This document shows positions 1 through 32,000 of a DNA stretch of 32,000 nucleotides, piece by piece; within the stretch, counting starts at the first letter, position 1; each line of letters opens with the position of its first letter. A program made the position numbers and the translations under genes. The notes under the pieces were generated by a model, which was not told where the DNA came from, did not search any database, and was given only the letters and a program-made list of their open reading frames with translations. The stretch is from Thioflavicoccus mobilis 8321 (lineage in GTDB: Bacteria > Pseudomonadota > Gammaproteobacteria > Chromatiales > Chromatiaceae): assembly GCF_000327045.1 (NCBI RefSeq), contig NC_019940.1:2954038-2986037 (forward strand). The letters run 5' to 3'.

Positions 1-561
1 ATTGCCTGGCAGGCACACGCCTCGGCAGAACTTGCCATTCTCCTCACCCTGGCGAGCGTGATTATCGCCTTCCTATTTTACAATCTCCGCCCCAGTGCCC
101 CAGCCGCGATCTTCATGGGCGATGCTGGAAGCATGTTTCTCGGGTTTATACTGGCTTGGTTTTTGATAGATTTCTCTCAGGGTGAAGAGCGGCTTATCGC
201 CCCCACAACCGCGCTTTGGCTGTTCGCCTTACCACTATTCGATACACTCTGCGTGATAACGCGCCGACTGATGCAGAGACAGTCACCTTTTTCTGCTGAC
301 CGCGCCCATTGCCACCACGTGCTGCAAGACGTTGGATTGTCGCGCCACGGGACGCTTGTGGCGATAGTCTTGTTCGCAGTGGCCGCGGCGGCCATCGGCC
401 TCGCCGGACAGTGGCTCGGCGTCCCAGAACCATTGATGTTGGGCGGCTTCCTGCTGTCGCTCGCGATCTACACCCTGCTCATCAATCGCTTCACTCAGAC
501 GAAAACGGATTTCTGGCCTGGACTTATTCGACAGCTGCAACAGTCTCAGACCCGGGACTAG
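1..561 (+). CDS. Glycosyltransferase family 4 (WecA/MraY-like polyprenyl-phosphate sugar-1-phosphate transferase), C-terminal part; the 5' end lies outside the window
   Basis: Frame 1 is open from nt 1 (IAWQAHASAELAILLTLAS...) into ORF 58..561. The translated 'FMGDAGSMFLGFILAWFLI' matches the conserved GDxGS membrane motif of the MraY/WecA family. Several hydrophobic helices follow it. Confidence 0.75.
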   Translation: MAWQAHASAELAILLTLASVIIAFLFYNLRPSAPAAIFMGDAGSMFLGFILAWFLIDFSQGEERLIAPTTALWLFALPLFDTLCVITRRLMQRQSPFSADRAHCHHVLQDVGLSRHGTLVAIVLFAVAAAAIGLAGQWLGVPEPLMLGGFLLSLAIYTLLINRFTQTKTDFWPGLIRQLQQSQTRD

Positions 562-746
562 CTGCGAGCCGCATCCGCTGGCCTGTTCGAGCCGGTCAAT
601 GCCGGAAGACTTGGTCCCGAAGGGCACCCTCGCCCGCCATTGGGCCCGTACGCCTTGGCGAGGTTGCTCCTCCGAAGCCTAAATCTCGGCGTGGACGCCC
701 CTGCGTCGGGGACCCACGACAGTGAACTCGGGTCTCCCCTGTACCG

Positions 747-2195
747 TCAGATCACAAACAAATCCATGAACCGGTGGACCGGTGTCGCCGCGAGGCGCCC
801 GGGATCCTGGCACAGATCCAGGATGCGTTGCGCCTGGACCCGTGGGAAGCGGGTACGCAGCGCCGCCTCGAATTTGCGCTCCAACACCGGAATCCCCTCG
901 GCCCGCCGGCGGCGGTGACCGATCGGATACTCGATCTCGATACGGTCCGTACTGGTGCCATCTTTGAAGAAGACCTGGATCGCGTTGGCGATCGAACGCT
1001 TACTGGGGTCCAGATAGTCACGGGTATAGCGCGGATCCTCTCGTACAACCATCCGTTCGCGCAAGGCGTCGATCCGCGGGTCGCTAGCCACCGAGTCTTC
1101 ATAGTCGGCCGCAGTCAGACGACCGAAGATCAACGGCACGGCCACCATGTATTGTAGGCAGTGGTCGCGGTCGGCCGGGTTGTGGAGCGGCCCATCCTTG
1201 CTGATGATGCGCACCGCCGACTCCTGCGTCGTGAGCTCGATCCGCTCGATTTGATCGAGGCGATCCTTGACCTGCGGATGTAGCTGCATCGCACACTCCA
1301 CCGCGGTCTGGGCGTGGAACTCGGCCGGGAAGCTGATCTTGAAAAGGACGTTCTCCATCACATAGGTGCCATAGTCGCGCTGCATGACGAACTTCTGGCC
1401 GCCGAAAAGCACATCGTAGAAACCCCAGTGCGGCGCGCTTAGGACCGAGGGCAGGCCCATCTCACCCTTGTCGACCATCATCGCCAGGCGCACGGCACGC
1501 GAAGCGGCATCGCCGGCCGCCCAGGACTTGCGCGAACCTGTGTTCGGCGCATGCCGATAGGTCCGCAGCGCCTGCCCGTCGACCAAGGCCTGGCTCAGTG
1601 TATCGATGACCTGCTCCTTGCTCGCGCCAAGCATCCGCGCGGCGATCGCCGCCGAGGCGACCTTGACGAGCACCACATGGTCCAGACCGACCCGGTTGAA
1701 GCTGTTCTCCAGGGCCAGCACGCCCTGGATCTCATGCGCCTTGACCATGTAGCGCAGGACCTCGGCCATGGTCAGCGGGGCGCACCCCTCGGCGACGGCC
1801 TTGCGGGCCAGGTAGTCACCGAGACCGAGGATCGCGGCCATATTGTCGGACGGATGCCCCCATTCCGCGGCGAGCCAAGTGTCGTTGAAGTCGAGCCACC
1901 GCACGAGGGCCCCGAGGTCCCAGACCGCCTTCACCGGATCGAGGACGAACTGGGTGCCGGGCACCCGGGCGCCGTGCGGCACGACGGTGCCGGGGACGAT
2001 CGGCCCCAGATGCTTGATCGCTTCCGGGTACTGCAATGCCAGCATCGCACAACCGAGCGAATCCATCAGGCAGTGGCGGGCGGTGGTGATGGCCTCCTGG
2101 GAATGGACCTCGTAGTCGCAGACATAGTCGGCGATGGCGACCAGTTCTGGATCCGGATCAGGCCGAATATTGGCATCGGCGGTATGTAAACTCAT
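747..2195 (-). CDS. prpD: 2-methylcitrate dehydratase (MmgE/PrpD family)
   Basis: ORF 747..2255 trimmed to the ATG at 2195 (MSLHTADANIRPDPD...), which is preceded by a GGAGA Shine-Dalgarno. The protein has PrpD-family length and sequence character (e.g. 'WLDFNDTWLAAEWGHPSDN'). It is the last gene of a prpB-prpC-prpD array. Confidence 0.9.
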   Translation of the reverse strand: MSLHTADANIRPDPDPELVAIADYVCDYEVHSQEAITTARHCLMDSLGCAMLALQYPEAIKHLGPIVPGTVVPHGARVPGTQFVLDPVKAVWDLGALVRWLDFNDTWLAAEWGHPSDNMAAILGLGDYLARKAVAEGCAPLTMAEVLRYMVKAHEIQGVLALENSFNRVGLDHVVLVKVASAAIAARMLGASKEQVIDTLSQALVDGQALRTYRHAPNTGSRKSWAAGDAASRAVRLAMMVDKGEMGLPSVLSAPHWGFYDVLFGGQKFVMQRDYGTYVMENVLFKISFPAEFHAQTAVECAMQLHPQVKDRLDQIERIELTTQESAVRIISKDGPLHNPADRDHCLQYMVAVPLIFGRLTAADYEDSVASDPRIDALRERMVVREDPRYTRDYLDPSKRSIANAIQVFFKDGTSTDRIEIEYPIGHRRRRAEGIPVLERKFEAALRTRFPRVQAQRILDLCQDPGRLAATPVHRFMDLFVI

Positions 2196-2366
2196 GGCAA
2201 TCTCCGAGGGGAAGGGGAAACGGCGCCGCGCCTCGACCCAGTGATCGGCGCGCACTCCGGCGTGCGGAGGACTCCGCCGGAACGGAGTGGTCCCGCTCCG
2301 TACTCATCCTCCCACCCGCGCGGCTACAGGCCCCGTCGGCGTGGTGCAGGGAAACGAGTCGCGCCC

Positions 2367-3521
2367 TCAGCGGCGCTCGAGCGGCACCCAGCCGAGGTTT
2401 TCCGGCCCGGTGTAGTTGGCGCTCGGGCGGATGATCTTGCCATCGAGACGCTGCTCGATGACGTGCGCGACCCAGCCTGTCGTGCGTGAAATCACGAAGA
2501 TCGGCGTAAACAGCGAAGTCGGTACGCCCATCTGGGCATAGGAGACGGCAGAGAACCAGTCCAAATTGGGGAACATCGACTTGAGCTCCCACATCACCGA
2601 CTCGAGCCGCTCGGCGACCTGGAACCTCAGCATATCATCGTTGTTGGCGGACAGGCGCCGTGCGACATCCTTGATGACCTGATTGCGGGGGTCGGACACC
2701 GTGTACACGGGATGACCGAAGCCGATGATGATCTCCTTGCGGGCGACGCGCTCGCGTACGTCGGCCTCGGCCTCGTCGGGACTCGCGTAACGACTCTGAA
2801 TCTCGCAGGCCACCTCGTTGGCGCCACCGTGCTTGGGCCCGCGCAGAGCCCCGATCGCGCCCGTGATCGCCGAGTAGAGATCCGAGTGGGTTCCGGCGAT
2901 GACCCGCGCGGTAAAGGTCGAGGCGTTGAACTCGTGCTCCGCATAGAGGATCAGCGAGGTATGCATCGCCCGTACCCAGTCGGCGGACGGCGCACGCCCG
3001 TGCAGCAGGTGCAGGAAGTGGCCACCGACCGAATCGTCGTCGGTCTCCACCTCGATGCGCCGGCCGTGGTGGCTGTAGTGATACCAGTAGAGCAGCATGG
3101 ATCCGAACGAGGCCATCAAGCGATCGCCGATGGCCTGGGCCCCGGCGACCGGCGTGTGCTCCTTCTCGGGTTCCATGGTCCCGAGCAGGGAGGCGCCAGT
3201 GCGCAGGACATCCATTGGATGGGCAGCGGCCGGGATCTGCTCGAGGGCCAGCTTCATCGTCGCCGGCAGGCCGCGCAGAGACTTCAGGCGCTGCCTGTAG
3301 CTCGCCAACTCGGCACGGTTGGGCAGATGCCCGTGGATCAGCAGGTGGGCGATCTCCTCGAACTCCGCCTCGTCGGCGAAGTCCAGGATATCGTAGCCGC
3401 GATAGTGCAGATCGTTGCCGGTGCGGCCAACCGTGCAGATCGCCGTGTTGCCGGCAACGGTGCCGGACAGGGTGACGGACTTCTTCCGCTTCGGAACCCC
3501 GGCCTGTGGTTCATCGGCCAT
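2367..3521 (-). CDS. prpC: 2-methylcitrate synthase (citrate synthase family)
   Basis: ORF 2367..3563 trimmed to the ATG at 3521 (MADEPQAG...). Citrate-synthase motifs are present: 'LHYRGYDI', '[14 protein letters not shown]', '[13 protein letters not shown]' and 'GFGHPVYT'. It lies between prpB and prpD. Confidence 0.9.
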
Positions 3522-3644
3522 CTTCTTACCCTCGTGCTGTTGGATCGGCAGCCCCGCGTCCACCGGAGCTACGATCGGCCTCGAAGCCGGACCGGCTCGT
3601 CCTGAACCCGGCCAACCAGAGAAGCTCTGGTGCCGAAGCGCACC

Positions 3645-4532
3645 TCACTCCTTGCCGGCGGCGAACAACGCGTCGAGCTTCTGCTCGAAGCCGTGGTAGT
3701 TCAGGAAATCGTAGAGCTCCTCACGCGTCTGCATCCGCTCGACGACCCCGGCCTGGGTGCCATCACGGCGGATCGCTTGATAAACGTCGAGCGCTGCCTT
3801 GTTCATCGCCCGAAAGGCTGACAGCGGATAGAGCACCAGGGCGACGCCGGCCTCGGCGAGTTCGGTCGTCGAGAAGAGCGGCGTCGCGCCGAACTCGGTG
3901 ATATTGGCCAGGACGGGGACGCCGATCGCCGCGGCGAAGCGCCGGTACTGCTCAATCTCGGTCATCGCCTCCGGGAAGATCATGTCCGCGCCGGCCTCGA
4001 CGCAGGCCACGGCCCGCTCGATCGCGGCCTCCATCCCCTCAACGGCCAGGGCGTCGGTACGCGCCATGATCACGAAATCGTCGGTGCGCGCATCGACGGC
4101 CGCCTTGATGCGGTCGACCATCTCCGCCTGGGAGACGATCGCCTTGCCCGGGCGATGGCCACAGCGCTTGGCCGCGACCTGGTCCTCGATGTGACAACCG
4201 GCGGCTCCGCCGCGGATCAGCTGGCGCACGGTCCTGGCGATGTTGAAGGCCCCGCCCCAGCCCGTGTCGGCATCGACCAGCAGCGGCAACTCGCTCGCGT
4301 AGGTGATGCGGTGCACGTCCGCGAGCACATTGTCGAGGCTCGTCATGCCAAGGTCCGGCAACCCGTAGGAGGCCGCCGCGACGCCGCCACCTGAAAGATA
4401 AATGGCGCGGTAGCCGGTGCGCTCGGCCATCATCGCGTGATAGGCGTTGATCGCCCCGACGACCTGAAGGGGCCGCTCCTCGGCGACGGCTTGGCGCAGC
4501 TTCGCGCCTGGTGTCGTGCGGGATTGAGTCAT
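3645..4532 (-). CDS. prpB: 2-methylisocitrate lyase (PEP mutase/isocitrate lyase superfamily)
   Basis: 295-aa protein with '[11 protein letters not shown]' and the catalytic-loop-like '[15 protein letters not shown]'. Its start ATG (4532..4530) overlaps the stop of the upstream GntR gene (ATGA). Confidence 0.92.
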
Positions 4533-5242
4533 TCGGATCCTCTCGATTCATCTTGCCGGGCGCCGAGCCGCCGCTCGGCGTAGCGCCGCGAGGCCCGGAT
4601 ATGGCGGCGCGTCAGCCACTCGGCGAGCTCGGCGTCGCGCTCGGCGATGGCATCAACGATCAGGCCATGTTCCGCGAGAGCGGCTTGGGAGCGTTCACCG
4701 GTCATGCCGAACTGGAAACGGTACATCCGTGCCGGGTAATAGAGATCGTCACAGAGCATCCCGATCAGCCGGCGGTTGCCGCTCCCCCGGGCGATCCGGA
4801 AATGGAAGTCGAGGTCGCCTTCCTTCTGGAAATAGGCCCCGGACGGATCGCCATCGACCTGGTCGCGGTGCCGCGCGAGCAACCCGCGCAGATCGGCGAT
4901 CTCGGCGGGCGTCATGCACTCGGCCGCCAACCTCGCCGCCATGCCCTCCAGGGACTCGCGCACCTGATAGATCTCGATCAAGCCGGCGAAGGTCAGGGTC
5001 ACCACCCGGGCGCCACAGTTGGCGCGCCGTTCGACGAGATTCGAGGACTCCAGCCGACGCAGCGCCTCGCGCAGCGGGCCGCGGCTGATGCCGTAGCGGG
5101 CCGCCATTTCAGGCTCGCTGAGCTTGCTGCCGCTCGCGATCTCGCCCTCGACGATCGCCTGGCGGATCTTGGCGAAGACCTCGTCGGCGATGGTGGTGGC
5201 GCCGAGATCGAACCCAAGCGCGGCCGTTGATCGCCTCACCAC
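4529..5242 (-). CDS. GntR-family transcriptional regulator (wHTH + FCD-like C-terminal domain), probable regulator of the prp cluster
   Basis: GntR wHTH '[33 protein letters not shown]' followed by an all-helical C-terminal domain. The start is uncertain. The ORF track begins at a TTG at 5335, but that adds ~45 aa ahead of the wHTH. I prefer the GTG at 5242 or 5239 (VVRRSTAAL...). None of these candidates has a clear SD. Confidence 0.8.
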
Positions 5243-5322
5243 GGATTCATATCGCTGAAGCTGCGCCGATTCTCTATCCGGTTCGCACTCGGTGCCGAGC
5301 TGAAGGGTTGCAGCACGAAATA

Positions 5323-5395
5323 TGTCGACAATCAACTGATGGATTCGCCAAATTTACCGAATATGAGAGGCGTGTCAATGGCAATTGTCGACAAT
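5323..5395. promoter_or_regulatory. Two copies of TGTCGACAAT; the second is part of a perfect 12-bp palindrome ATTGTCGACAAT. Candidate GntR-type operators
   Basis: TGTCGACAAT occurs at 5323..5332 and again at 5386..5395, so the copies start 63 bp apart. ATTGTCGACAAT (5384..5395) is its own reverse complement. Both lie just upstream of the preferred start of the GntR gene. A GT-N-AC-cored palindrome is the classic operator shape for GntR-family proteins. Confidence 0.45.
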
Positions 5396-5521
5396 ATAGA
5401 TGATTTGGTCGAGGCCTAGCATACATACGTGCCAGCTTGCCTCAAATGCCGCGCGAAGGGCTCGGAAGGCGAGATGGTAGGTGACACAAGGGATTGACGA
5501 CGCCCGAGCATCGAACGGCCG

Positions 5522-7417
5522 TCAACCCCGCTTGGCATAACCAATGGCGGCGAGTGCCTGTTTGATCTCGTCGAGTGTCGCCGGGTCGTCGATCGTCGCT
5601 GGCATCCGGTACTCTCTGCCGTCGGCGATCCGCTTCATCGTGCCGCGCAGGATCTTGCCGGAGCGGGTCTTCGGCAGGCGTTCGACGATGGCGACGTGCT
5701 TGAAGGCCGCGACCGGGCCGACCTCGTCGCGCACCAGGGCGATCAGCTCGTTCACGATGGCCGTCGAATCGCGAGTGACCCCTGCCTTGAGCACGACGAG
5801 CCCCACCGGCAGCTCGCCCTTGAGCTCGTCGGCCACCCCGATGACGGCGCACTCGGCGACATCCGCGTGCGATGCCAGCGCCCCCTCGATGCCCCCTGTC
5901 GACAGCCGATGCCCGGCCACGTTGATGACGTCGTCGATGCGGCTCATGACGAAGATGTAGCCGTCCTCGTCCAGGTAGCCGGCATCACCGGTGAGATAGT
6001 AGCCATCGACGGCCGAGAGATAGGATTCGACGAAGCGCTGGTCGTCGCCCCACAGCGTCGGCAGGCATCCGGGCGGCAACGGCAGCTTGATGAGGATGCG
6101 ACCGATATCGCCGGCGGCGACCGCATGCCCGTCCTCGTCGAGGACGCGCACGTCATAACCCGGCACCGCGACGGTCGGCGAGCCTGGTTTGACCGGCAGC
6201 CGCTCGATGCCGAGACAGTTGGCGGCGATCGCCCAACCCGTCTCCGTCTGCCACCAATGGTCGATGACCGGCACCTGAAGCATCTCCTGGGCCCAACGCA
6301 GCGTATCCGGGTCGCAACGCTCACCGGCGAGGAACAGGGCCCGGAAACCGGCGAGGTCATAGTCGGCGAGGAGTTCACCACGAGGGTCTGCCCGTTTGAT
6401 CGCCCGGAAGGCTGTCGGTGCCGTGAACAGGACATTGACGCCATGCTCCTCGATCACCCGCCAGAAGGCGCCGGCATCCGGCGTTCCGACTGGCTTGCCC
6501 TCGTAGAGCACGGTCGTGCAACCGGCGAGCAGCGGGCCATAAACGATATAGGAATGTCCGACCACCCAGCCGACGTCGGAGGCCGCCCAAAACACCTCGC
6601 CCGCCTTGACGTCGTAGACACTGCCCATGCTCCAGTGCAGCGCCACGGCATGGCCGCCATTGTCGCGCACGACGCCCTTCGGCTGACCCGTGGTGCCGGA
6701 GGTGTAGAGGATGTAGAGCGGATCCGTGGCGGCGATCGGGACGCACTCGGCGGGTGTCGCCGCGGCCACCGCCTCGGCCCAACCGGTGTCGCGATCGGCG
6801 ATCAGCTCGCCGGGTTCCTGCAGGCGCTGGAGGACGATGCAGCGCTTGGGTTTATGCGTCGCCAGCTCGATGGCTTCGTCGAGGAGCGGCTTGTAGTGCA
6901 CGACCCGATTCGGTTCGATGCCGCACGAGCCGGCGACGATCACCTTGGGTTTGGCGTCATCGATGCGCGTGGCGAGCTCGCGCGCCGAAAAACCACCGAA
7001 GACCACCGAGTGGACGGCACCGATGCGCGCACAGGCGAGCATCGCGATGACCGCCTCGGGCACCATCGGCATGTAGACGATGACCCGATCGCCCTTGCCG
7101 ACCCCCTGATCGCGCAGGGCCCCGGCGAAACGCGCGACACGATCCTGAAGCTGTGCGTAGCTGATGGTCTCCTGAGTCGAGGTGACCGGGCTGTCGTAGA
7201 TGATCGCGGCCTGCTCACCGCGGCCGGCCAGCACGTGCCGGTCGACCGCGTTGAAGCAGGTGTTGAGGGTGGCGCCGGCAAACCAGCGGTAGAAGGGTGG
7301 ATTGGAGGCATCGAGGACCCGATCCCATGCGCTATCCCAGTCGATCGCGCCCGCTACCTCGTCCCAAAACCCCGCCGGATCGCGCTTGGCGCGATCGTAG
7401 ACAGCCTGATAGCCCAT
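5522..7417 (-). CDS. prpE: Propionate--CoA ligase (acyl/acetyl-CoA synthetase family)
   Basis: ORF 5522..7426 trimmed to the ATG at 7417 (MGYQAVYDRAK...), with a GAGGAGGA SD about 9 nt upstream. It carries the AMP-binding signature 'YTSGTTGQPKG' and a PrpE/Acs-like N-terminus ('FWDEVAGAIDW...NPPFYRWFAGATLNTCFNAVDRH'). It is adjacent to prpBCD. Confidence 0.88.
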   Translation of the reverse strand: MGYQAVYDRAKRDPAGFWDEVAGAIDWDSAWDRVLDASNPPFYRWFAGATLNTCFNAVDRHVLAGRGEQAAIIYDSPVTSTQETISYAQLQDRVARFAGALRDQGVGKGDRVIVYMPMVPEAVIAMLACARIGAVHSVVFGGFSARELATRIDDAKPKVIVAGSCGIEPNRVVHYKPLLDEAIELATHKPKRCIVLQRLQEPGELIADRDTGWAEAVAAATPAECVPIAATDPLYILYTSGTTGQPKGVVRDNGGHAVALHWSMGSVYDVKAGEVFWAASDVGWVVGHSYIVYGPLLAGCTTVLYEGKPVGTPDAGAFWRVIEEHGVNVLFTAPTAFRAIKRADPRGELLADYDLAGFRALFLAGERCDPDTLRWAQEMLQVPVIDHWWQTETGWAIAANCLGIERLPVKPGSPTVAVPGYDVRVLDEDGHAVAAGDIGRILIKLPLPPGCLPTLWGDDQRFVESYLSAVDGYYLTGDAGYLDEDGYIFVMSRIDDVINVAGHRLSTGGIEGALASHADVAECAVIGVADELKGELPVGLVVLKAGVTRDSTAIVNELIALVRDEVGPVAAFKHVAIVERLPKTRSGKILRGTMKRIADGREYRMPATIDDPATLDEIKQALAAIGYAKRG

Positions 7418-7648
7418 CCTGCTCAATCCTCCTCGGTGTTAGAGCCGAGCACCCCTCTTCTCACCTCGAGACGTGCCTTCGCTGAGAAGTCGAAACGGCT
7501 AAGGCGGTTACCGCCTGTATAACACGGACATCAGGCGTAGAAGCACAGTTTCTGCTCATGATTTGTATTTAGAAATCCTCGTATTGCACGTCGTGCGCCG
7601 GATCTTTGCCAGCCGCTAACATGTCGTATCGTCCGCCGCCACCCGCCC

Positions 7649-8602
7649 TCAGAAGGCCGCGAGGAACCGCTCGACGAACAGGTCGTAGTCGTCTTCTGCC
7701 AGGACATTGATCCCGGCTGCACCCTTGCGGCCTCCGCCGGTCGGGAACTGCCGACACAAGGCGTCGGCACCTTCTCCGGTGGCCCGTGGTGAGCGCACGC
7801 TCACGACGAACCCACCTTCCGGGCGCGGCGTCAGCAGGGCGTGGGCACGCTCCGGCGCACCCCCCGCCAACTCGTTGGCGAAGACCCCGCTGATGCGTCG
7901 TGCCCAGGCCTCGGCCGGTAGCAGATAGAGCGCATGTCCCTCGCCCTCGTACTCGGGTCTAAGTCGATGCGCCCGCGCCATGTCGTCGGCGAAGCCTGCG
8001 CTCAAGATCGAAAAGGCTTCGTCCTCGGCCATGAAGAGGAGCGGATCGACGAACCCTTGCATTCGCCGATAGAGGGCGTCCGGCGGAAAGTGCAGATCGG
8101 CAACCCGTTCGCCGTAACCGTTGTAGTTGAGACAGATGCCCAACTCGCGCAAACGCACCAGGTCCTCCTCCGCCAGATCGAGCGGGGCGGCTGCCGTGCG
8201 CGCCGCAGCCTCCATGCCGTCACCGAAGGCCCCGACGGCGGCCCAGGCGCGCCAGCGGCCCTCGAGCGCGACATCGACCAACAGGCTCGTGCACCGATCC
8301 GGTGCCGGATCGATATGGGCGGAGAGCCTCGGATGCGCTGGAATCTCGCCGGCATAATGGTGATCGAAATAGGCCACAGGCACGTCGCGGGCAAGCAGCG
8401 CGAGCAGCGGTTCGCGATTCTTGTCGAGCGAGACATCCAGCACGGTCACCGACCCGGCCGTCTCGACCTGTACCCGTTCGAGAAGGGCGATATCGCGCTT
8501 GACACCGGTCACGAGGACCGAATCGATGGCCTCGACCAGCCTCAGCTGATGAAGGGCGCAGAGCCCATCGGCATCGCCGTTGAATACATCATAGTGGGTC
8601 AT
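7649..8602 (-). CDS. DHH-family phosphoesterase-like protein (DHH + DHHA1-like)
   Basis: N-terminal 'DVFNGDADG' (DxD motif), 'FDHHY' (DHH motif) and C-terminal 'GGGRKGAAG'. The last is a DHHA1 GGGH-type motif with Arg in place of His. Confidence 0.65.
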   Translation of the reverse strand: MTHYDVFNGDADGLCALHQLRLVEAIDSVLVTGVKRDIALLERVQVETAGSVTVLDVSLDKNREPLLALLARDVPVAYFDHHYAGEIPAHPRLSAHIDPAPDRCTSLLVDVALEGRWRAWAAVGAFGDGMEAAARTAAAPLDLAEEDLVRLRELGICLNYNGYGERVADLHFPPDALYRRMQGFVDPLLFMAEDEAFSILSAGFADDMARAHRLRPEYEGEGHALYLLPAEAWARRISGVFANELAGGAPERAHALLTPRPEGGFVVSVRSPRATGEGADALCRQFPTGGGRKGAAGINVLAEDDYDLFVERFLAAF

Positions 8603-8984
8603 TTTCGGGGGTCGCTCCGCGTTGGGGTCTCATGGTCCGGCTACGTTCAGGATGAAAACCTCACGACCGACCGGGCATGCCATTCCAGCGCCGCCGGCCA
8701 TATGCAATAGACGCAGGGCGGCTCGTGGGGCGCCGGCGGCGAAACTCGCAAGACCACACGAAGGGCTGCGAGGTCACGAGCCCCACTCGATTCATCATCG
8801 GCGCCACGACAACGAGCATCCCCTTGTCCCATCCTGACAGCCGGCCGTAATCCGAACGAAATAGCCGCGCACAGAATACATCCGCAAATAAGAATTGTTG
8901 CTTTTTCGTTGGCGCTAAAACGATATGGTAGCCTTGTTACCTGCCGTCAAAGTGCAAGAACCGTTGTCTTCGCAGCCGCTCCGT

Positions 8985-9248
8985 ATGACGTCCGATCCCG
9001 ATATGCTCGTCCTCACGCTCAATGACTTCCCCCCGGCCGCCGGGTCCGTATCCGCGGCCTGAACGGTCAAGGCGCCGTACGTACGTCAGCGACTGATGGA
9101 TCTTGGCTTGCTACCCAATATCGAGGTCACCATCGTTCGCAGTGCGCCACTCGACGATCCGATCCAGATCATGCTGGACACCAACCACGTCACGCTGCGG
9201 CGCACCGAGGCAGCGGCCATCGAGGTATCGGAAGAAGGCCTCGCATAG
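8985..9248 (+). pseudogene. feoA: feoA-like gene interrupted by an in-frame TGA (9060..9062)
   Basis: One frame reads MTSDPDMLVLTLNDFPPAAGSVSAA*TVKAPYVRQRLMDLGLLPNIEVTIVRSAPLDDPIQIMLDTNHVTLRRTEAAAIEVSEEGLA. The part after the stop is a typical FeoA SH3-like core (RxxLxxLGLxPG...V...APLGDPI...LRR.EA..IEV). The stop falls inside the domain. There is no ATG/GTG/TTG between the TGA and the ATG at 9096. Confidence 0.6.
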
Positions 9249-9305
9249 AAGCCGAGTTTCCGCATACGCGCTACTGAGCGGCCCAATCCCGCCGAGGTCC
9301 ACGCC

Positions 9306-9497
9306 ATGAGCAGCGCGCCGACGACAGTCATCACGACAGAGCCGGCCGTGCCCGACATCTCGGCCGATCATCACTTCGGCTGGGCCGACCTCGCAGTGAC
9401 CGCCACCATCATCGCCGCCGCCGGCTACTACCTCTATCGCAAGCCTTGGCGCCAGCGGGACACCTGCCCCGAATGTAGCGACGACAAGGGTTGTTGA
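9306..9497 (+). CDS. Small membrane protein with a Cys-rich tail, resembling the 'FeoB-associated Cys-rich membrane protein' family
   Basis: 63 aa. A hydrophobic helix 'LAVTATIIAAAGYYLY' is followed by basic residues and 'CPECSDDKGC'. It lies 58 nt downstream of feoA, where feoB would normally sit. Confidence 0.45.
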   Translation: MSSAPTTVITTEPAVPDISADHHFGWADLAVTATIIAAAGYYLYRKPWRQRDTCPECSDDKGC

Positions 9498-9711
9498 GGC
9501 GCCGAAACGACGCGCGGCGCAACGGGGCGACGAGGCAGCACCTGCGGATCCCCAAGGCCGAGCGCCGGCCTTAGGATCCGCTTCGTCATCGCTGCCCGGC
9601 CTCGTTCCCGCCGAAATCCGGCCTCTGTCGGGAAGATCCAAGGGTTGATGCTCAACCCCCCATTCCCCACATTAATCTTAGACGCGAAAGGACCCAAGAA
9701 GATTTACAGGC

Positions 9712-9740
9712 TTGCCGCGAACTTCGCCGGTCTCTAGACT
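9712..9740 (+). promoter_or_regulatory. Candidate sigma70 promoter of ssrA (TTGCCG-17 nt-TAGACT)
   Basis: TTGCCG at 9712..9717 and TAGACT at 9735..9740 with a 17-nt spacer. The -10 element ends 15 nt before the mature tmRNA 5' end, consistent with a short processed leader. Confidence 0.4.
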
Positions 9741-9755
9741 GTCGTATCTGACATC

Positions 9756-10113
9756 GGGGGCGACTTGGCTTCGACGTGGGTCGCAAAACCTGAGGTGCAT
9801 GCCGAGGTGCGGATAACCTCGTAAAACCAGCCGCAAATCTATAGTTGCCAACGACGACAACTACGCTCTCGCTGCTTAATCCCAGCGGGCCTCTGGCCGT
9901 CGCTTGCCTGTGGGCGGCGGATTCCAGGGGTAACCTCACATAGGATCGCGGTGACGGGAGTCCGGACCTGATCCGCTAAAACCTCACGGAATCGCCGACC
10001 GATCGCCCTGCCCTTCGGGCGTTGGAAGGTTAAAAACAATAGAACGGGCTAAGCATGTAGGACCGAGGGCAGAGGGCTTGCGGACGCGGGTTCGATTCCC
10101 GCCGCCTCCACCA
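9756..10113 (+). ncRNA. ssrA: tmRNA (transfer-messenger RNA)
   Basis: The 5' GGGGGCG pairs with the 3' CGCCTCC-A-CCA, giving an acceptor stem with a G3:U70 wobble. A T-arm 'GGGTTCGATTCCC' is present. The internal tag frame at 9847..9879 (GCC AAC GAC GAC AAC TAC GCT CTC GCT GCT TAA) encodes ANDDNYALAA followed by a stop. Length is 358 nt. Confidence 0.95.
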
Positions 10114-10114
10114 A
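10100..10114 (+). repeat. attL-like direct repeat CGCCGCCTCCACCAA (the 3' end of ssrA)
   Basis: Exact 15-mer, repeated at 20996..21010. Confidence 0.75.
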
Positions 10115-10147
10115 TATTTTATTAATTAAATCATATAGTTATGATTA

Positions 10148-10179
10148 AGAAGGCCGCTCATTATGCGGCCTTTTTCTTT
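10148..10179 (+). terminator. Rho-independent terminator downstream of ssrA
   Basis: AAGGCCGC-tcattat-GCGGCCTT stem-loop followed by TTTTTCTTT, in an AT-rich stretch immediately after the tmRNA CCA end. Confidence 0.7.
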
Positions 10180-10217
10180 GCTCGTGGCCTTTCAGTGTGA
10201 TTTCCACTGTCGCAATT

Positions 10218-10469
10218 TCATTTACCTACCGACGCCGAATACCCGTGGCGGATAGCCGCTCGAGGAGGAGCCTCATCTAGGTTCAGTCCAAGACGGATGG
10301 CCGCGTCATCAAACGATGCCTCGCGGCCGGCCTCGAGATCGTTGAGACCGGCGGTAACAGCGCGGATGAAGTCGGCCCGCTCTTCGACGCCGCGCGGGAT
10401 CAAGTCGCCTGTGGCCGCAACGGTCGTTGCACTGCGCATGCTCGCGTCGTGTTCAGTTGGACTTGCCAT
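10218..10469 (-). CDS. Hypothetical small protein downstream of jetD (83 aa; coding status uncertain)
   Basis: ORF on the same strand, 75 nt after the jetD stop, with no obvious SD. The segment 'ADFIRAVTAGLNDLEAGREASFDD' loosely recalls C-terminal segments of small antitoxin/stability proteins, but I cannot assign a family. Confidence 0.3.
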   Translation of the reverse strand: MASPTEHDASMRSATTVAATGDLIPRGVEERADFIRAVTAGLNDLEAGREASFDDAAIRLGLNLDEAPPRAAIRHGYSASVGK

Positions 10470-10544
10470 CGCAACGGAAGTGGTAGAGATAAATCGGGTT
10501 CTCCGGATGTTCAGAACTTGCGACAGGGGATCAAGTCGCGGTCA

Positions 10545-11543
10545 TCACGAGGCCTCGCCGGGAGGTCCGGCGGCCAAAGCCCCCTCAAGAGCATCGGCCA
10601 TGCGCGGGTCTAGGGCGATGCGCTCCTGCTCGAGCCACAGTCCACGCGTAACAAGCTCACGAACCTGAGCCGGGGCGAAATCAAGGTTGAGGTCTTCGGG
10701 CCACCTGGTACGCAGCCCACCGGTGTTCGCAAGCTCGAACCAGAAGTCAGGTACTAACCACTTCAGGTGCGGTGCCCTCTCGCGCAAATGCAGCATGATG
10801 CGAACACCGTTCGGGTCTAAGTCGCCAAAGTGCACAACCGGGATCCCAGAGACGCGATCGAGCAAGTGTCCAACGGTGGCGGTGTCCCAGCCCGGCACGT
10901 GGGCCAGCAGCCAACCCGGTGGTGGACGTAGGTCACGCCATGCCCCCAGGTTCTCAACGAGGAGCACGGCACGAATAGCCCCCTCGAATACCAGACCGTC
11001 GAGCAAGGCTCGCTCCGGTATCGAGACCTCGCCTAGCACCGTCGCGATCCCGCTGAGGTCGACTGTTCCATTTGCCGTTCGAGCCGACAGCCGATCCGGC
11101 GGTCGCAACCTGATGGCCCCGTCATGAGAGGTGTCTGTCCCGCCGAGCGCACCCCTTCTGGCTTCGGTGAGCGATGCCTTGGAGTGCGATGCAGTGAGAG
11201 AGGCGGCGGTCCGCCGGTTAATTCGTTCCGGCAGCTCGGGGATCGCGGCCGCGCGTTCCATATCGAGCAGCCGGCCGTAGCCGTCGGGTGTTGGCGGCAG
11301 TCCCGCCGCCACAAGGTCCGCGAGTACGTCGCGCCACGCCGGCCAGACCCGGTCGATCAAGCCCGCAAGCTCCGTCCTGCGCTCCTCGACCACGCCGATC
11401 TCGTCACGGCGACCCGTGGCCCGTGTCCAAGAAAGCTCAGCAAGGGCGTCGTACGCCTCCAACTGAGTGCGTCGGCGCTTGAGGCTGCCACGTGAGAGCA
11501 GTTCCAATAATGCCAGGCGTGCGTTGTCGTTTTCCCAGATCAC
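10545..11543 (-). CDS. jetD: Wadjet JetD / MksG-like Toprim-domain nuclease subunit
   Basis: 332 aa. The C-terminal half carries Toprim-type acidic motifs: 'LLVENLGAW' (Glu197) and 'VHFGDLDPNGVRI' (Asp241-x-Asp243), spanning nt ~10815..10961. The GTG start overlaps the jetC stop (GTGA at 11540..11543). Confidence 0.82.
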   Translation of the reverse strand: MIWENDNARLALLELLSRGSLKRRRTQLEAYDALAELSWTRATGRRDEIGVVEERRTELAGLIDRVWPAWRDVLADLVAAGLPPTPDGYGRLLDMERAAAIPELPERINRRTAASLTASHSKASLTEARRGALGGTDTSHDGAIRLRPPDRLSARTANGTVDLSGIATVLGEVSIPERALLDGLVFEGAIRAVLLVENLGAWRDLRPPPGWLLAHVPGWDTATVGHLLDRVSGIPVVHFGDLDPNGVRIMLHLRERAPHLKWLVPDFWFELANTGGLRTRWPEDLNLDFAPAQVRELVTRGLWLEQERIALDPRMADALEGALAAGPPGEAS

Positions 11544-14500
11544 GCCTCGGCCCTCGTTCTTCGCCCGCTGACGAGCACCTCTTCGCGCCCGTCTGCATCG
11601 ACGCGCCGTACCAGGCGATAGGTGGTGTTACCTTCCGCTCTGGCGACCTCTGGCGCGGCGATGAGCAGCTGTAGGTCGAGTGTCTGGCATAGGTCGAAGA
11701 GAACGCCGAGGTTGTCGTGTGAAAGGCGGTTGGCCTCGTCGAGAAACAAAAAGCGGAGCGAACCGTGTGCTCGCTTCCCGCGCAGCAAATTCGCATCCCG
11801 TTCCCACTCGGTGAGCACTACCATCATCAAGGCAGCGCCAACGCCAATCGCCTCGCCGGTGGAGAGACGGGTCGGATTTGCAACCTCCCAGTCAGAACCT
11901 GCGGTACGGCGGACCTCCACCTGCAGGTGGACGTATTCACGATAATCCAGTAGCCGCTGGCCACCCGAGCGCCCGCCACCGTAGCGCCGAAAGATCTCGT
12001 CCAGGGCTTCCTCGATGGGGAGGTTTTCCTGAAAAAGAAGTCCCTGCACAGCACCTTCGCGCAGCGCTCGAAGCACCTGCTCCATGCGCTCCACCGACTG
12101 AACCTTCACCCGGATCCCTTCGATGCTGCCGAAGCTGACTCCACCCAGGTTCTGGTTGAGGCGGCTGACCTGGCCGCGTGCCTTGCGGATTTGAACGTCA
12201 ATGCCGCGGGCAACGTCCTCGCTGGCGCCACGCAGATCGTCCTCCTGTCGCTCAAGACGCTCTTCGAGCCCGGTCAGTTGATCGCGCAATCGCAGCAGCG
12301 CTTCTCGCGGGTCGTCCACTTCTGCCACCTGCGCCGGCAGCCGACGGCGCAACCAATCGCGCACCGCCAGCCAGAGCTCGAGGTAGACGTCGGCAAACCC
12401 GATGCCTTCCCCCTCCGCGTTCTTGTCGACCTTGGCGAGCAGATCCTGTGCCCCGTGAGCGGCTCGTAGCCGCTCCACGAGCACCGCCCTCTGCTTGTGT
12501 GCCTCCTGCACGAGATTAACGTGTCCGCGGATCCCGCTGACATCGCTGTTCCCGGAGGTAACGACGCTGGTGAGCAGATTCCGATCCGCTACAACCGCTC
12601 TCAGTCGCTCCCAGCGTTCAAGAGCCGGCTCAGCCTCGCGGCGTTCGACGGCAACCTTCTCTTCAGCCTCGCCGTACTCGCGAGCGGCTTGCGCCTGCTC
12701 GGCCTCGCGACGCCCCTTGGTGGTGTTCAGCTCATTGAGTTCCGCGGCGAGCACCGTCGCCTCTTCCTTCAATCGCTGCATCTCGTCATGCGCAGTCGCG
12801 ACTGCGGCTTCCGTGGGATCGGCGATCTCCATCTCCTTGAAGCGCCGCTCCGCAGCCCGAAGTTGTTCGACGGCAGCTCGGCGGCGACCATCGGCGTCCT
12901 GCCATTCGGCTGTGGCGCTCTCATACTCCTTGTCGGCAGCCTCAACCGCTACGTCCGCCTCGGAAAGCGCCTCTTCCGCCCGGCGCAGCTGTTCCTCGAG
13001 TGCGGGAACGAGCGACCGATTCGCTTCGAGCTGCGCTGGTGCGTCGTCCCAGCTCAGTGCCTCCGAGTTGCCCGCAACGAATTCCATGGCCTCGATTGCG
13101 GCATCCAACCGGTCGCGCTCATCCGAGAGGCGACTCAGCTCGGTTTCGAGAATCGCGACCTCCGCCTCCGAAAGCGGCGTTCGCCGCAGCGTGTCGAGCT
13201 TGTCCTCGACCACCCGGGCGGCTTCGCAGCAACGCTGAATCTCAGCCTGTGCCGCTTGGGCGGCATCGTGGTGCCGCTCGAGGTCGTCTCGCCGTTGCGC
13301 GTGGTCTGGAGGATCGAGCAACACAGCTGAACCGAGCAGACCGCGTAGCGCCTCAACACGTGGCGCAAGCTGGCGGGCCGCCTCCTGAAATCGGGTCATC
13401 GCGGCGCGGTGGTTCTCTTGTCGATCTTGGACCTCCGAGAGCTGACGACGAATCGCGGCTAGCACCGGTGCCGGGTCGCCGGCCAGCCACACGACCTGAC
13501 CTGCAAGCAGCGCTTCGCCATCCTCCGCCAGGCGCTCGAGCCTGCGTCGGCCCACTCGTGTGCTATCGATCTGAACATCCAGCGCATCAGCCTCAGCACG
13601 CAGCTCGGCGGCACGCTTCTCGCGCGCCTTCCGACCTAGGCGAGGACAAGTCGGAATCCGCGTGACGCGGATGGCCCGCTGCTCCGAAACGACGACATCG
13701 GTCAGTTCCTCGCTCTCGCGGGCCGCGCCCGCACCGAGTCGTGCAGTGTCCTCGTCGCGGCTTACGAACCACACATCGGAAAGCGAGTCCGGGCGGCCAT
13801 GGACCTGCTTGGCGGCTGTTGCCGGGTCATCCACGACCAGCGCCTGCACCAGCGGCCCCAGCCTCGCCTCCAGCACGGCGGCATCTTCGACAGACGCGTC
13901 CTCGAATGCACCGGCCAAGAGTTCCGCACCCAGGGCGTCCTTGAGTCGCAGCAGCTCCGTATCGAACGGCCCACCGGCGGCCAGGAGTTCTCGGGCCGCC
14001 GACTGGAGACTCTCCCGTCTCTCGACAAGCTCGGATTCGCTCGCCTTCACCTGGGTGAGATGCTGCACCACCATCTCGCGCGCGGCTTGAAGCTCCGGCA
14101 GCGAAGTTAGGGAGCACCCGAGTTCGGTCGCCAGGTGCTGGGCGCGCGTCGCGAGGTCGCGCCAGATCGGCTCGCGATCACCGAGCTCCTTTTGCCGCGC
14201 GCGCGCAGCGTCCAGCGTTCGCTGGCACTCAGCCAAATCCGCCTGGGCCTCGCGGGCTTGCTCGAGGCACCGCTCGCGCTCCTGTTCCGCCTGTTCGAGA
14301 TGCTCCGTGATCTCGATGCGGGCAGATCGCTGCCCCGAGAGGGAAAGGCTAAGTCTTTTGGCCTGCTCTCTGGCCTCGGCCTGGCGGCTGGCGAGCTTGC
14401 GGGCTTCGGCGAGTTCGGCCGCGATCGTGCTCAGACGCCCGGCCAGTGCCTCCAGATCCCGATACCGGCAAAGTTGTTGGCGGGCGGTCCCGTGGGCGGC

Positions 14501-15964
14501 GCCGGTTTCGACCGGCGCATCTGCCATCAGTTCCAGTGCCTCGAGCGCAGCCCGGTGCTCTCGCCTGTGCTCATCGGCATCAGCGAGCCGCTGCCTCGCG
14601 CCCCGCCGAGAGCGATCCACCTGATCGAGCTGAGCCCTGCTCGCGGCCACACGGCCAGCGATGGCTGCGATGGAAAGCTCGTCTTCTTCGAGTAGCCGCT
14701 CTGCCTCGCCCTTCCGACGGAGCACCTGCCTGTAAGCGCCAGCACGGCGGTGGAGTTCGTCGAGTCCGCGCTGGAGGTCTGCGAGGCCCACGCCGGCGCG
14801 CTTGTGATCGTCCCGACAGCGGTGCAGCGTTGCCCGGCAGCGGCTTCGGCTCTCCTCTCGCGCCTTGCGTTGACCCTCGGCAATCCGTGTATCGGCTTCG
14901 GCCGAAGACAGCTCTTCACGGCGGTGCGCGACTTTCTCGGCCGCCTGCAGAGCCTGCTGAAGACGCCGGAGCCAATCTTCGGCAGCGTTGACCTCCGCTG
15001 CGAGAGCCTCCTGGCGGGCGCCCTTCTTCCCGAGTTGATCGCGAACACGGGCGAGCTGATCCTCGGCCTCTGCAAGCTGCTCCTGTGCTTTGCGTTGTGC
15101 TTCCTCTGCCTCGGCCAAACGGCGTCGGAGTTCGTCTGCGCGCTCGCGGGTCGAGAGGAAGGCCGCGGCAAACATGGTCTGCCCGGCCTCGAAAACCCCG
15201 CCGATCTCACGTTCGAGCCGCTGCGCCTCCTGGACCTCGGTGCGCGTGCGTCTGCATGCATCGAGGTTGGCCTTCATGCGCTGCAGGGTGTCGGCCAGCC
15301 CGGTCTCTTCCTTCAACAAGAACGACCGCAACTCCGATGTCAGCGCCCGCGAGATGCCGCCCGTCATGCTGGTACGCAGCATCTCGTTGAGCTTGTTGCG
15401 CTCTTCGTCCGTTGCCAGGCGCAGCGGCGTCACACCGTGATCGAAAAGCGCGGCAAAGTAGTCGCGCGCGGTGCCGAAGATCTGCAAGCGCCCACCGAAG
15501 CGCGCGGCGTTCTCGCGCAGCTCATTGAGCTCGGGAACCACTTCGTGGTCACCCTGGGAGAGCAAGAGCACGTCTTGAAGGCGAACATCCGTGTCGAGCC
15601 CCGAGATGATGAAAGGCGTTGGCTCGACGGATGGCTCGCCCTTCCGGTCCAGGTGCACGCCGGCAATGAGGCACTGACCCGATGCGAGGGCGAATTCGAT
15701 CGCCGAGTAGGCAGGCCGGCCAGGCTCACCCAGGCGTCCCCAGATGCCTTTGTCACCGCCCGTCGCGCCCGTCTCCCCGAGATTCGTGAAACGCAGCCGG
15801 GACATGTCCGGGAGGAGCACGACGTAGGCCGCGATCATCACCGTTGTCTTGCCGGCTCCATTGGCCCCCTCGAGGGCCGTCACATGCCGGTCGATGAGAT
15901 AGCGCTCGTAGAAGACGCCCTTCCAGTTGACGAGCACGAGGGTCTGGGCGTGGGTACGGCTCAT
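11540..15964 (-). CDS. jetC: MukB-like SMC ATPase (Wadjet JetC / MksB)
   Basis: 1474 aa. The N-terminus has MukB-like character, 'LVLVNWKGVFYERYLIDRHVTALEGANGAGKTT' (Walker A, nt 15842..15868). About 1000 aa of Ala/Glu/Arg/Leu/Gln-rich coiled coil follow. The C-terminal head carries the 'LSTGE' signature and 'FLFLDEA' Walker B (nt 11735..11866). The ATG overlaps the jetB stop (ATGA). Confidence 0.93.
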   Translation of the reverse strand: MSRTHAQTLVLVNWKGVFYERYLIDRHVTALEGANGAGKTTVMIAAYVVLLPDMSRLRFTNLGETGATGGDKGIWGRLGEPGRPAYSAIEFALASGQCLIAGVHLDRKGEPSVEPTPFIISGLDTDVRLQDVLLLSQGDHEVVPELNELRENAARFGGRLQIFGTARDYFAALFDHGVTPLRLATDEERNKLNEMLRTSMTGGISRALTSELRSFLLKEETGLADTLQRMKANLDACRRTRTEVQEAQRLEREIGGVFEAGQTMFAAAFLSTRERADELRRRLAEAEEAQRKAQEQLAEAEDQLARVRDQLGKKGARQEALAAEVNAAEDWLRRLQQALQAAEKVAHRREELSSAEADTRIAEGQRKAREESRSRCRATLHRCRDDHKRAGVGLADLQRGLDELHRRAGAYRQVLRRKGEAERLLEEDELSIAAIAGRVAASRAQLDQVDRSRRGARQRLADADEHRREHRAALEALELMADAPVETGAAHGTARQQLCRYRDLEALAGRLSTIAAELAEARKLASRQAEAREQAKRLSLSLSGQRSARIEITEHLEQAEQERERCLEQAREAQADLAECQRTLDAARARQKELGDREPIWRDLATRAQHLATELGCSLTSLPELQAAREMVVQHLTQVKASESELVERRESLQSAARELLAAGGPFDTELLRLKDALGAELLAGAFEDASVEDAAVLEARLGPLVQALVVDDPATAAKQVHGRPDSLSDVWFVSRDEDTARLGAGAARESEELTDVVVSEQRAIRVTRIPTCPRLGRKAREKRAAELRAEADALDVQIDSTRVGRRRLERLAEDGEALLAGQVVWLAGDPAPVLAAIRRQLSEVQDRQENHRAAMTRFQEAARQLAPRVEALRGLLGSAVLLDPPDHAQRRDDLERHHDAAQAAQAEIQRCCEAARVVEDKLDTLRRTPLSEAEVAILETELSRLSDERDRLDAAIEAMEFVAGNSEALSWDDAPAQLEANRSLVPALEEQLRRAEEALSEADVAVEAADKEYESATAEWQDADGRRRAAVEQLRAAERRFKEMEIADPTEAAVATAHDEMQRLKEEATVLAAELNELNTTKGRREAEQAQAAREYGEAEEKVAVERREAEPALERWERLRAVVADRNLLTSVVTSGNSDVSGIRGHVNLVQEAHKQRAVLVERLRAAHGAQDLLAKVDKNAEGEGIGFADVYLELWLAVRDWLRRRLPAQVAEVDDPREALLRLRDQLTGLEERLERQEDDLRGASEDVARGIDVQIRKARGQVSRLNQNLGGVSFGSIEGIRVKVQSVERMEQVLRALREGAVQGLLFQENLPIEEALDEIFRRYGGGRSGGQRLLDYREYVHLQVEVRRTAGSDWEVANPTRLSTGEAIGVGAALMMVVLTEWERDANLLRGKRAHGSLRFLFLDEANRLSHDNLGVLFDLCQTLDLQLLIAAPEVARAEGNTTYRLVRRVDADGREEVLVSGRRTRAEA

Positions 15965-16677
15965 CTGTCAGCCTCCTCCTCGTCGTCCTCGGCTCCATGA
16001 CCGTCGCTGCCGTCGTTTTCGTCCTCTTCGTCAGCGTCGTCTCTCTCGACGGCTTCGCCGAGGACGATCTCACCGCTCCGGACCAGCCGTTCCAGCGCGG
16101 CTTGCCGGTCGCTCAGGTCGCGGACTGGCTCGGCGAATCGCATCAATGCGGGACGTAGGCGTAGCATCGCGTCGTCGACCGAATCGATGAACCCGAGGTC
16201 CGTCAGGCGCCGAAGGGCCTCGGCGACCTTGGTGCGGACGGTCTCGGCGGCTATCCGTTCATCGAACTTCCTGCGCCGTGGATTGAGGGTGCGGACCAGC
16301 GCTTCCGTCCCCAACAAACCAGATAGCCTCTGCAGAAGCGTCTCGCGCTCGACCATGCCCCCGTGCTGCAAGGTGGCGGGATCCAGGTACATCAGCGCGA
16401 GGGTCTGGCCGACGAGCATCTCGCCCGCGGTCAATTGGCGACGGCCGAGTCGATCCCCCGAAGGCAGCAGGTAGAAGTACCCGTCCGCCCGCTGCATCAG
16501 CTCACAGCCGAACCGCCGATAGAAGGGCTCGAGGTGGTCGAGGGCATCGACGAGGTAGTCATAGGCGGTGCCATCGTCGCGCCCGACGTGCCGACCGCAA
16601 CGAAGGGCGAGGTCCACCTCGGGAAAGTGCTCGTCGCTGACGGCCTCTTCGAGGGACTGAAAGCTGGAGGTGGTCAC
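15961..16677 (-). CDS. jetB: MukE-like subunit (Wadjet JetB / MksE) with an acidic C-terminal tail
   Basis: 'LALRCGRHVGRDDGTAYDYLVDALDHLEPFYRRFGCELMQRADGYFYLLP...MLVGQTLALMYLDP' is colinear with MukE as I recall it. The tail is 'ERDDADEEDENDGSDGHGAEDDEEEADR'. The track start at 16743 would overlap jetA by 70 nt. I use the GTG at 16677, which overlaps the jetA stop (GTGA) and follows a GAGGGAGGGAGAG SD. Confidence 0.88.
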   Translation of the reverse strand: MTTSSFQSLEEAVSDEHFPEVDLALRCGRHVGRDDGTAYDYLVDALDHLEPFYRRFGCELMQRADGYFYLLPSGDRLGRRQLTAGEMLVGQTLALMYLDPATLQHGGMVERETLLQRLSGLLGTEALVRTLNPRRRKFDERIAAETVRTKVAEALRRLTDLGFIDSVDDAMLRLRPALMRFAEPVRDLSDRQAALERLVRSGEIVLGEAVERDDADEEDENDGSDGHGAEDDEEEADR

Positions 16678-17978
16678 CGTCGCTCTCCCTCCCTCGGCAG
16701 TTCCCAGTCCTCCACTTCCAGGCGTGGCGCAACGGTACGCCACAGACGCTCAATCGCGCTGCGTGGCGAGGTGATGCGCGCGAGCACGTCGGCCACACGG
16801 CCTGTGACGGCGTAACGAAGATCAGCGGGAAACTGTGGTAACACCCACTCGGTCACCTCGGCCAGGGATCGAGCGCCCGCGGCCAGCGCGTCTTCCACCA
16901 ATGTCTCCATATTCAGGCCGGCATCTTCCGGATCGACAAGATCAGGCGAGCCCTCCCGGTCCGTACGTGGTCTCATGACAGCTGGCCGCTCAACTCGTGA
17001 TTCGAGGGGACGGAGCAGCCGGATTGAAAGTGCCGCCGCCACGAGCAAGTGGAACGGTGTCGACGGCCAGTTCGCGACCTGGTCGCGCAGCCGCTGACTC
17101 AACGCTCGGTCCGGGTCAAGGCGTACGACATCGCGAAGATAGCGATGAACGTATTGGTAATATTCCGACCACGCGCGCTGCCGGGCGCCGCCCCAGGCCG
17201 CTATGCGATCGACGTGCTCGATGACGCGTTGCACCGCCTCTTCGGGCTCGGCCTGGTCCGCCTCGGAGGCCAAGGCCTGAATCTCTTGCAGCAGCGCGAC
17301 GAAGTGATGGGTGTCGCGGAGTAGGACCTCGTTGAGTTCCCGCAGCGTATTGGTAGTCGTGTCGAGCAGCGACTGGCATCGATCGACGGCACCGAACCAA
17401 TCCACCTGCAGGAGTTTGGCGATCTCTGCCTGCACCTCTTCCTGTTGTGAATCGAGTCCCCGCTGCCGGCGCTCAATGCCGCCGACAAGATCGCCAACGG
17501 TTACCCGCAGGGGAGCCACCACATGCTCCCGCCAGGCATCCGCGGTGTCAGCACGCCTGGCTGCCGCGAGGATCTCGGCAAGCTGAGCCCGAAGCGTGCC
17601 CGTGAGTAGGGTCAAGCTCTCGCGTGTGAGTGCTTCATCGGCGATGAAGTACTCGACGACTGCGGCCGCCAGTCGCGTCAGCGTGTACTCACCCGATCGA
17701 ACGATGCCCGCGCCGTCCACTCGGACCAGCATGCGCTGGTCGCGGAGTCGTTGGATGGCGTGGGTCGCTCGCTTGCGTGGACGCTCCGCACCCGGGTCTA
17801 CCACGTCGCATACCTGTTCGAACATGTCGATCAGCACGTCTTCTTCGAACGACGCGAGGGACGCCCGGTCGGCCCGCAGGTATAGGCCGGCAAGAAAACA
17901 CAGGTCGAGCGTTTTCAGATCGAGATTGATCTGATCTCGTGCGAGTGCAGCAATGAGGCGGCTAGGGTCCGATGGCAT
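16674..17978 (-). CDS. jetA: MukF-like kleisin subunit (Wadjet JetA / MksF)
   Basis: 'RATHAIQRLRDQRMLVRV...YTLTRLAAAVVEYF', 'EIAKLLQVDWFGAVDRCQSLLDTTTNTLRELNEVL' and 'AWSEYYQYVHRYLRDVVRLDPDRALSQRLRDQV' are colinear with MukF as I recall it (wHTH, middle helical region, linker). The ATG at 17978 sits 6 nt after an AGGAG SD and shares one nucleotide with the abiEii stop (TGATG). Confidence 0.88.
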   Translation of the reverse strand: MPSDPSRLIAALARDQINLDLKTLDLCFLAGLYLRADRASLASFEEDVLIDMFEQVCDVVDPGAERPRKRATHAIQRLRDQRMLVRVDGAGIVRSGEYTLTRLAAAVVEYFIADEALTRESLTLLTGTLRAQLAEILAAARRADTADAWREHVVAPLRVTVGDLVGGIERRQRGLDSQQEEVQAEIAKLLQVDWFGAVDRCQSLLDTTTNTLRELNEVLLRDTHHFVALLQEIQALASEADQAEPEEAVQRVIEHVDRIAAWGGARQRAWSEYYQYVHRYLRDVVRLDPDRALSQRLRDQVANWPSTPFHLLVAAALSIRLLRPLESRVERPAVMRPRTDREGSPDLVDPEDAGLNMETLVEDALAAGARSLAEVTEWVLPQFPADLRYAVTGRVADVLARITSPRSAIERLWRTVAPRLEVEDWELPREGERR

Positions 17979-18853
17979 CAATCGCTCCTGCCGAGCTTCG
18001 CTGCGGCGATGGCGTGAGGCATGAGGAATCGGGCAACACCTTCGATCACCTCAGGTAGGCTGCCGGGACGAAGCGCCACGTTCTCCAGAAAAGCACTCCA
18101 CTGACGCCGCTTCTGCTCATCCTCGGCAAAGGCCGGCGTAAGGGCATCCGGCAGGTCCGCCGGGATCTCGGTCTCGCGCCGTTCGAAGGTCGCGGCGATT
18201 GCGCGGGCAAGCCGGTTGTCGTCGAACGGAAACGACTGGCTGAGGAGCCAAATGTCATAGAAGTCCTTCATTCGGCTGTTCGCGCGCCCAAGCGCCACCA
18301 TTGCCTGGAATTTCTCGGCAATCACCGTTTCGCGGGCGTAGGCGCGCAGGCGAGGTGCGGGAAGGTCCAGCATGCACGGGTAGTCGATGACCTCGGCACC
18401 CGGCTCCAACGCGTCTCCGAATGCGACGTCGACTGTTACAGCGATACGGGCACCACTGATCGATGCGGTCGTGCGCAGCCGCAGTCCGCCGTACTCGAAC
18501 TCCTCCCGGATCAGGTCGACACGTACCGCGTTCGAATCGAATTCGACGCCATCCTCGACGTCGATCGCGAGAATCTCCTGGAATGCTGCAGCCATCGCCT
18601 CCGGGCTTGGATCGCCGAATCCCAACAGGTCGAGATCACGCGTAGCCCGGTGTGGATCCGTAAACCAGCTCGTCAGCAGCATCGCGCCCTTGAGCACGAA
18701 TCGGTCGGAGAAGGCCGACGTGCTGAGACGGTAAAGCAGGCGTTCCAACGCATAGCGGGTGAGTATCAGCTCGAAACTCTGTCCCGTTTCTCGAGAGAGA
18801 TTCTGCAGACGCGCCCGAACGGAGGCGCCGACGTTTCTGATCTCCCTAGGCAT
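17978..18853 (-). CDS. abiEii: AbiEii/AbiGii-family nucleotidyltransferase toxin (DUF1814)
   Basis: 291 aa. The N-terminal NTase core 'FVLKGAMLL...HRATRDLDLLG' has a DxD at nt 18629..18637. Later segments 'TVIAEKFQAMVALGRANSRMKDFYDIW' are typical of the family. It is paired with an AbiEi-like gene upstream, overlapping it by 8 nt. Confidence 0.87.
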   Translation of the reverse strand: MPREIRNVGASVRARLQNLSRETGQSFELILTRYALERLLYRLSTSAFSDRFVLKGAMLLTSWFTDPHRATRDLDLLGFGDPSPEAMAAAFQEILAIDVEDGVEFDSNAVRVDLIREEFEYGGLRLRTTASISGARIAVTVDVAFGDALEPGAEVIDYPCMLDLPAPRLRAYARETVIAEKFQAMVALGRANSRMKDFYDIWLLSQSFPFDDNRLARAIAATFERRETEIPADLPDALTPAFAEDEQKRRQWSAFLENVALRPGSLPEVIEGVARFLMPHAIAAAKLGRSD

Positions 18854-19463
18854 TGGCGGTCAGTGCCTCGAGATACGGCCGCACGACTGTGGATACCCCG
18901 CCCTTCTCGGCTTGACGAGCAATTTCCGCCGGAGTCGCCTTGCGTTGCCTCAGCGCCTCCTGGAGGCCCTCGATCGCGACGGACAGGCCCACTTTGCCGC
19001 GATGTCGGAAGCAATCGGCCACCGTCTTGGCCACGCCGAAGACTTTCACCGACACGCCTTCGATCACGTGTGTTTCGATGCCCTCCCTCAGCAGGCTGTC
19101 TGTGAAACGCACAATGCGGATGCCCGCACCGCTGCGCTGCGGCGCCCAGTCCTTGGGTCCGATCGCCATCCAGACTTTCGGCGGTAGCTGGTCGGTCAGA
19201 CCGTGGAATGCCAACGCCGAGACGAGACATACGATGCCCTTGGGCACCCGCTTCGCGGCCTCCGCCAGGCTGTGATTGGGGTCGAGGTCGGCATCTGGCA
19301 GCTGATAGACGCCCCGCGACAGGCGGATGACTTCGCCGGCCCGCTCCATACGACTCATGGTCGCCGCGGTCACGCCGGCCTCGCGCAGCTCGAGCAGGCG
19401 CATGATTCCCTGCTTCTTCAGCAGGTTTTGGGCGAGCTCACGCTGCGCTCGGGGCTTTGCCAT
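18846..19463 (-). CDS. abiEi: AbiEi-family antitoxin / transcriptional autorepressor (type IV TA)
   Basis: 205 aa. N-terminal wHTH-like 'GIMRLLELREAGVTAATMSRMERAGEVIRLSRGVYQL', followed by 'CLVSALAFHGLTDQLP' and the characteristic C-terminal domain. It lies directly upstream of abiEii. Confidence 0.87.
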   Translation of the reverse strand: MAKPRAQRELAQNLLKKQGIMRLLELREAGVTAATMSRMERAGEVIRLSRGVYQLPDADLDPNHSLAEAAKRVPKGIVCLVSALAFHGLTDQLPPKVWMAIGPKDWAPQRSGAGIRIVRFTDSLLREGIETHVIEGVSVKVFGVAKTVADCFRHRGKVGLSVAIEGLQEALRQRKATPAEIARQAEKGGVSTVVRPYLEALTANA

Positions 19464-19512
19464 TGATACAAATACTTTATGTGTAGACCCTGAGTACCGA
19501 GGATTTGTATCA
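19464..19512. promoter_or_regulatory. Perfect 10-bp inverted repeat TGATACAAAT-(29 nt)-ATTTGTATCA abutting the abiEi start codon; candidate AbiEi operator or 5'-UTR hairpin
   Basis: Arms at 19464..19473 and 19503..19512, within the AT-rich divergent region between abiEi and the 406-aa gene. There is no SD between the left arm and the ATG at 19463. Confidence 0.45.
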
Positions 19513-19663
19513 TTTATCCGCGCGACGCGCCACCTGAACGACCACTGGCCGGCGGATGTGGGATCAATCGAGCACCGTGACAGAGGAATAAGACACAGAC
19601 CAGGTACCGCCCTCGCTGACTGACAGCAGCGAGGGCCCGGTCAGTCGAGAAGCGCTTTACGAG

Positions 19664-20884
19664 ATGGTCTGGTCCGAGCCCATGCTCCGGGTGGCGGCCC
19701 GGTTCGGCGTCTCGTCCAGCTACATGGCCCGCGTCTGCACGCTGCTCAACGTACCGCGGCCTGAGCGCGGCTACTGGGCGAAGCTGGCTATCGGCAAAGC
19801 GCCGAAGCAACCGCCGCTCCCCGAACCGCGTCCGGGCGACCCGCTCGAGTGGACGCGGGACGGAGCCCTACCGAAGCGGGCCCGGTCCCTCCCGAAGCCG
19901 CCCGACCAGCGGCCACGAGGGAAGCGCACGGTAAAGCGGCAGCTTCCGGATCGGCATCCACTGGTCAGCGGAGCCAAGCCGCTCTTCGAGGCAGGTCGTC
20001 TCTCCTGGCACGGCAAATACCTCAAGCCGGCCAAAAAACTGCTCGTCGACCTGCCAGTCACCCAGACCGGGTTGGACAAGGCGATCGCCTTTGCGAACGA
20101 GCTCTTCCTGGCGCTGGAAGCCAGGGACCATCGCGTGGTCATCGCGCCCAATTCGGAGCGATTCCACAGGGCAAAGGTCGACGAGCGGGAGAATCCCGGG
20201 AAAGGCCACCACCATCACGATCTGTGGTCACCGATGCGCTGCACCGTGGTCTACATCGGCACCGTGGCAATCGGCCTCACCGTCATCGAGATGTCCGAGG
20301 AAGCTGAGGCCCGCTACGTGAACGGCGAGTACGTTCGGCTGACCGACTACGTGCCCAAGCGCCGTGGCCGGTACGTTCACGACCATGGCTGGACGAGCAC
20401 CCACGACTTCCCGACCGGGCGCCGCTGTCTCCAGGCTTACTCGCCGTACCCGCGGGCAGATTGGACCCAGCAATGGCGAGAGACACCGTCCCGGGACCTG
20501 TCCGGCAGGATCCCATCCATTGTTCGGGAGCTGGAGAAGGCCACGGTCGAAATCGCGCGGCTCGTCGAGAAGGGGGAGCGCCAGGCGGAGATCGAACGCC
20601 AGCGTTGGGAGGCTCAGCGCGAACAGTGGCGTCGCGAAGAGGAGGCGCGGCAGGCCGCGAAGGCGTTGAAGGACAGCAAAGAGGAACTGCTCCAGGTCAT
20701 CGATGCCTGGGCGGAAGCCAAGCGACTCGAGGAGCTCTTCGCCGACGCCGAACGCCGGGCGCAGGATTTACCTGACGAGCAACGGGAGCGCACAATGGAG
20801 CGAATTCGACGGGCGCGCACCCTGATCGGAAGCACCGATGCGCTGGAGCGATTCGGCGCGTGGCGAGCGCCGGAAGAGCGATAA
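19664..20884 (+). CDS. Hypothetical protein (N-terminal HTH-like segment, His-rich middle, Glu/Arg-rich coiled-coil C-terminus)
   Basis: 406-aa ORF with host-like codon bias. Segments include 'VWSEPMLRVAARFGVSSSYMARVCTLLNVPRPERGYWAK', 'GKGHHHHDLW' and 'ERQAEIERQRWEAQREQWRREEEARQAAKAL'. The frame stays open upstream to 19592 but contains no ATG/GTG/TTG there. Confidence 0.65.
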   Translation: MVWSEPMLRVAARFGVSSSYMARVCTLLNVPRPERGYWAKLAIGKAPKQPPLPEPRPGDPLEWTRDGALPKRARSLPKPPDQRPRGKRTVKRQLPDRHPLVSGAKPLFEAGRLSWHGKYLKPAKKLLVDLPVTQTGLDKAIAFANELFLALEARDHRVVIAPNSERFHRAKVDERENPGKGHHHHDLWSPMRCTVVYIGTVAIGLTVIEMSEEAEARYVNGEYVRLTDYVPKRRGRYVHDHGWTSTHDFPTGRRCLQAYSPYPRADWTQQWRETPSRDLSGRIPSIVRELEKATVEIARLVEKGERQAEIERQRWEAQREQWRREEEARQAAKALKDSKEELLQVIDAWAEAKRLEELFADAERRAQDLPDEQRERTMERIRRARTLIGSTDALERFGAWRAPEER

Positions 20885-20995
20885 AATCTGCCTGAATCTG
20901 GCCAAAAAGCCAGACGAAGTGATCTGGGGGTATCTATGGGGGCATTTCTGGCGTTTAGCAGCGCAACGTATTGATTTATAGAGCGATGTGAAGGT

Positions 20996-21010
20996 CGCCG
21001 CCTCCACCAA
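20996..21010 (+). repeat. attR-like direct repeat CGCCGCCTCCACCAA
   Basis: Exact copy of ssrA 3' end nt 10100..10114, located 112 nt after the last island ORF. Confidence 0.75.
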
Positions 21011-21029
21011 ATCAATCAATCCCTGAATT

Positions 21030-21068
21030 CTGTCCTTTCCCCACATGTTCAGTGCGGGGAAAGGACAG
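21030..21068. terminator. 13-bp perfect stem-loop (CTGTCCTTTCCCC / GGGGAAAGGACAG); candidate terminator for the convergent diguanylate cyclase gene and possibly the ancestral ssrA terminator
   Basis: Arms at 21030..21042 and 21056..21068 with a 13-nt loop. It lies 48 nt downstream of the stop of the minus-strand GGDEF gene and 20 nt after attR. Neither side has a canonical U-tract. Confidence 0.4.
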
Positions 21069-21115
21069 ATCACTATCCTGGTGTCTTTTGGATGACACCG
21101 CTATCCGTTGGCTGC

Positions 21116-22711
21116 TCAATGATGAGGGTGGCCCGTCGAGACTGTCACGCGGCCCTTGCCCTCTGTCTTAGAGATGTACATGGCCTCGTCGGCGAGTCGG
21201 ACTAGCTCTCCGAGGCGTTTGGCGTGGTCCGGATAAACGGCCACGCCGATGCTCGCCCCGACTCGGAATCCCGACCAGCTCCAGGCGGCGATTCGTGCGC
21301 GGAGCTTCTCGGCAATCGCCACCGCGGTCTGCACATCCGGGACGTCGGCGAGCATGACGACAAACTCGTCGCCGCCGTAGCGCCCGACGGCATCGCCCTT
21401 GCGGCTGTTTCTGGTGAGCGTGTCGGCGACGTCCTTCAGGACCTGGTCGCCCATGTGGTGACCCAGCTGGTCGTTGATCGCCTTGAACCCGTCGAGGTCG
21501 ATGTAGAGGAGCGCGAAGCGGTGCTCGTGGCGCCAGCGCCCGGCACGCTCGTGCTCCTGCGCCAGCTGCTCCTCGAACGCGGCGCGGTTGGCGATGCCGG
21601 TCAGCGTGTCGACCTGGGCGCGGCGCTCGAGCTGGGTGCGGCGGATCCGGCGCGCGTTCTGGTCGATGAGGATCTTCTGGTAGGCGGCGGCCAGCAGCAT
21701 GACGACGAAGATCCCGATGCTGGCGATCACGACGAGGGCCTTTATCCGCATCGCCTCGAGCTGCGCCTGCGGCAGATGGACGACGAAGTACCAGCGGTGA
21801 CCCCCGTGCCCGTGGAGCGCTTCGGGGTCGCCCGTCGCCTCGGCAATCGGGTGATACTGTGGCTTCAGCGGGTCGCTGTCGAAGAAGGTGAACAGGCCGT
21901 CCTCGGTGTAGAGGTGGCCGGCCTCGGCCTGCTGCATCGCCGCCCAGACGGCTGGATAGAGGATCCCCATCCGCTGGTCCTCGTGGCCCGGGAACATGAA
22001 GCCCCACGCGCGGCCCGGGTCAGCGGAGAGGAGCCAGTAGCCCTCCCTGTTCAACATCATCGTCTCGCCGGGCGCATGGGCCATGGCCGTCTTGGCGATG
22101 TCGAGGAGGATCTGTCCCAGGTAGTCGACGATGACGATGCCGCGCTTGCGCCCTTGCGCGTCGAACAGCGGCGTACCGAGGTGGATCACCGGCTTGTAGG
22201 GCCGCTCGACCTCGCCGCGCTCGATATTGAGGTCCATCGGCGTGACGCAGACCTCGCCGTAGCCATGGGCCATGGTATCGGCGAAATAGGGGCGGCCGCT
22301 CTTGTCCTGGAGCTCGGCCTCGGGCACGACGCTCGGGTCGCCGTCATTGAAGTTGACCCGCACGAGCTCCTTGCCCTGCGCATCGATGAAGTGGAGGTCA
22401 TCGTAGGTGCGGGCATAGCGGGCGACGTTCAGGTACTCGCGGGCGATCTGCCCGAGCAGGCGCCGGTCGCCGGTCGCGAGGTAATTGGTGAGCTCGTTCT
22501 GGTCGCGCAGCATCAGGGTGACGGCGGCGATGCCGTTCAGCCGCCGCGCCGTCGCCACGGCGGCCGCCTCGACGGCGGTGTGCTGGTCCCGCTCCAGGTC
22601 CCTATGGATCTCCGCTATGCCCCAGCGGTAGGCTAGGGCGAACAGCACGATTGGGAAGATCGCGAGGAACGGGAAAGTCTTCCAGAACTGGATCCAGAGC
22701 GCTCTATCCAT
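21116..22711 (-). CDS. Sensor diguanylate cyclase (TM - periplasmic Cache-like domain - TM - GGDEF)
   Basis: 531 aa. There is an N-terminal TM helix ('FPFLAIFPIVLFALAY'), a ~280-aa extracytoplasmic domain and a second TM helix ('ALVVIASIGIFVVMLLAAAY'). The GGDEF domain carries 'GRYGGDEFVVML' and an RxxD I-site ('RKGD') five residues upstream. Confidence 0.88.
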   Translation of the reverse strand: MDRALWIQFWKTFPFLAIFPIVLFALAYRWGIAEIHRDLERDQHTAVEAAAVATARRLNGIAAVTLMLRDQNELTNYLATGDRRLLGQIAREYLNVARYARTYDDLHFIDAQGKELVRVNFNDGDPSVVPEAELQDKSGRPYFADTMAHGYGEVCVTPMDLNIERGEVERPYKPVIHLGTPLFDAQGRKRGIVIVDYLGQILLDIAKTAMAHAPGETMMLNREGYWLLSADPGRAWGFMFPGHEDQRMGILYPAVWAAMQQAEAGHLYTEDGLFTFFDSDPLKPQYHPIAEATGDPEALHGHGGHRWYFVVHLPQAQLEAMRIKALVVIASIGIFVVMLLAAAYQKILIDQNARRIRRTQLERRAQVDTLTGIANRAAFEEQLAQEHERAGRWRHEHRFALLYIDLDGFKAINDQLGHHMGDQVLKDVADTLTRNSRKGDAVGRYGGDEFVVMLADVPDVQTAVAIAEKLRARIAAWSWSGFRVGASIGVAVYPDHAKRLGELVRLADEAMYISKTEGKGRVTVSTGHPHH

Positions 22712-23459
22712 CGGGCTGACTCCAGCTGCGTATCCACGCCTCCCTACTATAGACCCGATCGGCGAAAAGGTCAGTGTGCCCTCGACTCTTCCTCGCCGCC
22801 TTTGCAGACAACAGGCTGCGCTCGACAGCTCGGCACGGCTTGCTCTGATCGGGAAGCTTCACGCTGTCAGTCCTGACAATCAGCCCTTTCTGCACACCCG
22901 TTTCCTCGTCGGCGAGGCCCCTCACGCCTTACAAAGCGATCATCCTAGAAACGGCAGTTGACCGCTTCGCTATCGATTAAAGTCGTTGAAATTGGATCAA
23001 ATCTTTGCGCGACTCGCGTTCACCGGCTGGGTGAAGAGCGCCACGACTCCCCGAGGCACGCCCCGCGCGGCGCCCGACGGTGTTACAACGCGTTGCAATC
23101 GCTTGGCTATTGCGCCTCCTCGTGCCTTGCCGGACACCCCGCGCGACGCACCTCGGAGGTCGTCCAACTGCCGCTTCTAGGATCATCGCTCGCTGGGGCT
23201 ATGTAGACCTGACGCGCAAACAGGGCATCTCGGTCGCCACGGCCAAGAGGGATCTTGCAGCAGTCGGTCGGGCAGCTTGCTGCCGGGACACCAGTCCAAG
23301 CGAGATGTGGGAATCTACGATCACGCTGAGACCGCTCGGCCCCGGCTCGTCCGCATGTGGACCAAACGCCAGCGCGACGACCAGATCGTAGGACACATGG
23401 TGAACCCGATCGGCGGCAATCCCAAGAAACGTCAAGGACCAAGATAGCGAGGCGCAATC

Positions 23460-23576
23460 ATGAACCCAGGCAGCATCGCGATCACCGACCGCGTCTCGGC
23501 CGTCGAGGCGATCAGACGGCTCGATGAAGCCGATTTCACCTATTTTCCAACCGCGCGACGAGGACGGTCACGATGA
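23460..23576 (+). CDS. Possible 38-aa leader ORF translationally coupled to the ADP-ribosylglycohydrolase gene
   Basis: ATG at 23460 with a GAGG 7 nt upstream. Its stop overlaps the downstream ATG (ATGA at 23573..23576). The product is MNPGSIAITDRVSAVEAIRRLDEADFTYFPTARRGRSR. No family was recognised. Confidence 0.25.
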   Translation: MNPGSIAITDRVSAVEAIRRLDEADFTYFPTARRGRSR

Positions 23577-24526
23577 CTCACGAATCAGACCGTATCGCCT
23601 CGGCCCAAGGCTGTCTCTTGGGCCAACTCGTTGGCGACGCCCTCGGCAGCCTCGTCGAATTCCGCTCGCCCGAGGAGATCCGGCGCGCATACCCAGATGG
23701 GGTCCGCGATCTCGCCGATGGCGGCACCTGGAACACCCTCGCCGGGCAGCCAACCGACGACTCGGAGATGGCCCTGCTGCTCGCGCGGATGCTGATCGAG
23801 CAGGGCACCTACGATGCCGCGGCCGCCCACGCGGCCTACCGGTTCTGGCTTGCGAGCGAACCCTTCGACTGCGGCATGACCGTCGCCACCGGCCTCACGG
23901 GGCAGCCGAACCACGACAGCCAGGCCAACGGTGCGCTGATGCGGATCAGCCCGCTCGGCATCTTCGGCGCCGGCCGGCGGCTTTCGAGCATCGCCGACTG
24001 GGCCGAACAGGACGCCGCCCTCACCCACCCGCATCGGGTGTGCCGCCAGGCCAACGCCCTCTTCGCGATGGCCATCGCGCACGCAATCGACACCGCACCA
24101 ACGCCCGACGCCCTGTACCGGACCATCCTCGACTGGGCCGAGGACCTCGCGGTCGCGCCGACCCTGATGGACGCGATCCGCCAGGCCGCCGACGCACCCG
24201 CGGCGGACCATGTCCGCCAACAGGGCTGGGTGCTGATCGCGATGCGCAACGCCCTGTGGCAGCTCCTGCACGCCCCGAGCGTCGAGGCGGGCCTCGTCGA
24301 CACCGTCATGCGCGGCGGCGACACGGACACCAACGCCGCGATCTGCGGTGCCCTCCTCGGTGCCGTGCACGGCCTCGCCGCGATCCCCGACCGCTGGACC
24401 GCCCCGGTGCTCGGCTGCCGACCCGCCGCCGGCCAGCCCGAGGTTCGCCGTCCGCGCCCCGAGTGCCTCTGGCCGGTCGATGCGCTGGACCTTGCCCGCG
24501 CGCTCGTCTCGGCCGCGCTCGAATAG
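23573..24526 (+). CDS. ADP-ribosylglycohydrolase family protein (DraG/ARH-like)
   Basis: 317 aa with the family motifs 'GQLVGDALGSLVEF', 'TDDSEMALLLA' and 'GGDTDTNAAICGALLGAVHG'. A GAGGA SD lies 8 nt upstream. Confidence 0.88.
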   Translation: MTHESDRIASAQGCLLGQLVGDALGSLVEFRSPEEIRRAYPDGVRDLADGGTWNTLAGQPTDDSEMALLLARMLIEQGTYDAAAAHAAYRFWLASEPFDCGMTVATGLTGQPNHDSQANGALMRISPLGIFGAGRRLSSIADWAEQDAALTHPHRVCRQANALFAMAIAHAIDTAPTPDALYRTILDWAEDLAVAPTLMDAIRQAADAPAADHVRQQGWVLIAMRNALWQLLHAPSVEAGLVDTVMRGGDTDTNAAICGALLGAVHGLAAIPDRWTAPVLGCRPAAGQPEVRRPRPECLWPVDALDLARALVSAALE

Positions 24527-24668
24527 ATGGCGCAGCCTCTGCCAACGATCACCGTAGTGAGGAATTTTGCGGGGGCGAGGCTACACTGAGGACCGACGCG
24601 GAACCGCCTTCATGGTCCAATGATTTGCGCTTGATCCACTCCCGACTACCGACCAGATTCCGAACACC

Positions 24669-26735
24669 ATGGCCAGATACCAAGCGACGCGACGCCGCGC
24701 CAGCCGACGCCGGAGGCCCATCGGGCGAGAGCTGCACGTCGCCCTGCCGTGGCTCGCGCTCGCCCTCATCGCGGCGCTCCCGGCCTCGCTCGGGATCAGC
24801 ATCCTCACCGACGAGGCCGAGCGCCAGCGGCATGACTTCCTCGTCGCCGAGGCGGCGCTGGCGCGCGGCGAGCGGGACTCGGTCCAGGATCTCGTCGCCG
24901 GCCTGAGCGACTATCCCCTCTTCCCCTACCTGCGCTACGCCGAGCTCGCCGCCGACCTGGAGGCAGCGAATCCAGAGGCAGTCGCGGCATTCCTCGAGAC
25001 CTACCCGGAGACCCCGCTCGCCGACCGGCTGCGCAGCGCCTGGCTCGATCGGCTCGCCCGGCAAGGCCGTTGGTCGGACTATCTGACCCTCTACCGGCCG
25101 GGTGGCCCTACCGCCGAGCGCTGCCACTACCTCCATGCCTTGATCGCAACCGAACTGGGCACCGAGGCCCTCGACGCAGTCGAACCCCTGTGGCTCGTCG
25201 GCCGTTCCCAGCCGGCCGCCTGCGACCCGGTCTTCACCGCCTGGCGCGCCGCCGCACGCCTGACACCGTCCCTCGTCTGGCAACGGATCGAGCTGGCGAT
25301 GGCCGCGGGTAGGCGCCGCCTCGCCGCCTATCTCGGGCGTTTCCTGCCCGAGGCGCCAGCGACCGACCGGGAATGGCTCGCCCGCTGGCTGGCCGTCGAC
25401 GCCGACCCGACCCTCATCGAGGACCCCGACAGCTTCCCCACCGATCACGCCGAGCGGGACGAGGTCATCGCCCATGGCCTCGTCCGGCTGGCCGCCGAGG
25501 ATCCCGAGCGCGCCGCGACCGCCTGGGAGACCTGGCAGTCGCGGTTCGCACCCACGGCAGCGCAGGCGGCCGCCGTCGAGGCGGCACTCGGGCTCGCCCT
25601 TGCGCAGCGCGGCGACGAGCGCGCCCTCGACTATCTCGATCGGGTGCCGGCGGACGGGGCCAACCAGGCCTTCCAGGAACGGCGCCTGAGGATCGCGCTG
25701 GCCCACGAGGACTGGCCAAGGGTCGCCGACTGGATCGAGCGGATGCCGCCCGGTGAGCGCAAGACAGAGCGCTGGCTGTATTGGCAGGCGCGGGCCGCCG
25801 ACGCCCTTGGCCAGACCGAGACCGCGCGGCACTTCTATCGTCAGGCGGCCGAGGTCCGCGGCTTCTGGGGCTTTCTCGCCGCCGAGCGGATCGGCGCGCC
25901 CTACAACCTGACCCACCAGCCGACAGAGGCCCCTGACCGGCTCCGCGACCTCGTCGCCGACCCTGCCCTGCGGCGCATCGAGGAGTTGTCCGCCCTCGGG
26001 CGCGAGGCGGACCTGCGCCGCGAGTGGACGCACCTGATCGCCGACCTCGACGCCGACGGCCTCCAGGCCGCAGCGCTCGTCGCCACCGTGCTCGACTGGC
26101 CCGACATCGCGATCCGCACGCTGGCCCGGTCCGGGCGCTGGGACGACCTGGCGCTGCGCTTCCCGACGCCGCACCGCGACCTGGTCCAGGCCGAGGCGAC
26201 CGCGACCGGCCTGCCCGAGAGCTGGATCTACGCCATCATCCGCCAGGAGAGCCTGTTCCGCCCGAGCGCCGGCTCGCGGGCCGGGGCCGTCGGCCTGATG
26301 CAGCTCATGCCGGCCACGGCCCGCTGGATCGCGCCCCAGCTCGGCCACTCGACGCCGACCCGGCCCGAGCTGCTGGAACCGGCGACCAACATCGCCCTGG
26401 GGGCCGGCTATCTGGCCCATGTGCGCGACCGTTTCGACGGCGACCCGGTGCTGGCGACAGCCGCCTACAACGCCGGGCCCGGCCGGGTGCGGCGCTGGCG
26501 CCCGACACGGCCCGAGGCGGCCGATCTCTGGATCGCCACCATCCCGTTCGACGAGACCCGCGACTATGTCGAGCGCGTGCTCGCCTACCGCCTGATCTAC
26601 GCCGCCCGACTCGGCCTCGACGACGGCCCGCTCGGCCGCTGGCTCGCGCCGCTCGGAGGCACCGACGAGGAGACCCCGGCCGGCGACCAGGCTCCGACCT
26701 CATCGACGGCTCTGCTAGACTCTTCACCACCATGA
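24669..26735 (+). CDS. slt: Soluble lytic murein transglycosylase (Slt70-like)
   Basis: 688 aa. A signal-like N-terminus ('LPWLALALIAALPASLG') is followed by a long superhelical repeat region. The C-terminal lysozyme-like domain carries 'IIRQESLFRPSAGSRAGAVGLMQLMPATA' and 'AAYNAGPGRVRRW'. Confidence 0.88.
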   Translation: MARYQATRRRASRRRRPIGRELHVALPWLALALIAALPASLGISILTDEAERQRHDFLVAEAALARGERDSVQDLVAGLSDYPLFPYLRYAELAADLEAANPEAVAAFLETYPETPLADRLRSAWLDRLARQGRWSDYLTLYRPGGPTAERCHYLHALIATELGTEALDAVEPLWLVGRSQPAACDPVFTAWRAAARLTPSLVWQRIELAMAAGRRRLAAYLGRFLPEAPATDREWLARWLAVDADPTLIEDPDSFPTDHAERDEVIAHGLVRLAAEDPERAATAWETWQSRFAPTAAQAAAVEAALGLALAQRGDERALDYLDRVPADGANQAFQERRLRIALAHEDWPRVADWIERMPPGERKTERWLYWQARAADALGQTETARHFYRQAAEVRGFWGFLAAERIGAPYNLTHQPTEAPDRLRDLVADPALRRIEELSALGREADLRREWTHLIADLDADGLQAAALVATVLDWPDIAIRTLARSGRWDDLALRFPTPHRDLVQAEATATGLPESWIYAIIRQESLFRPSAGSRAGAVGLMQLMPATARWIAPQLGHSTPTRPELLEPATNIALGAGYLAHVRDRFDGDPVLATAAYNAGPGRVRRWRPTRPEAADLWIATIPFDETRDYVERVLAYRLIYAARLGLDDGPLGRWLAPLGGTDEETPAGDQAPTSSTALLDSSPP

Positions 26736-27304
26736 AGAATCGCGTCACCTCCATCCTCTTCCTCACGCTCTTGCTGGCGAACGGCGTGGCCATCCAGGCC
26801 GACGACGCCAATCGCAATCGCGCCGCCATGGCCGATGCGATGACGCGGATGATGGACGCCATGGGCTTCCTCGGCGACAACGCCACGCCCCCGAGCACCG
26901 GCTGGTGGGCGGCCCCCGGCGGCGGACCGATGATGCCTTCCCTCGGCAACCCCATGCCCTACTACGGCATGGACCAGATGCTCGAGCGCTTGCCGCAGGG
27001 CACGCCGCTGCCAGGGGCGGGCGAGACGCCGCCGTGGCAGGTCGGACCGCTCGAGGGACTCTGGGAGAGCCCGAATGACGGCCTGTTGATCGTCCAAGGT
27101 AACCGCTACCGTCTCTATCAACCCTGCGCCGGGCATGTCGACGGCACGCTCCAGGTCAACGCCGACCGTCTCCTGCTGCGCAATCGTACCCAGGGGATCG
27201 AGCACCGCTTCGAGATCGCCCTGCAGGGCGGGCGCCTGGCCCTACGCAGTGACAACGGCCAGATCTACCTCTATCGGCGACTGCGATTGGGGATGCCTCG
27301 CTAA
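26732..27304 (+). CDS. Secreted hypothetical protein with a Met/Gly/Pro-rich segment
   Basis: The ATG at 26732 overlaps the slt stop (ATGA). The signal peptide is 'MKNRVTSILFLTLLLANGVAIQA'. The Met-rich segment reads 'AAMADAMTRMMDAMGFLG...GGGPMMPSLGNPMPYYGMDQM'. The track ORF 26024..27304 is an artefactual upstream extension into slt. Confidence 0.6.
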   Translation: MKNRVTSILFLTLLLANGVAIQADDANRNRAAMADAMTRMMDAMGFLGDNATPPSTGWWAAPGGGPMMPSLGNPMPYYGMDQMLERLPQGTPLPGAGETPPWQVGPLEGLWESPNDGLLIVQGNRYRLYQPCAGHVDGTLQVNADRLLLRNRTQGIEHRFEIALQGGRLALRSDNGQIYLYRRLRLGMPR

Positions 27305-27384
27305 GGCGGCGGCGACGCAGCCGAATGACCCGAGCGACCATATCGCGGCATATCTCCGGCCTCGAGACGAATTCGAGCATACCG

Positions 27385-28419
27385 ATGGCACGCCAGCGAC
27401 CCGATGACCGGCGACCCGTCGCACGGTCCGCCAGCACCCGCCCCCAGCGCTGGGGCATCGCGCGCTTGAAAGCGCGCCTCGCGGCCATGATGCGCCGCGT
27501 ACCACTCGCCCGCGACGGTACCGCGCGCGTTGGGCAGCGCTACATCTTCATCCTGCCCACCGGCACCGGCCTGATGCTCACCGTGGTCCTGCTCGTCACG
27601 CTGGCGGGCTCGCTCAACTACCAGAACAATCTGGGCCTGCTATTCACCTTCATCCTCGCCTCGGCCGCCGTTGTCAGCATGCATCAGACCTGGCTCAACC
27701 TGCTCGGTCTGGAGGTTTGGGCCAGCGCCGGTCCCGGCGTCTTCGCCGGCGACGAGGCCGAGTTCACGATCACGCTGCGCGACCCAAGCCAACGGGACCG
27801 CACCGACCTGCGGCTGCGCGGCTGGGTCGGTCGCGTCCACCCGGTCGCGCTCGCCGCCGGCGCCCAGGATCGGGTGACGCTGACCGTACCGAGCGAGCGG
27901 CGCGGCCGTCTGACCCTGGGCACTGTGCCGATCGAGACCGAGTTCCCACTCGGCCTCTTTCGCGCCTGGTGCCTCATCGACAGCGACGCCAGCATCATCG
28001 TCTTCCCGCGCCCGGCCCCAGTCGCGCCGCTGCCGCCACCGGCGGCCTCGGCCGGCTCGGCACGCGCCCAGGGCGATCGCGGCGAGGGAGCCGACGACTT
28101 CATCGGCCCGCGCAGCTATCGCCCGGGCGACTCGCCGCGGCGCCTCGACTGGAAGGCCCTGGCCCGCGAGCGGGGCCTCGTAGTCAAGCAGTTCGGCGGT
28201 GACCGCGCCGAGGAGCTGTGGCTCGACTGGGATCAGGTCGATGCCGCCGACACCGAGACCCGCCTGAGCCGGCTCTGCCGGCAGGTGCTCGATGCGGCCG
28301 AGGCCCATGTGCGCTTCAGTCTGCGTCTACCGGGGCGCACGCTGCCGCTCGATTCGGGTGACGCCCACCGACTACGCTGCCTAGAGGCCCTGGCGACCTT
28401 TGGCCAAGACCCACTATAG
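27385..28419 (+). CDS. DUF58 domain-containing protein
   Basis: Two N-terminal TM helices ('YIFILPTGTGLMLTVVLLVTLAGSLNYQNNLGLLFTFILA') and the DUF58 signature 'DFIGPRSYRPGDSPRRLDWKALARERGLVVKQF'. The start is uncertain; candidates are ATG 27385, the ORF-track start at 27325 and the ATGs at ~27487. Confidence 0.8.
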   Translation: MARQRPDDRRPVARSASTRPQRWGIARLKARLAAMMRRVPLARDGTARVGQRYIFILPTGTGLMLTVVLLVTLAGSLNYQNNLGLLFTFILASAAVVSMHQTWLNLLGLEVWASAGPGVFAGDEAEFTITLRDPSQRDRTDLRLRGWVGRVHPVALAAGAQDRVTLTVPSERRGRLTLGTVPIETEFPLGLFRAWCLIDSDASIIVFPRPAPVAPLPPPAASAGSARAQGDRGEGADDFIGPRSYRPGDSPRRLDWKALARERGLVVKQFGGDRAEELWLDWDQVDAADTETRLSRLCRQVLDAAEAHVRFSLRLPGRTLPLDSGDAHRLRCLEALATFGQDPL

Positions 28420-30376
28420 CGAGCACCTCGCCGCCGGCCAGGTCGCCGCCATCACCACGCTGCTGGCGCTCGCCTATCTGCCGCTCGCGCAATGGCTTGC
28501 GGTGCGGGTCAGTCTCTTCGTCGCCGCGGCCATCGCGCTGCGCCTTGCCGCGCTGCGCTGGCCGGCGCTGACGCCCAGCCGCTGGCTCCTGCTGCCGTTG
28601 ACCGCCGCCGGCGCCCTCAACGTGCTGAGCGCCTACGCGAGCATCTCCGGGCGCGCCGCCGGTAGCGCCCTGCTCGCGACCATGCTGGTACTGAAGCTCC
28701 TGGAGATCCGCGGCAAACGCGACGTGCGCCTGCTCGCGATCCTGTTCGGCTTCCTGCTCGCGAGCCAGTTTCTCTTCGACCAATCGCCGCAGCTCGTCGC
28801 CTACCTGCTCCTGCTGCTGGTCGCCGACCTGGCGCTGATGGCCGATCTCACGGCCCGCACCGCATCACGCCCGCTCCTCGGCGCCGTGCGCGCGGCCGGC
28901 CGGCTGTTCCTCCTGTCGCTGCCGCTCGCGATCGCGCTGTTCATCCTCTTTCCGCGGCTCAGCAGCCCGCTCTGGAGCCTCGGGGAGGACGAACAGGCCG
29001 GGGTCACCGGGCTCTCCGACCGGCTGGAACCGGGCAGCGTATCCGAGCTGGTCCTCTCGGGCGAGCCGGCCTTCCGTGTCTGGTTCGACAAGCCGCCACC
29101 GCCCACCGAGCAGCTCTACTGGCGTGGCCCGGTGCTCTGGGAGATGGACGGACGGGGCTGGGGACCGCGCCCCGCCGAGGCATCGGCCGTGGCAGGTCCA
29201 CTGGCCGAGGCCGACGGGCGGATCGGCTATCAGATCGTCATGGAACCGAGCGACCAGCGCTGGCTCCTGGCCCTCGACCTGCCGATCGAGATCCCGGGTC
29301 AGGCGCGCCTGACCATTGACTACCAGGTGCTCGTGAACGAGCGCCTGACCAACACCGAACGCTATCGAATCGTCTCGGCGACCCGCTACCGCACCGGGAC
29401 GCTCGACCCGGCGATGGCCGCAGCCGGCCGCGGGCTGCCGCCGAACGTGACGCCACGCATGCGTGCCCTGGTCGCAAGCTGGACCCGTGACAGTGCCGCC
29501 CCCGCCGAGGTCGTCGACCGCGCGCTCGCCTACTTCAACCGCGAGCCCTTCCACTACACGCTGTCACCGCCGCCGCTCGGCGGCAATCCGACCGACGAAT
29601 TCCTCTTCGAGACCCGGCGTGGCTTCTGCGAGCATTACGCCAGCGCCCTTGCCGTGCTACTGCGCATCGCCGACATCCCGACCCGCGTCGTACTCGGCTA
29701 CCACGGCGGCGAACCCAATCCGCTCGGTGGCTACCTCATCGTGCGCCAGTCGGATGCCCACGCTTGGGTCGAGGCCTGGCTCCTGGGCGAGGGCTGGCGG
29801 CGCCTCGACCCGACCGCGGCAATCGCGAGCGAGCGCGTCGAGCGCGGCCCCGAGATCGAGGGACTCGGCGCCACGGCCCCGCTGCGCTTCGGCACCGAAG
29901 AGCTCGATCGCTTCGCTCGTCTCGCCCACCGGCTGCGCCTCGTCGCCGACGCCCTGCAGGCCGGTTGGCAGAACTGGGTGCTGGACTTCTCCAGCGCCGA
30001 TCAGCTCGCCCTGATGTCGCTGATCGGCCTCGGCTACCTCAGCGAATACGGCCTGGTGGTCGCGATGATCCTGGTCGCCACGGTGATCACCGGGCTCACG
30101 GTCCTCTACCTGGCCCGCGGCCGGCCGCGCGACCCCCTGGAGGTCCTCTTCGACCGCTTCGCCGCCCGCCTCGCCCGCATCGGCCTGCGGCGACGGCCGA
30201 ACGAAGGCCCGCTCGACTTCGGCCGCCGAGTCGCAGCCCGTCGCCCGGACCTGCGGGCGCAGGTCGACCCCTTCCTCTCGCTCTACATCCGGTTACGCTA
30301 CGGCCGCGCCAATCGCAAGGTGGGCCTGCCGGCGCTCAGAAAGAGACTCCAGCGGGTGCGACCGCAACGGCGCTGA
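28400..30376 (+). CDS. tgpA: Membrane transglutaminase-like protein (TgpA-type: N-terminal TM region + transglutaminase core + C-terminal TM/DUF4129-like)
   Basis: 658 aa with multiple N-terminal TM helices. The transglutaminase core contains 'RRGFCEHYASALAVLLRIADIPTRVVLGY' (Cys) and 'SDAHAWVEAWL' (His). The TTG start at 28400 overlaps the DUF58 gene end, and the exact start is uncertain. Confidence 0.83.
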   Translation: MAKTHYSEHLAAGQVAAITTLLALAYLPLAQWLAVRVSLFVAAAIALRLAALRWPALTPSRWLLLPLTAAGALNVLSAYASISGRAAGSALLATMLVLKLLEIRGKRDVRLLAILFGFLLASQFLFDQSPQLVAYLLLLLVADLALMADLTARTASRPLLGAVRAAGRLFLLSLPLAIALFILFPRLSSPLWSLGEDEQAGVTGLSDRLEPGSVSELVLSGEPAFRVWFDKPPPPTEQLYWRGPVLWEMDGRGWGPRPAEASAVAGPLAEADGRIGYQIVMEPSDQRWLLALDLPIEIPGQARLTIDYQVLVNERLTNTERYRIVSATRYRTGTLDPAMAAAGRGLPPNVTPRMRALVASWTRDSAAPAEVVDRALAYFNREPFHYTLSPPPLGGNPTDEFLFETRRGFCEHYASALAVLLRIADIPTRVVLGYHGGEPNPLGGYLIVRQSDAHAWVEAWLLGEGWRRLDPTAAIASERVERGPEIEGLGATAPLRFGTEELDRFARLAHRLRLVADALQAGWQNWVLDFSSADQLALMSLIGLGYLSEYGLVVAMILVATVITGLTVLYLARGRPRDPLEVLFDRFAARLARIGLRRRPNEGPLDFGRRVAARRPDLRAQVDPFLSLYIRLRYGRANRKVGLPALRKRLQRVRPQRR

Positions 30377-30380
30377 GACC

Positions 30381-31922
30381 TCAAGAGGTCGCCGGGGCAG
30401 TGCGCCGCAGCAGCCGCCGCCCGTCGAGCAGCACCACGGCCGCCAGATAGACGGCCATGCATAGGGTCCCTGCGAGTGGCGCGCTCCAGCCGAGCTGGAC
30501 CACCAGCACCCGGCTGCCTAGATAAAGGGCGACGCCGAAGACCAGGTAGCCCAACACCCGCCCGACCTCGTAGGGCACCGGGTAGTAGTGCCGCCCGAGC
30601 AGGTAGGAGATGGCCACCATCGACCCATAGCAGGCCAGGTGGGCCCAGGCCGCACCCTCGTAGCCCCAGCGCGGCACCGACCACAGGAGCAGCGCGACCG
30701 TGATCGCCGAGCCGATCAGGGCGACGCCGGCCCCCAGCAGGGTGCGGTCGGTCAACTTGTACCAGATCGAGAGGTTGACGTAGACGCCGAGCAGGGCGCT
30801 CGCCAGCAGCAGCACCGGCACGACATGAAGCCCTTCGCGATAGGCGGCGCCGACAAAATACTGGAAGAGATCAAGGTAGAGGGTCACCAGCAGAAACAGG
30901 AAGACGCAGCCGATCACGAACCAGTTCAGCACCAGGGCATAGGTCGCGCGTGCGTCGCGCTCCTTGGCATAGCTGAAGAAGAAAGGCTCGCCGGCATAGC
31001 GGAAGGCCTGGATGAACAGGGCCATCAGGACCGAGAGCTTGTAGCAGGCGCTGTAGATACCGAGCTGCGCCATGTTGGTCTCGGGATCGTAGGGCAGCAG
31101 GTACTTGAGCGCCGCGCGGTCGAGCATCTCGTTGGTGATGCCGGCGAAGCCGATGATGACCATCGGCAGCGAGTAGCGCAGCAACGCCCTGAGCAGGGCC
31201 GGATCGAACTGGCCGAGACCGCCGCGCAACTGCGGCACGAGGAGCAGGAGCTTCATCAGGCTCGCCGTCAGATTGGCGATGAAGACGTAGCCGACGCCGA
31301 TTCGCGGGTCCCACAGCGAGCCGAGCAGAGACTCGGGGTCGGCCAGCCAGGCGTGCCGGCAGAGGTAAACGAAGAACAGCGTCAGCCCGACGTTCGCCGC
31401 GATCTCCAGGAGCTTGATCGTCGCGAAGCGCGCGGCCCGCTCCTCGGCGCGCAGCCGGGCGAAGGCCGCGGCACCGACCGAGTCGAGCGCCAGGATCGCC
31501 GCGCACCACCAGATGTATTCGGGGTTTTCCGGGTGGCGCAGCAGATCGGCGAGCGGCCCCTGGTAGAACAGGACGAGGACCAGGAAGGCGCCGTTGGCGA
31601 TGGCGAGGAAACGCAGCACGGTGCCGTAGACGGTCGCCGGCGGCCACTCCTCGCGCGAGCGGAAGCGGAAGTAGCCGGTCTCCAGCCCGAACAGCAGGAC
31701 CACGGCAAAAAAGCCCATGTAGGCGTAGAGCTCGGCGACGACCCCATACTCGGCGGGGGCGAAGGTATAGGTCAGCAGCGGGACGAGCAGGTAGTTGAGC
31801 AGACGCCCGAAGACGCTGCTCAGGCCGTAGATGGCCGTCTGAGAGGCGAGTCGCTTGAGCGGATTCAAGGCAAGGGATCCTGGTCGTATCCTGGTGACAC
31901 CGAGCGGTGCCGAGGTGCGCAC
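30381..31922 (-). CDS. Polysaccharide/oligosaccharide flippase (Wzx-like, MOP superfamily)
   Basis: Polytopic membrane protein with a typical N-terminus 'LASQTAIYGLSSVFGRLLNYLLVPLLTYTF'. The track start is the GTG at 31922. A TTG at 31868 (MNPLKRLASQ...) with an AGGA upstream is at least as plausible. Confidence 0.8.
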   Translation of the reverse strand: MRTSAPLGVTRIRPGSLALNPLKRLASQTAIYGLSSVFGRLLNYLLVPLLTYTFAPAEYGVVAELYAYMGFFAVVLLFGLETGYFRFRSREEWPPATVYGTVLRFLAIANGAFLVLVLFYQGPLADLLRHPENPEYIWWCAAILALDSVGAAAFARLRAEERAARFATIKLLEIAANVGLTLFFVYLCRHAWLADPESLLGSLWDPRIGVGYVFIANLTASLMKLLLLVPQLRGGLGQFDPALLRALLRYSLPMVIIGFAGITNEMLDRAALKYLLPYDPETNMAQLGIYSACYKLSVLMALFIQAFRYAGEPFFFSYAKERDARATYALVLNWFVIGCVFLFLLVTLYLDLFQYFVGAAYREGLHVVPVLLLASALLGVYVNLSIWYKLTDRTLLGAGVALIGSAITVALLLWSVPRWGYEGAAWAHLACYGSMVAISYLLGRHYYPVPYEVGRVLGYLVFGVALYLGSRVLVVQLGWSAPLAGTLCMAVYLAAVVLLDGRRLLRRTAPATS

Positions 31923-32000
31923 AGTTTAACCCCTCCCCCTCCCCGCAGCGGATCGACCAGAATCCCGCCTTCGAGGATGGAAGACCGAGGCGACAGATCG

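Follow-up and report, generated by a model that had tools for sequence, protein, structure and literature searches.

The window, a 32,000-nt stretch of the Thioflavicoccus mobilis 8321 chromosome, carries four overlapping minus-strand genes, here called F, E, B, and D, which encode a kleisin, a KITE protein, an SMC ATPase, and a Toprim nuclease. The features of this operon and its surroundings are listed below in window coordinates.

9756-10113, plus strand: tmRNA gene (ssrA; ARAGORN) with tag ANDDNYALAA; integration target and left island border
10100-10114, plus strand: left 15-nt direct repeat CGCCGCCTCCACCAA, the tmRNA 3' end plus 1 nt; attL-like core
10218-10469, minus strand: 83-aa ORF between D and the tmRNA gene; no family match; a 65% identical ORF follows D in locus L010
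10545-11543, minus strand: D, JetD/MksG-type Toprim nuclease as judged from profiles and predicted fold, 332 aa, GTG start
11540-15964, minus strand: B, MukB-type SMC ATPase, 1474 aa (ORF call, motifs, profiles)
15961-16677, minus strand: E, MukE/MksE-type KITE protein, 238 aa from a GTG overlapping the F stop codon (longest ORF, 260 aa)
16674-17978, minus strand: F, MukF-type kleisin, 434 aa from ATG, 435 aa from the preceding TTG (ORF call, public gene call)
17978-18853, minus strand: AbiEii nucleotidyltransferase toxin, 291 aa (PADLOC, 411 bits; Pfam, 180 bits)
18846-19463, minus strand: AbiEi antitoxin/regulator, 205 aa, first gene of the six-gene unit (PADLOC, 289 bits)
19464-19512: 13-nt inverted repeat TGATACAAATACT / AGGATTTGTATCA directly upstream of abiEi (repeat search)
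19664-20884, plus strand: 406-aa protein; HTH-like segment at the N terminus, charged coiled coil at the C terminus; moves together with the AbiE-FEBD block
20996-21010, plus strand: right 15-nt direct repeat CGCCGCCTCCACCAA; attR-like core and right island border

A six-gene unit on a tmRNA island

All four genes lie where the first-pass annotation of this DNA had placed them, between 10545 and 17978, and the 4-nt overlaps that it had reported for the three internal junctions (GTGA, ATGA, and GTGA) could be read from the sequence. An exact-sequence look-up returned public T. mobilis 8321 proteins of 332, 238, and 434 aa identical to D, E, and F, and this gene call agrees with an ATG start for F, whose previously given length of 435 aa is corrected accordingly. 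The unit does not end at 17978, as had been proposed. The abiEii stop codon shares 1 nt with the F start codon, and abiEi and abiEii share 8 nt, so that the genes abiEi-abiEii-F-E-B-D form a minus-strand run from 19463 to 10545 with no intergenic gaps. The toxin-antitoxin or Abi module previously noted next to the operon is this AbiEi/AbiEii pair, as its profiles show. As in other type IV AbiE systems, a strongly matching AbiEi regulator adjoins an AbiEii nucleotidyltransferase and an inverted repeat stands upstream of abiEi; the T. mobilis pair differs in sitting gap-free ahead of an SMC-nuclease operon. The repeat, which would lie within the unit's promoter region, is a candidate operator for AbiEi, and we infer that abiE and F-E-B-D are co-transcribed.

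The operon is carried by an island without a recognizable integrase gene, which is inserted at the tmRNA 3' end. The target gene marks one border, and the other carries a direct repeat of the gene's 3' end; an insertion bounded by ssrA, claimed in the first pass, was thereby confirmed, and its borders were refined to 10114-21010 (10.9 kb). The 15-nt repeat was located by reading the end of a homology block, DNA homology to loci L004 and L005 stopping at 21011 and 21009, and was then confirmed in L004, where the same 15-mer occupies the corresponding island end. Searched with up to 3 mismatches, the last 25 nt of the tmRNA gene showed no second copy. A tmRNA gene also lies directly downstream of D in L001, L017, and L026. 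No integrase family was matched by the scanned island ORFs, including those of 406 and 83 aa, in Pfam, NCBIfam, PADLOC, or PHROGs, nor by the tested ORFs that precede the operon in L001 and L017. The 406-aa protein, for which these four collections gave no match of any kind, has counterparts with 90 to 94% identity in L004, L005, and L026, while the 83-aa ORF may be a small cargo gene or no gene at all.

Motor subunits and nuclease

The motifs that had been claimed for B and D were all found at the positions given for them. In B, these are Walker A (GANGAGKTT) at residue 33, the LSTGE signature at 1367, and FLFLDEA at 1405, with E1410 as the Walker B glutamate; together with a long coiled coil and a hinge, they give B the SMC features of the Wadjet group. 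The hinge (residues 642 to 801) is of the MukB_hinge type in Pfam (173 bits), the MukB_N family scores 305 bits, and the NCBIfam MukB equivalog is passed with 1090 bits against a cutoff of 699. In a PDB sequence search, the closest solved structure was P. thracensis MukB (9gm6), which B matches over its whole length, and no solved JetC chain was hit. E, which ends in the acidic tail described earlier, matches the Pfam families MukE (122 bits) and MksE (121.5 bits) almost equally and is 32% identical to E. coli MukE, and it stays below the cutoffs of both NCBIfam equivalogs (MukE, 119 versus 250; MksE, 28 versus 400 bits). F has N-terminal winged-helix, middle, and C-terminal domains (Pfam KicB, MukF_M with 90 bits, and MukF_C), and over residues 5 to 420 it narrowly misses the NCBIfam MukF cutoff of 407 with 385.7 bits.

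The first-pass annotation had remarked on how close these three subunits come to canonical MukFEB, and profiles and the structure match indeed identify them as Muk-type and not Jet-type. Their domain order is that of canonical MukBEF (E. coli; Photorhabdus thracensis 7NYW and 9GM6), and their lengths of 434, 238, and 1474 aa compare with 440, 234, and 1486 aa for E. coli MukF, MukE, and MukB, although identity to the canonical proteins is only 26 to 39%. Such a likeness would be expected of a housekeeping chromosome condensin, that is, of a true MukBEF orthologue in which the Toprim protein is an accessory factor with no role in defense. This explanation draws on the MukB equivalog passed by B and nearly reached for F, on the matching lengths and gene order, and on RefSeq, where homologues are labeled "chromosome partition protein MukB/MukE." Against it, only the MukB model of the canonical set is passed, F and E falling below theirs, and the D gene overlaps the B stop codon, whereas canonical MukBEF comes with no nuclease.

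D carries VENLG at residue 196 (E197) and GDLDPNG at 240 (D241 and D243). The Toprim/JetD identity claimed for it was borne out in several ways: Pfam JetD_C scores 36.3 bits (cutoff, 22), a PDB profile search matched the C. glutamicum MksG chain 8b7f, and the predicted fold and conserved residues agree. The AlphaFold (AF2) model, with a mean pLDDT of 76, gave only three significant PDB matches in Foldseek, namely MksG (8b7f), P. aeruginosa JetD (7til), and topoisomerase VI-A (2zbk), and the full-length alignments to MksG and JetD reached a TM score of only 0.38. The model divides into a helical, winged-helix-like domain (residues 1 to 99; pLDDT, 70 to 83), a low-confidence linker (100 to 139), and a Toprim-containing C-terminal half (140 to 325). 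Across 113 relatives, residues K122, R178, E197, D241, D243, E305, and E307 show little or no variation. They correspond to positions of C. glutamicum MksG, in which E236 and D279 were tested and E349/E351 proposed as catalytic (PMC10123090), and of E. coli JetD, where E248 is among the residues tested or proposed as catalytic (10.1101/2023.11.03.565488).

On the strength of a predicted Toprim fold, a metal site composed of Glu and DxD, and an ExE pair, D is assigned to the JetD/MksG family, with E197, D241, D243, E305, and E307, plus K122 and R178, as candidate catalytic residues. Their complete retention argues against a housekeeping complex whose Toprim protein lacks a defense role. A topoisomerase-like enzyme with a catalytic tyrosine was considered and rejected, since the family has no invariant tyrosine, which fits hydrolysis and not topoisomerase chemistry. 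D is as short as had been noted before, and the missing length lies in its N-terminal half, where no match to the Pfam N-terminal JetD family (the DUF3322/aCAP-type docking domain) was obtained; the way in which the nuclease docks on the complex and is licensed could thus differ. In RefSeq, D is already named [quoted passage not shown]

Relatives and classification

At least 99 relatives, scattered over about eight phyla, were confirmed among 185,579 species genomes in a scan seeded by two conserved peptide patterns, which makes this number a lower bound. The order F-E-B-D is kept in nearly all of the 80 loci on sufficiently long contigs, in Gamma-, Beta-, and Alphaproteobacteria, Myxococcota, Planctomycetota, Binatia, Spirochaetes, Acidobacteriota, and Gemmatimonadota; many of these taxon labels come from metagenome bins, in which mobile islands can be misplaced, and several of the loci lie on closed chromosomes. 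The AbiE-FEBD DNA block is 92 to 93% identical to blocks in unrelated genomes. Sequence comparison thus indicates that the system is horizontally spread, and it bears out the earlier claim of an accessory locus in place of a universal, syntenic condensin. Island carriage, this DNA identity, and the rare and scattered occurrence of the lineage all speak against a vertically inherited housekeeping complex. The order Chromatiales, to which the purple sulfur bacterium T. mobilis belongs, also lies outside the gammaproteobacterial group known to use MukBEF.

Elements of the mobile or defense type also occur beside related operons, and this context supports the accessory, Wadjet-type reading. Among plasmids, the operon was found only on an 880-kb Burkholderia megaplasmid, where a SAVED-domain gene and an IS21 element flank it, and Gabija-like genes lie 3' of D in L004. 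When the flanking ORFs of all loci were clustered, no fifth conserved gene emerged, and only AbiE and the 406-aa protein recurred, within one sub-lineage.

The AbiE linkage may bear on what the system acts upon. The target might not be plasmids specifically but other circular or circularizing invaders, such as phage genomes, phage-plasmids, or excised integrative elements, perhaps with a composite AbiE-FEBD unit that benefits the island and not the host. The gap-free abiEi-abiEii-F-E-B-D arrangement and the movement of the block as a unit in L001, L004-L007, L011, and L026 are in keeping with this idea, and the long MukB-type arms could shift the range of substrate sizes, to extrapolate from 10.1101/2025.03.10.642339. 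However, most F-E-B-D loci have no AbiE, which places the pair outside the core mechanism; no lineage member was found in a search of viral contigs; and characterized Wadjet acts on plasmids, circular topology being the known signal (10.1101/2023.11.03.565488, 10.1101/2022.10.04.510915). We therefore regard a different target as unlikely. The AbiEi/AbiEii pair probably stabilizes the island or contributes abortive-infection defense.

The first-pass annotation had called the operon a Wadjet/MksBEFG-type accessory system and had proposed a profile-HMM check of its subtype. That check was run against the classes of Doron 2018 as implemented in PADLOC 2.0. The JetA models did not match F even at E≤10, JetB left E unrecognized (best E=0.045), and JetC1 and JetD1 scored 63 bits on B and 24 bits on D. 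Assignment to Wadjet type I, II, or III was rejected, since the four proteins do not match the profiles of any one type and B passes the MukB equivalog. The Wadjet assignment is based instead on the architecture, a co-directional operon of kleisin, KITE, SMC, and Toprim nuclease, on the nuclease itself, and on a published tree.

In that work (Bürmann et al. 2025; PMC7617805), a Sorangium cellulosum So ce56 member of the lineage (our locus L056; CAN95856-59) is listed in Data S1 as an "FEBG" operon, as are operons of P. aeruginosa NCMG1179, Bradymonas sediminis, a Massilia sp., Sulfurifustis variabilis, Thiococcus pfennigii, and Plasticicumulans lactativorans. All eight members of the So ce56 SMC clade are FEBG operons, and in the supplementary tree this clade is sister to that of E. 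coli MukB with a bootstrap value of 100; the main text does not discuss it. T. mobilis B appears to fall with the FEBG lineage, because it is 58% identical to the So ce56 protein and 26 to 39% identical to E. coli MukB; for F, E, and D, identities to So ce56 are 74%, 77%, and 62%. The listed operons share the T. mobilis gene order, with an SMC of about 1470 aa and a nuclease of about 315 to 330 aa, and the T. mobilis copy differs from them in its carriage on a tmRNA island and its fusion to AbiE. The operon thus adds a member to a lineage that is catalogued but uncharacterized and that, according to the published tree, is the closest nuclease-bearing relative of E. coli MukBEF. The position of the lineage outside the canonical MukB clade further weighs against a housekeeping orthologue, an explanation that we consider highly improbable.

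The four-part architecture is also that of type I Wadjet (E. coli GF4-3 and P. aeruginosa PA14) and of C. glutamicum MksBEFG, whose nucleases have the fold and the conserved acidic and basic residues of D. Relative to these systems, the T. mobilis SMC contains about 370 more residues, along with a MukB-type hinge, and the N-terminal half of the nuclease lacks about 60. Unlike canonical MukBEF, the system has a nuclease gene and is horizontally mobile. Taken together, sequence and model evidence favors, with a probability of roughly 0.8, a system of the Wadjet/MksBEFG type that works by extrusion and cleavage on a MukBEF-type chassis.

Proposed mechanism and relation to MukBEF

The T. mobilis system and type I Wadjet or MksBEFG are presumed to share the same mechanism of extrusion and cleavage, and by analogy with characterized type I and II Wadjet we infer that F-E-B-D extrudes loops, senses circles, cleaves them, and so restricts plasmids. 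F would dimerize via its N-terminal winged helix and join two B dimers, each with an E dimer, and the B ATPase (Walker A at 33, E1410) would power DNA loop extrusion. On a small closed circle, extrusion would run to completion and the two motors would stall against each other, leaving a short, sharply bent DNA segment. A D dimer would bind this segment and cut both strands, with E197 and D241/D243 as putative metal ligands and E305/E307, K122, and R178 as further conserved residues, after which the linearized plasmid would be degraded. Extrusion could never be completed on the chromosome, which would accordingly be spared under this proposal.

FEB might in addition measurably help to fold or segregate the host chromosome while restricting circular DNA through D. 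Relatives without a nuclease, namely, MukBEF and P. aeruginosa MksBEF, organize chromosomes; the PAO1 complex is a MukBEF-like accessory SMC complex in a genome that has another condensin, and it has a role in chromosome organization (PMC10586767). It has been suggested that JetABCD may do both (10.1101/2022.10.04.510915), and B has an arm of MukB length as well as the MukB-type hinge. Yet no sequence feature favors a chromosomal role, and the system's carriage on an island, like its recent horizontal transfer, speaks against a dependence of hosts on it. Such a double function is, in our estimate, quite improbable.

The operon illustrates an annotation trap, in that the NCBI MukB model accepts B and RefSeq names its homologues "chromosome partition protein MukB." Given this naming and the blindness of the PADLOC 2.0 JetA and JetB models to F and E, defense inventories may overlook the system, and a housekeeping MukBEF that is not there may find its way into genome descriptions.

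The T. mobilis operon, which is compact and intact, highly conserved, and to all appearances mobile, represents the branch with a nuclease that is nearest to canonical MukBEF. It prompts the question of what licenses a nuclease on a Muk-type dimer, a dimer that at rest already has a geometry similar to that of cleavage-competent type I Wadjet (10.1101/2023.11.03.565488), and the question of whether much longer arms change the size limit of the circles that are restricted. The collinearity of F, E, and B with E. coli MukFEB also allows one to ask whether loss of D would yield a chromosome organizer able to replace mukFEB.

The origin of MukBEF from a Wadjet-like defense system is still treated as a hypothesis (PMC10586767, 10.1101/2022.10.04.510915, 10.1101/2025.03.10.642339). 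In Aeromonas, we observed a related nuclease gene that is present genus-wide on the same strand, 5.4 to 7.2 kb downstream of the canonical mukFEB operon. Its profile matches that of the D family with 99% probability (E=1e-18), and no match between the Aeromonas profile and solved type I MksG or JetD could be detected. The catalytic residues are intact, and the protein evolves fast: two species with 96% identity in MukB share 51% in this nuclease. Tentatively, and with more doubt than confidence, one may imagine that the FEBG lineage preserves the nuclease-armed ancestral state behind a domesticated housekeeping MukBEF and that this domestication is incomplete. Were the Aeromonas protein still to act together with MukBEF, plasmid restriction would be a second activity of at least one MukBEF regarded as "chromosome-only," and the T. 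mobilis system would be a natural experimental bridge between the two functions.

The F-E-B-D operon and its nuclease

The first-pass annotation had placed four consecutive genes on the minus strand, and open reading frames at these positions could be confirmed for all of them:

10545-11543, minus strand: D, JetD/MksG-type Toprim nuclease, 332 aa
11540-15964, minus strand: B, MukB-like SMC ATPase, 1474 aa
15961-16677, minus strand: E, MukE-like KITE protein, 238 aa from a GTG overlapping the F stop codon
16674-17978, minus strand: F, MukF-like kleisin, 434 aa from ATG

While the position of F stood, its length, previously given as 435 aa, was corrected to 434 aa. The three internal junctions were again read as GTGA, ATGA and GTGA, and an exact-sequence look-up identified AGA91397, AGA91399 and AGA91400, on a chromosome of 4,048,921 bp, as public gene calls identical to D, E and F. 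The motifs also lay where they had been assigned, with GANGAGKTT at 33, LSTGE at 1367 and FLFLDEA at 1405 in B, making E1410 the Walker B glutamate, and with VENLG at 196 and GDLDPNG at 240 in D, corresponding to E197, D241 and D243.

B matched the Pfam families MukB_N (305 bits) and MukB_hinge (173 bits) and scored 1090 bits with the NCBI MukB equivalog model (cut-off, 699). In a sequence search of solved structure chains, Photorhabdus MukB structures aligned with B residues 5-1468, and no JetC chain was matched at E<=0.001. F reached 385.7 bits with the MukF equivalog over residues 5-420, slightly below the cut-off of 407, and E scored ∼120 bits each with MukE and MksE (Pfam). Compared with E. 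coli MukF, MukE and MukB (440, 234 and 1486 aa), F, E and B are of nearly equal length (434, 238 and 1474 aa), with identities of 29%, 32% and 26-39%, respectively. Among the PADLOC models, no JetA model matched F even at E<=10, the best JetB match to E had E=0.045, and JetC and JetD scored 63 bits for B and 24 bits for D. Given the Muk model matches and the weak or absent Jet matches, the FEB motor is, as judged from its sequence, Muk-type rather than Jet-type, and the earlier remark that its subunits are unusually close to MukFEB was correct.

The assignment of D as a Toprim/JetD protein was borne out by Pfam JetD_C (36.3 bits; cut-off, 22), by a family profile that matched Corynebacterium glutamicum MksG (8b7f) across the Toprim half, and by an AlphaFold model based on an alignment of 51 relatives (mean pLDDT, 76). 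In this model, residues 140-325 had a pLDDT of 80-94 and residues 1-99 of about 70-83, the linker at 100-139 being poorly predicted, and its only significant PDB matches were MksG 8b7f (E=3.5e-9), P. aeruginosa JetD 7til and topoisomerase VI-A 2zbk. D had been described as comparatively short; in the PADLOC alignment, D 159-297 stands opposite JetD1 positions 218-366, which places the ∼60 missing residues in the N-terminal half.

Ten residues (K122, R178, E197, N198, G218, D241, D243, P265, E305 and E307) were invariant in 30 D relatives with identities down to 24%, and they were still invariant or nearly so among 113 sequences. The conserved residues have counterparts among those tested or proposed as catalytic elsewhere, namely E236 and D279 (tested) and E349/E351 (proposed) of MksG (PMC10123090) and E248 of E. 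coli JetD (10.1101/2023.11.03.565488). No tyrosine was invariant in the D family alignment, so we rejected a topoisomerase-type covalent intermediate; the absence fits a hydrolytic reaction. The family is small, with 300 representatives at 50% clustering among 1.84 billion proteins, and nearly all full-length members have about 310-360 aa. In two long proteins, P0175 (1052 aa) and P0243 (975 aa), a D-like region is found at the C terminus; the nuclease may be fused there to a second domain, or neighbouring gene calls may have been merged.

By homology with type I and type II Wadjet, we infer that an F dimer would couple two B2-E2 motors, that ATP-driven extrusion would use up a small circle completely, and that a D dimer would then cut the bent DNA segment left between the stalled motors. 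Since the geometry of the MukBEF dimer at rest is already similar to that of type I Wadjet in its cleavage-competent state (10.1101/2023.11.03.565488), nuclease licensing may be arranged otherwise in the Thioflavicoccus mobilis system. MukB has arms roughly twice the length of those in E. coli JetC (10.1101/2025.03.10.642339), and with long arms of this type the bypass of obstacles, or the largest circle that is restricted, could change. MksG is bound by the kleisin in C. glutamicum (PMC10123090), and in type I Wadjet the N-terminal domain of JetD is bound by an N-terminal JetB motif (10.1101/2025.03.10.642339).

A six-gene unit in a tmRNA-flanked island

The unit exceeds the four genes described, as abiEi and abiEii, both strong matches to AbiE models (Pfam, PADLOC), precede F-E-B-D to give six genes. 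The abiEii stop codon shares 1 nt with the F start codon, and abiEi and abiEii overlap by 8 nt. Immediately upstream of abiEi, a repeat search revealed an inverted repeat at 19464-19512 with 13-nt arms (TGATACAAATACT / AGGATTTGTATCA). It probably serves AbiEi, the autoregulating antitoxin, as operator and may thus control all six genes.

The tmRNA gene has its 3' end at 10113, and the 15-mer CGCCGCCTCCACCAA at 10100-10114 is repeated at 20996-21010. DNA homology with two other genomes ends at 21011 and 21009, and the corresponding island end in the related locus L004 carries the identical 15-mer, delimiting an island of about 10.9 kb at 10114-21010. An ssrA-bounded insertion beside a TA/Abi module had been proposed, and the att-like repeats, with the AbiE pair inside, agree with this. 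Two further open reading frames lie in the island:

10218-10469, minus strand: 83-aa ORF lying between the tmRNA gene and D, unmatched by any family model; in the related locus L010, D is followed by an ORF of 65% identity
19664-20884, plus strand: 406-aa protein with an HTH-like segment at the N terminus and a charged coiled coil at the C terminus

Searches of Pfam, NCBIfam, PADLOC and PHROGs left the 406-aa protein unmatched. It accompanies the AbiE-FEBD block with 90-94% identity in L004, L005 and L026, and only a remnant was found in L001. No integrase was seen among the scanned island ORFs, nor among the ORFs tested ahead of the operon in the tmRNA-linked loci L001 and L017. The island may be mobilised in trans or be a decayed remnant.

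The island has the same GC content (0.644) as its left flank, where this purple sulfur bacterium of the Chromatiaceae encodes a PrpC protein whose public match, at 100% identity, agrees with the T. mobilis assignment. Beyond about 24 kb (24000-30000), in a region encoding a lytic transglycosylase, a DUF58 protein and a TgpA-type transglutaminase, the GC content climbs from about 0.64 to 0.71-0.73. On the plus strand at 10150-10179, 37 nt past the tmRNA gene and on the island side of the repeat, we observed a GC-rich hairpin followed by a T-run (AAGGCCGC-TCATTAT-GCGGCCTT-TTTCTTT), which was absent from the output of the consensus scan. The inserted DNA seems to provide the tmRNA terminator.

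Distribution and placement of the lineage

In a scan seeded with sequence patterns, with each species represented by a single genome, 99 relatives of D were found, a lower bound, and 80 loci were retained. With very few exceptions, the order was F, E, B and then D wherever the contig was long enough. The hosts comprised Gamma-, Beta- and Alphaproteobacteria, Myxococcota (including several closed Sorangium chromosomes), Planctomycetota, Binatia, Spirochaetes, Acidobacteriota and Gemmatimonadota; no relative was found in viral contigs. The T. mobilis block shared 92-93% DNA identity over 7.7-10.5 kb with a closed Binatia chromosome and with gamma- and betaproteobacterial bins. In three further hosts a tmRNA gene directly followed D, the tmRNA sequences differing. 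AbiE and the 406-aa protein stood beside the operon in one sub-lineage only, and no other conserved neighbours were found across the related loci. In L004, whose genome has the same AbiE-FEBD block, D is directly followed (L004:11193-14340) by a Gabija-like pair of an AAA_21/OLD-Toprim protein and a UvrD-type helicase, so that the block there sits in a defence island.

Such a distribution characterises an accessory module that moves horizontally. A housekeeping condensin was considered and rejected, as the distribution, neighbours and cross-genome DNA identity of the operon follow the accessory-module pattern instead. Together with the JetD/MksG-type D and the tmRNA island, the scattered hosts support the Wadjet/MksBEFG-type accessory-defence interpretation offered in the first-pass annotation.

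The So ce56 operon of Sorangium is listed as 'FEBG' in Data S1 of Bürmann et al. 2025, who compiled Wadjet-group operons (PMC7617805). Their tree file contains an eight-member clade (Bradymonas, two Sorangium strains, P. aeruginosa NCMG1179, Massilia, Sulfurifustis, Thiococcus and Plasticicumulans), all FEBG, which is the sister of the pair formed by Endozoicomonas and E. coli MukB with a bootstrap of 100 (PMC7617805). FEBG operons, with SMCs of roughly 1490-1530 aa, also occur in the next clade outward, for example in Salmonella Paratyphi B, Shewanella and Vibrio natriegens (PMC7617805). The text itself states only that MukBEF is without the nuclease and that loss happened repeatedly (PMC7617805); descent of MukBEF from Wadjet is a hypothesis in reviews and primary papers (PMC10586767, 10.1101/2022.10.04.510915, 10.1101/2025.03.10.642339). 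Names such as 'Wadjet IV' or 'MukBEFG' were not found in the literature searched. The lineage is thus catalogued though not discussed, and the T. mobilis copy is a new member, an assignment based on the shared nuclease family and on the B identities (58% to the So ce56 protein versus 26-39% to E. coli MukB).

A nuclease-like gene near Aeromonas mukFEB

A tblastn search of plasmid records returned a match in Aeromonas caviae that was actually located on a 4.9-Mb chromosome. JetD_C genes were found on the same strand as mukFEB in three species:

L082:8827-9852, A. caviae KAM479: 341-aa JetD_C ORF, 33% identical to D
L084:10001-11002, A. veronii: JetD_C protein
L085 and L086:10001-10984, A. bivalvium: JetD_C protein

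In A. caviae, 7.2 kb with an IS605 tnpB gene separate the ORF from the canonical mukB upstream of it; its counterparts in A. veronii and A. bivalvium follow a 1475-aa MukB at a distance of 5.4 kb, the interval holding variable small genes. Homologues were found only in Aeromonas, where the gene is conserved genus-wide, occurring in many species with identities from 96% down to about 50%. The proteins (about 330 aa) retain intact catalytic residues and matched the family of D in a profile-profile comparison (probability, 99.1%; E=1e-18; 239 columns). Their profile matched no solved MksG/JetD chain even at E<=10, and in a neighbour-joining tree they formed a separate clade outside that linked to F-E-B-D operons.

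The 1475-aa MukB shares 50% identity with its E. coli counterpart; between A. veronii and A. bivalvium it is 95.6% identical, whereas the nuclease-like protein is only 50.9% identical. These observations are compatible with an ancestral nuclease retained near a domesticated MukBEF; the gene may instead have been captured independently or have an unrelated function. MukBEF has been stated to be without a JetD-type nuclease, and only genes directly adjoining nuclease-less operons were checked (PMC7617805). In the literature searched, we found no mention of Aeromonas in connection with MukBEF and a JetD-like nuclease.

The MukB equivalog model sets an annotation trap, as seen in L083, where the operon, on the 880-kb secondary replicon pBPJTT of Burkholderia pyrrocinia, has a SAVED-domain gene on one side and an IS21 element on the other. 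There, RefSeq names the E and B homologues 'chromosome partition protein MukE/MukB' with chromosome-segregation GO terms, and the nuclease is a 'DUF2220 domain-containing protein'. With its lineage catalogued and a RefSeq name in place for the domain, the locus itself is of modest novelty. Its value is moderate: apart from this annotation caveat, it offers experiments a link between SMC complexes that serve defence and those that organise chromosomes.

Follow-up and report, generated by a model that had tools for sequence, protein, structure and literature searches.

The window (the whole 32,000-nucleotide stretch of Thioflavicoccus mobilis 8321 DNA that was analysed) carries six minus-strand genes between positions 10545 and 19463, and every junction between them overlaps, by 8, 1, 4, 4 and 4 nt from the first gene to the last. 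The first, abiEi (18846–19463), shares 8 nt (ATGCCTAG) with abiEii (17978–18853). The abiEii stop codon has one base in common with the ATG of a mukF-like gene (TGATG at 17976–17980), and the Shine-Dalgarno sequence of the latter, AGGAG, lies 8 nt 5′ of that ATG, within the last 15 nt of abiEii. Further along, mukF meets a mukE-like gene at GTGA (16674–16677), with a Shine-Dalgarno sequence (GGGAGGGAG) ahead of the overlap, mukE meets a mukB-like gene at ATGA (15961–15964), and mukB meets a jetD-like gene at GTGA (11540–11543). The coordinates and overlaps of this gapless array are all as given in the original prediction, which had also denied any promoter-like AT-rich stretch or hairpin inside it. 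Our scans and GC windows agree: consensus scans of the minus strand from 19463 to 10545 found no sigma-70-like site (in a host of 64% GC, whose promoter type the consensus may not match), the eight terminator-like sites in the same interval compare with 7.4 expected and are none of them better than chance, and the GC minimum within the six genes is 40% (40-nt windows) versus 35% directly 5′ of the abiEi ATG. As had been proposed, 19464–19663 is the one upstream stretch that could plausibly exert control.

Within this region a 13-nt inverted repeat adjoins the abiEi ATG and marks a putative abiE operator/promoter (19464–19512, minus strand), where the 35% GC is the lowest in the operon region. 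The repeat arms occupy 19464–19476 and 19500–19512 (TGATACAAAT.. / ..ATTTGTATCA) with a spacing of 23 nt, and a candidate TGn-extended −10-like element (TGATACAAA) may be recognised in the distal arm. The repeat is identical across all AbiE-positive loci and in AbiE loci that have no muk linkage. In S. agalactiae, AbiEi represses its own promoter by binding inverted repeats that cover it (PMC3985639). The AbiEi encoded here (205 aa), a predicted antitoxin and autorepressor, is a COG5340-type protein whose N-terminal domain is a DNA-binding winged helix (Pfam AbiEi_4, E 7e-8, residues 9–56), and it matches the PADLOC AbiEi model over its full length (E 4.8e-87, residues 5–202). AbiEii (291 aa), a predicted DUF1814 nucleotidyltransferase toxin, matches Pfam AbiEii (PF08843, E 1.1e-52) and, again at full length, its PADLOC model (E 5.3e-124); NTase-like motifs (KGA...RDLDLL) can be seen by eye in the translation. 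The PADLOC values bear out the original identification of both genes, and the layout is that of AbiE, with the antitoxin gene in first place, an overlap between it and the toxin gene, and inverted repeats at the putative promoter. Judged by its sequence, the first module is an ordinary AbiE pair of the type IV toxin-antitoxin/abortive-infection kind, equipped with an inverted-repeat operator of its own.

The genes that follow had been named jetA, jetB, jetC and jetD. The first encodes a MukF-like kleisin (16674–17978, minus strand, 434 aa) that matches Pfam MukF_M (1.3e-25) and KicB (9.9e-10) and, in the PDB, MukF chains only; it is 29% identical to E. coli MukF and scores 385.6 bits against NCBIfam MukF, below the cutoff of 407. 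The second encodes a MukE/MksE-like KITE subunit (15961–16677, minus strand, 238 aa from the GTG at 16677) that matches Pfam MukE (2.3e-35) and MksE (5.8e-35), is 32% identical to E. coli MukE and also falls below the NCBIfam MukE cutoff (119 bits, cutoff 250). The third encodes a MukB-like SMC ATPase (11540–15964, minus strand, 1474 aa) that exceeds the NCBIfam MukB equivalog cutoff over its full length (1090 bits, cutoff 699), contains the Pfam MukB N-terminal domain (3.7e-91), the MukB hinge (4.6e-51) and a Walker B motif, and has only MukB as a PDB match (E 2.7e-106). Identities to E. coli MukF, MukE and MukB span 26–39%. The Jet models of Wadjet types I–III do not recognise the cassette: neither the kleisin nor the KITE protein matched the PADLOC JetA/JetB models, and the match of the MukB-like protein to JetC1 is weak and partial (3.8e-18).

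The last gene (10545–11543, minus strand, 332 aa) encodes a predicted JetD/MksG-like Toprim nuclease, in which E197 (VENLG) and D241/D243 (GDLDPNG) are invariant (alignment A1). It exceeds the Pfam JetD_C cutoff (E 4.5e-9) and matches PADLOC JetD1 weakly (5e-6). The C-terminal half of its AlphaFold model has a pLDDT of 82–93, and Foldseek places C. glutamicum MksG on top (8b7f, E 2.4e-8), ahead of topo VI-A and P. aeruginosa JetD (7til, E 2.4e-5). An SMC ATPase, a kleisin and a KITE subunit are encoded together, and a Toprim nuclease with catalytic acidic residues adjoins the SMC gene, as in Wadjet/MksBEFG. In a published MksB tree, the orthologue from So ce56 (our locus L030, listed there as FEBG) falls among other FEBG operons, a group that is sister to E. 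coli MukB with a bootstrap of 100. Profile matches and tree placement identify the second module as a MukF-MukE-MukB-JetD cassette, a loop-extruding type of SMC complex of the MukBEF sister clade that has kept a predicted MksG/JetD Toprim nuclease, and place it in the functional class of Wadjet/MksBEFG, whose members restrict circular plasmids. The label 'Wadjet' stands only in this broad Wadjet/Mks-group sense; the SMC-complex proteins are MukF/E/B-like in every profile library and leave the JetA/JetB models unmatched.

On one side the array is bounded by the tmRNA gene ssrA (9756–10113, plus strand; ARAGORN, Rfam 232.7 bits), which is convergent with jetD and forms the core-genome edge of the island; 3′ of it lie a 12%-GC junction (10112–10151) and then the ssrA terminator hairpin (10150–10172). 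A tmRNA or tmRNA 3′ fragment also adjoins the cassette or AbiE in loci L008, L009, L011, L014, L043, L091 and L098. On the other side, the divergent ORF406 (19664–20884, plus strand) is the far end of a conserved ~10.4-kb unit and travels with AbiE in many loci (90–94% identity in L003–5, L010, L011 and L088, 87% in L090); it has no match in Pfam, PADLOC, NCBIfam or PHROGs and no PDB fold match. The locus is best explained as a composite defence operon carried by a ~10.8-kb island that was inserted next to ssrA.

The adjacency of abiEii and mukF might have been unique to this genome, yet at least 13 other loci share the junction at 85–95% nucleotide identity, and the arrangement is thus no accident of this one genome. 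The junction GGCAGGAGCGATTGATG itself is kept in 12 of the 13 other AbiE-positive loci, and the remaining one, L007, has a TTG start with the overlap still present. Identity at third codon positions is ~0.85 in both abiE and mukF, indicating parallel divergence, and synonymous-site conservation is not raised at the abiEii 3′ end (0.80–0.86 versus 0.84–0.91 elsewhere), a pattern that agrees with joint inheritance and does not suggest a conserved element embedded there. An NJ tree gathers all AbiE-positive and remnant-bearing loci into a single clade, and abiEii fossils are found in loci down to ~85% MukF identity. These comparisons limit the AbiE-mukF linkage to one shallow lineage that spreads horizontally; in an ancestor of that lineage the two modules became joined, with the abiEii stop overlapping the mukF start. 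The original prediction knew of no earlier description of this fusion at Wadjet loci, and our literature search likewise found no paper describing an AbiE pair at the head of any Wadjet type.

We favour, with some reserve, a composite operon in which the abiE promoter has driven all six genes since the modules were joined. Such a promoter would give one mRNA for the six genes, with translational coupling; were all six transcribed from it, AbiEi autorepression would therefore cap expression of a potentially self-harmful nuclease-SMC machine, and AbiE would keep its usual abortive-infection and island-stabilisation roles. Within the lineage AbiE has been lost or has decayed at least five times independently, and two of these derivatives retain the promoter specifically, despite the destruction of AbiE. 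In L009 two internal segments of abiE are gone while the promoter/operator remains; L015 lacks almost the whole of abiEi-abiEii and the greater part of ORF406 but has kept the intergenic promoter, and carries an in-frame 40-codon fusion (leader) ORF whose TGA overlaps the mukF ATG. This retention, together with the lack of internal signals, supports read-through from the AbiEi-controlled promoter. Read-through is nevertheless no more than probable, because other derivatives have lost the abiE promoter and kept muk-jetD. Both AbiE and its promoter are gone from L013, L014, L017 and L018; full-length MukB and JetD are confirmed in three of these four (L014, L017 and L018, L013 not among them), where only 30–110 nt of the abiEii 3′ end remain ahead of mukF, so the cassette can be expressed otherwise, possibly from inside the abiEii remnant.

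These promoter-less derivatives argue for a reading that we consider doubtful, in which AbiE and MukFEB-JetD are mere neighbours in a compacted island and the cassette has a promoter of its own, in the last ~100 nt of abiEii or elsewhere, with no influence of AbiEi. Stop/start overlaps are common in high-GC operons, and next to distant cassettes lie different genes, among them HsdR, AAA_13, NOV_C, HNH and SAVED/CBASS genes. A separate promoter at the abiEii 3′ end is, however, at odds with the unraised synonymous conservation there, and neither the window nor the remnants of L014 and L017 show a promoter-like match at that end. In L018, candidate new promoters lie 5′ of the remnant, and the abiE promoters retained by L009 and L015 likewise speak against independent expression. 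For the read-through originally predicted, the conserved junction, the co-divergence of abiE and mukF, the unraised conservation and L009 and L015 all speak in favour, whereas the shallow lineage, the repeated loss of AbiE and its standalone relatives weaken it, and 'gating' by AbiEi is something that we infer. AbiEii relatives of 78–93% identity are frequently standalone or ahead of other cargo, and relatives below 80% identity are muk-linked in none of 56 informative loci; MukFEB-JetD cassettes at 70–82% MukF identity have unrelated upstream genes and upstream spacers of their own. These findings, too, count against read-through. A bolder version of the composite operon, in which AbiEi is an on/off switch that holds plasmid restriction near-silent until an invader titrates or destabilises AbiEi and derepresses it along with the AbiEii toxin, seems unlikely; if true, the locus would be an inducible Wadjet under TA control that carries an abortive fail-safe of its own, and an L015-type deletion would be a constitutive mutant.

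That AbiE is instead an integral sensor, fail-safe or effector, with AbiEii toxicity released for instance when the SMC nuclease is inhibited or triggered, is very improbable. Conservation of the fused junction and parallel divergence of the modules in at least 14 loci could point that way, as could an association old enough to have left abiEii fossils at ~85% MukF identity. Against this, muk-jetD is full-length in L009, L014, L017 and L018 despite AbiE loss or decay, and the converse loss, of the muk cassette behind AbiE, has occurred at least twice, as the 5′ stubs of mukF in L084 and L085/86 show. The same AbiE lineage stands alone at 91–93% identity, and the more distant cassettes never carry AbiE. 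Repeated AbiE loss and standalone relatives indicate that AbiE is a separable module and not a dedicated Wadjet regulator; comparatively, AbiE and MukFEB-JetD are separable, and nothing points to a protein-level partnership. Finally, a housekeeping chromosome-partition MukBEF beside an unrelated DUF2220 gene, suggested by the MukB equivalog score and by the RefSeq name of the homologues ('chromosome partition protein MukB/MukE'), is scarcely credible, given that only MukB of the three proteins exceeds its cutoff, that identity to the E. coli proteins is low, that the cassette is island-borne beside tmRNA or tRNA genes with defence genes as neighbours, that its Toprim nuclease gene is coupled to the cassette in translation and conserved along with it, whereas MukBEF is defined in the literature as lacking MksG/JetD, and that its patchy spread at 70–97% identity across Gammaproteobacteria, Betaproteobacteria, Myxococcota, Binatia, Planctomycetota and others implies horizontal transfer.

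How dangerous SMC nucleases are restrained is poorly understood, and a TA autorepressor with a natural deletion series offers a testable model, for which Pez-Ham is so far the only comparable TA-repressed defence case. As a nuclease-bearing MukBEF sister clade, the cassette is also useful for the hypothesis that MukBEF arose from Wadjet-like defence through nuclease loss. Defence-system finders probably miss it, since PADLOC JetA/JetB are unmatched, and in RefSeq its genes carry chromosome-partition labels.

Because related genomes show that the modules can be separated, we regard the locus as a variant and not a separate kind of system. It resembles Wadjet/MksBEFG in having four overlapping genes that point the same way and run from kleisin through KITE and SMC ATPase to Toprim nuclease, in a nuclease model nearest to C. 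glutamicum MksG and P. aeruginosa JetD, and in the So ce56 operon being catalogued as FEBG in the published Wadjet-group list; it differs in its unmatched or weakly matched Jet models, its MukB-sized SMC protein with a MukB-type hinge, its short JetD (332 aa) and the AbiE pair at its head. For all three SMC-complex proteins the nearest family by sequence is canonical MukBEF, which also has the identical gene order with all junctions overlapping; the E. coli muk operon even begins with an unrelated gene, cmoM/smtA, that overlaps mukF by 4 nt, comparable to the AbiE-headed operon. MukBEF, however, lacks the nuclease, shares 26–39% identity and is core in Enterobacterales-like lineages, whereas the present cassette is island-borne and horizontally spread. 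The AbiE systems of S. agalactiae and L. lactis share the COG5340-type AbiEi, the DUF1814 AbiEii, the overlapping genes and the inverted repeats directly 5′ of abiEi, and by analogy the mobile-element location and a stabilising role; they are described as bicistronic (PMC3985639), whereas four further genes follow here without a gap, and the 13-nt operator repeat with its 23-nt spacing differs from the 23-3-23 layout in S. agalactiae. In Pez-Ham, PezAT heads a Hachiman operon in Streptococcus and represses its expression; the TA is dispensable for defence, and repression trades fitness cost against protection (PMC13064477). That case involves a type II epsilon/zeta TA and another defence system, and it has been put to experiment, whereas the AbiE-Muk coupling is proposed from sequence; in both, a TA module has been joined to a nuclease-containing defence system in one sub-lineage only, and TA repression of the defence genes, as in Pez-Ham, is by analogy the mechanism that would operate in AbiE-muk.

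Six genes of the window lie in the same direction on the minus strand, as seen in the ORF listing and by direct reading of that strand, and each overlaps the next. abiEi (18846–19463) shares 8 nt with abiEii (17978–18853; ATGCCTAG), which in turn shares a single nucleotide with a mukF-like kleisin gene (16674–17978) at a TGATG that has AGGAG 8 nt upstream. The kleisin gene overlaps a mukE-like KITE gene (15961–16677) by 4 nt (GTGA), the KITE gene overlaps a mukB-like SMC gene (11540–15964) by 4 nt (ATGA), and the SMC gene overlaps a nuclease gene (10545–11543), the last of the array, by 4 nt (GTGA). The layout described in the original prediction was accurate, and its statement that no promoter or hairpin lies within the array also held up: in 10545–19463 consensus scans, which provide weak negative evidence, indicated no minus-strand promoter-like site and 8 terminator-like matches compared with a shuffled expectation of 7.4. 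Every 40-nt window within the six genes has a GC content of at least 40%, and the stretch abutting the abiEi ATG has 35%; within it, in the putative abiE promoter/operator (19464–19512), is a 13-nt inverted repeat (19464–19476/19500–19512). In S. agalactiae, AbiEi represses its own promoter via inverted repeats covering −35 to +1 (PMC3985639).

To the extent that the AbiE–mukF fusion is conserved, it is confined to close relatives. A MukF-based scan restricted to one genome for each species yielded 80 loci spread over many phyla, and tblastn places AbiEi and AbiEii directly upstream of mukF only when MukF identity is at least 90% (L002–L007, L010–L012 and L024, plus Logan contig L001, which is identical). 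Three further AbiE-positive loci (L088, L090 and L093) came from a metagenome scan with AbiEii, and the AbiE-positive carriers found are all metagenome-assembled genomes. The adjacency is thus not unique to this genome, as the AbiE-positive loci retain both the junction GGCAGGAGCGATTGATG and the operator repeat; in L007 the mukF start codon is altered from ATG to ACG, with a usable TTG 3 nt upstream that retains the overlap. Third-position identity is ~0.85 in abiE and mukF alike, indicating that the two modules diverged together, and a neighbor-joining tree of mukF puts all AbiE-positive and remnant-bearing loci within one clade.

Within that clade AbiE has decayed repeatedly. L009 carries abiE with two internal deletions and retains the promoter; L015 has kept only the promoter and an in-frame 40-codon AbiEi-N/AbiEii-C fusion ORF whose TGA overlaps the mukF ATG. 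Elsewhere there are abiE 5′ and 3′ remnants (L008), only the last 100–110 nt of abiEii (L014 and L018), ~30 nt of abiEii (L017), a degenerate C-terminal trace of abiE (L019) or the TGATG only (L013). At MukF identities of 82% or less no trace of AbiE was found at the cassettes, which have HsdR, AAA_13, NOV_C, HNH, Fic-like and SAVED/CBASS genes, among others, upstream. Cultured strains with an AbiE-less form of the cassette are P. aeruginosa NCMG1179, Stutzerimonas stutzeri TS44, Pseudomonas ulcerans 147P, Sorangium cellulosum So ce56 and B. pyrrocinia LWK2 (pBPJTT). Conversely, AbiE relatives at 78–93% identity often have no muk link (L082/83, L084, L085/86, L087, L089 and L091): in L084 and L085/86 a 20–100-nt mukF 5′ stub directly follows the TGATG, and in L091 ~35 nt separate the abiEii end from a tmRNA 3′ fragment. 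Below 80% AbiEii identity, none of 56 informative loci is muk-linked. A single acquisition took place in a shallow mobile lineage; the modules were then inherited together, with repeated loss in both directions. Behind the AbiE pair (AbiEii 83% identical), L085 (5876–9553) and L086 (1370–5053) carry a 32-codon mukF 5′ stub and then genes for a PLD-SNF2 helicase and a WYL regulator, and it looks as if the defence cargo has been swapped downstream of the same AbiE head.

We consider it probable that the array is an AbiEi-limited six-gene operon made of two separable modules, in which the abiE promoter would transcribe on into the muk–jetD genes. Several observations count for this read-through: gaps and internal signals are absent from the array; the junction has been preserved, and synonymous-site conservation pointed to no conserved element embedded in the abiEii 3′ end; and in L009 and L015, where AbiE has been destroyed, what survived was the promoter/operator together with coupling to the mukF start codon. 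The proposal that expression is read through from the abiE promoter is only partly borne out, because L013, L014, L017 and L018 have lost that promoter. These losses favor the main rival, independent expression of muk–jetD, which we regard as possible but distinctly less probable. As MukB and JetD are full length in L014, L017 and L018 (neither is confirmed in L013), other promoters can serve; candidates are present upstream of the abiEii remnant in L018. An internal promoter may also reside inside the retained abiEii 3′ remnant; consensus scans of the L014, L017 and L018 remnants, again weak negative evidence, revealed no internal promoter or terminator above shuffled expectation. A partnership of AbiE and Muk at the protein level appears quite improbable.

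The AbiEi and AbiEii assignments are unambiguous by Pfam (7e-8 and 1.1e-52, respectively) and PADLOC (4.8e-87 and 5.3e-124), as originally called. Judged by sequence, the three genes designated jetABC are MukF/MukE/MukB-like. Their Pfam matches are MukF_M, KicB, MukE/MksE, MukB N-terminal (3.7e-91) and MukB hinge (4.6e-51), and the NCBIfam MukB equivalog is passed over its full length (1090 bits, cutoff 699); MukF (385.6 vs 407) and MukE (119 vs 250) fall below their cutoffs. A PDB search matched MukB and MukF chains only, the three proteins are 26–39% identical to their E. coli counterparts, and PADLOC gave no JetA or JetB match and weak JetC/JetD matches. Pfam (JetD_C, 4.5e-9), the predicted structure and invariant residues (E197 and D241/D243 over 30 homologues) identify the fourth protein as a nuclease of JetD/MksG type. 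The C-terminal half of its AlphaFold model is confident, and Foldseek with this model ranks C. glutamicum MksG first (E 2.4e-8), then topoisomerase VI-A and then P. aeruginosa JetD. Contigs with JetD-like homologues number ~800.

Bürmann et al. 2025 treat MukBEF as a member of the Wadjet/Mks group without MksG/JetD, and their Data S1 enters the Sorangium cellulosum So ce56 operon as 'FEBG'. This operon is our locus L030, whose MukF is 74% identical to that of the window. In their MksB tree the So ce56 protein is found with FEBG operons of P. aeruginosa NCMG1179, So0157-2, Massilia, Sulfurifustis and Plasticicumulans, a group that is sister to Endozoicomonas MukB and E. coli MukB (bootstrap 100). 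Because the published tree and catalogue place the So ce56 orthologue in this way, the 'Wadjet' label holds in the broad Wadjet/Mks sense, but the genes more exactly represent a nuclease-bearing sister clade of MukBEF. That the genes encode a housekeeping condensin is highly improbable. We rejected 'MukBEF with a nuclease' as new since the clade is already in that catalogue and tree. In thirteen MukFEB relatives with 50–57% MukF identity, mostly Polyangiaceae, tblastn detects nothing JetD-like behind mukB (L054, L055, L057, L058, L060–L062, L064–L066, L071, L072 and L081); the explanation is either loss of the nuclease in a myxobacterial sub-clade or another gene in the fourth position. On Burkholderia pyrrocinia pBPJTT (L168, NZ_CP091309.1 76461–83855) the RefSeq/PGAP names for the genes of the cassette are 'chromosome partition protein MukE', 'chromosome partition protein MukB' and 'DUF2220 domain-containing protein', with one further gene called a hypothetical protein. 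The cassette adjoins SAVED, WYL, ThiF and MPN (CBASS-like) genes, and its housekeeping-condensin label probably hides a defence system.

The window unit is a small mobile island unit, with the order tmRNA, six genes and divergent ORF406 (19664–20884, plus strand). The tmRNA gene (ssrA, 9756–10113; tag ANDDNYALAA), the sole known RNA element found in the window, adjoins the island and is followed by a 12%-GC junction (10112–10151) and the ssrA terminator hairpin (10150–10172). A tmRNA or tmRNA 3′ fragment also adjoins the cassette or AbiE in L008, L009, L011, L014, L043, L091 and L098, and this adjacency in several unrelated genomes suggests ssrA-targeted insertion; other loci are close to tRNA genes. 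The window yielded neither an integrase nor an att-site direct repeat matching the tmRNA 3′ end, and the unit no recombinase, in agreement with the predicted island lacking an integrase. Homology to every related locus ends at ~20884, and from this loss and the AT-rich 20881–21048 we infer the right border. Beyond ORF406 each locus differs (type I R-M, group II intron RT, IS5-like element or housekeeping genes). The flanks of the window have no part in common with any related locus: 1–9700 holds a methylcitrate (prp) cluster (prpD, citrate synthase-like, PEP-mutase/ICL-like, GntR regulator and acyl-CoA synthetase), and 21116–32000 begins with a GGDEF diguanylate cyclase, with GC climbing to 70–76% past ~24000. 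A phage or plasmid origin was rejected, as phages gave no megablast match and the sole close plasmid match, a Burkholderia 880-kb replicon, is without AbiE. An 83-codon minus-strand ORF (10218–10469), 75 nt downstream of jetD and before the tmRNA terminator, has no family match and no conserved counterpart in L011 or L014; it could be a small orphan gene or just island junk.

The proteins related to ORF406 form a widespread, unnamed family (1542 homologues, mostly 435–448 aa) that lacks any Pfam domain, and ORF406 itself yielded no family or PDB fold match. In the upstream frame (19514–19663) the window has TAA (19589–19591) where relatives have a Gln codon, so ORF406 can start only at 19664 and misses ~29–42 N-terminal residues. 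In the AlphaFold model of P0247, a close homologue of full length, the N-terminal helical segment (motif RPERGYWAK) appears DNA-binding-like, the middle is beta-rich and the C terminus forms a helix of ~90 residues; the model matches no PDB fold. A perfect 10-nt inverted repeat (19609–19636; GCCCTCGCTG/CAGCGAGGGC, 8-nt loop) sits between the operator of abiE and the start of ORF406, in a region that in relatives falls in the ORF406 N-terminal coding extension. As a plus-strand promoter-like site found by scanning (19484–19513) overlaps the putative abiE operator, AbiEi might affect ORF406 too.

The two modules are already known, as is the principle that a toxin–antitoxin pair represses a defence operon, and the Muk–JetD clade is already catalogued; an AbiE-headed Wadjet/Mks operon was, as the original prediction supposed, not found described in the literature. 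The natural deletion series offers a clear experimental design, and the locus exposes an annotation pitfall in which a probable defence cassette stands under chromosome-partition names. PezAT, when joined to Hachiman, represses the defence genes and is dispensable for defence (PMC13064477). The E. coli muk operon resembles the window in having an unrelated, 'foreign' head gene, cmoM (smtA), which stands first in the operon, and an overlap at each junction: in K-12 (L169, 973537–980786) cmoM/mukF overlap by 4 nt, mukF/mukE by 20 nt and mukE/mukB by 1 nt.
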